A DNA stretch of 64,000 nucleotides, taken from IMG/VR virus record IMGVR_UViG_3300009104_001210, positions 62,001 through 126,000 of that record; one strand, written 5' to 3'. Below the pieces are notes generated by a model that was given only the letters and a program-made list of their open reading frames with translations, did not search any database and was not told the DNA's origin. Of this stretch, positions 1-64,000 are shown piece by piece. The position numbers and the translations under genes are program-made. How positions within the stretch are numbered: position 1 is the first letter of the stretch; each line of letters starts with the position of its first letter.

Positions 1-84
1 TATTGGAAACGAACTCATTCTGCTATGAAAAAAATTAGTGAAAGGTTAGTAAAATTAGCTAATAAAGTCGGCCAATTACACTAA
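1..84 (+). CDS. 3' end of a hypothetical protein (partial, runs off the left edge)
   Basis: Open frame from base 1 (YWKRTHSAMKKISERLVKLANKVGQLH) to TAA at 82-84; not in the ORF track. Confidence 0.6.
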   Translation, partial: YWKRTHSAMKKISERLVKLANKVGQLH

Positions 85-90
85 CTTTTT

Positions 91-306
91 ATGAAGTTGA
101 AAGAAAAGCCAAAATGGGAACATTTTAGGTTTCAACTTATTTACAAACTTTTGGATATTATAACTATAACAAAAAAGTTTTGTGAAGAATCGCTGAAACA
201 GGGAAAACGAAATAGTTTTAGTAAGGTGGAAGCGTTAGAAAAAGTTGACAAGCTAATAGAAGAGCTTGAAGAGGTTAGAACTGAAATTATTAAAGTTAAA
301 AGCTAA
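91..306 (+). CDS. Hypothetical protein, head module
   Basis: 71 aa ORF packed between neighbours on the same strand; helical, charged. Confidence 0.65.
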   Translation: MKLKEKPKWEHFRFQLIYKLLDIITITKKFCEESLKQGKRNSFSKVEALEKVDKLIEELEEVRTEIIKVKS

Positions 307-321
307 TAAGGTGAGATAAAT

Positions 322-975
322 ATGAGACAACTTATAGTAGACTACTTACCATTTGAAGTAAGGCCAGAGACAATAACTGAATCCATGAAATCCAATAATG
401 GGAAATTAATGGTTAAGGGTGTATTGCAGAGAGCAAATGCTGAAAATCAAAATGGTAGAATCTACCCTAAAGAAATTCTAGTAAGGGAAGCAAAAAAATA
501 TGGTCAATCATTTATAAAAGAACGTAGAGCAATGGGTGAATTAGACCATCCCGAAAGCTCGGTAGTCAACTTATCAAATGTTTCTCATAATATAAGAGAA
601 ATGTGGTGGGAAAATGATGATTTAGTAGGAAAGGTAGAAGTTCTACCTACGCCCGCAGGAAACATTTTAAAAGAATTATTCAGATCAGGTATTAAATTAG
701 GTATCTCTTCAAGAGGTATGGGTTCAGTAGAAACTATAGATGAAAAAGATGATGAAGACCCAAGTAAACAAACTGTAGCAGTACAACCTGATTTTGAACT
801 TATAGCATTTGATTTTGTATCTAATCCATCTACACAAGGCGCTTTCTTACACCCAACAAACGAGGGTAGACTTAATGAAAGTGTAGATTATAGAGTAGAT
901 GAAAGAAATCCGAATGAATGTGGACAATGGTGTAAAGTAGAAACTATTGCTAACGATATTATTAGAGAGATGTAA
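322..975 (+). CDS. gp21: Prohead core protease (T4 gp21-like)
   Basis: Motifs NQNGRIYP, AMGELDHP, VSHNI, GISSRGMGS, FDFVSNPS typical of T4-type prohead proteases; SD AAGGTGAG upstream. Confidence 0.93.
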   Translation: MRQLIVDYLPFEVRPETITESMKSNNGKLMVKGVLQRANAENQNGRIYPKEILVREAKKYGQSFIKERRAMGELDHPESSVVNLSNVSHNIREMWWENDDLVGKVEVLPTPAGNILKELFRSGIKLGISSRGMGSVETIDEKDDEDPSKQTVAVQPDFELIAFDFVSNPSTQGAFLHPTNEGRLNESVDYRVDERNPNECGQWCKVETIANDIIREM

Positions 976-977
976 TT

Positions 978-1220
978 ATGCCGAAAACAAAAATAGATAA
1001 AATGTGGGAAACGTGGAAAGATTTTAGATTAGATGATATACCACCTATGTATGAAGGAGCAAAATCTTCAGCTTTAAAAGATGTATCAAGTCTTGAGAAA
1101 AACTTGAAAATGATGATTAAAGATATACATGAAAGTGGTGATAAGAAAAAAGCTGTACGTTTAATGGGGTTATATAAGGAATATGTTCTTGAATTGAAAC
1201 TTGCTTTATCGGAAATGTAA
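978..1220 (+). CDS. Hypothetical protein, head module
   Basis: 80 aa ORF; its stop overlaps the next start (TAATG). Confidence 0.65.
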   Translation: MPKTKIDKMWETWKDFRLDDIPPMYEGAKSSALKDVSSLEKNLKMMIKDIHESGDKKKAVRLMGLYKEYVLELKLALSEM

Positions 1221-1597
1221 TGTCTGTATTACACCGAATAGTCAAGGAATCTATAGCAAATGGCTGGTTTGATGAAGTAACTGAAGATATTCTTAATGAC
1301 GAACAAGAATTCAACACAATGGTTGATGTTTTTGTTAGTGAAATAATGAATAACTTACAAGAATTCAGAAAAAAGAGAGTTATTCGTAATAAAAAACTCA
1401 AACTCAGAGTTATTTGTCCAAAAAATAAAAGATATGTCGCATCAAAAAAGCAATGCGTAAGAGTTTCGGGTGCACAAAGAGTTAAAAAAAGAAGGGCTAT
1501 GAAAAGAGCAGCTATTAAGAAAAGAGGAAAGTCTGCTATGATTAGAAGAAAGAGAATGAAGTCTATGAGAAAAAGACGGGCTATGGGATTACGATAA
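1220..1597 (+). CDS. Prohead core protein (T4 gp68-like)
   Basis: Acidic N-half and very basic C-half ending RKRMKSMRKRRAMGLR, like the T4 gp68 C-terminus (RKRKKALKRRKALGLS, from memory); next to the gp21-like gene. Confidence 0.6.
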   Translation: MSVLHRIVKESIANGWFDEVTEDILNDEQEFNTMVDVFVSEIMNNLQEFRKKRVIRNKKLKLRVICPKNKRYVASKKQCVRVSGAQRVKKRRAMKRAAIKKRGKSAMIRRKRMKSMRKRRAMGLR

Positions 1598-3624
1598 TGA
1601 GTGAACGTAACTATAAAGCAGAATACAAGAAATTTCAATCATCTACTAAAGCAAAGAAATATAGAGCTGAGTTAAATCAGTATAATAGAAAAAAAGGTAC
1701 TTATGGTAATGGTGATGGTAAAGATGCTTCACATAAAGGTGGTAGAATAGCAGGATTTGAAGCAGAATCTAAAAATCGTGGTAGAGCAGAAAAAAGTAGA
1801 TTAAAAAAAGAAGCTATAACTATGTTAGAAGCTAAGTTTACTGATGATACTTTAGTTAGTAGAATTAAACATTGGAGTAAACAACATAAAGGTACAGGAA
1901 TCGGATATGGTCATGTACTTGGTCAATTAGCAGTTCATATGAAAGAAATGGGTTGGAATAAAAGTTATAAAGAGGTTGCAAGAATTGCAGTGGAATTAGG
2001 TAAAAAGAAAAAGGTTGAATCCGTAAAAGAAGGTGGACCAGGTAGTGGACCAAAACCAGAAAATGGGTCTTCAAAAGATAAATCAAAAAAAGATGCAGCT
2101 AAAAGTAAAGCAAAAGAAAAAGATTTAGAAGATGATGCCATGAAACAGGCATTTAAAGATATGGAAGATGAATTTGGTGATTTAGAAGAAGGTACAAAAG
2201 CATTTCTTGCTTATCGTGAAATGAAGGAAGCATTAAACGTTGCTATTTATGGAATTAAAAAAATAAGAAAATTTATTGATGACGCTCCATATAATCCAAA
2301 ATTTAATATGATTACAAAAGAATTATATAAGTGGGAAATAGAGTTAGAGAAAAAATGGCGTAGAGTTGTTCCACAAATATCAAAAATTTCTAAAGATAAA
2401 ATGTTAGAATCCGTAAATGAACGTTGGAATCCAAACAAAATAAAAAGTCATAGTGCTAAAGCTATTAATTTTCTAAAACAAGCTCAACAATTTGCTAAAC
2501 AAGGTCAAAAAGGAGCAGTTTGGAATAGACTTAAAGATGCTGGATGGGAATTAAAACAAGTAATGGCTTTTACAGAATCCGTAAATGAAGGAAAGAAAAG
2601 ATACTACCAACAAGATAGAGTTGGTTCAGCAAAATATACAATCTCTTATCATGATGGAAAAAAGAAACACAAAGATGGTAGTGATTTCTTTGATATCAAA
2701 ACTTTTAGAAACAAAAAAGATTTAGCAAAGTTCGTAAACACTTTAAGTAAGAGTGGATATGTTTATGGGTTTAATGAATCCGTAAATGAAGCTGAAAGAA
2801 AAATGAGTTCATTGGAAATGCAACAGATTATATTGTTAGCAAAAGCTATGAAACAATTACCTGGTAGTCCAGCACAGAAAAAAATTAAAAAACAAATTAA
2901 TGTTATCAGAAAAAAATTAGGACAAGCACCAGTAAAAGAATCCGTAAATGAAGCAAAAGCAAATATTTATGGTATAGAGTTTCGTAAATCACCTAAAGAT
3001 AGAAAATTTAAAAAAGCATCTCTTACAATATCGTCAACTCAAGGATTAAGAGCTCATAGAAATATGACTATGGCAATATTAAAGAAAGCAGAAAAACTCA
3101 AGAAACAGTCTAAGTGGGCAGAGTATAGAATTACAGTTAATGGACAACCTTATATGATGGGGCTTGGTGCTAAAAGAATTACAAGGTTTCCAAGACCAAA
3201 AATTAATGATAATATTGATATTGATGAGGGATTTTACGACGGCACTAAAAAATTTGAAAAGAACAGAAAGAAAAATGCAGAACAATTAGGTTATAAAGTA
3301 ACAGGTATTTCAGACATTAAAACAGATTTACAGAGTACTATAAATGAAGATGATGTAGTGGAAGAAGAATGTTGTGATAATTGTCATGAAGGTAAAGAAT
3401 GTTGTTCAGTACATGAAGCAAAAGAAACAGGTATTGATGTAGCAAAACGAGTTCTTAAAAATAAACAATATGAAAAGGGTCCAGGTTGGGCATTAGATTT
3501 AACTACAGCAGGATTTATTATGAAAATATATAATGCATATAAATCTCATCCAAATTTACAAAGACAGATGAAAAATTTACCTGTAAAGAAAATGGTTAAT
3601 TTAGCATATAAGGTAATGAAATGA
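1597..3624 (+). CDS. Modular putative internal head polyprotein with repeated ESVNE linkers
   Basis: 675 aa basic protein; ESVKE once and ESVNE four times separate unrelated modules; lies in the head operon. Confidence 0.7.
   Translation: MSERNYKAEYKKFQSSTKAKKYRAELNQYNRKKGTYGNGDGKDASHKGGRIAGFEAESKNRGRAEKSRLKKEAITMLEAKFTDDTLVSRIKHWSKQHKGTGIGYGHVLGQLAVHMKEMGWNKSYKEVARIAVELGKKKKVESVKEGGPGSGPKPENGSSKDKSKKDAAKSKAKEKDLEDDAMKQAFKDMEDEFGDLEEGTKAFLAYREMKEALNVAIYGIKKIRKFIDDAPYNPKFNMITKELYKWEIELEKKWRRVVPQISKISKDKMLESVNERWNPNKIKSHSAKAINFLKQAQQFAKQGQKGAVWNRLKDAGWELKQVMAFTESVNEGKKRYYQQDRVGSAKYTISYHDGKKKHKDGSDFFDIKTFRNKKDLAKFVNTLSKSGYVYGFNESVNEAERKMSSLEMQQIILLAKAMKQLPGSPAQKKIKKQINVIRKKLGQAPVKESVNEAKANIYGIEFRKSPKDRKFKKASLTISSTQGLRAHRNMTMAILKKAEKLKKQSKWAEYRITVNGQPYMMGLGAKRITRFPRPKINDNIDIDEGFYDGTKKFEKNRKKNAEQLGYKVTGISDIKTDLQSTINEDDVVEEECCDNCHEGKECCSVHEAKETGIDVAKRVLKNKQYEKGPGWALDLTTAGFIMKIYNAYKSHPNLQRQMKNLPVKKMVNLAYKVMK
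2017..2952 (+). repeat. Dispersed in-frame direct repeat GAATCCGTAAATGAA (4 exact copies plus 1 variant)
   Basis: Exact copies at 2407-2421, 2575-2589, 2776-2790, 2938-2952; variant GAATCCGTAAAAGAA at 2017-2031; all in the ORF 1597 frame. Confidence 0.9.
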
Positions 3625-3992
3625 TTAAATTAAAAAAATTAATAAACGAAAGAAAATTTGGTGAACCTTTACCAAAATTAGAACGTAGTGATTGGCCAAA
3701 TATGAGTAAACAAACTCAAATTTCTGAGAAAAAAGAACTTGGTGGAGCTAAGATACATATGATTGATATGGCAACTGATAGAAATAATCATAATGAAGCT
3801 CGAAGACTATTAGCTGTATATATGGGGAATAAAAAGTTAGCAAAAGTTTATACAGCCATAGAGGATTTAAATATGGCACTTGGTCATTTACCACCAGAGT
3901 TAAGTAAACTTCGTATGAAAATGGATAAAGAATTATTTAAACAATCTTACAGCAAGTATTCAGATCATAATATTATAGTTGGAGTATTTTAG
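3621..3992 (+). CDS. Hypothetical protein, putative internal head protein
   Basis: N-terminus MIKLKKLINE resembles a cleavable capsid-targeting leader; overlaps the upstream stop. Confidence 0.6.
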   Translation: MIKLKKLINERKFGEPLPKLERSDWPNMSKQTQISEKKELGGAKIHMIDMATDRNNHNEARRLLAVYMGNKKLAKVYTAIEDLNMALGHLPPELSKLRMKMDKELFKQSYSKYSDHNIIVGVF

Positions 3993-4672
3993 TGCCTTTT
4001 AAATCTGAAAAACAGAGAAAATGGATGCACGCTAATAAACCTAAAATGGCTAAGAAGTGGGAAAAGAAAAAGAAATCTGAAATAAAAGAATTCGCAGTAA
4101 GTGCTAATTTAGATAAAATATTAAAAAATCCAAAAGTAAAACAACTTTTTTCACGATTAGGGTTAAAAAGAAATTCTAAAGAAGATGTTATAAAGGTTAT
4201 GAATTATTTTGCAAGAAATCCACAAGCACTTAATGCACTTAGAGTAGCATTAGTTGGTGAAGCATGGCCACCCCAGAAAAAAGATAAAGATAATGGGGAA
4301 GAGCCAGAAAAAGAAGAACCTAAAGATAAAAAATTGAGTAAAGGAATGGATGACGAAGAAGATTACGAAAGAGATCTTGATGAAGCACCAATAGGTACAC
4401 CACCACCTTTTAGTTCACCAGAAGCAAAAAATCATGTGGATAGAGATTTAACTGTAATGTCAAAACATTTAGGAAAAGCGTCATATGAAATTATTAAAAT
4501 GATGATGCAAGGTGTTAAAAGTGGTAAATATGATGCATTAGATTTAGCAAGGGGAATCAAAACTGGTTCAACTAAAAGAACACATTATGGCGAAGAAGAT
4601 TTTATACAACAATTATGGAGTAAAGTAAGAGATAAATTTAGAAGGTATTCAAAAAGAGGAAAACTTCGATAA
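3992..4672 (+). CDS. Hypothetical protein, putative internal head protein
   Basis: GTG start; MPFKSEKQRKWMHAN N-terminus; internal IKE/VGE/LDE Glu sites. Confidence 0.6.
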   Translation: MPFKSEKQRKWMHANKPKMAKKWEKKKKSEIKEFAVSANLDKILKNPKVKQLFSRLGLKRNSKEDVIKVMNYFARNPQALNALRVALVGEAWPPQKKDKDNGEEPEKEEPKDKKLSKGMDDEEDYERDLDEAPIGTPPPFSSPEAKNHVDRDLTVMSKHLGKASYEIIKMMMQGVKSGKYDALDLARGIKTGSTKRTHYGEEDFIQQLWSKVRDKFRRYSKRGKLR

Positions 4673-4675
4673 ACT

Positions 4676-4685
4676 TATATTTATA
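4676..4685 (+). promoter_or_regulatory. Candidate phage promoter, ATATTTAT motif
   Basis: TATATTTATA in the intergenic gap, followed by SD AGGAG and ATG 4703; the motif recurs in at least 11 intergenic gaps. Confidence 0.55.
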
Positions 4686-4702
4686 CTTATAGGAGTTAAA
4701 TT

Positions 4703-5368
4703 ATGGCTAAAAATATAAAATTAAAAGATTTAATAAACGAAAGTACTTCTTTCACAGGTATAGGGGGATTTGTACCTCTTGCACCAATTAATTCTACATC
4801 AATGACAAGAATATCAGATTTGGTAGAAGCTTCATGGGTAGAAGAAGATAAAAAGAAAGTAGATAGAGGTTCTTTTATTGATGAAGTAAAAGCTTTTGGT
4901 AATATAGGTGAAAAAGTTTATAGAAAAACTTCTTTACAAAAAGTAGCAAAATCTTTATCAGAATTAGCTGAAAAAGCTCGGGTTGCTACATTACAAGAAA
5001 CAGATGATTGGTTTGATAAAGTTACTATCAATAAAAATATGAAATCATTAGGTAATGCTTCAGGGGAATTTACAAAGATAGCAAAAGAAGCAAATTCTTT
5101 ACAACAAAGAATGGAATCACTATATGAAGATATGGGACACATTCTTGGTAGGTATTATGATTTAGATGAAGCTGAAATAGCAGTTAAAGAAGCAGGTGAG
5201 GATCCAGCTGGACCACAAAGTGGTGGTGGTGAAGAATATGAGAAATTCTTTAGAGCAGCTTTGAAGAAATTCGGAGTTTCAGAACCAGATAAACTTCCTG
5301 ATGAGAAAAAAGCAGAGTTTTATAACTATGTTGACGCCAATTGGAAGGGTGATAACGAATCTGATTAA
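4703..5368 (+). CDS. Hypothetical protein, putative internal head protein
   Basis: MAKNIKLKDLINE leader; coiled-coil core; SD AGGAG. Confidence 0.65.
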   Translation: MAKNIKLKDLINESTSFTGIGGFVPLAPINSTSMTRISDLVEASWVEEDKKKVDRGSFIDEVKAFGNIGEKVYRKTSLQKVAKSLSELAEKARVATLQETDDWFDKVTINKNMKSLGNASGEFTKIAKEANSLQQRMESLYEDMGHILGRYYDLDEAEIAVKEAGEDPAGPQSGGGEEYEKFFRAALKKFGVSEPDKLPDEKKAEFYNYVDANWKGDNESD

Positions 5369-5378
5369 GAGGTTTTGA

Positions 5379-5573
5379 TTGATATACGTAAAAGTCCGTA
5401 AAGGACAATCAATAGAAAGAGCACTTTCTATTTTCAAGAAAAAAGTAAAAGATAGTAAAATTCTCTATGAATTAAAAGAAAGAGAATATTATACTAAACC
5501 TTCTCAGCTTAGAAAAGAAAAAAAGGCTAGAGCAAGGGCAAGAATTAGAAAAATTCAGTCGCAAACTGACTGA
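5379..5573 (+). CDS. rpsU: 30S ribosomal protein bS21 (phage-encoded)
   Basis: VKVRKGQSIERALSIFKKK...LKEREYYTKPSQLRKEKK matches the bS21 pattern; TTG start with SD GAGGT. Confidence 0.9.
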   Translation: MIYVKVRKGQSIERALSIFKKKVKDSKILYELKEREYYTKPSQLRKEKKARARARIRKIQSQTD

Positions 5574-5587
5574 TTTTTTAGTTTTTA

Positions 5588-5597
5588 TATATTTATA
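5588..5597 (+). promoter_or_regulatory. Candidate promoter for the scaffold/capsid operon
   Basis: TATATTTATA motif followed by a structured leader and SD GGAG before ATG 5714. Confidence 0.55.
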
Positions 5598-5713
5598 TAA
5601 AACAAAATACACTATTGGCATTTCTGCTATCATATAGTGTACCAGAGAATAGGTCGAATTTTATTATATCTCTCAATAGATATACTGAATCCAATTGATT
5701 ATGGAGAAATAAA

Positions 5714-6889
5714 ATGGATGAACTTTTAAAAGACGCTATTGCCGATGCAAAAGCAGTTAGAGAAACTGCCCTTGCAAATGCGAAGTTGGCTCTTGAAGAA
5801 GCTTTCACACCTCGTTTAAAATCTATGCTTTCTAAGAAGATCCAGGCTGAGATGGAAGATGAAGTCGAAGAACAGGATGACGAAGAAATGGAAGATGACG
5901 AAGAAGCTCCTGAAGAAGCTCCCGAAGAAGGACATTATTCTGAAGATGAAGAAGAAGCTGAAGAAGCTCCTGCTGAAGATGAAGAAGAATGGTCTGATGA
6001 AGAAGCTCCTGAAGATGAAGCTGGCGAAGAAGAGATGGAAGATGAATCTTTTGACGAATCTGAAGTGATTGAAATAAATGGTGTAAAATATGCACCTATC
6101 GCTGAACAAGATGATGAAGAAGAGGAAGCTCCTGAAGAAGACGAGGAAGAAGACATGGAAGAGGAAGAACTTGATATAGAAGAAATTCTAAGAGAACTTG
6201 AAGCTGAAGTTGATGAAGCTGAAGATCATGATCTTGAAGAAGAAAAAGAAGTTGACGAATCGAAAGAGGAAGTTGACGAAGCTGATGAAACTAAAGAAGT
6301 TGATGAAGCCGATAAAGCTGAAGAAGTTGATGAAACTGAAAAAGTTGATGAAACTGATAAAGCTGAAGAAGTTGATGAAACTAAAGAAGTTGATGAAGCT
6401 GATGAATCTAAAGAAGTTGATGAATCTGACGAAACTGAAGTAGAAGAAGACATTGATCTTGAAGAAGTGCTTAAAGCACTTTCTGAAGATGAAGAAGTTG
6501 AAGAAGCTGCTGAAGAGTCTGATAAGCTTCGCTCTGAGTTAGCAGAGCATCGCAAAGTAGTAAAATACTTACGCGAAAAACTAAATGAAGTCAATCTACT
6601 TAATGCTAAACTCTTGTTTACCAATAAACTTTTTAAAGCTTTTGGTATGAACAATGAGCAGAAGATGAAAGTAGTTGAGACTTTTGATCGAGCAAAGACT
6701 TTGAGAGAGATTAAATTAGTGTATACTACTCTCGCAGAGTCATTTGATAGTAAACAAAGTAAACCGATTAAAGAATCTAAAGGCTCAGCATCTAAAGCTG
6801 TTGCATCTACGAAATCTGACAAGCAGGAGATAATTACTGAAGCAGATGAAATTAAGCAACGCTTCCAGAAGCTAGCAAATATTCTTTAA
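5714..6889 (+). CDS. Prohead scaffolding/core protein (T4 gp22-like)
   Basis: Extremely acidic; conserved-looking ends (LLKDAIADAKAVRETA...EVNLLNAKLLFTNKLF...RFQKLANI); directly upstream of the major capsid gene. Confidence 0.8.
   Translation: MDELLKDAIADAKAVRETALANAKLALEEAFTPRLKSMLSKKIQAEMEDEVEEQDDEEMEDDEEAPEEAPEEGHYSEDEEEAEEAPAEDEEEWSDEEAPEDEAGEEEMEDESFDESEVIEINGVKYAPIAEQDDEEEEAPEEDEEEDMEEEELDIEEILRELEAEVDEAEDHDLEEEKEVDESKEEVDEADETKEVDEADKAEEVDETEKVDETDKAEEVDETKEVDEADESKEVDESDETEVEEDIDLEEVLKALSEDEEVEEAAEESDKLRSELAEHRKVVKYLREKLNEVNLLNAKLLFTNKLFKAFGMNNEQKMKVVETFDRAKTLREIKLVYTTLAESFDSKQSKPIKESKGSASKAVASTKSDKQEIITEADEIKQRFQKLANIL
6248..6424 (+). repeat. Imperfect tandem repeat GAAGTTGAYGAA (xVDE x8) in the scaffold gene
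   Basis: Eight (E/K)VDE units spaced 6-9 aa apart. Confidence 0.85.
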
Positions 6890-6912
6890 TAACTCTTATT
6901 TGGAGAAATGCA

Positions 6913-8565
6913 ATGAGTGAAAATATTGGCAATTTAAGTAAATTAATGGAGGGTTACAACCCTCAGCGCCAGTTGCTCGAGCAAACACGTAAATTGGTTA
7001 AGAAATGGGAGCCAACAGGCCTTTTAGAGGACTGTGGTGGTGAGATTAAAACTCACGGCATGGCTGTCTTACTTGAAAACCAAGCTCGTCAGATAATTGA
7101 CGAAGCAAGCCGTACAGGTACATCAGCGAATTCAGAAGAATGGAGTGGCGTAGCCCTTCCATTAGTTCGTAGAATCTTTGGTGAATTGGCAGCACAGGAA
7201 TTCGTTTCTGTTCAGCCTATGAACCTTCCTTCAGGACTGATCTTCTATCTTGATTACAAATACGGCTCTGCACAAACAGGTCATCACACAGCAAATGCTG
7301 ATGTATATGGTAATACATCTGCTTCTGGTGATGCTTCCGGCGGTCTTTATGGCGCTGGTAAGTTTGGATATTCTATAAATGATAGAGAAACAGGCGCACT
7401 AAGTATTCACGCATCTAATGTTGATGCTGATGAATATACTTCAGGTTCTGTTTCTTGGGCAGATGTAGATTTCGAACCCGACTTGTCTTCTTCTGTTTCC
7501 AGCGGAAACGGAGCAGACAATGGTTTGTGTAAAATTACTGTAGCTACAGCAGCTATGACGCGTCCTGATGCAGATGGTGTGAGAGCATTCTCAATATCAG
7601 GTTCTGGCTTTGATGAATTTTTCCCTGCGTATACCAGCATTAATGCTGCGGAAACGGAGATAACATTTATCGTCAGAAAAGATAAAGCAGGCACTACAGG
7701 TGATCTTAAAGTGAAATATCACAGAGCACCAACCGATATCACCAGAGGTGATTTCGAACAGACTGCAGCAGGATTTGACGCAAATCCTGAATCAGATATT
7801 GATATCCCAGAGATTGATATATCTTTGAAATCAATTCCAATCGTTGCGAAAACACGTAAATTGAAAGCCGTTTGGTCACCTGAGTTAGCTCAGGACTTAA
7901 ACGCTTATCATAGTGTTGACGCCGAAGCTGAATTGACAGCAATGTTAAGTGAATATATTTCGATGGAAATCGATCTAGAAATCCTTGATATGCTTATGGC
8001 TGGCGCATCTGCTAAGACAGAACGCTGGACAGCACGTGTTGGCTATGAATACGATTCTGCAACTTCATTGTTCGCAGAAGCATCAGGTGCCTCGAACGCT
8101 TACACTAAAGGTGAGTGGTTCCAGACATTAGGAAATAAGGTACAATCTGTATCTAACGCTATCCATCAGAAGACACTTCGTGGTGGAGCTAATTTCATGG
8201 TGGTATCACCTGAAACTTCAACAATCATAGAAAGTATCCCTGGCTATGCCTCTGATACTTCCGCTGATTCGTCTGAAAAATCGTACGCAATGGGTGTACA
8301 AAAAGTTGGCGCATTGAATAATCGCTTTACTGTCTATAAGAATCCGTATATGTTAGAAAATACGATCCTTATGGGTTTCAGAGGAAGTAACTTCCTTGAA
8401 ACAGGCGCAGTATATGCACCTTATGTACCGCTTATTATGACACCTCTAGTCTACGATCCTAAAAACTTTCAACCCCGCAAGGGCGTAATGACAAGGTATG
8501 CTAAGAAAATGGTAAGACCTGAATTTTACGGTAAAGTTGTCGTAGCAGACGTGAATTACGTATAA
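6913..8565 (+). CDS. gp23: Major capsid protein (T4 gp23-like)
   Basis: LPLVRRIF, VQPMNLPSGLIFYL, KTRKLKAVWSPELAQDLNAYH, YAPYVPL, PRKGVMTRYA motifs. Confidence 0.96.
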   Translation: MSENIGNLSKLMEGYNPQRQLLEQTRKLVKKWEPTGLLEDCGGEIKTHGMAVLLENQARQIIDEASRTGTSANSEEWSGVALPLVRRIFGELAAQEFVSVQPMNLPSGLIFYLDYKYGSAQTGHHTANADVYGNTSASGDASGGLYGAGKFGYSINDRETGALSIHASNVDADEYTSGSVSWADVDFEPDLSSSVSSGNGADNGLCKITVATAAMTRPDADGVRAFSISGSGFDEFFPAYTSINAAETEITFIVRKDKAGTTGDLKVKYHRAPTDITRGDFEQTAAGFDANPESDIDIPEIDISLKSIPIVAKTRKLKAVWSPELAQDLNAYHSVDAEAELTAMLSEYISMEIDLEILDMLMAGASAKTERWTARVGYEYDSATSLFAEASGASNAYTKGEWFQTLGNKVQSVSNAIHQKTLRGGANFMVVSPETSTIIESIPGYASDTSADSSEKSYAMGVQKVGALNNRFTVYKNPYMLENTILMGFRGSNFLETGAVYAPYVPLIMTPLVYDPKNFQPRKGVMTRYAKKMVRPEFYGKVVVADVNYV

Positions 8566-8612
8566 TCGTAGTTTAAGCAACATATTTAGGAATTTCGATT
8601 TCTAAATTACTT

Positions 8613-8643
8613 AAAAAAGGGAGACTTCGGTCTCCCTTTTTTT
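8613..8643 (+). terminator. Rho-independent terminator after the capsid gene
   Basis: A6-GGGAGAC-TTCG-GTCTCCC-T7: perfect 7-bp stem, UUCG loop, U-tract. Confidence 0.9.
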
Positions 8644-8709
8644 ATGCTTTCTTATTTTTATGATATTTATTTATAGATATATCTAATTCTTAATATTAAG
8701 GAGAATCAT

Positions 8710-9867
8710 ATGGCTCAACAGCCAATATGGCCAGGTAGTGGTTCAGCAGTAAGTGGAAATACACCATTTGGCTTTTACGACACAGATACTACATTTCAGT
8801 CAGAAGCACCGAAGTTTGCATCTTGGTGTGCTAAACGATTGGGTTATCCAATTATGTCAGTTGAGATGCAAGATTCACAGTTTTATGCTGTTTTAGAGGA
8901 ATCGGTTAGTGAATATTCAGCACAAGTTAATCAATTTAATATAAAAGATAATTTATTAGCTTTGCAAGGAGAATCTACTGCTTCTGATTATACACATAAA
9001 AATGTTGTACCAAATATGAGTAGAACAATAGAACTTTCTAACCAATATGGTACAGAAGCTGGTGTTGGTGGAGATGTACAATGGAAACGTGGACAAATTA
9101 CACTACAAAGTGGTTCACAAGTATATAATTTGAACTCTTTATTCTCAGAAGTGAGTGAAAGTAGCAAAGCAATAGAGGTTAAAAGAATATCCTATGAAGC
9201 AAGTCCTGCAATAGCGAGATATTTTGATCCATATGCAACTACGGGATATGGTTCTATGAATTTTATTAGTGATTTTGGTTTTGGTAATTACTCACCCGCA
9301 GTTTCGTTTACTTTAATGCCTATTAATGAAGATTTATTAAGATTACAGGCAATTGAATTGAATGATAAAATTAGAAAATCTGCTTATACTTTTGAGTTGA
9401 CAAATAACCAATTGAGAATATTTCCTATACCAACGGCTACAGGTCCTTTATTTTTTGATTATGTTGTAAAATCAGATAGAGATCCTTTACAAAGACCATT
9501 TGGTACAGCTAGCGGTTCAGGAGTAGTTGCTGATTATTCTAATATTTCATATGATAACATGAAATATAAATTTATTAATTCAGTTGGAAGACAATGGATT
9601 AGAAAATATGGATTAGCATTAGCCAAAGAATTGCTTGGTACAATTAGAGGTAAATATGGTCAAATTCCTATTCCTGGAGGAGAACAAACATTAGATGGTG
9701 AGACATTGAGACAAGAAGCACAAACTGATAAAGAGTACTTAGTTTCTCAGTTAAGAGAGATGTTAGAGTTAACAGGAAGAAAAGCACTAATGGAACAGGA
9801 AAGAGACGAATCTCAAGCACTACAGGAGAAATTACAGAAAATTCCTTATCCAATATACATAGGATAG
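8710..9867 (+). CDS. Neck / head-tail adaptor protein (gp13-like)
   Basis: RLGYPIMSVEM and ALAKELLGTIRGKYGQIPIPGGEQTLDG motifs; first gene after the capsid; SD AAGGAG. Confidence 0.7.
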   Translation: MAQQPIWPGSGSAVSGNTPFGFYDTDTTFQSEAPKFASWCAKRLGYPIMSVEMQDSQFYAVLEESVSEYSAQVNQFNIKDNLLALQGESTASDYTHKNVVPNMSRTIELSNQYGTEAGVGGDVQWKRGQITLQSGSQVYNLNSLFSEVSESSKAIEVKRISYEASPAIARYFDPYATTGYGSMNFISDFGFGNYSPAVSFTLMPINEDLLRLQAIELNDKIRKSAYTFELTNNQLRIFPIPTATGPLFFDYVVKSDRDPLQRPFGTASGSGVVADYSNISYDNMKYKFINSVGRQWIRKYGLALAKELLGTIRGKYGQIPIPGGEQTLDGETLRQEAQTDKEYLVSQLREMLELTGRKALMEQERDESQALQEKLQKIPYPIYIG

Positions 9868-9871
9868 TTAA

Positions 9872-10357
9872 ATGGCTACAAGATTTTTTTCACAAACAGA
9901 TACTAATTTTTTCGATAGAATTAATGATGAACTTATTGGTGATCTTACAAAAAATGTAGATGGTGTTGTCGCACAAAATGTTGTACTTTATCAAGTTGGA
10001 GTACAAGAAACAAAAACAAATATGTATGGTGAATCAGCAGCTGGAAAAGTGTATAAGCCAGGGGTAAAAGTTTCATGTTTAATAGATTCTGAAGATATGG
10101 ATTATAATACAGATGAATTTGGGCCAGATTTACGACAAAATACTGTTTTTCGTTTTCTTAGACAACATTTATTAGATGCAGATATAAGACCAGAACTTGG
10201 TGATGTTATGGATTGGAATTTAGGTCATTGGGAAATCAGTAACATAAATGAAAATCAGTTAGTTGGTGGAGATTACAATAAAAATTGGGCAGTAATATGC
10301 AACGCATTTTTAGTTCGAAGATCTAATTTACAAATAGAAAGAGTTAGGAGTATTTAG
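9872..10357 (+). CDS. Head closure / neck protein (gp14-like)
   Basis: Position after the gp13-like gene; TNMYGES and PELGDVMDW..WEISNI motifs. Confidence 0.6.
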   Translation: MATRFFSQTDTNFFDRINDELIGDLTKNVDGVVAQNVVLYQVGVQETKTNMYGESAAGKVYKPGVKVSCLIDSEDMDYNTDEFGPDLRQNTVFRFLRQHLLDADIRPELGDVMDWNLGHWEISNINENQLVGGDYNKNWAVICNAFLVRRSNLQIERVRSI

Positions 10358-11733
10358 TGGCTAGACTTAAACCATTACCAAGAAGTGAGAGATACATAAG
10401 ATTTGGTGGTGTTAAAAATAGAGGTACTGTAAAGAAAAGATCCGATGATAAAGTTCAAAATGTAGAAGTTGGATTGCTAGATGTTGATGCTTCTATTATG
10501 TATTACTTTAATGATGTAATAAAACCTACGGTGATGGAACAAGGAGAGGAAGTAAAAGTTCCTTTAATGTATGCTAATCCTGAAAGGTGGGCTTCAATTC
10601 GTAAAACTGGCTTTTTAAGAGATAAAAAAAGACAGTTAATAACACCTCTTATAGTTTTTCGTAGAATTTCAATGTCTAAGGATCCTGAATTAGCAGTTGA
10701 TAAACTTGATGCAAATGATCCAACGTTATTTTATACTTTTGAAAAGAAATATAGTCAACAAAATAGATATAATAGATTTTCAAAAGATCAAGGATTGTTA
10801 CCACAAAGAGAGTTATATAATGTAGCTATGCCTGATTATGTTACACTTAGTTATGAATGTATGATATGGACAGCATATATTGAACAAATGAATAAAATTA
10901 TTGAAAAGATAAATTGGTCTGATGGTTCATATTGGGGAGAGCCAGGAAAATTAAAATTTAAAGTTAATATAGAATCATTCGAAGATTCTACAGAGATGAG
11001 TGATAATGAAAGAATGATTAAAACTACATTTTCATTACAATTAAGAGGTTATTTAGTACCTGAAGCATTTAATAATGCAATAAATACTCAAAAATATATT
11101 ACACCTAAAAAAATTGATATAGTAGATGAAACTGATATGAGTATTTCGTCAATTTATAGTCCTGATACAAGAGCTCAAGTTGTAAAATATACTCAACAAG
11201 GTGGGACCAGCAAAAATAGTGGATTAGCAGGTGCAACAGATTTTATTAGAGGTAAAACATATACAGTAGGACAAGAAATACAAGATTTAGAATTTACAAA
11301 TATATATGGTGGTGAGACGATATATGTTATGAGAAATAGTGGTGCACCAACAAGTTCTTTGGATACAAAAGCAGTTATTAATATGGAATATGGTGATTTA
11401 TTTTATCATCAAAAATCAATTAACATTTCAGGATCACAATCTTCATCTTTACATGGTACAACACAATTATATGATTTACAACTTGGTACATTTTCAGCGA
11501 GTTATCATGTAATGACAGGAAGTTTACAAGTAGTAGCTAATGGTATAAATTTAGTATCTAATGACAACCAAGTTAGTAGTGCAGATCCAGCAGATTTTTA
11601 TTTAACAGGTTCTGCTACATATTCTAATACACATTTGGCAGTAAAAGCAAATACTTCTAATTTGAGTCCTGGATTTAATTTAAGAACAAATGATAATTTA
11701 AATATAAATTATCAAAAAACATTGAGACCATAA
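10357..11733 (+). CDS. Tail terminator / sheath stabiliser (gp15-like) with C-terminal extension
   Basis: KVPLMYANPERW, PDYVTLSYECMIWT..EQMNKIIE and TFSLQLRGYL motifs; synteny. Confidence 0.6.
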   Translation: MARLKPLPRSERYIRFGGVKNRGTVKKRSDDKVQNVEVGLLDVDASIMYYFNDVIKPTVMEQGEEVKVPLMYANPERWASIRKTGFLRDKKRQLITPLIVFRRISMSKDPELAVDKLDANDPTLFYTFEKKYSQQNRYNRFSKDQGLLPQRELYNVAMPDYVTLSYECMIWTAYIEQMNKIIEKINWSDGSYWGEPGKLKFKVNIESFEDSTEMSDNERMIKTTFSLQLRGYLVPEAFNNAINTQKYITPKKIDIVDETDMSISSIYSPDTRAQVVKYTQQGGTSKNSGLAGATDFIRGKTYTVGQEIQDLEFTNIYGGETIYVMRNSGAPTSSLDTKAVINMEYGDLFYHQKSINISGSQSSSLHGTTQLYDLQLGTFSASYHVMTGSLQVVANGINLVSNDNQVSSADPADFYLTGSATYSNTHLAVKANTSNLSPGFNLRTNDNLNINYQKTLRP

Positions 11734-12230
11734 TGAGAGAATTTTTACAAGGATATAAAGGATCAACAAGAAATTTTATGGCTCCTGTTAGTGAGTCAAA
11801 ATTTAATGCTGATGTTATGGCATTTAAAGATTCTAATGGGAAAAGAGTTCCTTATGATATGTCAAATAGATTAGGTTATGCTACAAAGAATGTAGATGTT
11901 ATTGCTTACGGTGATGGTAATATTAGGTATTATAAAAAACACAAAAATTATAAATTAAGTGATTTTTCAGAAGAATCTACATATTATCAATTAGATTTAG
12001 GGTTAGCTGCTTCTGATAAGGTAGGTACAATTAACTTGAGTGTAAATAGTATACAACAAACACCAAGTCCTAAAGGTAATACTTCTACTTTTGAAGCAGA
12101 CTTTTACTTAGTTGATAATTATAGACAAGTTAGATTATTTAAAAGATACGGACAAAATAGTAAACCTTTTGGGGTAGATTTAAATAGTAGTGATGATATT
12201 GAAATACAATATCAGTTAGGAAGAACATAA
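11733..12230 (+). CDS. Hypothetical virion protein
   Basis: 165 aa; translationally coupled within the tail module. Confidence 0.55.
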   Translation: MREFLQGYKGSTRNFMAPVSESKFNADVMAFKDSNGKRVPYDMSNRLGYATKNVDVIAYGDGNIRYYKKHKNYKLSDFSEESTYYQLDLGLAASDKVGTINLSVNSIQQTPSPKGNTSTFEADFYLVDNYRQVRLFKRYGQNSKPFGVDLNSSDDIEIQYQLGRT

Positions 12231-13219
12231 TGGCATATATTGATTTAGAACGACAATCACAACCAGAACAAAGACCAAATGAAATAATTGTAAGTACTGC
12301 AGCTACTGCTTCTAGTGGTTTATATGAATGGGAACAAAAAGCTTTAATACCTGAAAATATTGCTACAGGTTCATTAGATTTAGGATCTTCAGGAAATATA
12401 GTTGCTAATGATGGTTATTTCTATAATAGTAACATATATCAAACAGGAAGTTTTGGATCTAAACTAATACTGTCAATGAATCCTGATGGATACATGACAG
12501 GTTCACTTAAAATATGGGGTGATTTGATTGTTGAAGGTAGTCAGAGTATTTCAAATACTGCTACATTGACAGTAGAAGACCCAATTATTGATTTAAATTT
12601 TACAGGTTCAACTGCTTTAGGTTCTCAAGATTCAGGAATAAGAGTTGGTAGAGTAGGTAGTACAAATGCACAATTAGTATTTGACCATAGTGAAACAAGA
12701 TGGGCTATAGATAATGCAGCTGGTAGTAATATCAATATAGTTGGTGAATCTACTACAGATACATTAACTAATAAAACAATTACAGGGTTAGCATCTTCTA
12801 CAATGGCAAGTAATGCTGATTTGACATTTAGTGGTGGTGGAGAAGTATTAGGATTACCGAGTACACCATCTGCGAATAACGCTGCAACATCTAAAACTTA
12901 TGTTGTTGATTTTACTTCCTATCTACGCAAACAATTTGTTAAAAAGGCTGTATCTTACTCAGGTTCTGCTACTTTCGGAGATTTCTCAGGATTTCAAACA
13001 GCGAGTTTTAACGCGGTAACAGCATCAGCACCTAGTGGATTTGTTGCAACTTCTGAAAATGATTTTATATTCTTTTTAAATGGACAATATATGGAACACG
13101 ACGCTTTGAAGGTAAAACAAAGTGGTAGTTTGTTTCAAGTTTTAGTAGATACTGATAGTATAGGTTATGTATTAGAGTCAAGTGATGAAATTTTATCGTG
13201 GGGGAAATTTGATGCCTAA
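12230..13219 (+). CDS. Tail fibre/baseplate-associated structural protein
   Basis: S/T/G-rich; contains the VEDPIIDLN...SGIRVGR...VFDHSETRW module also seen in the two large fibres. Confidence 0.55.
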   Translation: MAYIDLERQSQPEQRPNEIIVSTAATASSGLYEWEQKALIPENIATGSLDLGSSGNIVANDGYFYNSNIYQTGSFGSKLILSMNPDGYMTGSLKIWGDLIVEGSQSISNTATLTVEDPIIDLNFTGSTALGSQDSGIRVGRVGSTNAQLVFDHSETRWAIDNAAGSNINIVGESTTDTLTNKTITGLASSTMASNADLTFSGGGEVLGLPSTPSANNAATSKTYVVDFTSYLRKQFVKKAVSYSGSATFGDFSGFQTASFNAVTASAPSGFVATSENDFIFFLNGQYMEHDALKVKQSGSLFQVLVDTDSIGYVLESSDEILSWGKFDA

Positions 13220-13258
13220 CCACTTTTCTTTTACCATTCCTCGATATTTATAATAGAT

Positions 13259-13549
13259 ATGAGGAAACGATATTGGCCAAATAGAAAAAATAGAAGATGT
13301 CCCGATTGTAGTAGGATGATTACGTATACGAGAAAGGATGCTTTTGATAGGGCTGTAGGAAATAATTCTGTTTGTAAATCGTGCGCTCAGATGGATAGAA
13401 AACTTACAGTAGAGACTATTGAAAAAATGAAACAACCAAAAACCGTTCAACATAAAAAGAAAATTTCAAAATCAATTACATCTTGGTGGGAAGAAAGAAA
13501 ATATGAGGAACAACGGGAAACACTTAGAATGGTAGATTTAAATGGCTAG
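13259..13549 (+). CDS. Small Zn-ribbon / NUMOD3-like DNA-binding protein
   Basis: CPDC...CKSC pair followed by ETIEKMKQPKTVQHKKKISKS, resembling homing-endonuclease DNA-binding modules; no nuclease motif. Confidence 0.5.
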   Translation: MRKRYWPNRKNRRCPDCSRMITYTRKDAFDRAVGNNSVCKSCAQMDRKLTVETIEKMKQPKTVQHKKKISKSITSWWEERKYEEQRETLRMVDLNG

Positions 13550-15752
13550 AGTCAAACTAAAACAATTAGGTAGTGTCTTAACAGGCTCATTAAAGATTTC
13601 TGGCTCAGAACACATATCTGGTAGTATGAGGGTTAATGTACCACTTACAAGTTCTACTGCAATATACGCAACTAATGTTCAAGTTGGGTATCCAACTTCC
13701 AATAAATGGAAAGAAAATTTAGATGGTTCTTATTTTAATAGATTTAGTAACACAACCCATGTTTCAGAAGCATTAAGATTTGTAGCAGGAATTTTAAGTC
13801 ATTCTTTAGATGTTCGTGATGCTGAAGCTAATAGTAAAACTTATAATAGTATAGATACAAATGTAGCTAATTTAGGTAGTACTGATAGTATAAATGGTTA
13901 TCTACCACAAAATTTTGGTTCAATAAGTAATGCAACATTAGATTATTTGGCATTTAAAGATTGGGTATCCGAAGGTTCAACAATTTTTAGTGGAATAACA
14001 ACTTATTATCAAAATCCTACTACATATACTATAGATTTTGATTCAAATAGTGCTGGCTCATCAAATGTAAGTTCATCAGTTGATTCAGAGTTATTTGGTT
14101 TGGGTGAATTGACAAGTGGTGGTGCAACGGCTTTTAAAGTTAGAGTTGTAGCAACACAATCGTTTAGTGATACAGGAAGTGTTTCTGCACCAACAGCAGC
14201 ATCTAATACACACACTACACAATCATATTTAGATTATACATTAAGTTCATTTGGAACATCAAATGGAATAACATTAGCAAAAATTGAAACTTCACAACCA
14301 GCAGTTATACCTGCAGGATTTCAAGATGGTAAATTTGTAGATGTAGGTGGAACAGATATGACAGGTACATTAACAAGAAAATATCATGCAAGTAAAACAA
14401 GTATGACAAGTGTATCTTCAAGTGGTTATTATAGATTTCATGATTTAAAAGTTGGTATAGCAACAGGTTCACAATCAGATTATACTTTTAAGGGTGGAAC
14501 TACACAAAATCGTTTTTGGGCACCAACATCCACTATGGACACATCCATTGGAACTAATACATTAACAGATGTTGGTACAACACATAAAGCATTAACTGCA
14601 ACCTCAAGAAGTTTAAGTGGAGTACCTTATTTAATAGATGCTACATATGAGGTATCAACAAAAATTACAGGATTATTTAATCCAATGTATGCAGCAACAA
14701 CCACATTAGTAGATATGGCAGCAGGTTCAGTTGGAAGTGGTACTGCGGGTGGTAGTGTTACAATAAGTGGAGATACAGTTTCTACAAGTGGTGGAACTGT
14801 ACAAACAAGTGGTAAATTATTTCAAAGTGATGGAACTACTGCAGTAAATAGTGGTGTTCCAAGATATAATGATATAGCTATAATAACGGCTTCAGTTAGT
14901 TACGATAGTAGTAATTCTGATAGTATAGATCAAACAGGAGTTGCAGATACAACATTTACTGTAGCAACAAAGGCTAGAAATAGAAATAGTTCACAATCTA
15001 CATTAGATACCCAAACTATTTCATATCATACTGCGGGAACATTTGGTCAACCAGCTTCAAGTGGTAGTTTGGCAATATATGGTAGAGCACAAGGATATGA
15101 TGGTAATAGTTTAGCAGATACAACTGAAACATTTAGTGGTGAAGATTGGAGAATACAGATAGCAGATAATGTTCAAGCATTTAATGGAACTGCTTGGGTT
15201 ACAACATATAATGTTAGTAGACCATTTTTAGGGGATTATGATTTACAAGTTAAACCAGGATATTTGGTGGATCCAGGTGGAACATATAGATATTGGTATC
15301 CATCAGGTTATGGTAGTGGAACATATAAATTTTATATAAGAAGATTTCAAACAAGTGGAACAAAAACATCTATGACAGTTGATGTGGGTAAAACATTGGT
15401 TAATTGGAATTCAACTTCAAATGGAGTAGCAGTAGCTATATTATTTGAGAGTTCAGGAAATGGAAGTGGTAATAATAGTTCATTAAGTACGGCAAGAATT
15501 TATGATCCATCAGCACTTGTAAGTAATGTGATAGAAACAGATGTGGCAGCGGATAACTTTAAAAATCCATTTACAACGGCAATAGATTTGTATGGTAATA
15601 CAGGTGGTAGTTTAAGTAGTACAGAATATACAGTTCCAATGAGAAATGCTGATGGAATGTACTTAGATGCGAGTGATAACGAGTTCTATCTGATAGTTAG
15701 ATATAAGGGAGATCCTTCTCCTGTAACAAGTATAACAATTTCAAGTTCATAG
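13542..15752 (+). CDS. Large S/T/G-rich virion structural protein (fibre/baseplate)
   Basis: 736 aa; beta-rich composition; tail module. Confidence 0.6.
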   Translation: MARVKLKQLGSVLTGSLKISGSEHISGSMRVNVPLTSSTAIYATNVQVGYPTSNKWKENLDGSYFNRFSNTTHVSEALRFVAGILSHSLDVRDAEANSKTYNSIDTNVANLGSTDSINGYLPQNFGSISNATLDYLAFKDWVSEGSTIFSGITTYYQNPTTYTIDFDSNSAGSSNVSSSVDSELFGLGELTSGGATAFKVRVVATQSFSDTGSVSAPTAASNTHTTQSYLDYTLSSFGTSNGITLAKIETSQPAVIPAGFQDGKFVDVGGTDMTGTLTRKYHASKTSMTSVSSSGYYRFHDLKVGIATGSQSDYTFKGGTTQNRFWAPTSTMDTSIGTNTLTDVGTTHKALTATSRSLSGVPYLIDATYEVSTKITGLFNPMYAATTTLVDMAAGSVGSGTAGGSVTISGDTVSTSGGTVQTSGKLFQSDGTTAVNSGVPRYNDIAIITASVSYDSSNSDSIDQTGVADTTFTVATKARNRNSSQSTLDTQTISYHTAGTFGQPASSGSLAIYGRAQGYDGNSLADTTETFSGEDWRIQIADNVQAFNGTAWVTTYNVSRPFLGDYDLQVKPGYLVDPGGTYRYWYPSGYGSGTYKFYIRRFQTSGTKTSMTVDVGKTLVNWNSTSNGVAVAILFESSGNGSGNNSSLSTARIYDPSALVSNVIETDVAADNFKNPFTTAIDLYGNTGGSLSSTEYTVPMRNADGMYLDASDNEFYLIVRYKGDPSPVTSITISSS

Positions 15753-15761
15753 GAAGAGAAA

Positions 15762-16673
15762 ATGGGATTAATAGCAGAATTATCAAAGGCAATACGATTA
15801 CTTGGTGGTAGAAGATATACAAGTGGTGATTTAACTACAGGTCAAGAAGCGTTCACAAGTGTTTTAGATGTTAATGCTAGTGAAGTTTTTTCTCAACAAA
15901 ATTTAATACCAACCGCATCTTTACCTTTTAGTGGAAGTTCTCAAATTAATAGTACATATAGTACTAGTGGTTTTAGTATTATGAAATATTGGTACAGACA
16001 CCCACTTACAAAGTCAAATGTAGACAGAGATGTGTGGTTTTTTGTAAATCCATCAGGAAGTTCAGATGGTATAACACCACAGTTAATTAGCGCAAATCAA
16101 CAAACAAGTTTTATATCAAATAAGTATTCGGATGTAAGTTTGGCTAACGCCGTAGCAGAAGATGCTACACCAGGATATAATGTAGTAGTATATAAATCTA
16201 CTTCAGCAGATTCGAGTTCATTAGATAATGATGATAAAGTATCAGGAAATGATTATCAGTTTGATTATAAAACAGGAGTATTACAGTTTGATGCTAATAA
16301 ACCAGGAGCTACTCATAGGGTTTATATGACTGCATATCAATATGTAGGTAGAACTTTAGATACATCTCTTTCAACAATAAAAACTGATACACCATTTAGA
16401 CAGACAGGTTCATACTTTTCTACAGGAAGAGGAAGAGATTTAAGAGTAAGTGGTTCGGTGTTAATTTCAGGTTCATTAGAGGTAAGAGGACAAACTTTGA
16501 TGGATAGTTACGACGCATCAACAAAGACATTGATAATTAGTGGAGCTATGGATTTAGTTGATCAAAAAGTAGGTACTGCTGTTGCTAGTGCTTCATTAAC
16601 TTTAGAAAACTTAGGAACTATAGCAAATAAAAGTCAAGCAGGAGTATTGGATTTAGGAGACAATTTTAATTAA
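15762..16673 (+). CDS. Virion structural protein
   Basis: 303 aa; FDYKTGVLQF...VYMTAYQYVG motif; repeated SGS motifs. Confidence 0.55.
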   Translation: MGLIAELSKAIRLLGGRRYTSGDLTTGQEAFTSVLDVNASEVFSQQNLIPTASLPFSGSSQINSTYSTSGFSIMKYWYRHPLTKSNVDRDVWFFVNPSGSSDGITPQLISANQQTSFISNKYSDVSLANAVAEDATPGYNVVVYKSTSADSSSLDNDDKVSGNDYQFDYKTGVLQFDANKPGATHRVYMTAYQYVGRTLDTSLSTIKTDTPFRQTGSYFSTGRGRDLRVSGSVLISGSLEVRGQTLMDSYDASTKTLIISGAMDLVDQKVGTAVASASLTLENLGTIANKSQAGVLDLGDNFN

Positions 16674-16730
16674 AATTAGTAATTTATATATTTATAATAG
16701 AATAGAAGCATTACTATTTGGAGACAATTA

Positions 16731-18542
16731 ATGGCACAAATTATAAAACTTAGACGAGGAACGTTAGCACAGTTAAATAGCGTAACTTTACAGAATGGTG
16801 AACTTGGTGTAGTAACCAGTTCAGTATCAAATATAGGCGATTCTGTATTAAAAACTGCAATTGTTGCGGGTCACTCTGATGGTACAAATCGTTTAAGTAT
16901 AGCAAGAATTATAACAGGTAATGCAACACCAGATTTAAGTGGAGTAACAGGCGGATCAAATTTCAATGATATGTTATATCATGAAACTGACGCTAAAACA
17001 CTTTACGTTTTAAATACTGGTGGTAATACAAATTTAGATTTAACAGGTAATATTAAAGATAGAGAAATCGGTGGTGCATTAGATGTTACAGGTAGATTAG
17101 ATGCACAAGCAGGACTTCAAGTAACAGGGTCATTAAGTGTAAGTGGCAATGGAACGTTTGGTGGAAATTTAACATTTGGAGATGCCGATACTGATCTCGT
17201 TACTTTTAGTGCAGATATAGGTTCTAATCTTTTACCAAATACAGATGATACATATGATATAGGTTCAGCTACACAGGCATGGCAAGATTTATTTTTAGAA
17301 GGGGATATAACCTTATCAGATGCTGGAGCAGTACAGTCTACAGCAGGTAATTTAACAGTAGATAGTAAAGCAGCTACTTTAGTATTAGACGGACATACAG
17401 GAGTAGATATTGACGCATCAAATAGTGGTAAAGTTTCTATTGATGGTGCAGGTGGTATTGATATTGGTGTTGCGGCAGATGTTGCGATAGATATTGATTC
17501 AGCAGCATTAGATATTGATGCAAGTGGTGCTATTACTATTGACGGCACATCTACATTCTCCTTAGATGCCGCTGGAAATACTAATATTGATACATCTACA
17601 GGTACTATATCTGTAGGTACTGCTAATAGTGGTATCGCAGTAAATATTGGACACTCAACATCCGAAGTAACGATAGGTGATAATCTTACTGTAAATGGTG
17701 ATGCAGCGTTCACAGGTGACTTGACTGTAAATGGCACAACTACATTTATTTCAAGTAGCCAATTAGATATTGGCGACAATATTGTTCAAGTTAATGCTGT
17801 AAGTCCAGTTAGGTATGGTGGTTTACAAGTAAATGATGTAAATGCTAATACAACTGGTTCAATAGTATGGGATAGTACTAATGATTATTGGTTGGCTGGA
17901 TTTTCGGGTTCAGAATATAGAGTACCAATACAAAATACTACTACGGCTTTAACAAATAATAGAGTAGTAATAGCACAAGGTAATGGTAGAATTGAATCTT
18001 CAGCTAATATTACTGATGATGGTTCTACGGTAGATTTTAATGATGTTGATTTAACATCACTTGATAAATTAGAAGGTGTAGATACTAATACTTATATAGA
18101 TATTGGTGGTTCTGGACTAATTGTAACTAAAGGTACAATACAACCATCAGCACATAATGGAAATGATTTAGGTGCAACTGGTACAAGATATAAAGATTTG
18201 TGGTTACAAGGAAATGCAGATTTAGAAGGTGATATTGATGTAAATGGCACGGCCAACCTGGATAATACAGATATAGATGGAACACTTGATGTAGCAGGAG
18301 TGGCAGATTTTCAATCAAGAGTAGATGCTCAAGCAAGTTTAGCAGTAACAGGTTCAGTTTATGTAAGTGCTGGGGCTAGTGTAGCAGCAAGTTCTGCAAG
18401 TTTAGTAGCATTTAGAAATGCTAATACACAACTTGGATATTTAGCATCAGCTAATACTCAAGCAATAACCGTTGGATTGATTGGATATAATACAAGTGGA
18501 AACTTAACTGTTAGTTCATTAATTGACGGGGGAAGTTTCTAA
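16731..18542 (+). CDS. Tail fibre protein
   Basis: MAQIIKLRRGT...GELGV N-terminal anchor (Mtd-N/hyaluronidase-N-like); Gly/Asp-rich repeats; ends IDGGSF. Confidence 0.7.
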   Translation: MAQIIKLRRGTLAQLNSVTLQNGELGVVTSSVSNIGDSVLKTAIVAGHSDGTNRLSIARIITGNATPDLSGVTGGSNFNDMLYHETDAKTLYVLNTGGNTNLDLTGNIKDREIGGALDVTGRLDAQAGLQVTGSLSVSGNGTFGGNLTFGDADTDLVTFSADIGSNLLPNTDDTYDIGSATQAWQDLFLEGDITLSDAGAVQSTAGNLTVDSKAATLVLDGHTGVDIDASNSGKVSIDGAGGIDIGVAADVAIDIDSAALDIDASGAITIDGTSTFSLDAAGNTNIDTSTGTISVGTANSGIAVNIGHSTSEVTIGDNLTVNGDAAFTGDLTVNGTTTFISSSQLDIGDNIVQVNAVSPVRYGGLQVNDVNANTTGSIVWDSTNDYWLAGFSGSEYRVPIQNTTTALTNNRVVIAQGNGRIESSANITDDGSTVDFNDVDLTSLDKLEGVDTNTYIDIGGSGLIVTKGTIQPSAHNGNDLGATGTRYKDLWLQGNADLEGDIDVNGTANLDNTDIDGTLDVAGVADFQSRVDAQASLAVTGSVYVSAGASVAASSASLVAFRNANTQLGYLASANTQAITVGLIGYNTSGNLTVSSLIDGGSF

Positions 18543-18605
18543 AAGATTTTTGGGGTATATACCCCGTAACGTGATAACAATATATATTGTTGGAGAATAT
18601 GCCAA

Positions 18606-18926
18606 ATGGCACAAACTGTAAAACTCAAAAGGAGTTCTACCGCAGGTAAAATTCCTACGACAAGTAATTTAGCATTGGGTGAGCTAGCTATCAATACAAG
18701 TGATGGTAAAGTTTATTTCGAAAAAAATGATGGTTCAGCGACTATTCAGTCCATTCTTACAACAAATACAAAAAAACCAATAACAGGATCACTTAATATG
18801 AGTGGAAGTGCTACTTATGTGGTTGGCGTTACGGGAAGTATAAATACTAAAAGTGGAAGAGTTTATGAACAAGGAAGCGCTGTTGTAGATACAGCTATGG
18901 CGTTTTCAATAGTATTTGGAGGATAA
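18606..18926 (+). CDS. Short fibre-anchor domain protein
   Basis: MAQTVKLKRSSTAGKIPTTSNLALGELAINTSDGKVYF, a typical fibre N-terminal domain. Confidence 0.65.
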   Translation: MAQTVKLKRSSTAGKIPTTSNLALGELAINTSDGKVYFEKNDGSATIQSILTTNTKKPITGSLNMSGSATYVVGVTGSINTKSGRVYEQGSAVVDTAMAFSIVFGG

Positions 18927-18929
18927 TAA

Positions 18930-19256
18930 GTGGCTAATACATTTAAAAATGCAGCAACAGGATCGGATACGACTATAAATAAATTTTATCAATGTCCTGC
19001 CGCTACTACTGCAGTTGTACACGCAATTTATGTAAGTAATGTTGATGGTTCAAATGATGCAACAATTAATCTTACTGTTAGTGGTAGTGCAAATTTTTCA
19101 ACAAGAAGACATATAGCTAAAACTGTAAATGTACCCGCAGACTCAACACTTATTATTGAAAAACCAGTTAATTTGGGAGCGGGGGATAAGTTAGAAAGTC
19201 AAGCATCAGCAAATAATGATTTAGAAGTATTTGCTAGTATATTGGAGATTACCTAA
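18930..19256 (+). CDS. Small virion structural protein
   Basis: GTG start; MANTFKNA...AIYVSNVDG...VPADSTLII..L.AGDKL pattern common in fibre clusters. Confidence 0.6.
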   Translation: MANTFKNAATGSDTTINKFYQCPAATTAVVHAIYVSNVDGSNDATINLTVSGSANFSTRRHIAKTVNVPADSTLIIEKPVNLGAGDKLESQASANNDLEVFASILEIT

Positions 19257-19492
19257 TGAGTGATTTAACATTTCTTGGCTATAAAAGAATTAATAGTGAT
19301 ACCGACGTTGATGGTAATCTTGTTGTATCAGGCTCAATTACCTCTACGGGAGCTATAAAAGAAGGCACTACTTCTTTAGTTAGTTTTAGTGCATTAGAAA
19401 AAATGGTTGTAACAGAAGCAACAACAAATATTTTGAATTTTGAACTAATAACAGATTCTACGGGAGATGTTGTAGTTTATACAGCATTGTAA
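19256..19492 (+). CDS. Hypothetical virion protein
   Basis: 78 aa; coupled to the upstream gene (TAATG). Confidence 0.55.
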   Translation: MSDLTFLGYKRINSDTDVDGNLVVSGSITSTGAIKEGTTSLVSFSALEKMVVTEATTNILNFELITDSTGDVVVYTAL

Positions 19493-19506
19493 TTAAGGAA
19501 TAAGAA

Positions 19507-22500
19507 ATGGCAAAAGTACATTCGAGTTTATCAGGAGCAGAACTACACAATCCTAAAGGTATTGATGCTTTAAATACATCAACTGCTTTAGTAATGAGCC
19601 AATCGGCACAGACTATACACGCAAGTAGTTCTATTTTACCAAACGCACAAAACACATATGATTTAGGTTCAGCAACCCGTGCTTGGAAAACAGCATACAT
19701 ATCTACAGGCTCACTTAAATTTGTAAATCCAGGAAATAATTCAGTAGTAGCATCAATATCAGCATCGGCAGATGGTAATTTTGATTTTGGTAATGCACAG
19801 ATTAGTGGTAGTGCTAATTCTACAGGTTCTTTTGGTAGATTAGAAGTAGCAGGTAATACAAATCTTACAGGAGACATTACAGTTGGTGGAAATTTAACAC
19901 TTGGTGATGCAGCATCTGATTCTGTTTCAATATCAGCAGATTTAACTTCTCATCTTATTCCAAATGCAGACGCCACTTATGATTTAGGTTCAAGTTCTCA
20001 AGGTTGGAATGATTTACATTTAGGTAGTGGTGGAGTTATTAATTTAGATGGTGGAGATGTAACTCTTACACATAGTGCTAATACAATTACAGTTGCAGGT
20101 GGTACTTTAGCCGCAGCAGCTATAACTGGTACAACAATTGATGCGTCAACGGATTTTACTATAGGTTCAACTGTTATTACGGATGATTCAATTGTGATGA
20201 CTCCATCAACAAGTGATACAGTTACTATTGCTGGAGCAACTAACGGAATTCTTAATATCACTACAGTAGATGCAGCAGGAACAGCAGGAGATATTAATGT
20301 AACCGCTGATGGTCAGATTGAATTTAGAGCTAATGACGCAGCAGGACACATTTTTGATATTAATGGAACAAATCAAGTATCAATTATAGATGGTTCAATA
20401 TTACCAATAACTAATAATGATATTGATTTAGGTTCTGATGCTAAAGAATTTAAAGATATATGGATTGATGGTACTGCATACTTAGATACTGTAGATATAG
20501 ATGCTGGAGCAATTGACGGAACTACTATTGGGGCCAATTCAGCTGCAGCTGGTACATTTGGCGCAATAGTTGGTACAACACTTTCAGCGACTGGAGATGT
20601 TGATTTAGGAAATGCAACAAGTGATACAATTACAGCAACGGGTAGATTTGATTCTGATATAGTACCATCTACAGATAGTGCTAGAGATTTAGGAACTTCT
20701 GCATTACAATTCGCAGAAGCTCATATTGATACAGGTCATATAGATGATATTACTGCTACAGGAACTTCAACACTTACAACAGTTGATATTAATGGTGGAG
20801 CAATTGATGGAACTACTATTGGTGCTAGTTCAGCAGCAGCTGGTACATTTACAAATTTAACAGTAACTACAGATGTTAATATTGATGACTCTGGTGGTGA
20901 TGGAGCAATGGATGGTGTTATTATTGGAGCATCAAGCGCAGCCGCTGGTACATTCACAACATTAAACACAACAGGACTTACCACGATAGGAGATGCGTCG
21001 GGTGATTCTTTAGTTATTAACGCAGCAACTATTAACCCAGCTAATATAGCAGCAGGAACAGATAATTCAGTTGTTGTTTATAATGGTTCAACATTAGTTA
21101 CAGATGAAATTGATTCAAGAGTTTGGGGAAGTACTTTAGTAGATACTGATGGTTCAGGAACAAATAATGAATTGGTAACTTGGTCTGATTCAGATACTAT
21201 AATTGGAGAAGGTAATTTAACTTTTAATGGTTCAGTATTAGCAGTTACAGGTGATCAAACAATATCAGATACATTATCTGTAACAAACAGTATTACAGGT
21301 TCTATAGTTAGTGCTTCAACTGGTCAATTTACATCAATAACTGGCGTAACAACATTAACCGCTGGTGGAAATTTAGATATTGGAGCTCACGATTTAAGAG
21401 CAGCGACAATCACCGCAGACGGATTATCAAGTGGTAGAGTTGTATTCGCTGGAACAGCTGGAGTCTTATCAGACGATTCTGATTTAACATTTAGTGGTGA
21501 TACTTTAACCGCTACAAAGATAGGAGCTTTCACATTATCTGGAAAACTCACGGCGGGAAGCACAGAGATCGAAGGTTCGGCTTTTGATATTGATGGTGGA
21601 GATATTGCAAGTGGAGTAACAATTAATAAATCACCTGTAGTTAATTTTAATAGTGGTGATGTTCAAGGTTCAATAACTTTAAGTAATTTAGCAAGTGGTA
21701 CAGGAGCACTAACAATTCAAGCCGATTCAGTTGAACATTCTATGATTAATGATAATTTAATTAGTGGATTTTCGAATTTAGGTAGTGCAGGAGTCGCTCA
21801 AGGTGATGAATTTTTATTCTCTGATAATGGAACTTTAAAAGCATTAACTTTTTCAAACCTTGAAGATACTATATTCGGTAATGTAAGTGGAGATGCCACA
21901 ATCGCAGCAGGTGGTGCTTTAACAATTGGCGCAGGAGCAGTAGAAAACTCAATGTTGGCAAACTCAACAATTAGTGGAGTAGCACTTGGTAGTAACTTAA
22001 ATAGTTTATCCATTACTGCAAATGGTGGTATTGGAATGACAAGTTATAATGGTTCTGCAGCAGTATCAAACTTAGCATTAGATATTGATGGTATGACTGA
22101 TATTGGAGCCGCAATTGTAGATGCAGATTTACTAATTATAGATGACGGAGCTAATGGTACAAATAGAAAAGCTACCATGTCAAGATTGAAATCCTATATG
22201 GGTGATATATCTGGTGGTTCTACATTAGGTAATGTTCAAGTTGGTGTAACTGCTGGTGGTGAAATAGATACATCAAGTGGTAATTTAACAATAGATTCCG
22301 CAGGTGGAACAATTACGTTAGATGACCATGTAACAATTTCAGGTAATCTTACAGTCAATGGCGGCTCTACCGTTGTTTCAAGTAGTTTATTAGATATTGG
22401 TGATAGAATTATCACATTAAATGCAAATTCTGCAGCAGGAGATGGTGGACTTTATGTAAATGATGCCGATTCAGCAGAAACAGGTTCATTACTTTGGGAT

Positions 22501-24234
22501 GTGAGTGAAGATAGATGGGTAGGTGGATTGAAAGGTGCTGAAGCTAATGTAGTTTTAATTAATACAACGGATACACTTACAAACAAAACTTTAACAAGTC
22601 CTGATATTAATACACCAGATATTGATGGTGGTACTGTAGATGGGGCAACAATAGCAACTTCAGATATTACAGTTGGTTCAGGTAAAACTTTAGATGTTAG
22701 TGGTGGTACATTAACATTAGCCGCTGATCAAATAAGTGGTAATGCCATTAATGGTGGAACGATTGGTTCTACAACAATTACATCATTGACGACTTCAGGA
22801 ATAACTATTGGTGGACACACAGTTGATGACATTGATATTACTTCAGAAGCTTCAGACGCTGATGACCACTTAATGACAGCAGCAGCGATTAAGGCTAGAA
22901 TAGATGATTTAAAAGGTGTTACTTCAAATGTAGCAGGAACAGGTATAAGTGTAAGTGGAGCAACTGGAGCCGTTACAATTTCAACAAATGATGGTCAGAT
23001 TGTTCATGATAGTTTAAGTGGATTTGTAGCAAATGAACATATAGACCATAGTGGAGTTGATTTAACCGCTGGTTCAGGTATGACTGGTGGTGGTACAATA
23101 GCAGCAAGTAGAACATTTAATGTAATTGGCGGAGATGGAATTACAGCAAACGCTAATGATGTTGCTGTAACAGCAGCACAAACTACTATTACTTCAGTTG
23201 TAAATTCAAGTTTAGAAATAGGTAGAGATGCCGATAATAGAATTAAGTTTGGTACTGATAACCAAATAATTTTTGAAGTAGATGGTGGTGATAATGTAGT
23301 AATGAAAACAAGTGGTGAAATTGAGGCCACTTCATTAGATATTAGTGGGGATGTAGATGTAGACGGTACACTCGAAACCGACGCATTAACAATCGGGGGA
23401 GTAACATCAGTTCCTTTTGAAAGTGCAGATCATAGTAAATTAGATGGAATAGAAGCATCTGCAGATGTAACCGATACAGCAAATGTAACTGCAGCAGGTG
23501 CGTTAATGGATAGTGAATGTACTGACTTAGCCGCAGTTAAGGCAACAGAAGATGCATTTACAGCCGCACTTAAATCCAAACTTGATGGTATTGAAGCGTC
23601 AGCTACCGCAGACCAAACAATTACTTCTGGAACTGGTATGACAGGAGGTGGAAGTGGTGATATTACTCTTAATGTAGTAGGTGGAGATGGAATTACAGCA
23701 AATGCTAATGATATGGCAATCACACCAGCTCAAACAACTATTACAGGTATACACAACACCTCACTTCAAATTGGTAGAGACTCACATAATGAATTTGATT
23801 TCTCTACAGACAATGTAATAAAAGTTTCGGTTGATGCAGTTGATGATGAATTTAGATTTGCAGCAGGTGGAACATTTCACGCAGACGCAGATGTAGTTGC
23901 ATATTCTTCAACTACTGCTTCGGATATAAGTTTGAAGAAAAATATTACAGATACAAAATATGGTTTAGATGATATTATGAAACTTCGTGGTGTTGATTAT
24001 GATTGGAAACGAGAAGATATGGGACATGACGTTGGTGTGTTAGCACAAGAAGTTGAAGCAGTTATTCCTGAAATTGTGAAAGAATATGATGGTATGAAGG
24101 GAAGAGAAAAGTTTAAAGCAGTGGATTATAATAAGTTAGTTCCTGTTTTAATAGAATCTATTAAAGAACTTAAATTTAAATTAGATGAGCAAGAAGCTAT
24201 CATTAATGATATTAAAAGTATTGAACTCAACTAA
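19507..24234 (+). CDS. Long tail fibre with C-terminal intramolecular chaperone (peptidase S74)
   Basis: 1575 aa with internal repeats; C-terminal SDISLKKNI...LRGVDYDWK...GVLAQEVE...VDYNKLVPVLIESIKEL. Confidence 0.85.
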   Translation: MAKVHSSLSGAELHNPKGIDALNTSTALVMSQSAQTIHASSSILPNAQNTYDLGSATRAWKTAYISTGSLKFVNPGNNSVVASISASADGNFDFGNAQISGSANSTGSFGRLEVAGNTNLTGDITVGGNLTLGDAASDSVSISADLTSHLIPNADATYDLGSSSQGWNDLHLGSGGVINLDGGDVTLTHSANTITVAGGTLAAAAITGTTIDASTDFTIGSTVITDDSIVMTPSTSDTVTIAGATNGILNITTVDAAGTAGDINVTADGQIEFRANDAAGHIFDINGTNQVSIIDGSILPITNNDIDLGSDAKEFKDIWIDGTAYLDTVDIDAGAIDGTTIGANSAAAGTFGAIVGTTLSATGDVDLGNATSDTITATGRFDSDIVPSTDSARDLGTSALQFAEAHIDTGHIDDITATGTSTLTTVDINGGAIDGTTIGASSAAAGTFTNLTVTTDVNIDDSGGDGAMDGVIIGASSAAAGTFTTLNTTGLTTIGDASGDSLVINAATINPANIAAGTDNSVVVYNGSTLVTDEIDSRVWGSTLVDTDGSGTNNELVTWSDSDTIIGEGNLTFNGSVLAVTGDQTISDTLSVTNSITGSIVSASTGQFTSITGVTTLTAGGNLDIGAHDLRAATITADGLSSGRVVFAGTAGVLSDDSDLTFSGDTLTATKIGAFTLSGKLTAGSTEIEGSAFDIDGGDIASGVTINKSPVVNFNSGDVQGSITLSNLASGTGALTIQADSVEHSMINDNLISGFSNLGSAGVAQGDEFLFSDNGTLKALTFSNLEDTIFGNVSGDATIAAGGALTIGAGAVENSMLANSTISGVALGSNLNSLSITANGGIGMTSYNGSAAVSNLALDIDGMTDIGAAIVDADLLIIDDGANGTNRKATMSRLKSYMGDISGGSTLGNVQVGVTAGGEIDTSSGNLTIDSAGGTITLDDHVTISGNLTVNGGSTVVSSSLLDIGDRIITLNANSAAGDGGLYVNDADSAETGSLLWDVSEDRWVGGLKGAEANVVLINTTDTLTNKTLTSPDINTPDIDGGTVDGATIATSDITVGSGKTLDVSGGTLTLAADQISGNAINGGTIGSTTITSLTTSGITIGGHTVDDIDITSEASDADDHLMTAAAIKARIDDLKGVTSNVAGTGISVSGATGAVTISTNDGQIVHDSLSGFVANEHIDHSGVDLTAGSGMTGGGTIAASRTFNVIGGDGITANANDVAVTAAQTTITSVVNSSLEIGRDADNRIKFGTDNQIIFEVDGGDNVVMKTSGEIEATSLDISGDVDVDGTLETDALTIGGVTSVPFESADHSKLDGIEASADVTDTANVTAAGALMDSECTDLAAVKATEDAFTAALKSKLDGIEASATADQTITSGTGMTGGGSGDITLNVVGGDGITANANDMAITPAQTTITGIHNTSLQIGRDSHNEFDFSTDNVIKVSVDAVDDEFRFAAGGTFHADADVVAYSSTTASDISLKKNITDTKYGLDDIMKLRGVDYDWKREDMGHDVGVLAQEVEAVIPEIVKEYDGMKGREKFKAVDYNKLVPVLIESIKELKFKLDEQEAIINDIKSIELN

Positions 24235-24293
24235 AAAAAACGAAGTTTTTATTGTTTGAATTTATATTTATATATAATAAATAAGGAAATGTT

Positions 24294-24620
24294 ATGGCGA
24301 CAGCAAAAAAAGAAGAATCAAAGTTAGTAAGTCAATTAGAGGAAGCACAAAAAGAAACTAAATTTTCACAAGAAGAGATGGATTCTTTATCAAGTCTTCA
24401 GCAAAGATATCTTGAATGTCAAACCACATTTGGTCAAATATCAGTTCAGAAGTTACAACTTCAGCAACAGATAGATGGATTGTCCAAAGCTGAACAAGAT
24501 AATGTCGAAGCGTATCAACAAGTTCAACAAGATGAACAAGAGATGGCCAAAAAGCTGAATGAAAAGTACGGAGACGGTACTCTAGATCCTCAAACTGGTG
24601 TATTTACACCAAATAGTTAA
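24294..24620 (+). CDS. Coiled-coil protein, possible fibre assembly chaperone
   Basis: Gln/Glu-rich helix ending KYGDGTLDPQTGVFTP; follows the long fibre. Confidence 0.55.
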   Translation: MATAKKEESKLVSQLEEAQKETKFSQEEMDSLSSLQQRYLECQTTFGQISVQKLQLQQQIDGLSKAEQDNVEAYQQVQQDEQEMAKKLNEKYGDGTLDPQTGVFTPNS

Positions 24621-24739
24621 AGTTTTTTATAAAATATAGATAAAAATTACCTCAGAATTGTATTTTGAGAATTTTACATATATTTATATTTAATAAGATA
24701 AAACTTTTTATCTAAAATATATCATTTAGGAGAAAATCA

Positions 24740-27151
24740 ATGGCGGAAAGAATTGTAAGTCCAGGTGTCTTTACACGTGAACGAGACCTATCATTTCTTC
24801 CTCAAGGAATTGCAGAAATAGGGGCAGCAATTATAGGTCCAACTAAAAAAGGACCCGCATTCGTTCCAACTTTAATTCGCAATTTTTCTGAGTTTGAAGA
24901 AATGTTCGGTACACTCGACAAACGGTATTATACACCATATACTGTTCAGCAATATTTAAGAAGTGCTGGTACAGTAACAGTTGTGAGAGTATTAGGAATT
25001 GGTGGATATAAACCTGATGTTGTTGTTTTATCAGCAGTACGTAAGAACGGAGCGGGAGCTTCAGGCGCTAGAGGCACATTAGCTGTTTTAGCACCATCAC
25101 GTGGTGGTTCAAACGGAACTGCAGATTTAACACCATCTACAGGAAGTGGCACTTGGGGATCATATTCGTTAGTAGTGAGTGGAAGTGGTGTAACCACTTT
25201 TTCAAAATCTATTTCGTTTAATACTGCAAGTGCAAATTATATCGGAGAAGTTCTTAGTAGAGACCCACAAGTTAATACAGACGGTAGTACCACACACCCT
25301 GTATATCTTTATAAAGAGTTTAAAGGATTCGCATCCTCTACAGGTTCAAATGGTTGGCTTGGAGTAGTTACTGCTTCAGCAACTACACTTGATTTAAATT
25401 CAGGTGTAACTACATTTGGAGCAAATGGAGATGCAGATACTTGGACAGGTAATAAAGATTATAGTGTAGCAAGAACACCGTATATTCAATCACAAAAAGT
25501 TTCAGGAGCTAGATATAATCTATTTAGATTTTATACACGCTCACATGGAACAGGTATAAGTAGCAAATATAAAGTTAATGTGTTGAATGTTAAGGCAGCA
25601 GCTTCGATACCAGGTTCAGACTATGGTGCATTTTCAGTTCAAGTTAGGACTCATAATCCAGGACAAACTGACGATAATCAAATAGTAGAACAATGGGATA
25701 ATTTAAGTACTGATCCTGATTCAGCAAACTATTTTGCTAGAGTAATTGGTGATAGGTTTGTTGAAATTGATTCAAATGGCAAGTTAACCTATAAAGGTGA
25801 TTGGCCAAATATGAGTAAACATATTCGTATTGGTGATTACGCTAATTTAGAATCAATGCCTAAAACAGTTGTTCCTATGGGATTCGCAGCTTGTAATATA
25901 CCTGTATCAGGTGCACCTAGTGCTTCTTTTGTAACTTCGCAGGTTAATAGTAATGGTGATTTCGATTCAAATATATTTTATGGATTTGATTTTAGTTCAA
26001 CGAACTATGACAATTTAGAATATTTAGCACCAATACCAAAATCTGCAGCTACTACAGGTAACGTAACTATGTCTCTTGAAGATATGTTAGGTGCTAACGA
26101 TGCAAGCACATTGGCTAGTACTTATTCAGATGCTACAGAGAAAGTTACATTATCATTATCAGCAATTGGACAGAGAAAATTTTCAGTACCTTTCCAATGG
26201 GGATTTGATGGAGATAATCCTGGAAATCCAAAATTAACAGGTAATGATATTACTGCAGCAAATACTATGGGATTTGACTGTTCAAGTGCAACAACAAGTG
26301 GTTCAATAGCATATAAAAGAGCTATTAACGCAATAAGTAATCCTGATGAATTTGATATCAACTTATTGGTAACACCTGGTATTATTCATAGATTACATCC
26401 AAAAGTAACAAATCATTCAATCTTGAAAATAGAAGCAAGAGCGGATGCTTTTTATGTTATGGATGCAGCATCATGTGGAGATACTATAGCAGTAGTAACA
26501 AATACTGTAAGTGCACTTGATACAAATTACGCAGGAACATATTATCCCTGGGTTAAGATAGTTGACTCTAACACAAATAGACCTGTTTGGGTCCCACCTT
26601 CAGTTGTATTACCTGGAGTAATCGCATTTACTGATAAAGTGGCACATGAATGGTTCGCACCAGCTGGTCTAAATCGTGGTGGTTTAACTACAGTATTAGA
26701 AGCTAAAACAAGATTAACACACGCTGAAAGAGATGATCTTTATGAAGAAAGAGTTAATCCAATAGCTTCATTTCCTGGTCAGGGAGTTGTGGTATTCGGA
26801 CAGAAAACACTACAATCCAAACCATCAGCATTAGATAGAATCAATGTTCGTAGATTGTTGATTGCATTGAAGAAATTCATCGCATCATCTTCAAGATACT
26901 TAGTATTCGAACAGAATACAGTAGCAACAAGAAACAGATTCTTGAATATTGTTAATCCATATCTCGAAAGTGTACAGGCTAATAGTGGTCTAAGTGCATT
27001 TAAAGTAGTAATGGATGAATCAAATAACACACCTGATGTTGTGGATAGAAACAAATTGGTAGGACAGATATTTATTCAACCTACGAGAACTGCAGAGTTT
27101 ATCGTACTTGATTTCGTTGTTCAACCTACAGGGGCAGCATTCCCTGAATAA
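24740..27151 (+). CDS. gp18: Tail sheath protein (gp18-like)
   Basis: SPGVFTRERDLS, IIGPTKKGPAFVPT, WFAPAGLNRG, GQKTLQ, RINVRRLL, FIQPTRTAEFIVLDF motifs. Confidence 0.95.
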   Translation: MAERIVSPGVFTRERDLSFLPQGIAEIGAAIIGPTKKGPAFVPTLIRNFSEFEEMFGTLDKRYYTPYTVQQYLRSAGTVTVVRVLGIGGYKPDVVVLSAVRKNGAGASGARGTLAVLAPSRGGSNGTADLTPSTGSGTWGSYSLVVSGSGVTTFSKSISFNTASANYIGEVLSRDPQVNTDGSTTHPVYLYKEFKGFASSTGSNGWLGVVTASATTLDLNSGVTTFGANGDADTWTGNKDYSVARTPYIQSQKVSGARYNLFRFYTRSHGTGISSKYKVNVLNVKAAASIPGSDYGAFSVQVRTHNPGQTDDNQIVEQWDNLSTDPDSANYFARVIGDRFVEIDSNGKLTYKGDWPNMSKHIRIGDYANLESMPKTVVPMGFAACNIPVSGAPSASFVTSQVNSNGDFDSNIFYGFDFSSTNYDNLEYLAPIPKSAATTGNVTMSLEDMLGANDASTLASTYSDATEKVTLSLSAIGQRKFSVPFQWGFDGDNPGNPKLTGNDITAANTMGFDCSSATTSGSIAYKRAINAISNPDEFDINLLVTPGIIHRLHPKVTNHSILKIEARADAFYVMDAASCGDTIAVVTNTVSALDTNYAGTYYPWVKIVDSNTNRPVWVPPSVVLPGVIAFTDKVAHEWFAPAGLNRGGLTTVLEAKTRLTHAERDDLYEERVNPIASFPGQGVVVFGQKTLQSKPSALDRINVRRLLIALKKFIASSSRYLVFEQNTVATRNRFLNIVNPYLESVQANSGLSAFKVVMDESNNTPDVVDRNKLVGQIFIQPTRTAEFIVLDFVVQPTGAAFPE

Positions 27152-27183
27152 GTTTGACTTATAAACAACGCTGACGTATAATG

Positions 27184-27216
27184 AAAAACCCTGATTTCGG
27201 TTGGGGTTTTTCTTTT
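27184..27216 (+). terminator. Probable (possibly leaky) terminator after the sheath gene
   Basis: AAAAACCCTGAT-TTCG-GTTGGGGTTTTT stem with several G-U pairs, then a U-tract. Confidence 0.6.
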
Positions 27217-27333
27217 TATATAAAAACTTCAATAAAACTAATAAGAAGTCTTATTTTCTAATATTGTTATTTTTTTAATTTTTTGATATTTATAATAGAA
27301 GAAGATATAATAATTGCTTTTAGGAGAAAAATA

Positions 27334-27822
27334 ATGCCTGATATCCTCGACACTAATGAGATATTTTTTACGCCGTTTGAACCGAAAACGAAAAATCGGT
27401 ATATCATGTACATTGAAGGTATACCATCCTATTTAGTTAAGACGGCAGGAAGACCTCAAATACAATTTGAAGAATTGGTTTTAGATCATATTAATGTCAA
27501 AAGACATTTAAAAGGTAAAGGTACTTGGCAACCTGTAGACATTATGTTATATGATCCAATAGTTCCAAGTGGTGCGCAAGCAGTAATGGAATGGGTTAGG
27601 TTGTCTCATGAATCTGTAACAGGCCGTGATGGTTATGCAGATTTTTATAAGAAAGATGTAACTTTTAATATGTTAGGTCCAGTAGGAGATATTGTTGAGG
27701 AGTGGACTTTAAAGGGCGCTTTTATATCAACCGCAAATTTTGGTGAAGTTGGATTCGCAGAAAATGATCCAGCAGAAATTACATTAACTTTGCAGTATGA
27801 TTACGCAGTCTTACAATTCTAA
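27334..27822 (+). CDS. gp19: Tail tube protein (gp19-like)
   Basis: FEPKTKNRY...LYDPIVPSGAQAVMEWVR...LGPVGDIVEEWTLKGAF; start set at ATG 27334 (SD AGGAG) rather than the ORF-track start 27283. Confidence 0.88.
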   Translation: MPDILDTNEIFFTPFEPKTKNRYIMYIEGIPSYLVKTAGRPQIQFEELVLDHINVKRHLKGKGTWQPVDIMLYDPIVPSGAQAVMEWVRLSHESVTGRDGYADFYKKDVTFNMLGPVGDIVEEWTLKGAFISTANFGEVGFAENDPAEITLTLQYDYAVLQF

Positions 27823-27840
27823 TTTAAACGGAGAATAAAA

Positions 27841-27993
27841 ATGAGCGAATGGCTAGCAGCAAATTGGGAATGGGTACTTTTGGGATTCTACACAGTAGAA
27901 AAAATCGTGCGTCTTTCCCCGTCTAAAAAGGACGACGTCATTTTCGATATGGTACTAAAACCAATATGGGATGCAGTATCTAAGAAAAAGTAA
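27841..27993 (+). CDS. Small membrane protein, 50 aa (possibly holin-like)
   Basis: MSEWLAANWEWVLLGFYTVEKIVRLSPSKKDDVIFDMVLKPIWDAVSKKK; SD CGGAG; not in the ORF track. Confidence 0.7.
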   Translation: MSEWLAANWEWVLLGFYTVEKIVRLSPSKKDDVIFDMVLKPIWDAVSKKK

Positions 27994-28043
27994 TCTTATA
28001 GGGTTATAAAATTTTAAAAAACATTCAAATTACGGAGTAAAAT

Positions 28044-28802
28044 ATGAGTGAAGTTACATTTCCTACGGAAGAGGTTAATCTTCCATCTAAGGGTTTGTAC
28101 TATGACAAATCCAACCCATTATCAAGTGGTAAAGTAGAAATAAAATATATGACAGCTAAAGAGGAAGATATTCTTACCTCAATAAACCTTATTCGTAAGG
28201 GAACTGTTATAGATAAAGTTCTTGAAGCTTTGATAGTTGATAAAAAAATCAAAATAGATGATTTATTGGTTGGGGATAAAAATGGTTTAGTCATAGCTAC
28301 TAGAATTCTTGCTTACGGTAAAAATTACGAAATTCAGGCATTTTGTGATGATTGTCAAGAAGTAAGTCAATTAGTAGTTGATTGTACAAAACTTTCCGAT
28401 AAGGAAATATCAACTAAAACAAAAGAAAATAAGTTCTCTATGGAACTTCCAAGAACAAAAGTTAGAATAGAATTCAAACTTTTAACTAGTGGTGAAGAGA
28501 AGTTGGTTGAAAAAGATGTAGTGGCTATGCAAAAAGCACAACCTGACCATGATTATACTAACACTTTCAGATTCAAACGAATGATTACTTCAGTAGATGG
28601 AGACACTAAACAAACGGTTATTAACGATTTTGTTGATAATAGATTTTTAGCACAAGATTCGTTGGCATTTAGAAAGCATTTACAAGACGTAACTCCTGAT
28701 GTAAATATGGGTTATCCTTTTGAATGTGTTAAATGTGATCATGAACAGGAGGTAACGGTGCCATTGGGCACCACGTTTCTTTGGCCTGACACATCTCAAT
28801 AG
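28044..28802 (+). CDS. Baseplate hub / tail assembly chaperone (T4 gp26-like)
   Basis: LPSKGLYY, MTAKEEDIL, LLVGDKNG, CxxC pairs, ends FLWPD; lies between tube and tape measure. Confidence 0.75.
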   Translation: MSEVTFPTEEVNLPSKGLYYDKSNPLSSGKVEIKYMTAKEEDILTSINLIRKGTVIDKVLEALIVDKKIKIDDLLVGDKNGLVIATRILAYGKNYEIQAFCDDCQEVSQLVVDCTKLSDKEISTKTKENKFSMELPRTKVRIEFKLLTSGEEKLVEKDVVAMQKAQPDHDYTNTFRFKRMITSVDGDTKQTVINDFVDNRFLAQDSLAFRKHLQDVTPDVNMGYPFECVKCDHEQEVTVPLGTTFLWPDTSQ

Positions 28803-28995
28803 ACTTCAAGTACACGAAGAAATATTTAATCTTTTAAATTACGGTAATGGTGGTTACACTTTTAACGAAGTGTATAATATGCCTATATATCTAAGAAGGT
28901 TTTATCTAAAAAGACTCAATAAGGAATATAAAGATATTGCAGCTGAAAGAGATAAAGCTAATAGAAAGTCTCAACAAGTCTTGAAAAAGAAATAA
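28783..28995 (+). CDS. +1-frame ORF, probable C-terminal extension of the chaperone via frameshift
   Basis: GLTHLNRLQVHEEIFNLLNYGNGGYTFNEVYNMPIYLRRFYLKRLNKEY...KKK; frame open from 28756; first GTG/ATG only at 28870/28879; overlaps TTT CTT TGG in the upstream gene. Confidence 0.65.
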   Translation, partial: GLTHLNRLQVHEEIFNLLNYGNGGYTFNEVYNMPIYLRRFYLKRLNKEYKDIAAERDKANRKSQQVLKKK

Positions 28996-29061
28996 AATCT
29001 TATATTTCGATATTTATTATTGACACAATCCTGTAACTAAAATTCAATTCGGAGTTAAACA

Positions 29062-29292
29062 ATGTCAAAGAAGATAAATGAAGGTATTGTTGATAAGGTT
29101 TTTGGTAAAGTCATAAATCTTGTTATGAAAGGGCAATCTAGAAAAGCTATGAATGCCTTCAAAAAAGATAAAAAACTACAGAGAGATATAAAAGCCGCTG
29201 CTGATGCGCAAGATACTCTGAAGAAAAGTATTGAAAAATTAAGAAAAGACCCCGAATTCGAAAAGGAATATCAAAAGAGTTTAAAATTATAA
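29062..29292 (+). CDS. Hypothetical protein
   Basis: 76 aa; SD CGGAG; MSKKINE leader. Confidence 0.65.
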   Translation: MSKKINEGIVDKVFGKVINLVMKGQSRKAMNAFKKDKKLQRDIKAAADAQDTLKKSIEKLRKDPEFEKEYQKSLKL

Positions 29293-29304
29293 AAAGGGTA
29301 ATGC

Positions 29305-30951
29305 ATGCCAACTAAACGGGAACAACAGCAGTTAAATGATGCGTTAAACCAAACTAAAGAACTAATATCATCTATCAATAAATCAGTAGGTGAGATGGAT
29401 GGTGGATTTTCGGATATTGGTGGATCAATAAAAAAGAACGCTAGTGCTTTGAATGCGTTTTTGAAAGTTTCTGCTAAAAATAATGAAGTAACAAAAGCAA
29501 CAGTAAAAACTGGTAATCTTATAGCGGAAGCATATGATGATGTTGCTGAAAATCTTGAAGATGTTCTTAAAGGTAATAAACAATTTAAAGTAAGTTCAAA
29601 ACAAATTGGTGATTTAATAAATGGTAGTATAAAGGGTGGAGCTTCAAAAAATGCTGAACATATGAGAGAACAAGCAGAAAATGTTCAGAAAATGTTGAAG
29701 GTGTTTGAAAATCCAAAATTCCAAACAGCTTTTTCAGGAATAGAAAAGGGTGCAGATAGGTTAACAGGTTTTATTAATAAACTCCCAGGTGGTCAAACGA
29801 TGTCAAAAGCCTTTGGAGTAGATAAACAAATAGCTGCTAATACTAAGCAAATGCAAGGAAATATGTTGAAATTTGCTAAAAGTGGAAAAGTATCGGCTAA
29901 GGGTATAGGTGGTTTACTTAAAGGTACTAAGTTTCTTAAAATTGGAGTTCTTGGTGCAGCATTAGCGATGATATCTTTTGGATTAGAAGCTAATAAAACA
30001 CAAAAAGCATTAGGTGGAACTTATACACAGGCAGCAAAGGTACTTGCTACGTCTAAAGCAATAGCTGCAGCAAATAAACTTAACGGTATGACTCAAGAAG
30101 AATCAATGGATTTGATGATGGGTATTAATCGTGAGTTTGGTAATATGGATAAAGCTGCTTTAGGTGTAACTATGAAAGCAAGTAATTTAACTGCCAATTT
30201 TGGTTTGAGTGCAGGAAATGTTGGTAAGTTAGCTAGACAGATGCAGGCAGTTGGTTCTACAAGTTTAGAAGCATCTATAAATACTATAGAAATGGGTGGA
30301 GAGTTAGCAAGAGCAGCAAATGTTCCTGTAGCTGACGTGATGAATGATGTTGCACAGAATACAGAATTTTTCGCTAGATTTGCTAAAGATGGTGGAGTTA
30401 ATATAATAGCAGCAGGAATAGCAGCTAAGAAATTAGGTTTGGAAATGGCTAATCTTGCTTCTATAGCAGATAGTTTATTAGACTTCGAAAGCTCAATAAC
30501 TAAACAAATGGAAGCTGAGGTTTTATTAGGTAAAGAATTAAATCTTGAAAAAGCAAGAGAGATGGTATTCAATAATGACATAGCAGGAGCTATGGCAGAA
30601 GTATCAAAGTTAGTTTCTCCTGAAGAATTTCAAAAGATGGATGCAGTTAGAAGAAGTACATTAGCAGGTGCCGTAGGTTTAGATGCAGCAACTTTTGCAA
30701 AAGCTATTAGTGGTGATACGACAGGAGTAGGAGATGCAGTTATTGCACCAGGAGGAAAAGTTATTTCAACATCACCACAAGATTATTTAATAGCAACTAC
30801 AAATCCAGGAACATTAGGTGGTGGAATGGATACTTCAAAACTTGAAGGTTTGATGGCACAAGTAGCAGCGTCTGTAGATGGACTTAGAAATGATACAGTA
30901 GACGGAACTTATCAAACTAAAATAGCAATAGAAAGACAAGGAATAGCATAA
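29305..30951 (+). CDS. Tape measure protein
   Basis: Ala/Gly/Lys-rich helical; SLLDFESSITKQMEAEVLLGKELNLEKAR motif; downstream of tube and chaperone. Confidence 0.75.
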   Translation: MPTKREQQQLNDALNQTKELISSINKSVGEMDGGFSDIGGSIKKNASALNAFLKVSAKNNEVTKATVKTGNLIAEAYDDVAENLEDVLKGNKQFKVSSKQIGDLINGSIKGGASKNAEHMREQAENVQKMLKVFENPKFQTAFSGIEKGADRLTGFINKLPGGQTMSKAFGVDKQIAANTKQMQGNMLKFAKSGKVSAKGIGGLLKGTKFLKIGVLGAALAMISFGLEANKTQKALGGTYTQAAKVLATSKAIAAANKLNGMTQEESMDLMMGINREFGNMDKAALGVTMKASNLTANFGLSAGNVGKLARQMQAVGSTSLEASINTIEMGGELARAANVPVADVMNDVAQNTEFFARFAKDGGVNIIAAGIAAKKLGLEMANLASIADSLLDFESSITKQMEAEVLLGKELNLEKAREMVFNNDIAGAMAEVSKLVSPEEFQKMDAVRRSTLAGAVGLDAATFAKAISGDTTGVGDAVIAPGGKVISTSPQDYLIATTNPGTLGGGMDTSKLEGLMAQVAASVDGLRNDTVDGTYQTKIAIERQGIA

Positions 30952-33900
30952 TGGCATTAGTAGATATGAAATCAAATTTAGCTATTGGTGTTGGTTCAAA
31001 AGAATCACCTCAATCTTTTGCTGATGGTCATTCAGCGTATACTGTTACGGGACAAAGAAAATTTGAAACTGCAATAAGACATGATGTTGAAAAAGATGTA
31101 TTTACTTCTTATAATCGTAAAGGTGATGAATTAAAATGGATGTTTAATGATGCTTTTTCAGGACAAGGTAGTATGTTAGTTCAAGCAAAAGAGTTTGACT
31201 TACGTGCATATTATGATAGAGCACTTAAAAATACAGATGTTTTAGGTGCAAGAAATAATAATAGATTAGGTTTTGACGAACCATTTATTCTTAAACCAAT
31301 TGGTGATAGATGGGGACCTGATACTTGGTCTGTAGATGAAGGAATGGTTAGAGCAGGTATACTTACACAATCAGCAAGAACTGTAGCCGATGTTCAAAGA
31401 ATAGGTAAGTTTTTATTGACACCAAGAGGTGTTGGTTTTATAGCGAAACAAGAGGTTTTACAAATGCTGAATGCAGGTGGTTCAGTTTCAATGTCTACAT
31501 TAAAAAGTAGAATAAATCAAGCATTAGGAAAAGATGTTTTAAGACAAGATTCAGTACCACAAAGATTTTCAGCAGGTAGAGATATATTTAAGAGTTCTTT
31601 TGCTAAAGTTGATGCAAAAACTGGTCATTATATGGGTGGTGGTCCAACCGTACAAAATTGGGAAGGTAGTGATATTAGAACTTGGAGAGGGCCAGAATCT
31701 ATTATAGCATCACTTCCTATAGGAGCACATTTTGTAAGGCATAAAACACCAGTAGGATCTCCTACTATTAAATTAATTAACAATGTTGGTAACTTTATTG
31801 TTGATGCAGGTGGTGGAGTATTATCTTTATTGGATGGTATTCAAGTTGCTTGGCCTCATATTAGTATGAATCCAGATTTTAGAGCAGGTAGTTTACTAAC
31901 AGGATTAGGTAATATAGCAGCAAATGTTGGTAGAGGTATGGGTGATATCTTTCCTAATATTTTTGAGAATGCTAAAACAGGGGTAGGAAATATTGCTGAT
32001 GCATTAGGTAACGCATTTTCAAATGTAACTTTACCAAAAGTAAGTTTGGGTAGGGTTTCTGATTCACTATCAGGATTATTTCCAGGATTAATAGGTGTAC
32101 AAGGAATAGGAACTCCTGATTTTAGTGGAATGATGAGTTTGTTGGGTGGATTATCAAATAAATTAGGTAATTTAGTAAGTAGTCTACCTATACCAAGTAT
32201 AAGTTTACCGCCATTACCAAGTTTACCATCTTTACCAAAAATAGATTTACCAGATTTAGGGAATCCATTTTCAGGTATATCAAGTTTTGTAAGTGGGATT
32301 AAATTACCAGGAATAAAATTTTCAGGAAGAGGTGGATTAGGATTAGGTAGTTTAAAAGGAGTATTACCTGCTATTAATTTTGGATTAAAAATTAAAGGTG
32401 GTAATTTAGGATTTGATTTATCTGCTTTTGATGATTTTAAATTTGGTTTTAATAAAGGATTAAAAGGATTAATTGATTTACCTGGATTTGATCTTAATAT
32501 GGTAACAGCAAGAGGAATTCCACAACCAGGCGTACCTCTTTATGCAAGAAAAGGAGCATCAGGTCGTTATGGTGAAGATATAGCAAGTTTGAAAGAAGGT
32601 GTAGGTGGATCTCAACATTTAAATAGAGACGAAATAGAAGCTTATGGAGTACCAAAGTTATGGTATACAACTGCAAAAGATATTGGAGACAATAGAGGTT
32701 CATTAGCAAATCTTTATGATGCGGATTTTCCATATACAAAATTGATATTAGGTAAAACAACTAAATCCGTATTATGGACTTTTGGCATTGGCTTTTCAGA
32801 CAAGATAAAGACAGACAATAAAATAACTGGAATACCATATGCAATAGGTGCTGGGTTTGCTGGTGGTAGGTTGGATCCAATAAATACCCCCAACTTTCCA
32901 TTAAATCAGACAAAAGTATATAGGGATATTATTACACCCGAATTTCCTACAAATGTTCAAGATTCAAGTGGAACTAAAAATAAGATACAAAAATATGAAA
33001 TGTTATCTTATGGACAATTAGGTGGTGAAGCAGAGGGTTATGGTAAGAAGAATGAAAAAAATTCCGCTGATATTACAAGAGGAATAGGTTCTTATGGTAA
33101 AGCTGCTAGATTTATTCCAGCACCGGCAAAGGATGGAAAACCTCTTACTGATGTAGTGGCATCTGATGGTACAGGTGTATATAAAACAACGTTACAAGAT
33201 ACAATAAATTTACATCCATATGGTGGTTCAATTGCTTCTCAACACGTTAATAATGAAAATAGCGACTTTGTTCCATTTAAGTTTAGAGATATGGTAAATG
33301 GTAAGTGGATTATATTTAGAGCAATTATTGAGAGTGTTTCAGATACTTCATCCCCACAATTTGCAGAAGAAAGATACATTGGTAGACCAGATAAAGTTTA
33401 TACATATCAAGGTTCTGATAGAAATGTTAATATTACTTTTAAAGTTATGCCAAAATCTGCACAAGAATTAGTTACTCTTTGGGAAAAGTTAAATTATTTG
33501 AGAGGATTAACTTATCCTACAGTAAAAAATAATCGTATGATAGCACCATTTTTTAGTTTGACATTAGGTGATATGTTTGATAGTCAACCAATGATATTTC
33601 AGAGTTTAAATTTTAGTATTGATCAATCATCTTTATGGGAAATTAGACCAGGTTTAAGATTACCAAAATTAATACAATGTTCTGCAGATATGAGAATAAT
33701 TGAGAAAACTTTACCAACTTCTATAGGTAAACATTATGATTTAGATTGGTTACATGATGGACAGAATACAATTGGTGGAGATCCAATGACTGATCCTACT
33801 TTAGTAGAACCCGATAGAAAAAAATATATAGATTTATGGAAAGAGTTGGGAATGAATGGAATGAGTGGTGAAGTTATGGATAATTTAATGGCAGCAGCAG

Positions 33901-34010
33901 AAACGGTAGAGGCTTTACAAGAAGCGATAGATGCTGCTAAAAGTGTAGATGCTGGTATTGGCGCAGGAGCTTTGGATGCACCAAATATAAATTTTAGTAT
34001 CAGTAAGTAG
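30951..34010 (+). CDS. Baseplate protein with C-terminal tube-like domain
   Basis: C-terminal FRAIIESVSD...YIGRPDKVYTYQGSDRNVNITFKV resembles baseplate tube-initiator domains; central low-complexity L/P/G region. Confidence 0.6.
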   Translation: MALVDMKSNLAIGVGSKESPQSFADGHSAYTVTGQRKFETAIRHDVEKDVFTSYNRKGDELKWMFNDAFSGQGSMLVQAKEFDLRAYYDRALKNTDVLGARNNNRLGFDEPFILKPIGDRWGPDTWSVDEGMVRAGILTQSARTVADVQRIGKFLLTPRGVGFIAKQEVLQMLNAGGSVSMSTLKSRINQALGKDVLRQDSVPQRFSAGRDIFKSSFAKVDAKTGHYMGGGPTVQNWEGSDIRTWRGPESIIASLPIGAHFVRHKTPVGSPTIKLINNVGNFIVDAGGGVLSLLDGIQVAWPHISMNPDFRAGSLLTGLGNIAANVGRGMGDIFPNIFENAKTGVGNIADALGNAFSNVTLPKVSLGRVSDSLSGLFPGLIGVQGIGTPDFSGMMSLLGGLSNKLGNLVSSLPIPSISLPPLPSLPSLPKIDLPDLGNPFSGISSFVSGIKLPGIKFSGRGGLGLGSLKGVLPAINFGLKIKGGNLGFDLSAFDDFKFGFNKGLKGLIDLPGFDLNMVTARGIPQPGVPLYARKGASGRYGEDIASLKEGVGGSQHLNRDEIEAYGVPKLWYTTAKDIGDNRGSLANLYDADFPYTKLILGKTTKSVLWTFGIGFSDKIKTDNKITGIPYAIGAGFAGGRLDPINTPNFPLNQTKVYRDIITPEFPTNVQDSSGTKNKIQKYEMLSYGQLGGEAEGYGKKNEKNSADITRGIGSYGKAARFIPAPAKDGKPLTDVVASDGTGVYKTTLQDTINLHPYGGSIASQHVNNENSDFVPFKFRDMVNGKWIIFRAIIESVSDTSSPQFAEERYIGRPDKVYTYQGSDRNVNITFKVMPKSAQELVTLWEKLNYLRGLTYPTVKNNRMIAPFFSLTLGDMFDSQPMIFQSLNFSIDQSSLWEIRPGLRLPKLIQCSADMRIIEKTLPTSIGKHYDLDWLHDGQNTIGGDPMTDPTLVEPDRKKYIDLWKELGMNGMSGEVMDNLMAAAETVEALQEAIDAAKSVDAGIGAGALDAPNINFSISK

Positions 34011-34019
34011 GAATATAAT

Positions 34020-34316
34020 ATGAATAGATATGAAAATATAAGAGTGAAGATTAATAAACAAGGTAAAAGAGTTCGTGTATCAACTTTATATCCACAAATT
34101 CCTATATCCGATGAGGATAAATTTATATATCCAAAGTATGGTGAACGATTAGATTTAATTGCACATAGACAATACAAAGATTCTACTTTGTGGTGGGTTA
34201 TAGCAAAAGCAAATGGTTTAGGTAAAGGTAGAACAACTTTAAATCCAAATTTTCAAATAAGAATACCTGGTAATATAGAAAAAATAATTGCTGACTATAA
34301 TGCATTGAATAGGTAA
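34020..34316 (+). CDS. LysM-like baseplate wedge protein (gp53/tail X-like)
   Basis: GERLDLIAHRQYKDSTLWWVIAKAN...QIRIP. Confidence 0.8.
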   Translation: MNRYENIRVKINKQGKRVRVSTLYPQIPISDEDKFIYPKYGERLDLIAHRQYKDSTLWWVIAKANGLGKGRTTLNPNFQIRIPGNIEKIIADYNALNR

Positions 34317-34319
34317 GTT

Positions 34320-37154
34320 ATGATTCAGTTAAAACCAATTGATTCAGAAGTTCAAAAAACTTTATTAGAAAAAATAAAAATGTCTGGTAAACAAGGTAAG
34401 GCTGTAACCGAACCATTATCAGGTGAAAAGTCTGATTATCTATCAGCAAGAACCGTTTGGGCAAGAATGATTGCACTTAGTACTTCTACAAATAATCCAA
34501 GAACACCAATAGTAATTTCAGCAGGAGAAGAATCTGTAGAACCAATAGAATCTACAACTGATCCTATAACTGGCGGAACTGCACAATTTTCTCCAATTAA
34601 AGGTAGAATTCGTGGAACTTTTGATGAAGTTTATGATAGAACAAATTTACATAGACCAATAGCTGGTTTAAAAAGTATATCTACAGGTATTGAAGGTGCA
34701 TATAAAGCAGTAAGAAAAGCTGATATAAGATGGATATGTTGGGATTTTGATACATTAGAAAGGTTGACACCATTCTTTTTATCACCTGGAGTATCAGTAG
34801 CATTAGAGTTTGGTTGGATGTGGCCAGGTCACATACCACAAGAATTTATTTATGATAATTGGGCTGAAATGGATGCAAGAAAAATAGGTTCTTTAAGTGA
34901 TGTTGTTAGAAAACAAGGTCAAGGACACCAAGATATGGTGTATGGAATTGTTAAAAACTTTTCGTGGACAGGAAGAGATGATGGTGGATTTGATTGTTCT
35001 ACTCAAATAATATCACCATCTATGAATGTTTTTAGTACACCATTGGGAGATTCAGAAAAAGCACCAACTTTTGAAATTCCAGAAGACTTAAAAAATCAAA
35101 TAAGAGGTAAAAGAGAATGGTATCGGTCACGTAAAGGTGAACAAGAAGTAATTTTAAGTGATGAAGACATGATGGCAAGACTTAAAGAAGTAGGGCTTGG
35201 GGGCGATGAAGACAATAGTTATATAGAAAATGTTCCACCAAGATTATTATTTGATAATTTTAAACAAATGTTATTAGATCTTAGGTATGGTGATCAAATG
35301 GAATCTTATATAAATACTATTATATGTTATAAAACTGATCTTAATGTTTCTAAACCACATATAGGACCATATGTTTCTTATGGTTGGTTTGAAGATAATA
35401 TTTTAAATACGTGTGTTGGAAAAGTTGTTGATGGAGATAAATTAAGTTATTCTGTACGATCAGTAGATTTTTTTACTGAAAAGGGTGATGGAGAAAAATG
35501 GTATAGAAGTACTACGATAAGTAATGATACAACAAGTCTTATTACTATAGATGCAGAAAAAGTTATTATTCCAGGACAGTTTCCATATTCAACAAATTTT
35601 GAGAAAGAACTTAATAGAATGGAAGGTAAAGATGAAGGTAAGGATCGTAAAGATAAAGACTACGAATTTGAAACTCATTGGAAACGAAAAGTATGGAAAA
35701 AAATAGAAGAAAAGGTAAGGGAACTACCAGCATTTGCAGTAAAAGCGGAAGGTGAAGAAAAAGATGAAGATACTTTCGAAAGTTTTTCAGAAAGAGGGAA
35801 AAAATTACTTAAAGCAACTAAAGGTGAGGATAAAGATGGAGATTTTAAATATGGTAAAGAAAAGGGATATTTAAGAAATTTACTTATTCACGCAGATTTA
35901 ATTAGTGAATCTATGAAAACTAGCAATACCTTTGAAGGTGGATTAAAAAATTTATTAGCTAATATAAGTGATGCTTGTGGTGGAATTTGGGATTTTGAGT
36001 TAGCAACTAGCGAAGACGGTAGTACGGTTAGGGTTATAGAAAAAGGTTCGCCAGAAAAACCTGTAAGAGCTTTACTTGATAATCAGAGTATAAATTTGGA
36101 AACAGGTAATGTTAAAGATAAATATAATAATAAAGGTTTAATGATATTTCCAACTTGGCAAACTAATTCTATAGTATTTAATCAAAATATGGTTACTAAA
36201 TTACCATCACAGATGGCAACAGTAGCAATGTATGGAAGAAATTTATCTGCTAAAGAAGCTTCGAATGAAGAAATGTCAGGAGATAAAGCAGCAAGGACTT
36301 TAGGAAAGTTATTTAATTCTAAATTAAATAATGTAGAAGATGTTATTAATAAAAATATTGAGAGAATTTTAGGAAATACTGAAATTAATAAGTTTGGATT
36401 AAATGAACTAAGTGGGTATCATGGTCTGACAAAAGAAATAGATGTGTCAGCCGAAAAAGGAATAGTAATAGATGCAGCAGAAATTATCAAACAATATACA
36501 GAAAAACAAATTATGGATATTTTAAATGATGGTATTGATTATGATAAAGAAAAAGACCCAACCGTTGAAGGAAAAAGAGAAAAAGACTCAACAGCATTAG
36601 ATTATACATTTTTATATGATAGAAATGGTAAAATAAGAAAACATTATAAAGATGCTTTATTACATTTTTTACATCAAAGCCCAGGTTCTATAAAACAAAC
36701 AGAAGATATTTTAACACCAATTGAGTTTGAAGTAACTATTGACGGTACAGGAGGAATTTTTCCAGGAGAGGCATTTTCAAGTACATATATTCCAAAAAGA
36801 TATAGAGATGCAACAGTTTTTCAAATTATGGATATAAATCACAGAGTAGATGGTAGTGGTTGGAAAACTACATTAAGAGGTTTAATGAGAATTGATTATG
36901 GTTTGGGGGAAAAAAAACCAATGAGTGAAATGCTTGAAGAAATATATGCAGATAAAAAGGGTGATTCAAAAGCACCACCATATTTATCATTTGCGGAATA
37001 TTTAACAGCTAATGTAGGAAAGATATCTAAATATAAGATAACTCCTGAAAAACAAAAAGAAATTGATGCATCAGAGCAGTCTGATCAACCTGAACCTTCC
37101 CCTGGCCTCAACAAAAATAACAGACCTATGGGCGGTGGTGGCAGGAACGTTTAA
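34320..37154 (+). CDS. Baseplate hub-like protein
   Basis: 944 aa; GIVKNFSWT..DGGFDCST and C-terminal EVTIDGTGGIFPGEAF...FQIMDINHRVDGSGWKTTL motifs. Confidence 0.6.
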   Translation: MIQLKPIDSEVQKTLLEKIKMSGKQGKAVTEPLSGEKSDYLSARTVWARMIALSTSTNNPRTPIVISAGEESVEPIESTTDPITGGTAQFSPIKGRIRGTFDEVYDRTNLHRPIAGLKSISTGIEGAYKAVRKADIRWICWDFDTLERLTPFFLSPGVSVALEFGWMWPGHIPQEFIYDNWAEMDARKIGSLSDVVRKQGQGHQDMVYGIVKNFSWTGRDDGGFDCSTQIISPSMNVFSTPLGDSEKAPTFEIPEDLKNQIRGKREWYRSRKGEQEVILSDEDMMARLKEVGLGGDEDNSYIENVPPRLLFDNFKQMLLDLRYGDQMESYINTIICYKTDLNVSKPHIGPYVSYGWFEDNILNTCVGKVVDGDKLSYSVRSVDFFTEKGDGEKWYRSTTISNDTTSLITIDAEKVIIPGQFPYSTNFEKELNRMEGKDEGKDRKDKDYEFETHWKRKVWKKIEEKVRELPAFAVKAEGEEKDEDTFESFSERGKKLLKATKGEDKDGDFKYGKEKGYLRNLLIHADLISESMKTSNTFEGGLKNLLANISDACGGIWDFELATSEDGSTVRVIEKGSPEKPVRALLDNQSINLETGNVKDKYNNKGLMIFPTWQTNSIVFNQNMVTKLPSQMATVAMYGRNLSAKEASNEEMSGDKAARTLGKLFNSKLNNVEDVINKNIERILGNTEINKFGLNELSGYHGLTKEIDVSAEKGIVIDAAEIIKQYTEKQIMDILNDGIDYDKEKDPTVEGKREKDSTALDYTFLYDRNGKIRKHYKDALLHFLHQSPGSIKQTEDILTPIEFEVTIDGTGGIFPGEAFSSTYIPKRYRDATVFQIMDINHRVDGSGWKTTLRGLMRIDYGLGEKKPMSEMLEEIYADKKGDSKAPPYLSFAEYLTANVGKISKYKITPEKQKEIDASEQSDQPEPSPGLNKNNRPMGGGGRNV

Positions 37155-37708
37155 TGGCTATATTACAAAACGATAACAGAATAGAACAAATAGAATATTC
37201 AGCAGGAATTACTGATATACAAGAGTTTGTGTATGAAAATAATCCAGATATTGCAGTTCCAAGTGGTATAGAATTTCATAAAATAATAACTAAAAATAAA
37301 CAAATTGTATATCAAACTCTTTCTTCACCAGCAAAGCATTCAGAAATAATTATTAGAAAGAGAAACCTAACAGATTTTGAAGGTTACTTAGAAGCCACAG
37401 ATAATAATCCACCAACATCTTTTTATTTTCGAAATAAAAAAGTAGAACCAAAACCAGTTAATTATAAAAAAGGATTTTTTGATAGATTTTTTGTACAGTT
37501 AGCATCAGATACACACGCACCTATTTTGGAAATAGAAGGCAAAGATTTTAAAGTAGCAGACGCTACTTATGCCAAAGTTAAAATAAGGTGGTCTTTAAGT
37601 AGTAATCCAGAGGAGCAAGAAGAGTTAAATCGTAGAGCAGTAGATTTGGCAGAAGAAAAATTTCCACAAATTAGACATAAGATATATAATTTAATTGAAT
37701 TTGGGTAA
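37154..37708 (+). CDS. Hypothetical (baseplate-associated) protein
   Basis: 184 aa; coupled to the upstream gene; RFFVQ motif. Confidence 0.55.
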   Translation: MAILQNDNRIEQIEYSAGITDIQEFVYENNPDIAVPSGIEFHKIITKNKQIVYQTLSSPAKHSEIIIRKRNLTDFEGYLEATDNNPPTSFYFRNKKVEPKPVNYKKGFFDRFFVQLASDTHAPILEIEGKDFKVADATYAKVKIRWSLSSNPEEQEELNRRAVDLAEEKFPQIRHKIYNLIEFG

Positions 37709-37744
37709 TAAGCTTTATATTTATGATCCAATAAAGGTTATAAA

Positions 37745-39022
37745 TTGAAATTTATAGAAAATAGCATGGAATTCAATGCTTTCTTGCAAGACTATGAGGA
37801 AGCAAATCAAATCATAGCACTTCCCGTTCCCGTTGATTACAAAAAACATCCTGTAGAAACAAAATTATCTTTTGTTCTTTTTTTAATTGATGGAAAACCT
37901 TTCACACTTACATTTAATCATACAGATGCAAAAAATCTTCAGTTTGAAGATTTACGTATAATAAATAATAAAAACAAACCAATATACACTCTTGATAAAA
38001 AACAAGCATATCATCTTACACATTTAGATAATTTCATTGATGTAAATTTACTTAACTATTGGAATACAGGTGAGAAAACTAATTTAGATTTATATCTTAA
38101 TGATACAATTCGAGATTATCATATGAAATATTATGAGAAAGAAGATATAAACGCATCTATTCCTATAATGAAATTCACATATCATTTATATAAGATAGCA
38201 ATGGAAATGCAGGTTATTCTTTCAAAATATGACACTTCTGACATTTTGACATATAATGATGAAATGTTTGATAACTTTATACATATAGAAAAAAATGGTT
38301 TACAAACAACTGATGGTATGGTATATTCAGAGTATAATCCATTCACATCTACAGGTCGTCCATCAAATAGATTTGGTGGAGTTAATTTCGCAGCATTAAA
38401 TAAGAGTGATCGTAGTAGAGAAAAATTTATTAGTAGATTTGGTAGTGAGGGTAAATTGGTTGAGTTTGATTATGATGCATATCACTTGAGATTAATAGCA
38501 GATAAAGTAGAATATGAATTCCCCGAAGGTTCAGTACATGAGCATATGGCAAAATATTATAATTGTGATTATGAAGAATCAAAAAGGAGATCATTTCAGT
38601 ATCTTTATGGTGGAATACCGATAGAAGTGTGGCAACTAAATCCATTTTTTTCAAGTGTATATGACTATGTAAATAATCTTTGGAATATATATAAAGAAGA
38701 ACATTTTATCAAATCAGATATTTATAGTAGAGAAATAAAGGGAAGTAATTTTAACGCCAACAAATTGTTTAATTATTACATTCAATTATTGGAAACTGAA
38801 ACAAATGTGGTAGTTATAAAAAAGGTTAGACAATTAATGAATAAATATAAAAGTAAGTTTATATTGTACAGTTACGATTCATTTTTATTTGATATGCATA
38901 TAGAAGATGGATTACCATTTTTAAAAGAATTGAAAGATGTTTTGGAAAATAATAAGTTTCCAACAAAAGTTGCTTGGGGTAAAAACTATGATGACCTTGT
39001 AGATATTACGGAGAAATTTTAA
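37745..39022 (+). CDS. Compact family A DNA polymerase-like protein
   Basis: TSTGRPSN, motif A EFDYDAYHLRLI, motif B SKRRSFQYLYGG, motif C YSYDSFLFD; TTG start with SD AAGGT; no 5'-3' exonuclease domain. Confidence 0.8.
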   Translation: MKFIENSMEFNAFLQDYEEANQIIALPVPVDYKKHPVETKLSFVLFLIDGKPFTLTFNHTDAKNLQFEDLRIINNKNKPIYTLDKKQAYHLTHLDNFIDVNLLNYWNTGEKTNLDLYLNDTIRDYHMKYYEKEDINASIPIMKFTYHLYKIAMEMQVILSKYDTSDILTYNDEMFDNFIHIEKNGLQTTDGMVYSEYNPFTSTGRPSNRFGGVNFAALNKSDRSREKFISRFGSEGKLVEFDYDAYHLRLIADKVEYEFPEGSVHEHMAKYYNCDYEESKRRSFQYLYGGIPIEVWQLNPFFSSVYDYVNNLWNIYKEEHFIKSDIYSREIKGSNFNANKLFNYYIQLLETETNVVVIKKVRQLMNKYKSKFILYSYDSFLFDMHIEDGLPFLKELKDVLENNKFPTKVAWGKNYDDLVDITEKF

Positions 39023-41163
39023 TGTTTGAATGGAAAACTTTTTTCAACGATTTTGCAGAAGAGTACTATTCAGTACCATACTTAGATAAGAAAGAGCACA
39101 TATACGCTTTACAAAACTATCTTATAGCAAAAGGTATGTTAGTAGAGGATGTTGATTATGCCATTAAAACTCTTTTGGGTGAAGAAACACCTGTAAATTC
39201 TTGGAGTGATAGAAAAACACATAAAGAAGAAGAAAGAAAAAGAGTAGCCGAAGAGAAACCTAAGTACGCTAAGGCATCGGGTGGAAAATATTATGTGAAA
39301 AATAAAGAAACAGGAAATGTTTATTCAGTTGTTAAACCTAATCCCGAAAAACATGATCCAATTAGCAGAGAGAAAGCAGAAAAAGAAGTAGAGAAAGATG
39401 GTGGTGGAAAAGAAGATAAAGCTCAAAGTTTCGCCAGAGAAAAATTTAAAAAGGCTTTAGATCATCAAATGAGTACAATAGAATTTGAGCCAGAAAGTGA
39501 TAAAGAAGTTTTTCAAAAAGTTATTGATAAAGTAAGTAATCAAGATGCCAATTTTTCAGACGAGGAAAAGAAAATTGCTGGAAAATATATTGCTAAAAGT
39601 GATTCAGATAAAACAGCAAAACTTTATATTGCTAAAGTTGGTCCGCAAACTTTTGATGATAAAGCTAGACGTGGACAAGTTAATTATGCAAAAAGTAAGG
39701 CTGGAAGACAATATATAGATAAATTACAAAAAGTACTTAATCTTCCAACAACTGCTGCTCAAGCTAAGAAAACAGATGCGGGTAGAGTGGCTTCTAAAAT
39801 TAGAACAAAAGATATATCACCCACAGATATAAATAAAGAAATTGAAGTTGGTGTATCTAGAGTAAAGGATTCCAAAGGTAATATTACAGCAGTTAAGTTT
39901 GGTAATAAAGAACATAAATTAGCATCTGTACCTGATAAACAAAAATTAAAACAAACTTTTATGGATAAAGGTATGTCTGACGAACAGGCAGAACTTAGAG
40001 CTAAAAAAGTTAGACGTTCAATTAGAAAACACAATGAATATTTAGTAGATTTAACACAAACTCTTGATAAAGAGTCGGGTGAATTTGTACCTCGAAAAAA
40101 CTTTAAAGTAGCAAGTATGATAAAAGGTGCTGATCCATCAACTGAAGAGGGTAGACAGAAAATTCTTGAAGAATATCCTAAAAAAATACATCGTATTTTT
40201 AAAGACATTGTGGCAAAAAGTCCTGGTGGAATAACAGAAGATGAAAAAAGAGCTTTAAATACATTAAGAGATTTAAATTCTAATCTTTCAACTGAAGAGT
40301 ATGAGAAAGAATGTCTAAATGTTATACATACTATTTTAAGGACTCCTTCACTTGCTTCTGGTGGTGCAGATTTGGCTGAAAGTATAACAGGTTTGATACA
40401 AACTAAAAAAGGACATGAGATTTATTTTCCAAGTGATGTTACTTATAAAGTAGGTGATATGATTTCTTTGGGTGATTTAGGTGATTTAAATCCTACTGAT
40501 CCTGATTATTATAATAAAGTTGCTGACGCTGCATCTTCTATTATAGTAACAGTTGAAGCTGAAGGACCTGCTAGTGTTAAAGTGGGTGCAGGAGCAGCTA
40601 GTTCTGCTGAAGAAAAAGTAAGAATGACAGAGTATGAGAATCCAAAAACAAGGTCAGCGTTAAGTGGTTTAGTATCAACTCATAAGTTAATGTTTGATAA
40701 ACCTCAAGATTTAAATAAAGCAGATGAGAATATTCAGAAAGCAAGAGATCATGCTCTATCTATTGGTATTACACAAGAAGAGCTTGATAAGATAGATGAA
40801 AAGGCAAAAGCACAATCAGCAAAATGGAAAGAACTTTGGAAAGGAAGAGCAAAGAAAGGTACTGAAGATTGGTCAGATGAAGATTGGGATAAAATGGAAC
40901 AAACTTTGGTTAGATTTGCACAATCTCACTTATTAATTCAAGATATTAATAATAAGGATATGATATACCAAAAATTTACAAACTATAGGTATAATGATAA
41001 AGTAAGTGGAACAGAAGTGGATAGAACTGATGGTGTTAATTGTTTAGGATCTATTAAAGCTGCTATGAATATGGGATTTACTTGGAGTGAAGGTGGTGGA
41101 GTGAGACCGCAGAATACTTTTTCAAGTAGAATTGGTAATACCTGTAAGGATGTGAAAAAATAA
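39022..41163 (+). CDS. Large hypothetical protein
   Basis: 713 aa; Lys/Glu-rich and modular. Confidence 0.7.
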   Translation: MFEWKTFFNDFAEEYYSVPYLDKKEHIYALQNYLIAKGMLVEDVDYAIKTLLGEETPVNSWSDRKTHKEEERKRVAEEKPKYAKASGGKYYVKNKETGNVYSVVKPNPEKHDPISREKAEKEVEKDGGGKEDKAQSFAREKFKKALDHQMSTIEFEPESDKEVFQKVIDKVSNQDANFSDEEKKIAGKYIAKSDSDKTAKLYIAKVGPQTFDDKARRGQVNYAKSKAGRQYIDKLQKVLNLPTTAAQAKKTDAGRVASKIRTKDISPTDINKEIEVGVSRVKDSKGNITAVKFGNKEHKLASVPDKQKLKQTFMDKGMSDEQAELRAKKVRRSIRKHNEYLVDLTQTLDKESGEFVPRKNFKVASMIKGADPSTEEGRQKILEEYPKKIHRIFKDIVAKSPGGITEDEKRALNTLRDLNSNLSTEEYEKECLNVIHTILRTPSLASGGADLAESITGLIQTKKGHEIYFPSDVTYKVGDMISLGDLGDLNPTDPDYYNKVADAASSIIVTVEAEGPASVKVGAGAASSAEEKVRMTEYENPKTRSALSGLVSTHKLMFDKPQDLNKADENIQKARDHALSIGITQEELDKIDEKAKAQSAKWKELWKGRAKKGTEDWSDEDWDKMEQTLVRFAQSHLLIQDINNKDMIYQKFTNYRYNDKVSGTEVDRTDGVNCLGSIKAAMNMGFTWSEGGGVRPQNTFSSRIGNTCKDVKK

Positions 41164-41164
41164 T

Positions 41165-41587
41165 ATGAAGACACAATTATTAGCAACATTTTGTAAAAGA
41201 AATAAACTATACGAAACTATAGATTTAATTATAGTGTGTAATGAAATCATTTTTGATAAGATATATGTATTTCAAAATGAAAATGATTATCATCAATTGA
41301 TTTGTACATATAATGTAGAAGCAACAGATGAATTTACAGATGGCACTATAGATACTATTTCTATACATAGAAAGAAACAATCCAATACATTGTACACTAT
41401 AAATGCACTTAATGAATTGGTTAAAGAATTGAACAACGGGGTTTTGAATAATAAATTTCCAGTTCCCTGGGAGAATTATAGAAATCGTTTGCTATTGACA
41501 AACGATGAAGGACTATATGAGATACCTACAAGGGTATATTCAATAATACATACTAAGTCTTGGGAATCCAAATTAGACGAAAAATAA
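41165..41587 (+). CDS. Hypothetical protein
   Basis: 140 aa; IHRKKQSNTLYTINALNEL motif; intact ORF before the SSB promoter region. Confidence 0.7.
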   Translation: MKTQLLATFCKRNKLYETIDLIIVCNEIIFDKIYVFQNENDYHQLICTYNVEATDEFTDGTIDTISIHRKKQSNTLYTINALNELVKELNNGVLNNKFPVPWENYRNRLLLTNDEGLYEIPTRVYSIIHTKSWESKLDEK

Positions 41588-41679
41588 ATTGTATTTTCAG
41601 AAAGTACAATGATATATATTATTGATGTTAATTGTTACACTAAGTAAAACAATAATAAATGACAAATAGGAGATAGAAA

Positions 41680-42459
41680 ATGGATATTAGCGCAATCAAG
41701 AAGCGTCTTAATCAGCTTCAAACTACAAACACTCGTACATCAAATCTTTGGAAACCTCAACCAGGTACAACTCAGATTAGAATTGTTCCTTATAAACATA
41801 ATAAGGAAAATCCTTTTATTGAGTTATTTTTCCATTATGATTTGGGTAGAAAATCTTATCTTTCACCCGTTTCATTTGGTCGTCCAGACCCGATTGAAGA
41901 ATTCGCACAGAAACTAAAATCTTCTGGTAATAAAGAAGACTATCGTTTAGGTAGAAAAATTGAAGCAAAAATGAGAACTTTTGCTCCAGTTGTAGTTCGT
42001 GGTGAAGAAAATGAAGGTGTTAAGTATTGGGGCTTTGGAAAAACAGTTTATCAAGAACTGTTATCTATAATCGCAGATCCTGATTACGGAGATATCACAG
42101 ATCCAATGAATGGTCGTGATGTTTCTGTAGAATTCAAGACAGCAGAAGAGACAGGCGGTTCGTTTCCGAAAACGACTATTAGGGTTAAACCTAATCAGAC
42201 TCCAGTTACGGAAGATGCTGATGTTCTTGAACTAATGACTAACAACCAAACAGACATTCGTGAGATTTATAAGGAACAAACTTATGAAGAACTTACAGAA
42301 GTACTTAACGATTGGTTAAATCCTTCTGAAGACGAAACAGAAAAAAATGGTGTTAAGGCAGAGAGTTCGGATAAATCGGTAACACAATCTGTAGTTAAAG
42401 AAGATGTAAAATCTACAGAAGATGTGTCGGCAGCATTTGACGATCTATTTAATAAATAA
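41680..42459 (+). CDS. Single-stranded DNA-binding protein (gp32-like)
   Basis: WKPQPG..QIRIVP, WGFGKTVYQEL, DITDPMNGRD and acidic tail AFDDLFNK; SD AGGAG. Confidence 0.82.
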   Translation: MDISAIKKRLNQLQTTNTRTSNLWKPQPGTTQIRIVPYKHNKENPFIELFFHYDLGRKSYLSPVSFGRPDPIEEFAQKLKSSGNKEDYRLGRKIEAKMRTFAPVVVRGEENEGVKYWGFGKTVYQELLSIIADPDYGDITDPMNGRDVSVEFKTAEETGGSFPKTTIRVKPNQTPVTEDADVLELMTNNQTDIREIYKEQTYEELTEVLNDWLNPSEDETEKNGVKAESSDKSVTQSVVKEDVKSTEDVSAAFDDLFNK

Positions 42460-42476
42460 AAAACAGACAATAAGTT

Positions 42477-42500
42477 GGGGAGTGATTGGTTTCGCTCCCC
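42477..42500 (+). promoter_or_regulatory. GC-rich hairpin between SSB and RecA genes
   Basis: GGGGAGTGA-TTGGTT-TCGCTCCCC, 9-bp stem with one G-U pair. Confidence 0.6.
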
Positions 42501-42529
42501 TAGGTTTTGAATTGAAACGGAGTTTATAG

Positions 42530-43627
42530 ATGTCTACAAGAGACAAATTAGCAGGGGCTCTAGCTGAAAGTTTAAACAAAACATTCAAAGATACAAAAGT
42601 TGCATACTTTCTTGATGGTTCTGGCACAACACCTACAGATATAAAAGAATTTATTTCTACAGGTTCTACATTATTAGATTTAGCAATATCAAATAAAGCA
42701 AATGGTGGTATTGCAGTTGGTAGAATTACAGAACTTAATGGATTGGAATCAAGTGGTAAATCTTTGGTTGGTGCACATCTTTTAGCAGAGACTCAAAAAA
42801 AGGGTGGAGTAGCAGTTTATATTGATACAGAAACCTCAGTAAGCCAAGACTTTTTAAAAGTTATTGGTGTAGATGTAGGTACAATGTTATATCTACATTT
42901 AGAAACAGTTGAAGATATATTCGCAGCAGTAGAAGAGATTGTAGCAAAAGTTAGAGAGTCAGATAAAGATAGGTTAGTAACTATTCTTGTAGATTCACTT
43001 GCAGCTGCATCAACAAATGTAGAGATGGAAGCTGACTTTGATAAAGATGGTTGGGCTACAAGTAAAGCAATCATTATATCTAAAGCTATGAGAAAAATAA
43101 CACAAATGATTGGTAGACAGAGAGTAGCTCTTGTGTTTACAAATCAACTCAGACAAAAACTTGGTGTGATGTTCGGAGACCCCTGGACTACAAGTGGTGG
43201 TAAAGCATTACCATTTCACGCATCTACAAGAATTAGATTGAAGAACAAAGGTCAAATCAAAGATACTAAAAAGAATACAATTGGTATGACGATACTTGCA
43301 CAAGTTATTAAGAATCGTTTAGGTCCACCTTTGAGAAGTTGTGAGTTCCCTCTATATTTTGAGAGTGGAATTGATGATGTGGGTAGTTGGTTAAAAGTGA
43401 TGAAAGATCATAAGATAGTGAAACAGGCTGGTGCTTGGTATACTATAACTGACCATTTAGGTGAAGAACATAAATTTCAATCAAAAGAATTCGCACATAA
43501 GTTATCAGACCCAGACTTTAAATCATATGTATATGACCAAATTTGTGAAAAGGTAATATTAAAGTATGATATAAAAGATTTAGGTATTGATGATGTTATT
43601 GAGACAGATGAGGTGGTTGGTGAATAA
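42530..43627 (+). CDS. recA: RecA/UvsX recombinase
   Basis: ISTGSTLLDLAI, Walker A GLESSGKS, VDSLAA, TNQLR, TSGGKALPFHASTRIRL. Confidence 0.93.
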   Translation: MSTRDKLAGALAESLNKTFKDTKVAYFLDGSGTTPTDIKEFISTGSTLLDLAISNKANGGIAVGRITELNGLESSGKSLVGAHLLAETQKKGGVAVYIDTETSVSQDFLKVIGVDVGTMLYLHLETVEDIFAAVEEIVAKVRESDKDRLVTILVDSLAAASTNVEMEADFDKDGWATSKAIIISKAMRKITQMIGRQRVALVFTNQLRQKLGVMFGDPWTTSGGKALPFHASTRIRLKNKGQIKDTKKNTIGMTILAQVIKNRLGPPLRSCEFPLYFESGIDDVGSWLKVMKDHKIVKQAGAWYTITDHLGEEHKFQSKEFAHKLSDPDFKSYVYDQICEKVILKYDIKDLGIDDVIETDEVVGE

Positions 43628-44691
43628 TGTCAAATGCCAAATATCTGTCTATATTTGAAGAGATAAAGAAAAAGGGGGGATCTGTAGATTTTGATAACCC
43701 CGACAAAAAAGTTTTAATAGTTGACGGCTTGAACACTTTCATTAGGGTGTTCAGCGTAATGCCAACTCTAAACGAAAACGGTGTTCATGTTGGTGGTATT
43801 GTTGGTTTTCTTAAAAGCATAGGATTTGCCATTAATATGTTTAATCCCACCCGTACTATCATTGTATTTGACGGTAAGGGTGGGAGTAACCGCCGTCGTA
43901 AATTATATTCCGATTATAAAAATAAACGTAGAACTTCTTACAGAGTCAATAGAGTAGAAAGTATTGGTGGAAATGTTGATGAAGAAAGAAAGAATATGTA
44001 TATGCAGCTTAGAAGAGTTGCAGACTATCTTGAACTATTACCATTAACCACTATATCCGTAGATGGTATCGAAGCAGATGATGCTATAGCATATATTGCA
44101 AAGAGTGTAATACCAAATGGTAAGAAAGTCATTATGTCAACCGACAAAGATTTCTTACAGTTAGTATCTGATGATATCAAGGTTTGGTCTCCTACAAAAA
44201 AGAAATTATATGACAAAGAAGCAGTTTTAGAAGAGTATGGATTGACGCCTGAAAACTTTATTCTTAATAAGATAATTGAAGGAGATAAATCAGATAATAT
44301 ACCTGGTGTAAATGGAGTAGCAAATAAAACTTTGATAAAAAATATACCAACTTTGGCTGAAGATAATACTAATTATAGAATAGATGAACTACTTAAATAT
44401 TCTCATGAAAATAAGGATAGTGGTGGTAGTTTTTTTATAAAAATATTACAAAGTAAAGATATACTTGAACGAAACTATAAGTTAATGCAATTAGAAAATG
44501 TTGAAATTAGTGCTTCAACTAAAACTAAATTGATTGATTTAATCAGAGGTCCTATCAGACGATTAGTTAAATATAAATTCGAATCCATGTTCATGGAAGA
44601 TAGATTATTTCAGAATTTACCAAATGTAAGTAGTTGGTTAGCTCAGAACTTTACTACTATGGATAAGTACGCGGAGAAAACCAATGGGTAG
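43627..44691 (+). CDS. 5'-3' exonuclease / flap endonuclease (T4 RNase H-like)
   Basis: IVDGLN, VFDGKGG, EADDAIAY, STDKDFLQL, GDKSDNIPGVNG. Confidence 0.92.
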   Translation: MSNAKYLSIFEEIKKKGGSVDFDNPDKKVLIVDGLNTFIRVFSVMPTLNENGVHVGGIVGFLKSIGFAINMFNPTRTIIVFDGKGGSNRRRKLYSDYKNKRRTSYRVNRVESIGGNVDEERKNMYMQLRRVADYLELLPLTTISVDGIEADDAIAYIAKSVIPNGKKVIMSTDKDFLQLVSDDIKVWSPTKKKLYDKEAVLEEYGLTPENFILNKIIEGDKSDNIPGVNGVANKTLIKNIPTLAEDNTNYRIDELLKYSHENKDSGGSFFIKILQSKDILERNYKLMQLENVEISASTKTKLIDLIRGPIRRLVKYKFESMFMEDRLFQNLPNVSSWLAQNFTTMDKYAEKTNG

Positions 44692-44863
44692 AAAAAGAAA
44701 ATATTTTACTGCTAAAGAAAAGAAAGAAGCACAACGAAAATGGCAGATGGAACACTATGAGAGAAATAAAGAAGTTATTCTCAAGAAAATGAAAGAGAAA
44801 TATAGACTTAAAAAGGTTAATGCATTGAAATCAGAAAAAATGAAGACGATATATGGAGAGTAA
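44684..44863 (+). CDS. Small basic helical protein, 59 aa
   Basis: MGRKRKYFTAKEKKEAQRKWQMEHYERNKEVILKKMKEKYRLKKVNALKSEKMKTIYGE; SD GGAG about 8 nt upstream; not in the ORF track. Confidence 0.6.
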   Translation: MGRKRKYFTAKEKKEAQRKWQMEHYERNKEVILKKMKEKYRLKKVNALKSEKMKTIYGE

Positions 44864-46229
44864 TACATTACATACGTATGGAAATGCCTTTCAATCAAAA
44901 ACTATTTCTGCATTTTTAACTGATAGTTTATTTTTACAAACTATTATAGAGATTGTTAAGCCAGAGTATTTTGAATCGGAAGCAAATAAATGGCTAGTTA
45001 CAGAAATACATAAATATTTTATTAATTATAAAACTTCACCTACATTAGAAGCATTGAAAATTGAAGTTAATAGTGTAGAGAATGAAGTTTTTCGTCTTAC
45101 TATAATAGAAGCACTTAAAGAAGCTTGGAAACACAAAGATTCTACAGATTTAAAATATGTTCAAGAAAAAACATTAGATTTTTGTAAGAATCAAGTTCTA
45201 AAATCTGCTATTATGGAATCTGTAAGTCTATTAGAAAACCAAAACTATGATGGTATTAAAACTGTTATAGATAGTGCTATGAAGGCAGGAACTGCTGTTG
45301 ATATAGGACATGAATATAATATAGGTATAGAAGAAAGATTAACTAAGTCTACAAGAACTACTATAAAAACGCCATGGGATGTGATAAATGATATAATGGA
45401 TGGTGGTCTTGGAGAAGGTGAGTTGGGGGTGGTTGTTGCGCCTGCAGGTATTGGTAAAACATGGTTATTGCAAAGTATTGCTGCAGGCGCAATTAAAAAA
45501 GGATTTACAGTAGTACATTATACTTTAGAATTAAATGAAAATTATGTTGGGTTGAGGTATGATACAGTTCTTAGTGGTATAACTACTCAAAATATAAAAT
45601 ATCATAAAGATGAAGTAAAGAAAATAATTGAAAGTGTCCCAGGTAAGATGGTTATTAAATATTATCCAACACGGGCAGCAACAGTTAATACAATTTCAGC
45701 ACATTTAAAACAATTAGAATTAAAAGATATAAAACCTGATTTAGTTATAGTAGATTATGCAGATATATTGAGAGATGTTAGTGGTATGAGAGAAGTTAGA
45801 CACCAATTAGGTAGTATTTATGAAGATTTAAGAGGGTTAGCGGGCGAGTTTGAAATTCCAGTGTGGACTGCATCTCAGGCTAATCGTTCAGCACTTGAAG
45901 AAGAAGTTATTGAAGCAACAAAAGTTGCTGAAGCATATAGTAAAGTTATGATTGCTGATTTTGTGTTAAGTATTAGTAGACAAGCACAAGATAAAATAAG
46001 TCATACTGCTAGGTGTCATATTATTAAGAATAGATTTGGTGTTGATGGTTTAACTTATCCAATGGGTATGAATACTAACATTGGTAAGATAGATATTTAT
46101 GAAAGCACGAGTAAACCAGGCAAAGAACAACAAGGTAAAATGGATAATAGAGAAGAGTTTAGAAGAAAATTGTTAGCTAGTAAGTATAACGACATGAAGG
46201 ATGAAAAAACTTCAGAAGGATTTGAATAA
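44853..46229 (+). CDS. dnaB: Replicative DNA helicase (DnaB/gp41-like)
   Basis: Walker A APAGIGKT, HYTLELNE, IVDYADIL, WTASQANR, IKNRFG. Confidence 0.92.
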   Translation: MESNTLHTYGNAFQSKTISAFLTDSLFLQTIIEIVKPEYFESEANKWLVTEIHKYFINYKTSPTLEALKIEVNSVENEVFRLTIIEALKEAWKHKDSTDLKYVQEKTLDFCKNQVLKSAIMESVSLLENQNYDGIKTVIDSAMKAGTAVDIGHEYNIGIEERLTKSTRTTIKTPWDVINDIMDGGLGEGELGVVVAPAGIGKTWLLQSIAAGAIKKGFTVVHYTLELNENYVGLRYDTVLSGITTQNIKYHKDEVKKIIESVPGKMVIKYYPTRAATVNTISAHLKQLELKDIKPDLVIVDYADILRDVSGMREVRHQLGSIYEDLRGLAGEFEIPVWTASQANRSALEEEVIEATKVAEAYSKVMIADFVLSISRQAQDKISHTARCHIIKNRFGVDGLTYPMGMNTNIGKIDIYESTSKPGKEQQGKMDNREEFRRKLLASKYNDMKDEKTSEGFE

Positions 46230-46315
46230 AGTCATTAAGAATACAATATATATTATACTTACTTATAGTGGGAATTAAAAAACCAGAAGGTATTAGATTA
46301 TAGGAGATTGGTAAA

Positions 46316-48307
46316 TTGGATAAGTTTTTTTTGTCTGAAAATTTTGTAAGTAAATACAAAAGAAAAAAACCACCATTCGGTTTCAACGGTTTAGGTGAAT
46401 TAGTTTATATGAGAACTTACTCTCGTATTAAAAAAAACGGTAAAAACGAGAGATGGTGGGAAACAGTTCGTAGGGTTGTAGAAGGTACTTACTCTATGCA
46501 AAAGGCATGGATAGATCAACACCAACTCGGTTGGAATGCTTGGCAGGCTCAAGCATCAGCACAAGAAATGTACGATAGAATTTTTAATATGAAATTCCTA
46601 CCACCTGGCCGAGGTCTTTGGGCTATGGGAACACCAATTACAGAAGAAAAGAATTTATATGCAGCACTAAACAATTGTGCATTCGTATCCACTTCCACAC
46701 TTAAAGAAGATTATTCAAAACCATTTTGTTTTCTAATGGATGCCTCTATGTTAGGTGTTGGTGTTGGTTTTGACACTAAAGGTGCAGGTGAAATTGTTAT
46801 TAAAGGTGTAAACCGTGATAGAAATGAAGAAATATTTATGATACCTGATACAAGAGAAGGTTGGGTAGAATCTTTAAAGTTATTATTAGAGAGTTATTTT
46901 CATGGAACAGGGCCTATTACGTTTGACTATAATCAAATTAGAGATGAAGGTGAACCAATCAAAGGTTTTGGTGGTGTCTCAAGTGGTCATGAACCATTAA
47001 AAGAAATACATGAAGATATTCAGAATGTTTTAGAAGACAATACAGGCGAACCAATTTCAGTTACAACAATAGTAGATATAATGAATTTGATTGGTAAATG
47101 TGTTGTAGCAGGTAATGTTCGTAGAACTGCTGAGATCGTTTTTGGTGATCCAAAAAACGAAGAATATTTAAATTTAAAGAACTATAAAGTGAATCCACAT
47201 AGAGAAATGTATGGGTGGACTTCTAATAATTCAGTATTTGCTGAACTTGGTATGGATTATACAGATATCTGTAAAAGAATTGTAGACAACGGTGAACCAG
47301 GACTTGCTTGGTTACAAAATATGAGACACTTTTCTCGTATGAAAAATGGTGGAGATGACAAAGACCATAGGGTAGCAGGTGGAAATCCTTGTTTAGAACA
47401 ATCATTAGAAAGTTATGAATTATGTTGTTTAGTAGAAACATTTCCAAACAATCATGAAAATTTAGAGGATTATAAGAGGACACTTAAATATGCTTATTTG
47501 TATGCCAAGACAGTAACACTTGGTAAAACTCATTGGAGTGAAACTAATCGTGTTATGTTAAGAAACAGACGTATTGGATGTTCAGTTAGTGGTGTTGCAC
47601 AATTTATTACAAATAGAGGTTTAGAAGAATTAAGAAATTGGTTGGAGAATGGTTATGATACTATTCAAGATTGGGATTGTGTGTATTCTGATTGGTTAGC
47701 AGTACCAAAGTCAATTAAAACTACTTCAGTTAAGCCAAGTGGTACAGTTTCATTGTTAGCAGGAGCGACACCAGGACTTCATTACCCTGAGAGTCGTTTT
47801 TATATTCGTAGGATAAGACTATCCAAACATTCAGAATTAGTAACACCATTAAAAAAGGCAGGATATAAAATAGAACCCGCATTTGGTTCAGAAGATTCTA
47901 CAGTTGTTGTAGAAGTGCCAGTTGATGTAGGAAAGGGTATCAGAACTGCCGCTGAATTGTCTATTTGGGAACAATTTAGTTTAGCAGCATTCATGCAACG
48001 CCATTGGGCTGACAATCAAGTAAGTTGTACCGCAACATTTGATCCAGATACAGAAGCTGAAGAACTACCATATGTGTTGAATTATTTTCAATACAGATTA
48101 AAAGGTATATCATTATTGCCACGACACGACTTAGGTGCGTATAAACAAATGCCTTATGAAGCAATAGATAAAAAAGAGTATAATAAGCAAGTAAAACAAC
48201 TTAATAAACTAACTTTCGGTGTAATCAAAAACGAAGAGGCAGAAATAGACAAATTCTGCAATAATGATGTATGTGAAATACCAGGGGAAACTTTAGAAAA
48301 AGCTTGA
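46316..48307 (+). CDS. nrdJ: Class II (adenosylcobalamin-dependent, monomeric RTPR-type) ribonucleotide reductase
   Basis: RTYSR, PPGRGLW, NNCAFVST, GGNPCLEQSL, CCLVE, TSVKPSGTVS and C-terminal CNNDVC. Confidence 0.92.
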   Translation: MDKFFLSENFVSKYKRKKPPFGFNGLGELVYMRTYSRIKKNGKNERWWETVRRVVEGTYSMQKAWIDQHQLGWNAWQAQASAQEMYDRIFNMKFLPPGRGLWAMGTPITEEKNLYAALNNCAFVSTSTLKEDYSKPFCFLMDASMLGVGVGFDTKGAGEIVIKGVNRDRNEEIFMIPDTREGWVESLKLLLESYFHGTGPITFDYNQIRDEGEPIKGFGGVSSGHEPLKEIHEDIQNVLEDNTGEPISVTTIVDIMNLIGKCVVAGNVRRTAEIVFGDPKNEEYLNLKNYKVNPHREMYGWTSNNSVFAELGMDYTDICKRIVDNGEPGLAWLQNMRHFSRMKNGGDDKDHRVAGGNPCLEQSLESYELCCLVETFPNNHENLEDYKRTLKYAYLYAKTVTLGKTHWSETNRVMLRNRRIGCSVSGVAQFITNRGLEELRNWLENGYDTIQDWDCVYSDWLAVPKSIKTTSVKPSGTVSLLAGATPGLHYPESRFYIRRIRLSKHSELVTPLKKAGYKIEPAFGSEDSTVVVEVPVDVGKGIRTAAELSIWEQFSLAAFMQRHWADNQVSCTATFDPDTEAEELPYVLNYFQYRLKGISLLPRHDLGAYKQMPYEAIDKKEYNKQVKQLNKLTFGVIKNEEAEIDKFCNNDVCEIPGETLEKA

Positions 48308-48333
48308 CAAGTACCTGGTTTTTGTCGTATATT
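48304..48333 (+). promoter_or_regulatory. Sigma70-like promoter upstream of the family B polymerase
   Basis: TTGACA (48304-48309), N18, TATATT (48328-48333). Confidence 0.7.
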
Positions 48334-48360
48334 CAGATATCAAATTGAAGAGGTATAGTC

Positions 48361-50862
48361 ATATATCAAAATATCTTTTATCAGATAAGTAAAAGTAGAA
48401 TACATATTTGGGATGATAAAAAAGGATATGCAGTTTATCCATTTAAACCATATGCTTATATAAAAGACTCAAAAGGTACGTTTACTTCTTTATATGGTGA
48501 TAAGGTAAGAAGAATTGCTAAATCACAAATAGAAGAATATGATACTTCTTTTGAATCTGATGTGTTAGCAGAAACAAGGTTTTTAGTAGATAACTATACA
48601 GATTCAGATGATGTATCAGAGGGTCATAGAGTTATGTTTTTTGATATTGAAGTAGAGGTTACAGAAGGTTTCCCTTCAGTAGAAAAAGCTGACAATGCAA
48701 TTACTTCTATTGCTTTATATGATAAATTAACTAAAGAATATCATTGTTATGTACTTGACGCTGAAAATGCAGTTAATAGTGAAAATTTTGATAATGCTAC
48801 AGTAATAAAGTTTAAAGAAGAGAGAGATTTATTAAATAAATTTTATCAAAAATATCTTGAGATATCACCAACAATTATTAGTGGTTGGAATAGTGATAGA
48901 TTTGACATTCCTTATTTATATAATCGTTCTCGGAGGTTATTAGGTGAGGATGTTGCTAAATGTTTATCACCAATAGGTATTGTAGACTATAATAAACATA
49001 GAGGTGCTTATAAAATAGCAGGTGTATCTAGCTTAGATTATCTTGAACTATATAAAAAACTTACTTTTGGTGAAAGGTCTTCATATAGATTAGATGATAT
49101 TGGAAATTATGAAGTAGGTATAAAAAAAGTTTCATATGATGGTACATTGGATGATTTATATTATAATAATAGGAATAAGTTTGTAGAGTATAATATAAAT
49201 GACGTTGTTATTCTTGAAAAACTTGATGAGAAGTTAGATTTTATTGGTATTGCTAGAGCTATTTGTCATTTGGGTCATGTTCCATATGAAGATGTATATT
49301 ATTCATCACGATTTTTAGAAGGTGCTATTCTTGTATATCTTAAAAAACTTGATATTGTTGCGCCAGATAAGAAAAAAGTAAATAAAGAATTAATGAACAA
49401 TGGTGATAAGTTTTCAGGAGCATATGTACAAGAACCAATAAAAGGTAGACATGAGTGGATTTATGATTTAGATATTACTTCAATGTATCCATCAATTATT
49501 ATGACATTGAATATTTCTCCTGAAACAAAACTTGGAAGGTTAACAGGTTGGAATTCAGAAGAATTTGTTAAAGGAGTAGATAAAACATATACTATAGAAG
49601 ATGATTCAGGAAAAGAAAGTGCTAAACTAACTACAGCAGAGTTTAAGAACTTTTTAAAAAATAATAATGTATCTGTATCTACTAATGGTGTGTTATATAC
49701 ACAAGATAAAAGAGGGTTAATTCCAACTTTGTTGGAAAAATGGTTTGATGATAGAGTAGAATTTAGAAAATTAGCAAAGAAGTTCGCTGAAGAGGGTGAT
49801 AAAGAGAAATATGCATACTTTGATAGACGACAGTATATTCAAAAGGTTGTTCTAAATTCATTGTATGGTGTGTTGGGTTTACCTGTGTTTCGTTTTTATG
49901 ACTTAGATAATGCAGAAGCAACAACGACAACGGGTGTTGAGTTAATTAAATATACTAAGAAGATAGCTAATTATTATTATAATTCTGTTTTGGAAGATTC
50001 GGAAGATCATTGTATATACATTGATACAGATTCAGTTTTTTATTCTGCTGTTTCTATGATTCAAAAGAAATATCCACACATTAATATTAAAGATGAAAAT
50101 CTAATGATGGATAAGATTTTAGATATTGCCTCAGAGGTTCAAGAATATTTAAATAGTTCATATGATTTATTTGCTAAAAAGTTTCTTAATGTAGATAAAC
50201 ATAGATTTGAGATTAAGCAGGAATTGATTGCTAGAAGTGGGTTATTTGTTACAAAGAAAAGATATGGATTGAAAGTTGTTAATGATAATGGTGTTAAGAT
50301 AAATAAACTTCATGTAAAAGGTTTAGATATTGTTCGTTCAAGTTTTCCAATAGCTATGAAAGAATGTTTAACAAAAGTATTAGAAGATATATTAGCAAAT
50401 GTACCTCAGAATAAGATTAATGAGTTTATTCTTAATTTTAAGAAATCTATGAAGTTGAAAAACTATGATACTATTGCAATGCCAACTTCAGTTAAAAATG
50501 TTAAAAAATATGTTCAGAGGGGTGATGGTAGATTGTTAGCTAAAAAGGGTGCACCTGTTCATGTTAAATCAGCAATAAATTATAATAACTTTTTATTGTC
50601 AAGTAAACTTGAAGCAAAGTATCCTTTAATTGGAAACGGTGAAAAGATTAAGTGGACTTATCTAAAAGACAATCCATTTAAATTTGAGACTTTATGTTAT
50701 AAAGGACATGAGGATCCTCAACAAGTGTTAGATTATATAAAAGAGTATATTGATACCGATAAGATATATAAGCAAGCACTTAGTAAAAAAATAGTAATGT
50801 TATATGATGCATTAAAATGGGAAGAACCAAATGATGATTTTGGTTTTAATAAATTCTTTTAA
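48361..50862 (+). CDS. Family B DNA polymerase (gp43-like); probable ATA start
   Basis: FFDIEVE exonuclease motif, DITSMYPS, KVVLNSLYG, YIDTDS, KKRY; frame extends 67 codons upstream of ORF-track start 48562 to ATA TAT CAA AAT preceded by SD GAGGT. Confidence 0.93.
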   Translation: MYQNIFYQISKSRIHIWDDKKGYAVYPFKPYAYIKDSKGTFTSLYGDKVRRIAKSQIEEYDTSFESDVLAETRFLVDNYTDSDDVSEGHRVMFFDIEVEVTEGFPSVEKADNAITSIALYDKLTKEYHCYVLDAENAVNSENFDNATVIKFKEERDLLNKFYQKYLEISPTIISGWNSDRFDIPYLYNRSRRLLGEDVAKCLSPIGIVDYNKHRGAYKIAGVSSLDYLELYKKLTFGERSSYRLDDIGNYEVGIKKVSYDGTLDDLYYNNRNKFVEYNINDVVILEKLDEKLDFIGIARAICHLGHVPYEDVYYSSRFLEGAILVYLKKLDIVAPDKKKVNKELMNNGDKFSGAYVQEPIKGRHEWIYDLDITSMYPSIIMTLNISPETKLGRLTGWNSEEFVKGVDKTYTIEDDSGKESAKLTTAEFKNFLKNNNVSVSTNGVLYTQDKRGLIPTLLEKWFDDRVEFRKLAKKFAEEGDKEKYAYFDRRQYIQKVVLNSLYGVLGLPVFRFYDLDNAEATTTTGVELIKYTKKIANYYYNSVLEDSEDHCIYIDTDSVFYSAVSMIQKKYPHINIKDENLMMDKILDIASEVQEYLNSSYDLFAKKFLNVDKHRFEIKQELIARSGLFVTKKRYGLKVVNDNGVKINKLHVKGLDIVRSSFPIAMKECLTKVLEDILANVPQNKINEFILNFKKSMKLKNYDTIAMPTSVKNVKKYVQRGDGRLLAKKGAPVHVKSAINYNNFLLSSKLEAKYPLIGNGEKIKWTYLKDNPFKFETLCYKGHEDPQQVLDYIKEYIDTDKIYKQALSKKIVMLYDALKWEEPNDDFGFNKFF

Positions 50863-50913
50863 TTTGGAGAAATAATATGATACTTATATATATGTATATA
50901 AAGGAGTTACAAA

Positions 50914-51645
50914 ATGGATAAACAAACGTTGATGGGATTCATCAATAGGTTTTATTTAGGTGGGCAAACTCAATCAGCACCTGTAAAATCAACAAAAGAC
51001 ACACTTAGTTGTGCATTTATCAACTCAGCAAAAAGTTGTGTTGGTGATATTGTTTTAGCTAAGAATGGAATTGGTGATTATGAAATGGGGCTGTATGAGA
51101 TTCAAGACTTAATTAAACTAATTAGTGTATTGGATGGTGATATGGATGTTGATGTTAAAACTGTAGGTGAAGTAGCATCACAGTTAGTCCTTTCACAAAA
51201 AAATACTAAAGCAAGAATAAATTATGGTCTTGCTAGATTGGATGTAGTTCAGAAGAAACCAGATTTATCAAATGTTCCTGAGTTCACATTAGAACTTAAA
51301 CTTGATAAGAAGTTCATTAGCACATTTATTTCAGGTAAAAGTGCGTTAAGTGAAGTTGCAACATTTGCTGTATTAGCAGATGGTAAAGAAGCAAAGGTTG
51401 TAATAGGTTATAGTTCTACAACACAATCTAATAAAGTTACAATCCCTGTAGAATGTAGTAAAGTAGATAGTTTTGAAGAGGCTGTATTATTTGATGCAGA
51501 TACTTTCAAAGAGATATTACTTGCTAACAGAGATTGTGAATCTTCAACTCTTTACATTTCAGATAAAGGGTTAGCTAAAGTTAATTTCAAGGTAGATAAT
51601 TTCGATTCTACATACGTACTAGTTGCAAAAACAACAGTAGACTAA
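50914..51645 (+). CDS. Sliding clamp (gp45-like)
   Basis: 243 aa, beta-rich; directly after the polymerase, with the clamp loader nearby; SD AAGGAG. Confidence 0.7.
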   Translation: MDKQTLMGFINRFYLGGQTQSAPVKSTKDTLSCAFINSAKSCVGDIVLAKNGIGDYEMGLYEIQDLIKLISVLDGDMDVDVKTVGEVASQLVLSQKNTKARINYGLARLDVVQKKPDLSNVPEFTLELKLDKKFISTFISGKSALSEVATFAVLADGKEAKVVIGYSSTTQSNKVTIPVECSKVDSFEEAVLFDADTFKEILLANRDCESSTLYISDKGLAKVNFKVDNFDSTYVLVAKTTVD

Positions 51646-52397
51646 TGGAAAATACTGTAGATAAATCAAAAGTTTATCTACAAGAGATAGACAAAAAGAC
51701 TGCGAAGGAAATGATTGTAAAACATCATTATTCGCATAGAGGTTCTTCTTGTAGATACGCTATAGGAATATATTATAAGTCAGATAATCCTCATCCTTTT
51801 TTTAAGGATACGAGTGAGGAAAAACTCATTGGGTGTATGACTTATGGTTATCCTGTAGGAAGAACTGTATTGGGATCTATGTTTAATGAAAACGTTAAAT
51901 TAGAAACTAATAATATTTTGGAATTGACAAGATTATTTATACATGATGGTTATGGTAAAAATATTGAATCATATTGTATTTCTCAATCATTTAAATGGTT
52001 GAAAAAACATGATGAAAATGTTAAAACATTAATAAGTTATGCAGATCCTGATGTATTACATTTAGGTGGTATTTATAAAGCTACTAATTGGTTGTATCAG
52101 GGTGCAGGATTAAATTTAATGCCAAATTATTCAATATCTTTAACAAAGGATCCATATGAATGGATACATAGTAGAACTGTTTCATCAAGATTTGGTAGTC
52201 ATAATATAATAAAGTTAAAAGAAGCAATTGGACATACGTTTTGGAGAAGAAGAGAACCTGAAAAACATAGGTACATTTACTTTTTGGGTAGTAAAAAAGA
52301 GAATAAAAAGTTTATGAAGAATTTGAAGTATGAAACTAAACCGTATCCTACAAATGCAGAAGAGTATTTACCGCCAATAGAAGAACATAAAGTATGA
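51645..52397 (+). CDS. Mom-like (GNAT-fold) DNA adenine modification protein, copy 1
   Basis: IVKHHYSHR, LIGCMTYG, LELTRLF, ESYCISQSFKWL, LISYADP..HLGGIYKATNWLYQG. Confidence 0.78.
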   Translation: MENTVDKSKVYLQEIDKKTAKEMIVKHHYSHRGSSCRYAIGIYYKSDNPHPFFKDTSEEKLIGCMTYGYPVGRTVLGSMFNENVKLETNNILELTRLFIHDGYGKNIESYCISQSFKWLKKHDENVKTLISYADPDVLHLGGIYKATNWLYQGAGLNLMPNYSISLTKDPYEWIHSRTVSSRFGSHNIIKLKEAIGHTFWRRREPEKHRYIYFLGSKKENKKFMKNLKYETKPYPTNAEEYLPPIEEHKV

Positions 52398-53119
52398 ACT
52401 TAGATAAAAAACAATTATCTGACAATGGTTATCTATTTTTTGAATTAGATGATAATGATAAAGAGATATTAAAATCTTTGAGAGACGAATATTTAAATTA
52501 TGGTAATATAATATGTGCGACTTTTAAATATCTTCATAATGATTTAAATTTTAGTTTAAATATAACACCTGGAGTAACTAGCTATGCTAATTTTTCTTCA
52601 CTATTTGATGATATAGTAGAATGGCGTAGAGTTCAAGATGAAATTGATTCTATTACAAATATGAATTCATATTTATACGATGCGAGATGTGAAGTTGGTG
52701 GAGATTTTACAAGTTTACACTCACTATTAGAAAATATTTATAACACAAGTTATTCTACTGAAGAAAAAATAATAACAACAGCAGATGGATCTTGTAGTCA
52801 AAATTTAAAATTTGATATTAATGGTAGAATAATGATTGCTAAAATGTTATTATCTACCCATCGTGATGGATCATATGTTGAGGAAAATATAGCTTCTTAT
52901 AAAAGACCATGTACTATGTTGATTTATACAAATGAAGATTGGAAACCTGGTGATGGTGGTGAATTAGTAGTAGAAGGTGAAGTTTTAGAACCAACTTTAG
53001 GTAATGCAGCTATATTAGATTTTACACAAGGTAATGATGTTGAACATGGTGTTAATCCAGTTTTAACAGATTTTGTAAGAAAAAGTTTTACAATATTTGT
53101 TGATAAGAAAGAGTTTTAA
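52394..53119 (+). CDS. 2OG-Fe(II) oxygenase (prolyl-hydroxylase-like)
   Basis: HxD (THRD), LIYTNEDWKPGDGGEL, distal H (EHGVNPV) and RKS. Confidence 0.78.
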   Translation: MNLDKKQLSDNGYLFFELDDNDKEILKSLRDEYLNYGNIICATFKYLHNDLNFSLNITPGVTSYANFSSLFDDIVEWRRVQDEIDSITNMNSYLYDARCEVGGDFTSLHSLLENIYNTSYSTEEKIITTADGSCSQNLKFDINGRIMIAKMLLSTHRDGSYVEENIASYKRPCTMLIYTNEDWKPGDGGELVVEGEVLEPTLGNAAILDFTQGNDVEHGVNPVLTDFVRKSFTIFVDKKEF

Positions 53120-53122
53120 AAT

Positions 53123-53464
53123 ATGAATAAATTATTAGCAGCTATGATATTGTCTGTATTGGGGCATATAATAGCATTTTTTCACATGAATGCACAGTTT
53201 AAATGGGAATGGGCTAAATCTCAATGGTGGGTAATATTAGTAGGGCTTCCAATAAGTTATCTATTTTATTATTCAACAAGATATTCATTTGAATATTTTG
53301 GATATTATTGGAACATAAGATTGATTGGTTTTGGTATGGGAACATTTATATTTGGTTTAATGACGTGGGGAATATTAGGAGAAGCACCAAATGCGAAAGT
53401 TATGGTAAGTTTAGCTTTAGCATTAATAATAATTTTAATACAAATGACTAATGTGGTGAAATGA
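53123..53464 (+). CDS. Small 4-TM membrane protein (DMT/SMR-like)
   Basis: Four hydrophobic segments in 113 aa; GEAP loop before the last helix. Confidence 0.6.
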   Translation: MNKLLAAMILSVLGHIIAFFHMNAQFKWEWAKSQWWVILVGLPISYLFYYSTRYSFEYFGYYWNIRLIGFGMGTFIFGLMTWGILGEAPNAKVMVSLALALIIILIQMTNVVK

Positions 53465-54033
53465 AAGTTAAAACAAGAATAGGTATAGATATAGATGGAG
53501 TGCTTAGAGATTTTTCTTGGCAATTACATAACTATATGTCCGTTAATTACCCCGAATCAATTATAAAAGATGCTATAGATGATTGGGATTATCAGAATTG
53601 TTTTAAAGGTTGGGATAAAAAATCTTTACAAGAATTATATTGGGATAAGTATCCAGAATTGTTTTTTAGAGATTCACCACCTATATATGGTGCTATAGAA
53701 CAAATGCATGCTTTATTTGAGTGGGGTAGTGGAAAAGGTTATAAATTTGTTTGTATATCTTCTCAGAGAACACCAGGAACTTATGCTTCTTTAGAGTGGT
53801 TGGGAAAACACGCATTAAGTTTTAGAGAAGTATATTTTGTTAGTGGTAGTGATAAGTGGAAAATAGATGTTGATTGGTTAGTAGATGATTCACCATCCAA
53901 TTATCAGGCTTGGTTAAAGGGTAGAGGTGATGATTACGGATATATTTTAATGGATGCACTATATAATCAACACATTAAACCTACTAATAGGGTAAAAGAA
54001 TTAAAAGAGATAAAGGAAATAATAGAATGGTAA
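53461..54033 (+). CDS. HAD-family 5'(3')-deoxyribonucleotidase
   Basis: GIDIDGVLRDF motif I; WLVDDSPSN motif IV; YNQH. Confidence 0.82.
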   Translation: MKVKTRIGIDIDGVLRDFSWQLHNYMSVNYPESIIKDAIDDWDYQNCFKGWDKKSLQELYWDKYPELFFRDSPPIYGAIEQMHALFEWGSGKGYKFVCISSQRTPGTYASLEWLGKHALSFREVYFVSGSDKWKIDVDWLVDDSPSNYQAWLKGRGDDYGYILMDALYNQHIKPTNRVKELKEIKEIIEW

Positions 54034-54944
54034 ATCATAGTTTATGGGTAGAACAGTATAGACCAACTGAATTAGAAAACTATGTTGGTAATACACATTT
54101 AAAATCTAAGGTAGAAGCTTATCTTACAAATAGTGATATTCCTCATTTATTATTATATGGAAGAGCAGGTACAGGTAAAACAACACTTGCTAAACTGATT
54201 GTTAAGAATATTAAATGTGATTATCTATACATTAATGCTAGTGATGAGAATAATGTAGAAACTGTAAGAACAAAAGTAAAACAGTTCGCATCTACGATTG
54301 GTTTTACAGATATGAAGGTAATTATCTTAGATGAATGTGATTACATTACACCTAACGCACAAGCCGCTTTGCGTAACCTTATGGAGACTTTTAGTAAGTA
54401 CTGTAGGTTTATTCTAACCTGTAACTATGCAGAGAGAATCATTAATCCGATACAAAGTCGTTGTCAAATTTTTGAAATTATACCACCATCTAAGACAGAA
54501 GTAGCTCAAAGATTGAATCAGATTTTAAAAGAGGAAGGTGTTAAACACGAGTTAGAAGATTTAAAAATATTGATTGATTCTAATTATCCTGATATTCGTA
54601 GAACAATTAACGCAGCTCAAAGAAATGTGGTTGATTTACAATTAAAATTAGATGTAGAGAGTATTACTCAAAATGATTATAAGTTAAAAGTGTTAGATAT
54701 TTTAGAGAATCAAGATAAGAAAAACGCATTTAAAAATATAAGACAGTTATTAGCAGATAATGCTATTAGAGACTTTTCAGATTGTTTTCGTTTGTTATAT
54801 GATAATGTAGATTCTTATGGTAAAGGTCATATAGCAGAAATAATATTAATATTAGCGAGATATGAACTATCAGATAGCCAGGTAGTTGATAAAGAAATAA
54901 ACTTTATGGCTATGTTAATTGAAGTATTGGGAGTTATAAAATGA
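54027..54944 (+). CDS. Clamp loader AAA+ subunit (gp44/RFC-like)
   Basis: LWVEQYRP, GRAGTGKTT, INASDE, ILDECD, FILTCNY, IQSRC. Confidence 0.93.
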   Translation: MVNHSLWVEQYRPTELENYVGNTHLKSKVEAYLTNSDIPHLLLYGRAGTGKTTLAKLIVKNIKCDYLYINASDENNVETVRTKVKQFASTIGFTDMKVIILDECDYITPNAQAALRNLMETFSKYCRFILTCNYAERIINPIQSRCQIFEIIPPSKTEVAQRLNQILKEEGVKHELEDLKILIDSNYPDIRRTINAAQRNVVDLQLKLDVESITQNDYKLKVLDILENQDKKNAFKNIRQLLADNAIRDFSDCFRLLYDNVDSYGKGHIAEIILILARYELSDSQVVDKEINFMAMLIEVLGVIK

Positions 54945-55195
54945 GTACAAAACCAATGAAACCACTAAAGAAACCAGCACAAAAGGTTGATTTATCACAA
55001 GCAGATACTATGAAATGTGAGAAATGTTCTAATTATCTTTTTATCACATCATATGTATTAAAAAGAATATCTGCTTTAATATCACCCACAGGGCAAGAAG
55101 GTATAGTTCCAATTCAAGTTTATAGTTGTGGTAATTGTGGCCATGTACCTGCTAAGTTAATGGAAGGTAGTGGAGTTGAAGAAGAACTTAGTTAA
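54941..55195 (+). CDS. Small zinc-ribbon protein
   Basis: CEKC...CGNC. Confidence 0.7.
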   Translation: MSTKPMKPLKKPAQKVDLSQADTMKCEKCSNYLFITSYVLKRISALISPTGQEGIVPIQVYSCGNCGHVPAKLMEGSGVEEELS

Positions 55196-55670
55196 GAGAA
55201 AAGGATTATTCGATCATATTAAGCACATAACATCTGTACAAAGTTCCAATTATTGGGATACTATTACAGATGAAGATAAGAAAACGTGGTCGAATTATAT
55301 GGTTCATAGATTTTTATCTATGAGAACAGATTTTTTAGATGTGGTGAACGAGATACAGATGTATAATTTATCACCAGAAATAATATATAAATTTTATTCT
55401 GATATTATTCCAAAGGGAAAATATTGGTTAAAATATATTAAAGGGAGAAAACAAATGGATTATCCAAGATGGTTGTTAGATGTTGTGGCAAAAGAGTTAG
55501 AGGTAAGTTTAAGAGAAGCTGTAGATGCAGTTGATATGTATATGTTAACTGAAGGTGGTCAAGTAGAACTTACTGAGTTGTTACAATCATATGGTGTAGA
55601 TCGCAAGAAGTTAAAAGAAGTGGGCTTGCAATCTGATACTTGGTTAAGTGAAATCAAAGAAGACGAATGA
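55170..55670 (+). CDS. Clamp loader small subunit-like protein (gp62-like)
   Basis: LFDHIKHIT...WSNYMVHRFLSM...WLKYIKG; adjacent to the gp44-like gene; exact start uncertain. Confidence 0.55.
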   Translation: MELKKNLVKRKGLFDHIKHITSVQSSNYWDTITDEDKKTWSNYMVHRFLSMRTDFLDVVNEIQMYNLSPEIIYKFYSDIIPKGKYWLKYIKGRKQMDYPRWLLDVVAKELEVSLREAVDAVDMYMLTEGGQVELTELLQSYGVDRKKLKEVGLQSDTWLSEIKEDE

Positions 55671-56305
55671 GTTTAGACGGTTATACCGTAGATCAAGTAC
55701 CTAGAAAATCCATTCAATCCTTTATAGAAAAGTATCATTATAGTCATAGTTGTAATGGTATACAAGGTTTAGAATGTTTTGCTTTGTTTAGACCAGGTAA
55801 ATTTAATATACCTGAAATGGTAGGTGCTATGATGTATGCTATACCATCAATGCCAAATACGGCTAAGAAGTATAATCCTATAAATCCCGATAGATGTGTA
55901 GAATTGAGAAGATTAGTTAACGTAGATGAGGCTCCCCCGAATAGTGAAAGTTTTTTTGTAGGAAAAACTATTAAATGGTTAAGACAAAATACAAATTATG
56001 AAGTTATAGTTTCCTTTGCAGATTTACACTATGGACATTCAGGAGTTATTTATAGAGCTAGTAATTTTGAATATGTCGGACAAACATCTCCAGGTAGAGT
56101 TTTAATGGTAGATGGTAAGGAATATCATAGTAGGTCTTTAAGTCAACCGATTAAACCATACAGTAGAGAAATTAGACGTAGGTGGGAAGCTAAAGATCCT
56201 AATATATTTTTTGTAAACAGAAAGTGTAAAAATATTTATGTTTATTATTTGAACAAAGGTATTAAGAAGAAGATAAAAAGAATAGAAGCTAATGAAAAGA
56301 ATTAG
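55667..56305 (+). CDS. Mom-like (GNAT-fold) DNA adenine modification protein, copy 2
   Basis: FIEKYHYSH, VGAMMYA, VELRRLV, SESFFVGKTIKWL, IVSFADLHYGHSGVIYRASNFEYVG. Confidence 0.78.
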   Translation: MSLDGYTVDQVPRKSIQSFIEKYHYSHSCNGIQGLECFALFRPGKFNIPEMVGAMMYAIPSMPNTAKKYNPINPDRCVELRRLVNVDEAPPNSESFFVGKTIKWLRQNTNYEVIVSFADLHYGHSGVIYRASNFEYVGQTSPGRVLMVDGKEYHSRSLSQPIKPYSREIRRRWEAKDPNIFFVNRKCKNIYVYYLNKGIKKKIKRIEANEKN

Positions 56306-57155
56306 TTATAGTCAATACAGCCAATGGGCTGTGTGTCCTCATAAATGGAAATTAAATTATATAGATGAATTGAGGACATTTAAGGGTAATATACATACGT
56401 TGTTTGGTTCTGCTATGCATGATGTATTACAGACTTATTTAACTATAATGTATAATGATACAATTAAGAAAGCTGATTCATTACCATTAGCAGATATGTT
56501 ACTACATCGAATGAAACATTACTACAAAGAAATAGTAAAAGATTTACATGGTGAGGAAATATCAAGTCAAGAAGAAATGCAAGAATTTTATGTACATGGT
56601 ATGGCTATAATAGAATGGTTTGTTAAGAAAAGAGGAATGTATTTTAATAAAAAAGGATATGAGTTAATAGGCATTGAAGTTCCTATTGAATATAAATTAC
56701 CGAATGATATTGAGTTTGTTGGATATATAGATGTTCTTTTATACGATACTGTAAGAGATAAGTATAAAATCATAGATATCAAGACTTCCACAATGGGTTG
56801 GAATAAGTGGGCTAAAGCAGATAAGACTAAGACAGATCAATTATTATTATATAAACAGTTCTATGGTGCTCAACATGATATACCATTGGATAAGATTGAG
56901 ATAGAGTATTTTATTGTAAAACGTAAACTATATGAGAAAGTAGATTTCCCTCAACGTAGAGTACAAACTTTTGTACCTGCAAATGGAACACCAAGTCTTA
57001 ATAAAGTTACACGTAATGTTAAATCTTTTATTGATGAATGTTTTATTGGTGGAGAATACAACCAATCACATATTTATAGAAAAGAAGCATCAAAGAAAAA
57101 TTGTAGATTCTGTGAGTTTAATCAAACTGAATATTGTGATGCAGGAGTCAAATAA
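56292..57155 (+). CDS. PD-(D/E)XK nuclease (RecB/Cas4-like)
   Basis: ISYSQ...CP, GSAMH, FVGYIDV, IIDIKTS, QLLLY, CRFCEF...C. Confidence 0.85.
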   Translation: MKRISYSQYSQWAVCPHKWKLNYIDELRTFKGNIHTLFGSAMHDVLQTYLTIMYNDTIKKADSLPLADMLLHRMKHYYKEIVKDLHGEEISSQEEMQEFYVHGMAIIEWFVKKRGMYFNKKGYELIGIEVPIEYKLPNDIEFVGYIDVLLYDTVRDKYKIIDIKTSTMGWNKWAKADKTKTDQLLLYKQFYGAQHDIPLDKIEIEYFIVKRKLYEKVDFPQRRVQTFVPANGTPSLNKVTRNVKSFIDECFIGGEYNQSHIYRKEASKKNCRFCEFNQTEYCDAGVK

Positions 57156-57157
57156 AT

Positions 57158-57613
57158 ATGTACAATAGATATAATGTAGGTTTAAGATTACCATTACATT
57201 CTTTTATAGGAGCTGATTGTGAATCAGAAATAATTGCAAAAATAGAAGATTCTTATACAAAAATACCAGTGAATTGGGAATTACATATGTGGTTTGATGA
57301 TAATCAAGTAACATACAAAGAAGTATCAGAATTTACAAAGAAACACGAAGATAGTTTTAAATACAGAACATTTATAAAAGCAAAAGATGCTTGTCAAAAT
57401 CCAAATTATTATGTTCAGTTTGAGGTAGAAGATATAAATAATCCTATGATAGATAAGTCAAATCAATGTACATCAAATCACAGATTTAAATATAGTATAC
57501 TATCAGGTGGACAAATAATAAAGGGATTAGATAAGTTTATTGAAATAAGTAATTTTATTCTCACAGTAAATGAAAGGACTAGTTATAAACCAAGAAAGAA
57601 ATATGAACGTTAA
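57158..57613 (+). CDS. Hypothetical protein
   Basis: 151 aa intact ORF in the operon. Confidence 0.55.
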   Translation: MYNRYNVGLRLPLHSFIGADCESEIIAKIEDSYTKIPVNWELHMWFDDNQVTYKEVSEFTKKHEDSFKYRTFIKAKDACQNPNYYVQFEVEDINNPMIDKSNQCTSNHRFKYSILSGGQIIKGLDKFIEISNFILTVNERTSYKPRKKYER

Positions 57614-58010
57614 AATAGCAATTGTTGGATCAAGGGATTATACAAATAAATCAAAGATTAAAGATTTTATTTATAAATTAAAAGAGGAACATGGAAAATT
57701 AATAGAAATAGTTAGTGGTGGAGCAAAATATGGTGCGGATAAGTATGCAAGGAAATATGCATTGGAATTTAATATGAAATATACAGAGTTTCCACCATAT
57801 CACGAACCACATAACATATATTGCGTAGAAAATAGATTTAAGTATGATAAAAAGTATAATGTTAAACATTATTTTATAAGAAATGAGGAAATTGTAAAGT
57901 ATTCTGATGCAGTTATTGCATTTATTACTGATGGGGAAATGTCTTCAGGAACAAATAATACTATAGGTCATGCTAAAAGACATAAGAAAAAATATATACT
58001 AATTTCTTAG
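57603..58010 (+). CDS. SLOG-superfamily (YspA/DUF2493-like) protein
   Basis: KIAIVGSRDY, IVSGGAKYGADKYA, RNEEIVKYSD..IAF, SSGTNNTI; start set at ATG 57603. Confidence 0.8.
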   Translation: MNVKIAIVGSRDYTNKSKIKDFIYKLKEEHGKLIEIVSGGAKYGADKYARKYALEFNMKYTEFPPYHEPHNIYCVENRFKYDKKYNVKHYFIRNEEIVKYSDAVIAFITDGEMSSGTNNTIGHAKRHKKKYILIS

Positions 58011-58037
58011 TATATTCATATTTATATATATACATGA

Positions 58038-58244
58038 ATGGAGTTACTACATATGGAAAGTAAATTAACGTCGGTTAAAGTTCTTACCGATTTATATAAA
58101 AAATTCAAAACTAAGAGCATAGAGGATGAGTTTACACTTCAAAAATTGGTAAATCGCTCAATGGACTTATATTGTCATGATATGAGTTTTGAAAAAGTTA
58201 TCAATGAATATTCAAACTTAATACAAAGCGGCAGTAGATACTAA
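58038..58244 (+). CDS. Small ribbon-helix-helix-like putative regulator
   Basis: KLTSVKV (strand), LYKKFKTKS (helix), TLQKLVNRSMDLY (helix); first gene after an ATATTTAT motif. Confidence 0.5.
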   Translation: MELLHMESKLTSVKVLTDLYKKFKTKSIEDEFTLQKLVNRSMDLYCHDMSFEKVINEYSNLIQSGSRY

Positions 58245-59632
58245 TGCCAAAGAAGAAAATCCTCTTACTGTCAGATGACCTACGAATGTCTAGCGGGGTT
58301 GGAACAATGTCAAGAGAATTTGTCATGGGAACTATACATCATTACGATTGGGTACAGTTAGGTGGTGCTATAAAACATCCTGAAGAGGGCAAAGTTGTAG
58401 ACATGAATGAATCTGTTAGAGAAGAAACAGGTGTTGAAGATGCTAATCTTAAAATATTTCCTATCAATGGGTATGGTAATGAAGAGTTAATAAGACAATT
58501 AATGTTTCACGAACGACCCGATGCCATTTTGCATTATACCGATCCAAGATTTTGGCAGTGGTTATATCAAATGGAACATGAAATTAGACAAAATATACCT
58601 ATTTTTTATTATAATATATGGGATGATTTACCTTATCCATTTTATAATGAAAACTATTATGAATCTTGTGATTTGATTATGAACATATCTAGACAGACAG
58701 ATAATATTGTTAGGAATGTTTGTAGGAATAAACCAAGAACTGATTGGGATTGTACTTATGTTCCTCATGGTATAAATGAGAAATGGTTTCATCCTATAGA
58801 TAAAAGTCATGAAGACTATTCAAATTTACAAAAGTTTAGAAATCATATTTTTAATAATAAAGATTATAAATTTGTAGTTTTTTGGAACAACAGAAATATT
58901 CGTAGAAAATTGCCTGGTGATGTTGTTATGGCATTCAAGACATTATGTGAAATGGTAGGTGAAGAAAATCATAAACATTGTGCATTAATTATGCACACAT
59001 CACCTATAGATGATAATGGTACAGATTTACCTAAACTTATAGATCATTTATTACCTGCCAGTATAGGAGATAATATATATTTTTCACATGATAAGTTAGA
59101 TAATAAACAAATGAATTTTATGGTTAATGTAGCAGATGTAACAATTAATATAGCATCTAATGAGGGATTTGGATTAGGTACTTGCGAATCATTGATGGCA
59201 GGAACACCAATTGTTGTGAATGTTACAGGTGGATTACAAGATCAATGTGGGTTTAAAAAGGAAGATGGTTCGTATCTTACTGTAGACGATTATACAGATG
59301 AATTTCAATCAAATCATACAGGTCGTTATAAAGATCATGGTGAATGGGTAAAACCTATATGGCCCGCTTGTCGTTCACTACAAGGTTCACCACCTACACC
59401 ATATATTTTTGATGATAGACCAAAATTTGAAGAAGCAGGAGAAGCTTTGAAATATTGGTATGATATGACACCTGAGAAGAGAAAAGAATGTGGTTTAAAA
59501 GGTATGGAATATGTTAAACGTGAGGATATTGGTATGACGGCTGAACATATGAGTAACAGATTTATAAAAGATATGGATACTGCATTTGATAAATGGGAAC
59601 GACGTAAACGATACGCCATGTATAAGGTATAG
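58244..59632 (+). CDS. Glycosyltransferase, GT-B fold (GT4-like)
   Basis: ILLLSDDLRMSSGVG, YVPHGI, NRNIRRK, ASNEGFGLGTCESLMAGTP. Confidence 0.88.
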   Translation: MPKKKILLLSDDLRMSSGVGTMSREFVMGTIHHYDWVQLGGAIKHPEEGKVVDMNESVREETGVEDANLKIFPINGYGNEELIRQLMFHERPDAILHYTDPRFWQWLYQMEHEIRQNIPIFYYNIWDDLPYPFYNENYYESCDLIMNISRQTDNIVRNVCRNKPRTDWDCTYVPHGINEKWFHPIDKSHEDYSNLQKFRNHIFNNKDYKFVVFWNNRNIRRKLPGDVVMAFKTLCEMVGEENHKHCALIMHTSPIDDNGTDLPKLIDHLLPASIGDNIYFSHDKLDNKQMNFMVNVADVTINIASNEGFGLGTCESLMAGTPIVVNVTGGLQDQCGFKKEDGSYLTVDDYTDEFQSNHTGRYKDHGEWVKPIWPACRSLQGSPPTPYIFDDRPKFEEAGEALKYWYDMTPEKRKECGLKGMEYVKREDIGMTAEHMSNRFIKDMDTAFDKWERRKRYAMYKV

Positions 59633-59640
59633 GAGTTAGA

Positions 59641-60996
59641 ATGACAAAACCTTTTATTTTATTTCAAGCACCAGTAGCAACAAGAAGTGGTTATGGTGCA
59701 CATAGTAGAGATTTAGTTTTAGAGTTATTAAAAACTGATAAGTATGATATTAAAATAGCATCACTTCGTTGGGGAAATACACCAATGAATGCGTTAAATT
59801 CAAAGAATCCAGATGATAAGTTAATACTTGAGAATTTATTAGATACTCCTGAATTACCTAGACAACCAGATTTAGGTATTCAAGTAACAGTTCCAAATGA
59901 ATTTAATCCCATTGGTAAAAAGAATCTTGGAATTACTGCAGGTCTTGAATCAACTGCTATACCAAAACATTGGATAGATGGTTTTGATAGAATGGATTTA
60001 AATATTGTACCTTCTCAATTTGTAAAAAAAGTTTGTGAGTCAACGGAATATGAAGAAAATAGAGATGGAGAAACTACTCGTAAAGGTATAAAAATTCAGA
60101 AGCCAGTAGAAGTTTTATTTGAGGGTTACGATGAAAATGTTTATGGCAAAACCAATAAGTTCAGTCCAGAAATAGTAAAAGAGTTTAATAATATAAGAGA
60201 AAATTTTTGTTTTTTGTTTGTAGGGCATTGGTTACAAGGAAATATGGGTGAAGATAGAAAAGATGTTGGTATGTTAATTAAGACATTCTTAGAAACTTTT
60301 AAAAATAAAGGTAAAAAGAAGAGACCAGCACTAATTGTAAAAACAGGTGGTGCTACATTTTCAGTAATAGATAGAGAAGAAGTTCTTGATAAGATTAGGT
60401 CAATTAAAAAATCAGTTGATGCTAAGATAATGCCTAATATTTATTTTATACATGGAGATTTTGATGATGATGAGATGAATCAACTGTATAACCACCCTAA
60501 AGTAAAAGCACATATTACTTTTACACACGGTGAAGGATTTGGTCGTCCACTACTTGAGGCATCATTAAGTGGTAAACCTATTATATTTCCTAATTGGAGC
60601 GGTCATGTAGATTTCTTACCACCAAGTTTAAAGACGGCATTAAAGGGTAGTGTAATACAAACACCAAAAAGAGCATTTCCAAAGGAAATGTTTGTTGATG
60701 GTATGGGTTGGTATGGAATTGATTATAATAATGCAACTAATGTTATGAGAGATGTGTTTTTAAACTATAAAAAATATACACCAATATTTAATCAGTTAGC
60801 TAAGTCAAATAAAGCTAAGTTTACAAGAACTATAATGGGAAAGAAATTGGTAGAGATAGTTGATAGTATGGTTGGTGAAATTCCACAAGAAGTTAGTTTG
60901 AAGTTACCAAAATTGAAAAAGATTAGTGGTGGACAGACAGGTGCTATTAAACCACCACCACAAAGTATAAAATTACCTAAATTAAGGAAGATGTAA
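59641..60996 (+). CDS. Glycosyltransferase, GT-B fold (GT4-like)
   Basis: APVATRSGYGAHSR, FLFVGHW, THGEGFGRPLLEA, PNWSGHVDF. Confidence 0.88.
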   Translation: MTKPFILFQAPVATRSGYGAHSRDLVLELLKTDKYDIKIASLRWGNTPMNALNSKNPDDKLILENLLDTPELPRQPDLGIQVTVPNEFNPIGKKNLGITAGLESTAIPKHWIDGFDRMDLNIVPSQFVKKVCESTEYEENRDGETTRKGIKIQKPVEVLFEGYDENVYGKTNKFSPEIVKEFNNIRENFCFLFVGHWLQGNMGEDRKDVGMLIKTFLETFKNKGKKKRPALIVKTGGATFSVIDREEVLDKIRSIKKSVDAKIMPNIYFIHGDFDDDEMNQLYNHPKVKAHITFTHGEGFGRPLLEASLSGKPIIFPNWSGHVDFLPPSLKTALKGSVIQTPKRAFPKEMFVDGMGWYGIDYNNATNVMRDVFLNYKKYTPIFNQLAKSNKAKFTRTIMGKKLVEIVDSMVGEIPQEVSLKLPKLKKISGGQTGAIKPPPQSIKLPKLRKM

Positions 60997-61490
60997 TGGA
61001 AAGAGTAATAGTATGTTCTGTATGTAAAGATATGGATTCATGTTTTGAAGAGATACAAGATAATTTTAGTAGTTTTATGTGTTTTAATTGTGGTTTTATG
61101 AGTGATACGAGATATAGAGCAGGTAGTGTTGAGTTATTGGATAATTTAAACAAGAGTCCACAATTGATACAAGATTTGCAGTATCATGATGAACAAAAAG
61201 ATATAGTTTGGTTTCCTTGTGTTATTAATATGGGAGAATTAGGAGTAATTTATCCCGATGAAGACCTACAAGAGAAAGCTGCGTTTAGAGCTAAAGAAAA
61301 GAAAAGTTATGTTTGGAAATATGCTAAAGTTGTGGATGTTCCTGAAGATGAACGTGAGAAGTATAATAATTATGATAAGAGACTTGATGTAGAAAATGCA
61401 CAAGTCTATGATAAACATGAATTTTTAAACGCTTGTCAAGATATGGGTATAATTAAGGATTTGAAAGATGGCATTTCTACCCCGACATAG
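60996..61490 (+). CDS. Hypothetical protein with N-terminal Zn-ribbon
   Basis: CSVC...CFNCG. Confidence 0.65.
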   Translation: MERVIVCSVCKDMDSCFEEIQDNFSSFMCFNCGFMSDTRYRAGSVELLDNLNKSPQLIQDLQYHDEQKDIVWFPCVINMGELGVIYPDEDLQEKAAFRAKEKKSYVWKYAKVVDVPEDEREKYNNYDKRLDVENAQVYDKHEFLNACQDMGIIKDLKDGISTPT

Positions 61491-61956
61491 ATCAAGAATA
61501 CTGAATAGAGTTCCCGTTTCAAAAAGTACATTAAGAAATGGAACTATAATTGAGTTTCGTTATCAGAAAAAAGATGGTACAGGTGGTTTATATATGGCTA
61601 TTGTTTTGAGTGTGTGGCCACCCGCAGGTGGTATTACACAAAAAAAGGTTCACGCATTATCTTTAGATGAGGTTTCAGATAATAGATTAATGAGATTTGT
61701 TAAACAAATTGGAAGACCATCTTTGGATGAAGATGTTAGAACAAAAACTGAACAAGAAATAAGTAAGTTTATTTTACCAAAAGGTCGTTCAGCACCAAAA
61801 AGATTTTATAAAATAAAGTTAGATAAGATACCAGGCATGACAGCAGGAGCATATAGAACATTTCACTTAAAAAATATGAGTCAAATAAGACTTATAGATT
61901 ATGATTTTGAAAACGTTGTACCTGAAAGGTTTATGGGTCAAATAAGTGAAGATTAG
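61468..61956 (+). CDS. Hypothetical protein
   Basis: 162 aa, basic; overlaps both neighbours. Confidence 0.6.
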   Translation: MAFLPRHRSRILNRVPVSKSTLRNGTIIEFRYQKKDGTGGLYMAIVLSVWPPAGGITQKKVHALSLDEVSDNRLMRFVKQIGRPSLDEDVRTKTEQEISKFILPKGRSAPKRFYKIKLDKIPGMTAGAYRTFHLKNMSQIRLIDYDFENVVPERFMGQISED

Positions 61957-62593
61957 TTATGCAATTACAGTTTGTAATGAATTACAAGAGCTCAAAAAGT
62001 TAGTTACTTTTTTATTGGATCATAAGAGAAAAGATGATGAGATAGTTATAACTTATGATTCCAATAATGGTAATGAAGAAGTAGAGGATTATCTTAGATA
62101 TAATCATATTAATGCAGGTCCTTGTGAACCTGGCTATGATATTCAATTTGTTTGGGAAGGTTTTGAGTTTAAAGGAAACTTTTCAGATTTAAAAAATCAT
62201 ACGAAATCAATGTGTAGTGGAGATTATATATTTCATTTAGACGCAGATGAATATCCACATGAAATATTAATGGAACAATTACCAAGTATAATAGAAATGA
62301 ATGATGTAGATTTAATATGGGTGCCAAGAGTAAATACAGTAACAGGTATTAATGATGAATGGATACAAAAGTGGGGTTGGAGAGTTAGTGAAAAAGGTTG
62401 GGTAAATTATCCTGATTACCAAGCAAGAGTTTTTATAAATAAAGAGGATATTAAATGGAAAGGAAAAGTACATGAGGTTATAGGTGGATGTAAAACATAT
62501 GCACATTTACCACCACATGAAGAGTTATCATTATATCATCCTAAAACAATAGAGAAACAGATAAAACAGAATGAACTTTACCAAAGTTTATGA
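61946..62593 (+). CDS. Glycosyltransferase family 2 (GT-A)
   Basis: ISYAITVCNE, FSDLKN, YIFHLDADE, YPDYQAR, W.GKVHE. Confidence 0.88.
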   Translation: MKISYAITVCNELQELKKLVTFLLDHKRKDDEIVITYDSNNGNEEVEDYLRYNHINAGPCEPGYDIQFVWEGFEFKGNFSDLKNHTKSMCSGDYIFHLDADEYPHEILMEQLPSIIEMNDVDLIWVPRVNTVTGINDEWIQKWGWRVSEKGWVNYPDYQARVFINKEDIKWKGKVHEVIGGCKTYAHLPPHEELSLYHPKTIEKQIKQNELYQSL

Positions 62594-64000
62594 ATTTGAA
62601 TCTTTAATCGGAGATACTTATGGTGTTTTCAAATATGAAGATTTAGATTTTAATAGTTACAAACAAGTCAAACATAAAGATAGTCGTTGGGGAGAAGAAA
62701 ATCACAATAGAACTATCTATCAGACAGATGAATACTTTGTCAAAGTATGGGATGAAGATTATATCAGAGCAAACACATTACAAAGTGCATTCGCAAGTGG
62801 TTTTTATGACAGTACAATTGTACCAAATTTTGTTGGTATAATATATGATGAAAATGATATTTGTAGAGGTTATATAACTAAAGAATCTACACCATCAGAA
62901 GAACATTTTGAAGAACTTTTCAAAAGAATAAAATTAAAAACTATAAATACTAATTACTTTACTTACGATTTTTGTAAAAACCACACATATGAATTTGAAG
63001 GAAAGCCAACTCTAATAGATTTAGAAGGAATATATCATATAGACGAGTACACTAATCTAAATAAACATCACTACGAAACTTATCTTTCAGCTGGAAATTT
63101 TATAGAGGATAATACTTATAAAACATTTATTGAAAACTTATTGATTACAGTACCAATCAACTTAGAATATTTTCTGAATATGGAGTTACAACATGGTAGT
63201 GGTGGTAAAGAGATTATACATAATGACAAACAAATCAAAACTGTAAGAGAAGCTTTAGAATATTTTTCGAATAAGAATAATGTAAAAGAAACTGAAAAGA
63301 AAGTTAATAAAGAAAATCATCAATATTGGAATGGTATGTGGGCTGAATTTAGAAATGATGTTCAAGGTCATCACGAAAGAGGTTGGGTGAATATGACTAA
63401 AGAATATTATGATTCTTTAGAACCAATGACTGATGAAGAAATAAAGATAACTTTGATTGATGATCCTGTTAATTTTGATGGTGGATGGATAAAACATAGT
63501 TATCATAGAGCAGTTGCTATGATTGGTAGATTAATTAATGGTAAAAAATATATTCCATTTCATATGCTGAAGCATAAGATTTATGAAACAAAGACAGGTA
63601 ATAAAAATTGTATAGATACGGTAGATTATATAAATTATATTGAAATGATGGATGTAATGGGATTTCCAAGAGAAGAGTATGCAATTTGTAATAGTGCTAT
63701 CTTAGCAGTTATGGGTGTTGATGCAAGAAAAAATAAGAATGGTGATTTAGATTTAGTCTTCAGTAGTAAGTTAAGAAAACAAATTGAAGATGAGAATATA
63801 GAGTTACCAAAAGAGATACATCCATTTGGTAAAGATAGTGATAAGTTTAGATTCTTTGGTTGTAAGGATGATGATGATTTGGTATATAACTATAGTGTAA
63901 ACATTAATGGATATAATTTCGCAGAACCAAGATTCTATTTTAGTAGAATGCATATGTTAAAACCATCAGCACATAGAAGTTTAGAAGAGAATAGAAAGAT
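62571..64000 (+). CDS. Multidomain protein (kinase-like + ParB-like + nucleotidyltransferase-like), partial at the right edge
   Basis: Frame open from ATG 62571 (MNFTKVYEF) to the window end with no stop (476 codons); YDFCKNH..LIDLEG, KHSYHRA and ICNSAILAVMG..GDLDLV motifs; absent from the ORF track. Confidence 0.7.
   Translation, partial: MNFTKVYEFESLIGDTYGVFKYEDLDFNSYKQVKHKDSRWGEENHNRTIYQTDEYFVKVWDEDYIRANTLQSAFASGFYDSTIVPNFVGIIYDENDICRGYITKESTPSEEHFEELFKRIKLKTINTNYFTYDFCKNHTYEFEGKPTLIDLEGIYHIDEYTNLNKHHYETYLSAGNFIEDNTYKTFIENLLITVPINLEYFLNMELQHGSGGKEIIHNDKQIKTVREALEYFSNKNNVKETEKKVNKENHQYWNGMWAEFRNDVQGHHERGWVNMTKEYYDSLEPMTDEEIKITLIDDPVNFDGGWIKHSYHRAVAMIGRLINGKKYIPFHMLKHKIYETKTGNKNCIDTVDYINYIEMMDVMGFPREEYAICNSAILAVMGVDARKNKNGDLDLVFSSKLRKQIEDENIELPKEIHPFGKDSDKFRFFGCKDDDDLVYNYSVNINGYNFAEPRFYFSRMHMLKPSAHRSLEENRK

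What the first reader, a model, noticed from the sequence alone, without database searches (positions are those of the whole stretch)
28770..28995. Probable +1 programmed frameshift in the gp26-like tail chaperone
Seen: the gene ends ACG TTT CTT TGG CCT GAC ACA TCT CAA TAG. The +1 frame reads TTC TTT GGC CTG (FFGL...) and stays open to 28995, with protein-like sequence for 29 codons before any GTG/ATG start and no SD. Both TTT-C (Phe to Phe) and CTT-T (Leu, as in the prfB CUU-U site) allow +1 re-pairing just before a Trp codon. Products would be 252 aa and about 316 aa. Known: G/GT-type chaperone pairs between the tube and tape-measure genes are made by programmed frameshifting, usually -1. 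Inference: a +1 (or -2) variant in a T4-like myovirus, where this has not, to my knowledge, been emphasised.
Basis: partly seen in the sequence, partly recalled or inferred. Interest (0 to 1): 0.75.

Follow-up and report, generated by a model that had tools for sequence, protein, structure and literature searches.

The report
+1 frameshift in phage tail chaperone
A marine phage makes a short and a long form of its tail-assembly chaperone from one gene, most likely by ribosomes slipping one base forward at TTT-CTT-T; the short/long principle is already known for this protein family, but the forward slip site seems not to be.

Summary
Gene 28044-28802 (252 aa, Pfam T4_baseplate, the gp26/gp51 family) follows the sheath and tube genes. 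It ends ...ACG TTT CTT TGG CCT...TAG, and the +1 frame is open from 28756 to 28995.

In all 80 related loci where it can be read, a +1 ORF overlaps the stop. TTT-YTT-TGG-CCT is fixed even at synonymous sites. Third-position wobble switches from frame 0 to frame +1 at the motif. Some loci have no start codon anywhere in the +1 ORF. Flanking stop codons confine the shift to five codons.

Some relatives instead carry two tandem genes, a short one ending SFFWP* and a long one reading SFFGITPQYK... in one frame. This matches the predicted junction TFFGLTHLNR. Contigs from three metagenome runs show no indel.

The 71-aa extension folds as a three-helix module. It is homologous to the C-terminal tail of T4 gp51, so T4 gp26/gp51 are the same short/long pair as two genes. 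Cyanophage and KVP40-like relatives reach it by a -1 shift at T_TTT_TTY.

Vladimirov, Gautam and Davidson (2022) already identified these as the T4-like tail assembly chaperones. This is therefore a +1 variant of a known kind. The interrupted T-run here argues for ribosomal rather than transcriptional slippage. No product has been observed.

The parts
28044..28802 (+). Short chaperone form (TAC-N, 'G'): gp26-like ORF of 252 aa, ending ...GTTFLWPDTSQ*
   Evidence: PF12322 T4_baseplate, E 2.4e-11, 44.2 bits against a cut-off of 24.5; phrog_150 baseplate hub. AlphaFold2 model pLDDT 90, pTM 0.85. Residues 1-93 give the two best VIA-align matches, YqbN 3klu (Z 5.3) and the HK97 tail assembly chaperone 2ob9 (Z 5.0).
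28776..28787 (+). Recoding motif TTT CTT TGG CCT. The +1 slip is on TTT_C (28776-28779) or CTT_T (28779-28782).
   Evidence: The motif is TTTTTTTGGCCT in 61 of 82 loci, TTTCTTTGGCCT in 15, and one of four rarer variants in 6. All 12 positions carry 1.26-2.0 bits, against 0.08-0.5 bits at upstream third positions. Across loci the +1 frame opens as late as -2 and frame 0 stops as early as +15 relative to the first T, so the shift must fall within TTT YTT TGG CCT NNN.
28780..28995 (+). +1-frame extension ('T' module, 71 aa plus TAA) that is added to residues 1-245 to give the 316-aa long form. The +1 frame is open from 28756.
   Evidence: Conserved from FFGL onward in 51 non-redundant loci. Wobble periodicity is in frame +1. 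The model is three helices, pLDDT 86. hhalign against the T modules of T4-like phages, including the T4 gp51 tail, gives 94.5% probability, E 8e-8.
28757..28772 (+). GC-rich hairpin GGTGCC-ATTG-GGCACC, ending 3 nt before the motif; role unknown
   Evidence: Terminator-like hit. The closest relatives keep a hairpin here with one swapped pair at synonymous sites. It is not family-wide.
24740..27151 (+). Tail sheath gene (context)
   Evidence: PF04984 and PF17482; phrog_23, E 7.5e-75
27334..27822 (+). Tail tube gene (context), 162 aa from the ATG at 27334, which has an AGGAG upstream
   Evidence: phrog_4542 tail tube, E 5e-26; start read
29062..29292 (+). Conserved 76-aa ORF between the chaperone and the large downstream proteins
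   Evidence: Homologue at the same place in Mel-JY01, E 1e-5; ORFs of 78-79 aa at the same place in close relatives
29305..34010 (+). Two large ORFs (548 and 1019 aa), the presumed tape-measure region
   Evidence: phrog_58 tape measure, E 0.0014, for the 1019-aa ORF. The 548-aa ORF matches the large protein that follows the chaperone in Mel-JY01, E 3e-16. The gene at this position is annotated as tape measure in immuto, LIS04, HSE3 and HTVC008M.

Best explanation
Gene 28044-28802 encodes the short form of a tail assembly chaperone of the gp26/gp51 (PF12322) family. While decoding UUU CUU UGG at 28776-28784, a fraction of ribosomes slip one base forward. Either tRNA-Phe moves from UUU to UUC, or tRNA-Leu moves from CUU to UUU. 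Translation then continues in the +1 frame to 28995.

This gives a 316-aa long form, ...GTTF(F/L)GLTHLNR.... It carries a 71-aa three-helix C-terminal module homologous to the tail of T4 gp51. By analogy with lambda gpG/gpGT, the shared N-terminal part would coat the tape-measure protein and the rare long form would recruit tail-tube subunits. Neither form would remain in the virion.

Shown here: the ORF architecture, its conservation, coding in the +1 frame directly from the motif, the absence of independent starts, natural in-frame long forms, and homology to gp51.

Inferred: that the shift is ribosomal, how efficient it is, and which partners the two parts bind.
For: - The +1 ORF overlaps the stop in 80 of 80 readable related loci and in phages immuto, Mel-JY01 and LR756508.
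- TTT is used at the first motif codon in 82 of 82 loci, against 77.5% TTT among Phe codons elsewhere in these genes. CCT is used in 80 of 82, against 40% elsewhere.
- Codon periodicity of conservation switches to frame +1 at the motif.
- Flanking stop codons confine the shift to five codons.
- L006 and L079 have no start codon in the +1 ORF.
- The profile of the extension finds 1,413 cluster representatives. Among them are 293-313-aa proteins with a gp26 domain and the extension in one frame.
- In L090 and L091 such a long gene sits next to a short paralogue ending SFFWP...*. Its junction SFFGITPQYK / SIFGLSAENK matches the predicted TFFGLTHLNR.
- T4 gp51 is PF12322 (E 3.9e-52) plus a 48-aa tail. 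That tail is homologous to the extension.
- The window, immuto and 13 other loci have TTTCTTT, a run of only three T. This is a poor substrate for polymerase slippage but a good one for tRNA re-pairing.
- Contigs of public runs show no indel.
- The gene lies between the tube gene and the presumed tape-measure genes.
Against: - Nobody has seen the long protein, or an edited or unedited mRNA. The one RNA run that holds this DNA does not cover the site.
- No stimulatory element was found. There is no SD at prfB-like spacing, no stop or obviously rare codon in the A site (it is UGG or CUU), and no conserved downstream structure.
- 74% of relatives have a clean T7 run, where polymerase slippage cannot be excluded. 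[quoted passage not shown]
- A hairpin plus U-tract geometry just upstream fits a polymerase pause better than a ribosomal stimulator.
- The fold match of the N-terminal part to known chaperones is only Z about 5.
- Complex prediction of the extension with the tube protein gave no answer.
- The tape-measure assignment is weak (E 0.0014).
Confidence: 0.8

Rival explanations
1. Transcriptional slippage. RNA polymerase skips one U (or adds two) in the T-rich tract, so a minority of mRNAs encode the long form in a single frame and ribosomes read them normally.
For: 61 of 82 relatives have an uninterrupted T7 run. The -1 relatives have T6-T8 runs. A GC-rich hairpin ends 3 nt before the tract in the window and its closest relatives, which is the geometry of a polymerase pause site. 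The title of Vladimirov et al. [quoted passage not shown]
Against: The window itself, phage immuto and 13 other loci have TTTCTTT. L003 has TTTCTA and L073 has TTTTTA. Slippage on three T would break the RNA-DNA hybrid at the C. The run length is fixed at exactly 7 and never longer, whereas from my own knowledge the known slippage sites are 9 or more. The variable position 4 (C/T) is exactly the one that is synonymous in frame +1 and conservative in frame 0, as expected from dual coding plus tRNA re-pairing.
Confidence: 0.1
2. A -2 ribosomal shift instead of +1. It reaches the same frame with a nearly identical product carrying one extra residue.
For: On the T7 variants, tRNA-Phe could re-pair two bases back. 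-2 shifts on U-rich heptamers are documented (PMC3458567, listed).
Against: In TTTCTTT, TTTCTA and TTTTTA no tRNA in the shift window can re-pair at -2. The natural in-frame long forms have F-F-G or I-F-G at the junction with no extra residue.
Confidence: 0.04
3. Two separate genes. The downstream ORF is translated on its own from GTG 28870 or ATG 28879 (38-41 aa), or by re-initiation after the TAG.
For: Gene callers and GenBank records annotate such small ORFs, as 'gp51 baseplate hub assembly catalyst' or 'hypothetical protein'.
Against: The conserved sequence starts 31 codons upstream of the first start codon and overlaps the end of the upstream gene. Starts are absent or not conserved in relatives. 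The ATG is a Met/Leu position inside a conserved motif. The annotated ORFs shrink to 30-57 aa depending on where an ATG happens to lie. In-frame fusions exist.
Confidence: 0.03
4. A sequencing or assembly indel, or a decaying gene: the true gene is one 316-aa ORF.
For: None beyond the bare fact of two overlapping frames.
Against: Contigs of three runs from three studies agree, with no gaps. Thousands of homologues stop at the same place. The frame-0 tail WP... after the motif is itself conserved.
Confidence: 0.01

Closest known systems
Phage lambda gpG / gpGT tail assembly chaperones (Levin 1993; Xu, Hendrix and Duda 2004, 2013, 2014, as summarised in PMC5009743)
   Same: There are two products from one gene lying before the tape-measure gene. 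[quoted passage not shown] The second ORF has no start of its own.
   Different: Lambda uses a -1 shift at G_GGA_AAG. Here the shift is +1 at UUU_YUU_U. There is no detectable sequence similarity. The protein here is larger (252 aa) and carries a CxxC...CxxC pair. The binding partners are untested here.
T4 gp26 (208 aa) and gp51 (249 aa), the tail assembly chaperones of T4-like phages (Vladimirov, Gautam and Davidson 2022, known through)
   Same: Same Pfam family, PF12322. gp26 ends just after the same FF motif...KEFFELL*. gp51 is the gp26-like domain plus a tail homologous to the extension here.
   Different: T4 encodes the short and long forms as two divergently transcribed genes with no recoding. 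The window makes both from one gene. The same two-gene solution, in tandem, occurs in metagenomic relatives L090 and L091.
gp26 plus the small 'gp51' ORF of cyanophages (P-SSM2, S-WAM1), pelagiphage HTVC008M, KVP40-like Vibrio phages, Cronobacter phage LPCS28, Agrobacterium phage OLIVR5 and Xanthomonas phage Xoo-sp13
   Same: The shift is at the same C-terminal FF motif and adds a homologous extension.
   Different: The extension lies in the -1 frame, behind a classical heptamer T_TTT_TTY. GenBank lists it as a separate gene of 30-57 aa.
Bacterial prfB (CUU_UGA_C) and yeast Ty1 (CUU_AGG_C) +1 frameshift sites (from my own knowledge)
   Same: P-site tRNA re-pairing one base forward on CUU_U or UUU_Y. 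In Ty1, as here, the first +1-frame codon is GGC.
   Different: There is no stop or known hungry codon in the A site, no SD three bases upstream, and no autoregulatory logic.
Firmicute myophages with a PF12322 gene between tube and tape measure (Listeria LIS04, Bacillus HSE3 and SP-15, Streptococcus GXN1)
   Same: The extension is in the +1 frame at the FF motif: GAG TTC TTT CGT CCC or GAG TTT TTT AGT ACC.
   Different: The motif after the FF differs (no TGG CCT), and identity is only 24-27%.

Membership tests
Pfam PF12322 T4_baseplate (gp26/gp51 family) | Score above the curated gathering threshold over most of the profile | tested here: met
   44.2 bits against a cut-off of 24.5; profile positions 9-211 of 219. 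T4 gp26 and gp51 both hit the same model.
G/GT-type tail assembly chaperone pair | Gene lies between the tail tube gene and the tape-measure gene | tested here: met
   The sheath and tube genes lie upstream. The downstream ORFs match the tape-measure region only weakly (phrog_58 E 0.0014; E 3e-16 to the Mel-JY01 protein). The gene after the chaperone is annotated as tape measure in immuto, LIS04, HSE3 and HTVC008M.
G/GT-type tail assembly chaperone pair | A second ORF overlaps the 3' end, lacks its own start, and keeps a conserved frame offset | tested here: met
   the +1 ORF is present in all 80 loci where it can be read, and starts are absent or not conserved.
G/GT-type tail assembly chaperone pair | A slippery sequence lies in the overlap | tested here: met
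   UUU_Y / YUU_U allows +1 re-pairing and is invariant. It is not the classical -1 heptamer.
G/GT-type tail assembly chaperone pair | Both products are made, with the long form in the minority | not testable with these tools
   No proteomic data were available, and the RNA run does not cover the site.
G/GT-type tail assembly chaperone pair | The short part binds the tape measure; the extension binds the tube protein | tested here: inconclusive
   Complex prediction of the tube protein with the extension returned 'no answer', score 0.00. The tape measure was not tested.
G/GT-type tail assembly chaperone pair | Chaperone (TAC) fold | tested here: inconclusive
   The best two of 649 compared chains are YqbN 3klu (Z 5.3) and the HK97 tail assembly chaperone 2ob9 (Z 5.0), on residues 1-93. 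The Foldseek E-value is 0.49. Z values in this range are common by chance.
prfB-type +1 frameshift site | CUU_U slip with a stop codon in the A site and an SD about 3 nt upstream | tested here: not met
   The A site is a sense codon (UGG or CUU). The only AGGAGG ends about 24 nt upstream and is not conserved.
Transcriptional slippage site | A long uninterrupted homopolymer run | tested here: not met
   The window has T3-C-T3. Relatives have at most T7.

The most novel reading that the evidence does not exclude
UUU_YUU_UGG is a previously undescribed, self-sufficient ribosomal +1 frameshift signal: a sense codon in the A site, no SD and no downstream structure. It is used by a very abundant clade of marine myoviruses and, in related form, by Firmicute myophages. 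One chaperone family has solved the same short/long problem in three interchangeable ways: a +1 shift, a -1 shift, or gene duplication as in T4 gp26/gp51.
Probability: 0.35. Interest if true: 0.6.

Novelty: new variant of a known kind. Interest (0 to 1): 0.45.

Why it matters
The 2016 recoding review (PMC5009743) still listed T4 as the exception to the conserved G/GT tail-chaperone frameshift. The 2022 work and the data here remove that exception: gp26 and gp51 are the short and long chaperone forms.

The window adds a large natural data set for a +1 solution: more than 7,800 homologues (only the 8,000 candidates sharing most words were scored) and 1,413 clusters of the extension. Because part of that set has an interrupted T-run, it can discriminate between ribosomal and transcriptional slippage, which seems to be the open question for this family.

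Practically, hundreds of GenBank phage records list the extension as a stand-alone 30-80-aa 'gp51' or hypothetical protein, or leave a gap. These should be re-annotated as a joined CDS.

Tried and rejected
- Pfam and PHROGs on the extension alone: no family.
- hhalign of the extension profile against full-length T4 gp51 as a single sequence: no hit, probability 0.1%. Homology appeared only in pairwise comparison with the cyanophage extension and in profile-profile comparison.
- RNAalifold and z-scores for a conserved stimulatory structure: none. Downstream mean z is -1.1 and the consensus structure is empty. The first attempt timed out.
- Complex prediction of the tube protein with the extension: no answer.
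- Sequence search of PDB with the family profile: nothing.
It was repeated without them.
- The RNA run X20 holds only 28411-28588, so there is no transcript evidence at the site.
- Seven literature searches with gp26, gp51 and frameshift terms found nothing. The prior paper surfaced only in the reference list of a 2025 Pseudomonas phage paper, and it is not held in the library.
- No tRNA gene in the window could bear on decoding.
- The AGGAGG at 28747-28752 was considered as an SD-like stimulator. It was rejected because it is about 24 nt away and arises from conserved Glu codons.

Full report
**Observation.** ORF 28044-28802 encodes 252 aa and ends ACG TTT CTT TGG CCT GAC ACA TCT CAA TAG. The +1 frame has a TAA at 28753-28755 and is then open to the TAA at 28993-28995. 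From the motif it reads FFGLTHLNRLQVHEEIFNLLNYGNGGYTFNEVYNMPIYLRRFYLKRLNKEY.... The first GTG and ATG in that frame are at 28870 and 28879, which is 31 and 34 codons after the slip codon. The conceptual long product is 316 aa.

**What the gene is.** The 252-aa protein belongs to Pfam PF12322 T4_baseplate (E 2.4e-11) and phrog_150 'baseplate hub'. It follows the tail sheath gene (24740-27151), the tail tube gene (27334-27822) and a 50-aa ORF. It precedes a 76-aa ORF and two large ORFs that match tape-measure regions weakly. Other window genes are a T4-type major head protein, a head-tail adaptor, a sheath stabiliser and a wedge-initiator-like giant protein, so this is a myovirus only distantly related to T4. 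The nearest named relatives are Flavobacterium phage immuto and Microcystis phage Mel-JY01. The DNA is present nearly word for word in marine metagenome runs from about ten studies.

**Not an artefact.** Logan contigs of three runs from three studies cover the site with one or two substitutions and no gaps. Two of them span all of 28300-29300 and the third spans 28631-29300. One of the three may be the source sample. More than 7,800 homologues were found among the 8,000 candidates scored, and the best 120 are all 184-259 aa, so the stop is conserved.

**Comparative test of recoding.** I fetched 80 IMG/VR loci encoding relatives of 43-70% identity and three annotated or unannotated phage records.
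- In every locus where the region can be read, a +1 ORF overlaps the stop by at least 20 nt and runs on for 59-97 codons. The other frame is not consistently open.
- The last conserved frame-0 residues are F-(F/L)-W-P. The DNA is TTTTTTTGGCCT in 61 loci, TTTCTTTGGCCT in 15, and one of four rarer variants in the remaining 6.
- Synonymous positions are frozen. TTT is used in 82 of 82 loci, against 77.5% elsewhere in these genes. CCT is used in 80 of 82, against 40% elsewhere.
- Information content at upstream third positions is 0.08-0.5 bits. It is 1.26-2.0 bits at all twelve motif positions. After the motif the low-information position moves to the third base of the +1 frame.
- Across loci the +1 frame opens as late as two bases before the first T, and frame 0 stops as early as 15 bases after it. 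A homologous shift must therefore fall within TTT YTT TGG CCT NNN.
- The +1 translation is conserved from its first residues: FFGL.PEY+..IHEQIF.L....GGF.F.E.YN(M/L)PIYLR.FY.K.L.
- L006 and L079 have no ATG, GTG or TTG anywhere in the +1 ORF, and many loci have none for 30-60 codons.
- Independent initiation, re-initiation and chance are therefore excluded.

**Natural fusions.** A profile of the extension searched against 1.84 billion representatives found 1,413 proteins. Most are 55-134-aa gene calls that begin at fortuitous starts in the overlap. Five are 293-313 aa and carry a gp26-like domain and the extension in a single frame. In two contigs this long gene lies next to a short PF12322 paralogue that ends ...SFFWPDAGV* or ...SFFWPSLGEIN*. 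The long one reads ...SFFGITPQYKPAIHKEIF... or ...SIFGLSAENKQIIHEEIF.... That is the junction predicted for the window (...TTFFGLTHLNRLQVHEEIF...). It also shows that these phages need both a short and a long form.

**Link to T4.**
- T4 gp26 (208 aa) ends ...KEFFELL*, encoded GAG TTC TTT GAG TTA CTA TAA. Gene 25 follows at once, so there is no extension.
- T4 gp51 is itself PF12322 over residues 1-201 (E 3.9e-52), followed by a 48-aa tail.
- That tail aligns from its first residue with the extension found behind gp26 in cyanophage S-WAM1 (E 2e-7) and Cronobacter phage LPCS28 (E 7e-5).
- A profile of such modules matches the marine +1 extension profile at 94.5% probability, E 8e-8.
- In P-SSM2, S-WAM1, HTVC008M, a KVP40-like Vibrio phage, LPCS28, OLIVR5 and Xoo-sp13, the module lies in the -1 frame behind T_TTT_TTY at the same FF motif.
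- tblastn finds it in 547 phage records, where it is annotated as a separate 'gp51 baseplate hub assembly catalyst' of 30-57 aa or not annotated at all.
- Firmicute myophages (LIS04, HSE3, SP-15, GXN1) have a PF12322 gene between the tube and tape-measure genes with a +1 extension at GAG TTY TTT.
- The family thus uses a +1 shift, a -1 shift or two genes for the same end.

**Structure.** The short form models confidently, with pLDDT 90. It has no relative in PDB by sequence. Among 649 chains re-aligned, the two best are YqbN 3klu (Z 5.3) and the HK97 tail assembly chaperone 2ob9 (Z 5.0), both on residues 1-93. From my own knowledge, YqbN belongs to an XkdN-like chaperone family. This is suggestive but within the range of chance. 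BFVD matches are gp26/gp51-like proteins of very diverse myoviruses. The extension models as three helices (6-22, 29-33, 37-71) with pLDDT 86. Co-folding it with the tube protein gave no answer either way.

**Mechanism.** The only re-pairing options in the five-codon window are UUU_Y to UUY (tRNA-Phe) and YUU_U to UUU. The two exceptional loci, TTT CTA TTC and TTT TTA TGG, keep only the first option, so I slightly favour a slip on the first UUU. The products would be ...TFFGL or ...TFLGL. No conserved SD or downstream structure was found.

Transcriptional slippage is the main rival. It is conceivable on the T7 variants, but not on the T3-C-T3 of the window, immuto and 13 other loci. The run is also never longer than seven.

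One observation remains unexplained. A GC-rich hairpin ends 3 nt before the tract in the window. The closest relatives keep it with a swapped pair at two synonymous sites. It is not family-wide, and its position fits a polymerase pause better than a ribosomal stimulator.

**Prior knowledge.** The 2016 recoding review states that G-T frameshifting is conserved in long-tailed phages 'except T4'. [quoted passage not shown] I could not read it. Citing papers report from it that some T4-like phages carry a short gene plus a long fused gene, and that poly-T sequences are -1 slip signals in their TAC-N genes. The principle is therefore known. The +1 direction, the UUU_YUU_UGG motif, its spread in a very abundant marine clade, and the interrupted run that argues for a ribosomal event were not mentioned in anything I could read.

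**Verdict.** This is a +1 variant of a known kind of tail-chaperone recoding. I put confidence in recoding to a fused long form at about 0.9, and in the full explanation, including a ribosomal +1 shift, at about 0.8.

Noticed in passing
window 28757-28772: A GC-rich hairpin (GGTGCC ATTG GGCACC) lies inside the coding region and ends 3 nt before the TTTCTTT tract, giving terminator-like geometry. The closest relatives keep it with a G:C to C:G swap at two synonymous sites. It is not conserved family-wide.
   Followed up: partly
L089 (T4) 3803-4429 (-) and 4480-5229 (+): T4 gp26 and gp51 are paralogues in one Pfam family. gp51 is a gp26-like domain plus a 48-aa tail homologous to the frameshift extension of relatives, so T4 has the short and long chaperone forms as two genes.
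   Followed up: yes
L095 (P-SSM2) 191-1086; L096 (HTVC008M) 206-1095; L097 (Vibrio phage D479) 29-1092; L092, L093, L094: Cyanophage, pelagiphage, KVP40-like and other T4-like records annotate the -1 extension behind T_TTT_TTY as a separate 'gp51 baseplate hub assembly catalyst' of 30-57 aa. Homology starts at the heptamer, inside gp26. These gene models look truncated.
   Followed up: partly
L090 1595-3709; L091 603-2356: These metagenomic relatives carry tandem short and long PF12322 genes instead of a frameshift. In L090 a 116-aa cysteine-rich ORF (faint DUF7487 hit) sits between them and may be a mobile insertion.
   Followed up: partly
window 28344-28355 and 28725-28736 (protein residues 101-104 and 228-231): The chaperone has a CxxC...CxxC pair (CDDC, CVKC), as do T4 gp26 and gp51, suggesting a zinc ribbon. 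Several close marine relatives (e.g. P0048, P0058, P0112) lack the first pair.
   Followed up: no
window 29062-29292: A 76-aa lysine-rich ORF lies between the chaperone and the large downstream proteins. It is conserved at the same place in Mel-JY01 (E 1e-5) and, as 78-79-aa ORFs, in close relatives. Its function is unknown.
   Followed up: partly
window 27183-27212: A strong terminator-like hairpin (13 pairs plus a T-run) lies after the sheath gene, followed by promoter-like hexamers at 27283-27311 just before the tube gene.
   Followed up: no
window 29305-34010: The tape-measure position holds two ORFs (548 and 1019 aa) whose stop and start overlap at 30951. Mel-JY01 and immuto each have one large gene there. 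This may be a split or two-part tape measure.
   Followed up: no
window 28044-28802 and relatives: Tryptophan is almost absent from these chaperones: 9 TGG codons in 82 genes outside the motif. The one invariant Trp codon sits immediately after the slip site.
   Followed up: no

What the first reader, a model, noticed from the sequence alone, without database searches (positions are those of the whole stretch)
48346..48561. Family B DNA polymerase appears to initiate at ATA (AUA)
Seen: upstream of the ORF-track start (48562) the frame stays open back to TGA at 48346. It contains no in-frame ATG, GTG or TTG, yet encodes a polymerase-like N-terminus (xYQNIFYQ...IHIWDDKKGY..YPFKPYAY). ATA at 48361 lies 6 nt after SD GAGGT and 27 nt after a TTGACA-N18-TATATT promoter. 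PolA, RNR and bS21 use TTG. Known: non-canonical starts (e.g. AUU of infC) lower expression and make it IF3-sensitive. Inference: deliberate translational throttling of the replicase, possibly linked to phage bS21-modified initiation.
Basis: partly seen in the sequence, partly recalled or inferred. Interest (0 to 1): 0.65.

Follow-up and report, generated by a model that had tools for sequence, protein, structure and literature searches.

The report
Phage DNA polymerase starting at AUA
The replicative DNA polymerase gene of this uncultured marine phage really does begin with the very rare start codon AUA, a trait kept for a long time and re-invented (as AUA, AUU or AUC) many times among its relatives, always together with a strong, well-placed ribosome-binding site, which points to tuned rather than accidental translation of the replicase.

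Summary
The PolB frame is open from TGA 48346. It has no ATG, GTG or TTG before GTG 48562, and the 67 codons in between encode a conserved polymerase N-terminus. ATA 48361 lies 6 nt after AAGAGGT and 27 nt after a TTGACA-N18-TATATT promoter.

It is not a base-calling error. The same ATA is found in 3 near-identical contigs and about 15 contigs at 80% protein identity, from other metagenome assemblies.

In 118 relatives the codon at this exact position is ATG (about half), TTG, ATA, ATT or ATC, followed by conserved YQN. An in-frame stop usually lies 1-7 codons upstream. On a 101-row PolB tree the start codon changed at least 23 times.

All 15 distinct AUH leaders carry an SD core, 6 nt upstream in 13 of them. 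None of the 42 distinct ATG leaders has a strong SD at that distance (independent contrasts 8-9 to 0, p about 0.004). PolB is the only AUH-start gene in this 216-kb genome.

Best reading: true AUA initiation in which the SD makes up for the weak codon and holds polymerase synthesis at a set level, as in infC, pcnB, ccpN and Deinococcus dnaA.

The suggested bS21 link is not supported, because bS21 also occurs in relatives whose PolB starts with ATG. There is no direct protein or ribosome evidence.

The parts
48304..48309 (+). -35 hexamer TTGACA of the PolB promoter. It overlaps the TGA stop (48305-48307) of the upstream RNR gene.
   Evidence: 11 of 12 match. TTGAC is invariant in the 9-sequence alignment A2 and present in more distant leaders.
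48328..48333 (+). -10 hexamer TATATT, within the conserved cgTATATTc, 18 nt after the -35 hexamer.
   Evidence: 'cgtatatt' recurs upstream of PolB in most relatives whatever their start codon.
48346..48348 (+). In-frame TGA that closes the PolB frame 5 codons before the start.
48348..48354 (+). Shine-Dalgarno AAGAGGT, 6 nt before ATA. Duplex with the 16S 3' end is -7.1 kcal/mol, in the top 13% of genes in this genome.
48361..48363 (+). ATA (AUA), the inferred initiation codon of PolB.
   Evidence: It aligns with ATG, TTG, ATT or ATC of 118 relatives. It is conserved in a 13-14 row clade.
48361..50862 (+). Family B DNA polymerase (T4 gp43/RB69-like), 833 aa plus stop. It includes the 67 codons that ORF callers miss.
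   Evidence: Pfam DNA_pol_B 3.4e-35 and DNA_pol_B_exo1 4.6e-22. RB69 and T4 polymerase structures match at 4e-75. Codons 2-67 show 16-20 synonymous against 19-22 non-synonymous differences to the 80% relatives.
48562..48564 (+). GTG, the first canonical start in the frame. This is the start an ORF caller picks and is not the real start.
   Evidence: There is no SD upstream (0.4 kcal/mol). It lies inside the conserved FESDV motif.
46316..48307 (+). Upstream gene: class II (B12-dependent) ribonucleotide reductase, TTG start with GGAG 9 nt upstream.
5379..5570 (+). Phage bS21 gene (63 aa), TTG start, AAGAGGT 5 nt upstream. No specific link was found.

Best explanation
PolB is translated from AUA 48361. 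Host fMet-tRNA most likely reads it as a near-cognate codon with a third-position mismatch. The mRNA most likely comes from a conserved sigma-70-type promoter and has a leader of about 20 nt, rich in A and U. A strong SD (AAGAGGT) exactly 6 nt upstream makes up for the weak codon.

The net effect is an initiation rate held at a set, probably modest, level for the replicase. The family reaches a comparable rate in other members by pairing ATG with a weak or badly spaced SD (12-16 nt).

Shown: the position of the start, its conservation, its recurrence, and the coupling between start codon and SD. Inferred: decoding by fMet-tRNA, the transcription start, and that the purpose is to limit or tune polymerase output.
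For: (1) No canonical start lies in the 72 open codons upstream of GTG 48562, and the N-terminus is conserved.

(2) Mel-JY01 starts MYKNI with ATG at the aligned codon.

(3) Across 118 IMG/VR relatives the aligned codon is ATG, TTG, ATA, ATT or ATC, followed by YQN. In-frame stops lie 1-21 codons upstream, with no canonical start in between except in five loci (L103; L104, L112, L120 and L125) that have one 3-4 codons upstream.

(4) ATA is present in 3 near-identical contigs and about 15 diverged contigs from different metagenome datasets, which excludes a miscall.

(5) The tree of 101 PolB sequences needs at least 23 start-codon changes: ATA at least 7, ATT at least 5. The window's ATA clade keeps ATA across a path length of 0.3, with one reversion to ATG that comes with a replaced leader.

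(6) All 15 distinct AUH leaders have an SD of -5 kcal/mol or stronger, with a core at 6 nt in 13 of 15. None of 42 distinct ATG leaders does. Independent contrasts give 8-9 concordant, 0 discordant, p about 0.004.

(7) Sisters L082 (ATG, GAGGT at 12 nt) and L070/L080 (ATA, GAGGT at 6 nt) show both features switching together.

(8) PolB is the only AUH-start gene in the genome.

(9) Precedent from the literature: conserved AUU and AUA starts with extended SDs give about 10-30% of AUG output in S. aureus (PMC13009471). dnaA starts at ATC and infC at ATA in Deinococcus (PMC2830850).
Against: There is no direct evidence: no N-terminal peptide, ribosome profile or transcript 5' end.

In one optimised in-vitro system AUA mRNA performed like AUG mRNA between 20 and 40 C (PMC5499595). 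AUA may therefore throttle little when the SD is strong.

Part of the ATG-without-SD signal is a lineage effect. The 46-48% clade lacks SDs on all neighbouring genes.

The contrasts use a PolB tree, while leaders appear to recombine, so independence is approximate.

A second in-frame ATA at 48355 cannot be formally excluded as the start.
Confidence: 0.75

Rival explanations
1. The AUA start is genuine but has no regulatory meaning. It is a nearly neutral variant, tolerated because the SD is strong, and the family simply drifts among equivalent leader cassettes spread by recombination.
For: The start codon changes often (at least 23 changes). Whole leaders are exchanged between diverged phages. 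In vitro, AUA can equal AUG in an optimised initiation region (PMC5499595).
Against: A single A-to-G transition would give ATG. Yet ATA persisted while 43% of nearby third positions changed. ATG is never found with a strong SD at 4-10 nt in 42 distinct leaders, which suggests that combination is selected against. AUH is confined to this one gene in the genome.
Confidence: 0.2
2. The AUH start makes PolB translation a sensor of host state, through the IF3-to-ribosome ratio, ppGpp or nutrient status. Phage bS21-modified ribosomes might also play a part.
For: IF3 discriminates against AUH starts, and ppGpp or nutrient limitation depresses non-AUG mRNAs (PMC5499595). ccpN AUA efficiency depends on the medium in S. 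aureus (PMC13009471). The phage encodes bS21.
Against: Nothing here tests it. bS21 is also present in relatives whose PolB starts with ATG (L134 and L135). bS21 sits next to the major head gene, which hints at a different timing from a gene driven by a sigma-70-type promoter. No phage IF3 was looked for, and the five phage tRNAs (Glu, Tyr, Ala, Cys, Thr) include no initiator tRNA.
Confidence: 0.15
3. Sequencing or assembly error: the true codon is ATG.
For: One base (A against G) separates ATA from ATG. Raw reads could not be inspected.
Against: The same ATA occurs in L005, L018 and L036 and in about 15 diverged contigs from other metagenome datasets. Further ATA, ATT and ATC cases occur in other clades.
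Confidence: 0.01
4. Translation starts elsewhere: at GTG 48562, giving a truncated polymerase, or at another near-cognate codon (ATA 48355, ATC 48373, ATA 48385).
For: GTG 48562 is the first canonical start. Cyanophage gp43 N-termini are two residues longer, so their Met aligns with ATA 48355.
Against: GTG 48562 has no SD and lies inside the conserved FESDV motif. Codons 2-67 are under coding constraint. ATA 48355 directly abuts the SD with 0 nt spacing. Close relatives have a stop immediately before the codon equivalent to 48361. Downstream AUH codons have no SD.
Confidence: 0.05

Closest known systems
infC (IF3) AUU/AUA start and pcnB AUU start in bacteria
   Same: A conserved non-canonical AUH initiation codon on one specific gene, kept across lineages and used to limit or tune translation (PMC5499595, PMC2830850).
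   Different: infC is autoregulatory because its product, IF3, is the discriminator. Here the product is a DNA polymerase, so no such loop is evident. Here the codon also varies within the family (ATG, TTG, ATA, ATT, ATC) instead of being nearly fixed.
S. aureus/B. subtilis ccpN (AUA) and cvfC1 (AUU) with extended SD
   Same: The same architecture: a weak AUH codon together with a strong, correctly spaced SD, both conserved. Measured output is about 10-30% of AUG (PMC13009471).
   Different: Those are cellular regulators in Firmicutes and were validated by Ribo-Ret and reporters. This is a phage replicase known only from metagenomes, with comparative evidence only.
Deinococcus dnaA initiating at ATC
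   Same: A replication protein whose synthesis starts at an AUH codon, found because annotation missed a conserved N-terminus (PMC2830850).
   Different: It is a cellular replication initiator, not a polymerase, and was proven by N-terminal proteomics. No SD co-variation was reported there.
T4/RB69 gp43 autogenous translational repression
   Same: The same enzyme family and the same apparent need to restrain translation of the replicative polymerase at its ribosome-binding site (PMC3014915).
   Different: T4 uses an RNA hairpin operator bound by the polymerase, with an AUG start. Here the leader is only about 20 nt, has no significant or covarying structure, and the restraint would lie in the codon itself.

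Membership tests
Non-canonical (AUU/AUA/AUC) start-codon attenuation, infC/pcnB/ccpN type | The true N-terminus is encoded from an AUH codon, with no canonical start available. | tested here: met
   This is comparative evidence, not proteomic.
Non-canonical (AUU/AUA/AUC) start-codon attenuation, infC/pcnB/ccpN type | The non-canonical codon is phylogenetically conserved or recurrent. | tested here: met
   The clade of 13-14 rows keeps ATA. ATA needs at least 7 changes and ATT at least 5 on the tree.
Non-canonical (AUU/AUA/AUC) start-codon attenuation, infC/pcnB/ccpN type | A strong or extended SD at proper spacing directs selection of the weak codon. | tested here: met
   AAGAGGT lies 6 nt upstream. 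All 15 distinct AUH leaders have an SD of -5 kcal/mol or stronger.
Non-canonical (AUU/AUA/AUC) start-codon attenuation, infC/pcnB/ccpN type | Output is lower than with AUG and sensitive to IF3. | not testable with these tools
   This needs reporters or ribosome profiling. Only the inverse coupling of SD and start codon bears on it.
T4 gp43-type RNA operator (autogenous repression) | A hairpin operator upstream of and overlapping the ribosome-binding site. | tested here: not met
   The fold z-score is -0.88. The consensus hairpin is -2.9 kcal/mol with 0 covarying pairs and is broken in L070. There is no Rfam match.
T4 gp43-type RNA operator (autogenous repression) | The polymerase binds its own mRNA. 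| not testable with these tools
Family B DNA polymerase, T4/RB69 gp43-like | Exonuclease and polymerase domains with their catalytic motifs. | tested here: met
   Pfam PF03104 and PF00136 match. RB69 structure 1clq matches at 3.9e-75. FDIE and YIDTDS are visible in the translation.
Phage bS21-dependent initiation | The trait co-occurs with phage bS21 and is absent without it. | tested here: not met
   bS21 is present in records whose PolB starts with ATG. Most relatives are fragments, so absence cannot be scored.

The most novel reading that the evidence does not exclude
In a large clade of uncultured marine T4-like phages, the promoter, leader and start-codon unit of the replicase gene behaves as an exchangeable tuning cassette. 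AUH codons with a 6-nt SD, TTG codons, and ATG codons with a distant SD are alternative settings swapped by recombination. The AUH setting would make polymerase synthesis depend on host initiation fidelity (IF3 or ppGpp state), so that the phage ties replication to host physiology.
Probability: 0.2. Interest if true: 0.75.

Novelty: new member of a known kind. Interest (0 to 1): 0.55.

Why it matters
AUA, AUU and AUC starts are very rare in bacteria and phages, and few are conserved.

Here one essential phage gene uses them in roughly a quarter of about 120 sampled relatives, with a clean inverse coupling to SD placement. That is a natural titration series for how start codon and SD jointly set initiation rate. 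It also suggests that replicase dosage is under tight selection in these phages.

There is a practical side. Standard gene callers accept only ATG, GTG and TTG, so they truncate this polymerase by 67 residues. Relatives with AUH starts will be cut in the same way. This affects annotations, protein databases, and phylogenies or structure models built on PolB as a marker.

Tried and rejected
Independent assemblies served instead.
- bS21 co-occurrence: the first five relatives were fragments without bS21. Larger records showed bS21 alongside ATG-start PolB, so the specific link was dropped.
- Phage initiator or Ile tRNA that might read AUA: none. The only tRNAs are Glu, Tyr, Ala, Cys and Thr.
- Structured operator or known cis-RNA: fold not significant, no covariation, no Rfam family.
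- Other AUH-start genes in the genome: every other SD-preceded AUH sits 1-2 codons before an ATG that shares the SD, or lies in a spurious antisense ORF.
- Family A polymerase: absent.
- The conserved 'ATGGGG' in ATG-type leaders as a mini-uORF: rejected, because the ATG is replaced by ATA, TAG, GAG or AAG in relatives. The conserved part is a G-rich SD-like element 12-16 nt from the start.
- Promoter counts alone are not above shuffles. Support for the promoter comes from conservation.
- The large protein searches, structure prediction and complex prediction were not needed and were not run.

Full report
**What is in the sequence.** The window is bases 62001-126000 of a 216,422-bp IMG/VR virus record with 31% G+C.
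- The family B polymerase frame is closed by TGA at 48346-48348 and then stays open to TAA at 50860-50862.
- The first in-frame ATG, GTG or TTG is GTG 48562.
- The 72 codons before it read RGIV-IYQNIFYQISKSRIHIWDDKKGYAVYPFKPYAY...FESD.
- AAGAGGT lies at 48348-48354 and ATA at 48361, 6 nt downstream.
- TTGACA (48304) - 18 nt - TATATT (48328-48333) lies 27 nt before ATA. It is the best sigma-70-like match in 46000-51200 (11 of 12).

**The gene and its setting.**
- The 833-aa product carries the DNA_pol_B_exo1 and DNA_pol_B domains. It matches the RB69 and T4 polymerase structures at E about 1e-75.
- Its neighbours form a T4-like replication module: a gp32-like SSB, a UvsX/RecA homologue, a 5'-3' exonuclease, a DnaB-like helicase and a class II RNR. 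Further upstream lie myovirus structural genes, the major head protein and the tail sheath.
- The nearest isolate is Microcystis phage Mel-JY01, at 47% identity. Cyanophage gp43 proteins are about 32% identical.

**Where translation starts.**
- Mel-JY01's annotated PolB begins ATG-TAT-AAA-AAT-ATC (MYKNI). This aligns codon for codon with the window's ATA-TAT-CAA-AAT-ATC.
- Two scans of IMG/VR gave 118 further loci in which the match reaches residue 1.
- In every one, the codon aligned with 48361 is ATG, TTG, ATA, ATT or ATC, and it is followed by a conserved (Y/F)Q. An in-frame stop lies 1-21 codons upstream, often directly before the start codon. Five loci (L103; L104, L112, L120 and L125) have a canonical start 3-4 codons upstream; the others have none in between.
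- This fixes the N-terminus of the family at this codon.
- GTG 48562 has no SD (0.4 kcal/mol) and sits inside the conserved FESDV motif.
- Codons 2-67 differ from the 80%-identity relatives by 16-20 synonymous and 19-22 non-synonymous codon changes. That is the pattern of a translated, constrained segment.

**Not an error.**
- The same leader and ATA occur in L005, L018 and L036, which are 100% identical to the window at the protein level.
- They also occur in about 15 contigs at about 80% protein identity, assembled from other metagenome datasets.

**Evolutionary pattern.**
- On a 39-row tree, the window belongs to a fully supported clade of 14 rows, 12 with ATA and 2 with ATG. ATA arose once there and was kept over a path length of about 0.3 substitutions per site. 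The two nested ATG rows (L017, L020) have a different leader downstream of the -10 element.
- Third codon positions nearby are only 55-64% identical between the window and these relatives, yet the A at the third position of the start codon is unchanged.
- On a 101-row tree the start codon needs at least 23 changes: ATA at least 7, ATT at least 5, TTG at least 13.
- L095 (ATA) and L096 (ATT) are sister rows with the same first 15 residues, so ATA and ATT interchange.
- L123 uses ATC.

**Coupling to the SD.** I scored the duplex between positions -16 to -4 and the 16S 3' end.

| Start codon | Distinct leaders | SD strength |
|---|---|---|
| ATA | 9 | all -5 kcal/mol or stronger, mean -6.8 |
| ATT | 5 | all -5 kcal/mol or stronger, mean -8.3 |
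| ATC | 1 | -11.1 kcal/mol |
| TTG | 18 | 67% at -5 kcal/mol or stronger |
| ATG | 42 | none at -5 kcal/mol or stronger, mean -2.1 |

- In AUH leaders the core (GGAG, GAGGT, AAGGAG or AAGGAGGT) lies exactly 6 nt from the start in 13 of 15 cases.
- In ATG leaders of the same clades, an SD-like element is absent or lies 12-16 nt away.
- Phylogenetically independent pairs that differ in AUH status differ in SD strength in the expected direction in 8-9 cases, in the opposite direction in 0, and not at all in 3-4. The sign test gives p about 0.004.
- The sisters L082 (ATG, GAGGT at 12 nt) and L070/L080 (ATA, GAGGT at 6 nt) show both features switching together.
- A caveat applies. The 46-48% clade lacks SDs on all neighbouring genes too, so its SD-less ATG is a lineage trait, not compensation. 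Within that clade, however, the two ATT loci carry AAGGAGGT.

**Specificity.**
- In the window's own genome, SDs are used moderately. Of ATG genes, 44% reach -5 kcal/mol or stronger, against 13% of random positions. PolB's SD is in the top 13%.
- PolB is the only internal gene with a long open stretch before its first canonical start.
- It is also the only gene whose SD-preceded AUH is not simply adjacent to an ATG.
- So the trait belongs to this gene, not to a generally relaxed start-codon usage.

**Mechanism.** The best-supported reading is genuine initiation at AUA, made possible by a strong, optimally spaced SD on a short A/U-rich leader.
- The family alternates between a weak codon with a good SD and a strong codon with a poor SD. 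This points to stabilising selection on the initiation rate of the replicase.
- Published work supports the architecture. In S. aureus, conserved AUU and AUA starts all carry extended SDs and give about 10-30% of the AUG output (PMC13009471). Deinococcus dnaA starts at ATC and its infC at ATA (PMC2830850). infC and pcnB are the classical AUU cases (PMC5499595).
- T4 and RB69 restrain the same enzyme by a hairpin operator (PMC3014915). No comparable structure is detectable here.
- Decoding by fMet-tRNA, the transcription start near 48340, and the quantitative effect are all inferred.
- One in-vitro study found AUA equal to AUG in an optimised context (PMC5499595). The size of any throttling is therefore open.

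**The bS21 idea.**
- The phage does encode bS21 (window 5379-5570, TTG start, AAGAGGT 5 nt upstream).
- bS21 is also present in the records of L110 and L064, whose PolB starts with ATG.
- Most other relatives are fragments in which absence means nothing.
- Nothing therefore ties bS21 specifically to the AUH start.

**Verdict.**
- It is a new member of a known kind, namely AUH start with strong SD.
- It is of moderate interest for three reasons. The trait sits on a phage replicase. It recurs so often. And it causes systematic truncation of this marker gene by gene callers.

Noticed in passing
L073:2930-3030 compared with L010:1752-1852 and L068:2930-3030: The promoter-to-ATA leader of L073 is 54 of 60 identical to that of the window's clade. 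Yet its PolB is only about 61% identical to the window's, and its sister L068 has a different leader with TTG. The leader and start-codon cassette appears to move between diverged phages by recombination.
   Followed up: partly
L044:2960-3003 and L045:75-117: These loci have an ATT start preceded by a full AAGGAGGT, 4 nt upstream. The neighbouring genes in the same loci have almost no SD (mean -1.4 kcal/mol). In an SD-poor, possibly Bacteroidota-type setting, such an SD could itself be a regulatory signal (compare rpsU in Flavobacterium, PMC9976891).
   Followed up: no
window 51645-52397 (+): This ORF matches the Mom protein family (PF25680, E 1.5e-47), a DNA-modification function. It lies two genes downstream of PolB.
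   Followed up: no
window 48304-48309: The TGA stop of the class II RNR gene (48305-48307) lies inside the -35 hexamer of the PolB promoter. TTG 46316 is the first canonical start of the RNR frame, with GGAG 9 nt upstream.
   Followed up: partly
window 5379-5570 (+); L134 and L135: The phage bS21 gene uses a TTG start and the same AAGAGGT SD as PolB. It sits just upstream of the major head gene. Homologues are present in related records whose PolB starts with ATG.
   Followed up: partly
ATG-type leaders, for example L071:2960-3003 and L082:2960-3003: A conserved G-rich element (GGGGA or GAGGT) lies 12-16 nt before the ATG, and TAA lies directly before the ATG. Whether this distant SD-like element works as a standby or weak SD is unknown.
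   Followed up: no
L050 (PolB frame); L037 and L061 (one contig): The L050 PolB frame stops after 346 aa. In contig 3300037991_002238 the PolB match comes in two pieces (residues 1-524 and 528-826). Either could be a frameshift, an insertion or an assembly problem.
   Followed up: no
G000:C1:166246-167375 (outside the window): A cluster of five tRNA genes (Glu-TTC, Tyr-GTA, Ala-TGC, Cys-GCA, Thr-TGT). There is no initiator or Ile tRNA.
   Followed up: yes
window 37745-39022, 39022-41163, 30951-34010 and 34320-37154: Several large ORFs (425 to 1019 aa) have no PHROG match, and 37745-39022 also has no Pfam match. 37745 may start at TTG or at an ATG 12 codons downstream.
   Followed up: no

What the first reader, a model, noticed from the sequence alone, without database searches (positions are those of the whole stretch)
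50914..56305. Two divergent Mom-like genes, each translationally coupled to a clamp or clamp-loader gene
Seen: Mom-like copy 1 starts in the sliding-clamp stop (TAATG, 51643-51647). Copy 2 starts in the stop of the gp62-like gene (ATGA, 55667-55670). The two share motifs (HYSH, ELxRL, S[YF]AD, G.IY[KR]A.N) but are highly diverged. Known: Mu Mom is a GNAT-fold protein that converts adenine to N6-(1-acetamido)adenine and protects against restriction. Inference: a replisome-tethered DNA hypermodification system in which the paralogues have different sequence specificities or act as a two-step or heteromeric enzyme.
Basis: partly seen in the sequence, partly recalled or inferred. Interest (0 to 1): 0.72.

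Follow-up and report, generated by a model that had tools for sequence, protein, structure and literature searches.

The report
Two Mom DNA-modification paralogues in replisome operon
An uncultured 216-kb marine phage carries two old, divergent and apparently active copies of the Mom adenine-hypermodifying enzyme inside its DNA-replication operon. Related phages keep two or three such copies, but nothing found here ties the enzymes physically to the sliding clamp.

Summary
Window 51645-52397 (Mom1, 250 aa) and 55667-56305 (Mom2, 212 aa) are both strong Pfam Mom (PF25680) members. Both give AlphaFold models (pLDDT 90) whose best PDB match is the phage Mu Mom crystal structure. Both keep H58, Y59, R111, S124, D149 and Y159 of Mu Mom, and both are under purifying selection (dN/dS about 0.1-0.2). 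They share only 29% identity and fall in different Mom subfamilies: Mom2 groups with the Moms of ICP1, Darwin and PMBT8, and Mom1 with a Polaribacter phage Mom. The TAATG and ATGA overlaps are real, but 114 of 219 same-strand gene junctions in this genome overlap. Relatives place their Mom genes at other junctions of the same operon, and neither Mom carries the pol-type "..KFF" tail. "Replisome-tethered" is therefore unsupported.

What stands out is that 27 related contigs keep clamp-Mom1 ... gp62-Mom2, and more distant relatives carry 2-3 tandem Mom paralogues. None of about 260 cultured-phage records with a Mom match shows more than one copy.

Best reading: two independently active, non-redundant, aminoacyl-tRNA-dependent adenine-N6 modifiers that are co-transcribed with the replisome and probably differ in target context. 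This is a new variant of a known kind, of moderate interest.

The parts
48304..48333 (+). Best sigma-70-like promoter match (TTGACA-18-TATATT), upstream of the polymerase gene. It is a candidate start of the transcription unit that holds both Mom genes.
   Evidence: 11 of 12 matches. No terminator-like site anywhere in 48000-58500. This is a consensus match only.
48562..50862 (+). Family B DNA polymerase (T4 gp43-like). Its C-terminus ends ..FGFNKFF, a probable clamp-binding tail.
   Evidence: 48% identity to the Microcystis phage Mel-JY01 PolB. (the tail is conserved as ..[KR]FF or FF[SGA]F in 40 or more relatives).
50914..51645 (+). Sliding-clamp-like protein (gp45 position). Its stop overlaps the Mom1 start.
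   Evidence: No Pfam hit. Profile A3 gives the RB69 clamp 1b77 at E=0.0085 and T4 gp45 at E=0.52. Atlas features point to gp45-slide_C/PCNA clusters at 0.94-0.95. Synteny pol-clamp-gp44 as in Mel-JY01.
51645..52397 (+). Mom1: Mom-family GNAT enzyme, 250 aa, of the subfamily shared with Polaribacter phage P12002L.
   Evidence: PF25680 at 1.5e-47. PDB 8bv8 at 1.5e-7 by sequence. AF2 pLDDT 90, with Foldseek best match 8bv8 at E=6e-14. Catalytic residues kept. dN/dS 0.09-0.13.
52394..53119 (+). 2OG-Fe(II) oxygenase. A strain-variable accessory gene, not an obligatory Mom partner.
   Evidence: PF13640 at 8.8e-9. Absent from the 99-100% identical contig L005/L085. A contig joint 52392->53117 is seen in a marine metagenome run.
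53123..53464 (+). Small hydrophobic (membrane-like) protein. Present only in the close relatives.
   Evidence: 69-81% identity in the loci that carry it; absent from the more distant type-A contigs.
53461..54033 (+). NT5C-like 5'(3')-deoxyribonucleotidase. Variable accessory gene.
   Evidence: PF06941 at 1.3e-15. 34-48% identity in the relatives that carry it, and absent from several.
54027..54944 (+). Clamp-loader large subunit (gp44-like AAA+).
   Evidence: PHROG 168 at 3.7e-82. Pfam AAA, DNA_pol3_delta2 and Gp44_lid.
54941..55195 (+). Conserved 84-aa zinc-ribbon protein between gp44 and gp62. It is part of the replisome backbone and is not a Com analogue.
   Evidence: CxxC...CxxC. Only weak Zn-ribbon Pfam hits. 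Present in all relatives, including the Mom-less Mel-JY01.
55170..55670 (+). Clamp-loader small subunit (gp62-like). Its stop overlaps the Mom2 start.
   Evidence: PHROG 225 at 2.2e-14. Pfam Phage_clamp_A at 24 bits, below its 27-bit cut-off.
55667..56305 (+). Mom2: Mom-family GNAT enzyme, 212 aa, of the subfamily shared with the Moms of ICP1, EniLVp02, Darwin and PMBT8.
   Evidence: PF25680 at 4.6e-38. PDB 8bv8 at 1.5e-11. AF2 pLDDT 90.1, with Foldseek best match 8bv8 at E=5e-13 and TM 0.70-0.73. Tree UFBoot 92. dN/dS 0.09-0.21.
56292..57155 (+). PD-(D/E)XK nuclease. Conserved downstream border of the Mom2 slot.
   Evidence: PF12705 at 1.9e-19. Synteny.

Best explanation
Mom1 and Mom2 are two separately functional members of the Mom family. 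They come from two old subfamilies and sit as accessory genes in two variable slots (clamp|gp44 and gp62|PD-(D/E)XK) of one long, tightly packed replication operon. By homology with phage Mu Mom, each is expected to take an aminoacyl group (glycine in Mu) from a charged host tRNA and put it on N6 of adenines in double-stranded phage DNA after replication. The resulting bulky adduct blocks host restriction enzymes.

They are made together with the replisome simply because they lie in the same transcript. The start/stop overlaps give ordinary translational coupling, as at half of this genome's gene junctions.

The two copies are kept because they are not redundant. Most likely they recognise different sequence contexts around the target adenine, and possibly different aminoacyl-tRNA donors, so that together they cover more of an AT-rich genome.

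Shown: family membership, fold, retained catalytic residues, purifying selection, conserved co-occurrence, multi-copy relatives, and generic overlaps. Inferred: the chemistry, the DNA target, the anti-restriction role, and different specificities.
For: - Family and fold: Pfam 162 and 131 bits. Sequence hits to Mu Mom 8bv8. AF2 models with pLDDT 90 whose best PDB match is 8bv8, followed by GNATs.
- Active site: H58, Y59, R111, S124 and Y159 (Mu numbering) are invariant in 124 Mom sequences from this phage group, and D149 is kept in both window copies. These residues are required or important in Mu Mom (PMC13219725; PMC7261163).
- Insertion: helical insertions lie at the place of Mu's essential HTH-like insertion. 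Both proteins are basic, pI 9.2 and 9.6.
- Selection: dN/dS is 0.09-0.21. Across relatives, Mom1 (54-62%) and Mom2 (60-81%) are conserved as well as pol (57-63%) and better than the clamp (38-42%).
- Co-retention: 27 distinct IMG/VR contigs keep clamp-Mom1 ... gp62-Mom2.
- Multi-copy relatives: two genomes rated complete (252 and 271 kb) carry exactly two tandem copies, and another contig carries three.
- Different subfamilies: the split has UFBoot 100, and Mom2 groups with the ICP1, Darwin and PMBT8 Moms at 92.
- Where they differ: the 32 columns conserved in both groups with the same residue include all of these functionally important residues. The 23 group-specific conserved differences lie in peripheral loops (Mu 89-98) and in or around the insertion (9 in Mu 164-220).
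- Target context: only 9.2% of this genome's adenines lie in Mu's SAS context.
- No Dam, D12 or N6_N4 methyltransferase family was found in the genome.
- The operon has no terminator-like site in 48000-58500.
Against: - No biochemical or modification data exist for this phage. The only public runs found were held as assembled contigs, so no raw reads or kinetic signal could be examined.
- R151, essential in Mu Mom, is D in Mom1 and H in Mom2 and is variable across the group. The detailed mechanism or substrate handling may therefore differ.
- W48, needed for Mu Mom dimerisation, is K in both.
- Different specificity is inferred only from retention and from where the sequences differ. The enrichment of differences in the insertion region is weak (9 of 23 sites in about a quarter of the protein).
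- The nearest cultured relative, Mel-JY01, does without any Mom.
Confidence: 0.6

Rival explanations
1. Heteromeric enzyme: Mom1 and Mom2 form a heterodimer in which the two subunits contribute different DNA- or tRNA-binding surfaces. Neither is fully active alone.
For: - Mu Mom works as a tight homodimer, and the monomeric W48A variant is nearly dead (PMC13219725).
- Mom1 and Mom2 always co-occur in the 27 contigs of this architecture.
- Related phages keep 2-3 paralogues side by side.
Against: - Every cultured phage with a Mom match has a single copy (263 and 240 records, one place each), including close Mom2-type relatives. The family therefore works without a paralogous partner.
- Both copies keep a full set of catalytic residues, so neither looks like a pseudo-enzyme scaffold.
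- The two genes are 3.3 kb apart, not adjacent.
- Mom2 appears to have been exchanged independently of Mom1. It is 80-81% identical in L086-L089, where Mom1 is 61% and gp62 is 35%.
- Not tested by complex prediction.
Confidence: 0.12
2. Replisome-tethered modification: the Moms bind the sliding clamp or the clamp loader and modify DNA directly behind the fork. The gene overlaps would ensure matched stoichiometry.
For: - Adjacency clamp->Mom1 (gap -1, 0 or +3) and gp62->Mom2 (-4 or -8) is conserved in all contigs of this architecture.
- Neither Mom has a clear Shine-Dalgarno sequence of its own.
- Mu Mom acts post-replicatively on dsDNA.
Against: - Overlaps occur at 114 of 219 junctions genome-wide, and several neighbouring genes also lack an SD.
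- In more distant relatives the Mom genes lie upstream of pol, between gp44 and the Zn-ribbon gene, before PD-(D/E)XK, or next to RNR. In L021 a Mom1-type gene occupies the Mom2 slot.
- The polymerases of the group end in a conserved ..[KR]FF-type tail. Neither the termini of the window's Moms nor those of their orthologues carry anything like it.
- Mu Mom and the active metagenomic homologues work in E. coli without any phage clamp (PMC13219725).
Confidence: 0.05
3. Different chemistry or target: one paralogue uses another aminoacyl-tRNA (giving a different adduct) or acts on something other than phage dsDNA, such as RNA, tRNA or host DNA.
For: - R151, essential in Mu, is replaced differently in the two copies (D and H).
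- The copies belong to different subfamilies, and no member of either has been characterised in the papers I could read.
- GNATs that use or modify tRNA are structurally close (AtaT, TacT-like toxins among the Foldseek hits).
- The authors of PMC13219725 state that donor and substrate could not be predicted from structure.
Against: - All residues around the acyl-transfer centre that are conserved in the family are identical in the two copies.
- Both keep the DNA-binding-type insertion and basic tails.
- At least two randomly chosen metagenomic homologues are called 'active' in the Mu-type assay (PMC13219725).
Confidence: 0.15
4. Simple redundancy or dosage: the two genes do the same thing at the same sites. 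The second copy is a passenger acquired by lateral transfer into a variable slot.
For: - Both slots are variable regions that also hold come-and-go genes (2OG oxygenase, nucleotidase).
- Mom2 shows signs of lateral exchange.
Against: - Redundant copies are not expected to be kept at 29% identity, each under dN/dS of about 0.1-0.2, across lineages whose polymerases have diverged to about 60% identity.
- Independent lineages keep 2-3 old paralogue lines.
Confidence: 0.08

Closest known systems
Bacteriophage Mu Mom (PDB 8BV8; Silva et al. 2026, PMC13219725; Karambelkar et al. 2020, PMC7261163)
   Same: - Same Pfam family (PF25680).
- Same GNAT fold with a helical insertion after the core.
- Same H58/Y59, R111, S124, D149 and Y159.
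- Basic protein.
- Expected same reaction type: aminoacyl-tRNA-dependent acylation of adenine N6 in dsDNA, giving restriction evasion.
   Different: - About 20-23% identity.
- Lacks Mu's first ~28 residues.
- R151 (essential in Mu) is D or H, and W48 (dimer contact) is K.
- No Com-type translational regulator and no Dam/OxyR-type late control: the genes sit inside a lytic phage's replication operon.
- Two copies per genome instead of one.
Single-copy 'Mom-like DNA modification proteins' of cultured phages (Vibrio ICP1 gp102, Vibrio EniLVp02, Corynebacterium Darwin gp67, Staphylococcus PMBT8; Polaribacter P12002L gp53; Listeria A511 gp178)
   Same: - Mom2 is 42-45% identical to the ICP1, EniLVp02, Darwin and PMBT8 proteins and clusters with them (UFBoot 92).
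- Mom1 is 46.5% identical to the Polaribacter phage protein.
   Different: - Those phages have one copy each, at unrelated genome positions.
- None of them is experimentally characterised in the papers I could read.
Mom in the cyanomyovirus S-SCSM2R (PMC12801897) and Mom-REase fusions of jumbo phages (PMC7824862)
   Same: Mom-family genes in large marine or T4-like and jumbo phages, interpreted as counter-defence.
   Different: - S-SCSM2R has a single mom, reported as the first in a cyanophage.
- Jumbo-phage Moms are typically fused to a restriction-endonuclease-fold domain.
- Here there are two stand-alone paralogues and no nuclease fusion.

Membership tests
Mom family (Pfam PF25680; prototype phage Mu Mom) | Significant match to the family profile above the curated cut-off | tested here: met
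   Mom1 scores 162.3 bits and Mom2 131.3 bits against a cut-off of 27.1. PHROG 1384 matches at 1e-45 and 1.5e-50.
Mom family (Pfam PF25680; prototype phage Mu Mom) | GNAT fold most similar to the Mu Mom structure | tested here: met
   AF2 models have pLDDT 90.0 and 90.1. Foldseek's best PDB match is 8bv8 (E=6e-14 and 5e-13, TM 0.60-0.74), followed by GNAT acetyltransferases.
Mom family (Pfam PF25680; prototype phage Mu Mom) | Mom-specific helical (HTH-like) insertion after the GNAT core (Mu 175-209), essential for activity | tested here: met
   HMMER alignments to 8bv8 run through the insertion. The models have helices at 176-183 and 188-195 (Mom1) and at 155-158 and 164-174 (Mom2) at the equivalent place. 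Its shape differs between the copies.
Mom family (Pfam PF25680; prototype phage Mu Mom) | Functionally important residues R111, S124, D149 (plus H58, Y59, Y159) | tested here: met
   All are present in both copies. H58, Y59, R111, S124 and Y159 are invariant in 124 related sequences.
Mom family (Pfam PF25680; prototype phage Mu Mom) | R151 (R151A is inactive in Mu) and W48 (dimer interface) | tested here: not met
   R151 is D in Mom1 and H in Mom2 (G/K/H/E/D across the group). W48 is K in both. These appear to be Mu-lineage features rather than family-wide ones.
Mom family (Pfam PF25680; prototype phage Mu Mom) | Gly-tRNA(Gly)-dependent formation of 6-NcmdA on dsDNA, and restriction protection | not testable with these tools
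   Needs expression plus LC-MS or SMRT sequencing. The only public runs found were held as assembled contigs.
Mu-type mom regulation (Com zinc-finger translational activator) | Small Com gene overlapping the mom start | tested here: not met
   The upstream genes are the clamp and gp62. The nearby 84-aa Zn-ribbon ORF gave only weak matches (E>=0.011) to generic zinc-ribbon and unrelated Pfam families, none to a Com family. It is also present in the Mom-less phage Mel-JY01.
Clamp-binding replisome clients (T4 gp43/gp55/gp33-type C-terminal clamp-interaction tail) | Terminal hydrophobic or aromatic clamp-binding motif like that of the cognate polymerase | tested here: not met
   The polymerases of this phage group end ..[KR]FF or FF[SGA]F. 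The termini of Mom1 and Mom2 orthologues show no such motif: Mom2 ends in a K/R-rich helix and Mom1 in an acidic tail.

The most novel reading that the evidence does not exclude
The 2-3 Mom paralogues kept by this large group of abundant, uncultured marine phages form a combinatorial hypermodification system. Each paralogue would write its adduct in a different sequence context. In the more radical version, each would draw a different amino acid from a different charged tRNA, so that the virion DNA carries two or three distinct adenine hypermodifications. This would be the first case of specificity diversification within the newly defined tRNA-dependent DNA-modifying GNATs.
Probability: 0.4. 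Interest if true: 0.7.

Novelty: new variant of a known kind. Interest (0 to 1): 0.45.

Why it matters
Mom has only just been shown to be a tRNA-dependent DNA-modifying GNAT (2026), and nothing is known about what sets its DNA-sequence or aminoacyl-donor specificity. This marine phage was detected in metagenome runs of 12 studies. It and its relatives offer natural sets of two or three divergent, co-retained paralogues with identical catalytic cores and different peripheral loops and insertions. That makes a ready-made comparison for mapping specificity determinants. If the paralogues write different marks or motifs, they would show how a phage with an AT-rich genome extends protection against restriction. 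They could also supply new sequence-specific DNA-labelling enzymes. The replisome-tethering idea, which made the finding look more exotic, is not supported.

Tried and rejected
- **Complex prediction, clamp trimer plus Mom1.** The tool returned 'no answer' (score 0.15, mark 0.34). This is not evidence for or against binding.
- **Modification signal in public reads.** All 24 runs found are Logan contigs, not raw reads. Laying four of them showed only strain variation and the 2OG-gene indel, and nothing about base modification.
- **Supplement of PMC13219725.** I looked there for the sequence of the active 'Mom Homolog A', whose source metagenome 3300002484 also yielded contig L099 carrying both Mom types. 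The supplement is not held, so that link stays a lead only.
- **Megablast of the locus against cultured phages.** No match.
- **Mel-JY01 184-aa ORF after gp62 as a diverged Mom.** Rejected, and there is no Mom anywhere in that genome.
- **Clamp-Mom fusion by frameshifting at the overlaps.** Considered by eye; I saw no slippery heptamer at either junction. Not pursued.
- **The 2OG oxygenase as a second-step enzyme.** Rejected as obligatory, because a 99-100% identical strain lacks it.
- **Phage-encoded tRNA-Gly.** None found. The genome's five tRNAs are Glu, Tyr, Ala, Cys and Thr.
- **psbA, to place the host.** Absent.
- **Enrichment of paralogue-specific residues in the HTH-like insertion.** Only weak: 9 of 23 sites.

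Full report
**What is there.** The stretch 48.5-57.2 kb of the window is a run of co-directional, tightly packed genes. In order they are:
- family B DNA polymerase (48562-50862);
- a clamp-like protein (50914-51645);
- Mom1 (51645-52397);
- a 2OG-Fe(II) oxygenase (52394-53119);
- a small hydrophobic protein (53123-53464);
- an NT5C-like nucleotidase (53461-54033);
- gp44-like clamp-loader ATPase (54027-54944);
- an 84-aa zinc-ribbon protein (54941-55195);
- gp62-like clamp-loader subunit (55170-55670);
- Mom2 (55667-56305);
- a PD-(D/E)XK nuclease (56292-57155).

These names rest. Upstream lie gp32-like, RecA/UvsX-like, 5'-3' exonuclease, DnaB-like helicase and class II RNR genes. No terminator-like site occurs in 48000-58500, and the best promoter-like match lies just upstream of pol. 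The window is part of a 216,422-bp, 31% GC IMG/VR virus rated 100% complete. It was detected in marine and seawater metagenome runs of 12 studies.

**Check of the observation.** The TAATG (51643-51647) and ATGA (55667-55670) overlaps and all four shared motifs are present.
- Both proteins are unambiguous Mom-family members: PF25680 at 162 and 131 bits against a cut-off of 27.1, and PHROG 1384.
- They are 29% identical to each other.
- They are the only Mom genes in the genome.
- Both match the Mu Mom crystal structure chain by sequence.
- AlphaFold models built on alignments of relatives are confident (pLDDT 90.0 and 90.1). Their best PDB match is 8bv8 (E=6e-14 and 5e-13), followed by ordinary GNATs.

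**Are they likely to be active?** I verified Mu numbering on the Mu genome itself and aligned 124 Mom sequences from this phage group.
- H58, Y59, R111, S124 and Y159 are invariant, and D149 is kept in both window copies. These are the residues whose mutation reduces or abolishes Mu Mom activity (PMC13219725; PMC7261163, which numbers them 10 lower).
- R151, essential in Mu, is not conserved here (D in Mom1, H in Mom2).
- The Mu dimer-interface W48 is K in both.
- Both copies have a helical insertion where Mu has its essential HTH-like insertion, and both are basic.
- Against orthologues of about 80% identity, dN/dS is 0.09-0.13 for Mom1 and 0.09-0.21 for Mom2, although dS is near saturation.

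**Is the coupling to clamp and clamp-loader genes special?** As a sequence feature it is not. With a crude ORF-based gene set, 114 of 219 same-strand junctions in this genome overlap, 29 by one base and 33 by four. Ten of the fourteen junctions between pol and the glycosyltransferase gene overlap. Lack of a clear Shine-Dalgarno sequence is shared with several neighbours.

The adjacency is nevertheless conserved. Scans of IMG/VR with each Mom and tblastn mapping of the window's proteins on the 121 fetched loci give 27 distinct contigs with pol-clamp-Mom1-(0-3 accessory genes)-gp44-Zn ribbon-gp62-Mom2-PD-(D/E)XK. This holds down to about 57-63% polymerase and 38-42% clamp identity. The junction distances are -1, 0 or +3 for clamp->Mom1 and -4 or -8 for gp62->Mom2.

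The comparison also shows that position is not tied to the clamp or loader.
- The nearest cultured relative, Microcystis phage Mel-JY01, has the same backbone and no Mom at all.
- More distant uncultured relatives carry their Mom genes as tandem pairs or triplets upstream of pol, between gp44 and the zinc-ribbon gene, just before the PD-(D/E)XK gene, or next to RNR.
- One contig, L021, has a Mom1-type gene in the Mom2 slot.
- The polymerases of the whole group end in a conserved ..[KR]FF-type tail, the expected clamp-binding peptide. Neither Mom nor any of their orthologues has anything similar at either end.

I therefore read the two positions as variable slots of the replication operon in which accessory genes are carried. 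Co-expression with replication is the functional consequence.

**What is unusual.** The two copies are not a recent duplicate. In an IQ-TREE analysis with cultured-phage Moms, rooted on Mu, Mom2 clusters with the Moms of Vibrio ICP1 and EniLVp02, Corynebacterium Darwin and Staphylococcus PMBT8 (UFBoot 92). The split between that side (plus the Listeria and Proteus phage Moms) and the Mom1 side has support 100. Mom1-type sequences are sister to the Polaribacter phage P12002L Mom, with weak support of 61.

Within the Mom1 side there are at least four old paralogue lines, each tied to a position in a tandem array. Whole contigs confirm the copy numbers: two genomes rated complete, of 252 and 271 kb, have exactly two tandem copies. 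A 140-kb contig has three plus a weak fourth match, and two others have two each.

By contrast, tblastn of either copy against 50,697 cultured-phage records finds 263 and 240 records, always with a single matching place. The papers I could search describe single Mom genes or Mom-nuclease fusions only. Both Moms are conserved about as well as the polymerase, and much better than the clamp or gp62. Mom2 looks laterally exchanged in one lineage: it is 80-81% identical in L086-L089, where gp62 is 35% and Mom1 61%.

**Mechanism proposed.** Silva et al. 2026 (PMC13219725) show the following for Mu Mom:
- it alone transfers glycine from Gly-tRNA(Gly) to N6 of adenine in dsDNA, at SAS motifs;
- an on-base rearrangement then gives 6-NcmdA;
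- the enzyme is a homodimer;
- the HTH-like insertion and the adjacent basic cleft are modelled to bind DNA.

By homology I propose that Mom1 and Mom2 each carry out this type of reaction on newly replicated phage DNA, using charged host tRNA. The phage has no tRNA-Gly.

The 32 alignment columns conserved in both orthologue groups with the same residue include all of these functionally important residues. The 23 positions that are conserved within each group but differ between them lie mainly in a loop (Mu 89-98, 5 sites) and in or around the insertion (Mu 164-220, 9 sites). That pattern fits the same chemistry with different substrate recognition, but the enrichment is weak.

Only 9.2% of this genome's adenines are in Mu's SAS context, and 45% are in WAW. 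This gives a rationale for more than one specificity. No Dam, D12 or N6_N4 methyltransferase family was found in the genome. All of this paragraph beyond family membership is inference.

**Rivals.**
- **Heteromer.** A Mom1-Mom2 heteromer is possible, since Mu Mom is a dimer and the two always co-occur. It is disfavoured because single-copy Moms are the rule elsewhere, both copies keep complete active sites, and Mom2 shows independent exchange.
- **Clamp tethering.** This has no support beyond adjacency. The one complex-prediction job gave no answer and is not counted either way.
- **Different donor or non-DNA target.** This cannot be excluded for one copy, given the R151 replacements and the lack of any characterised subfamily member.
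- **Plain redundancy.** This is hard to reconcile with long co-retention under purifying selection.

**Verdict.** The genes themselves are new members of a known family. The conserved two-to-three-paralogue arrangement in a widespread group of large marine phages appears undescribed and is a new variant of a known kind. Interest is moderate at 0.45. It offers a directly testable handle on specificity in a just-defined enzyme class, but there is no evidence yet for a new mechanism.

Noticed in passing
window 52394-53119: The 2OG-Fe(II) oxygenase gene right after Mom1 is a presence/absence polymorphism. A 99-100% identical contig (L005/L085) lacks exactly this gene, and one marine run holds a contig joint 52392->53117. 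Relatives carry only 30-43% identical 2OG genes in the same slot.
   Followed up: partly
window 54941-55195: An 84-aa zinc-ribbon ORF (two CxxC pairs) lies between the gp44-like and gp62-like genes. It is conserved in every relative, including Mom-less Microcystis phage Mel-JY01. It has no family assignment and may be an uncharacterised clamp-loader accessory.
   Followed up: partly
window 50836-50862 (pol C-terminus) and relatives L004-L119: All polymerases of this phage group end in a conserved ..[KR]FF or FF[SGA]F tail, a likely clamp-interaction peptide. It could be used to search for other clamp clients in these genomes.
   Followed up: partly
L086-L089 (IMG/VR contigs), Mom2 slot: Mom2 is 80-81% identical to the window's copy, although the flanking gp62 is only 35% identical and Mom1 61%. 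This suggests lateral exchange of Mom2 into the same slot.
   Followed up: no
L021:1148-1900: A Mom1-type gene, not a Mom2-type gene, occupies the gp62|PD-(D/E)XK slot in this contig.
   Followed up: no
L011, L022, L030, L036/L037, L100/L101 (pol genes): The polymerase match is split into two pieces in several relatives. This is compatible with an intein, intron or homing-endonuclease insertion, or with a frameshift.
   Followed up: no
window 57570-58010 and 58244-59632: Downstream of the nuclease gene lie a SLOG/DprA-like protein (PF02481, PF10686, PF12694) and a GT4 glycosyltransferase with a weak hit to 'GT4 in conflict systems'. Both are conserved in relatives and could be a further nucleic-acid modification or counter-defence function.
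   Followed up: no
G000:C1:166246-167375 (outside the window): A cluster of five tRNA genes (Glu-TTC, Tyr-GTA, Ala-TGC, Cys-GCA, Thr-TGT), with no tRNA-Gly.
   Followed up: no
whole window: TATAAATA, the T4-type late-promoter motif, occurs 26 times against 15.8 expected. Most copies lie on the minus strand, although nearly all genes are on the plus strand.
   Followed up: no
G003:C1:42844-43290 (IMG/VR contig of L037): Besides three tandem Mom genes, this contig has a weak, sub-threshold Mom match (26.5 bits) inside a 573-aa open frame. It may be a Mom-domain fusion protein.
   Followed up: no
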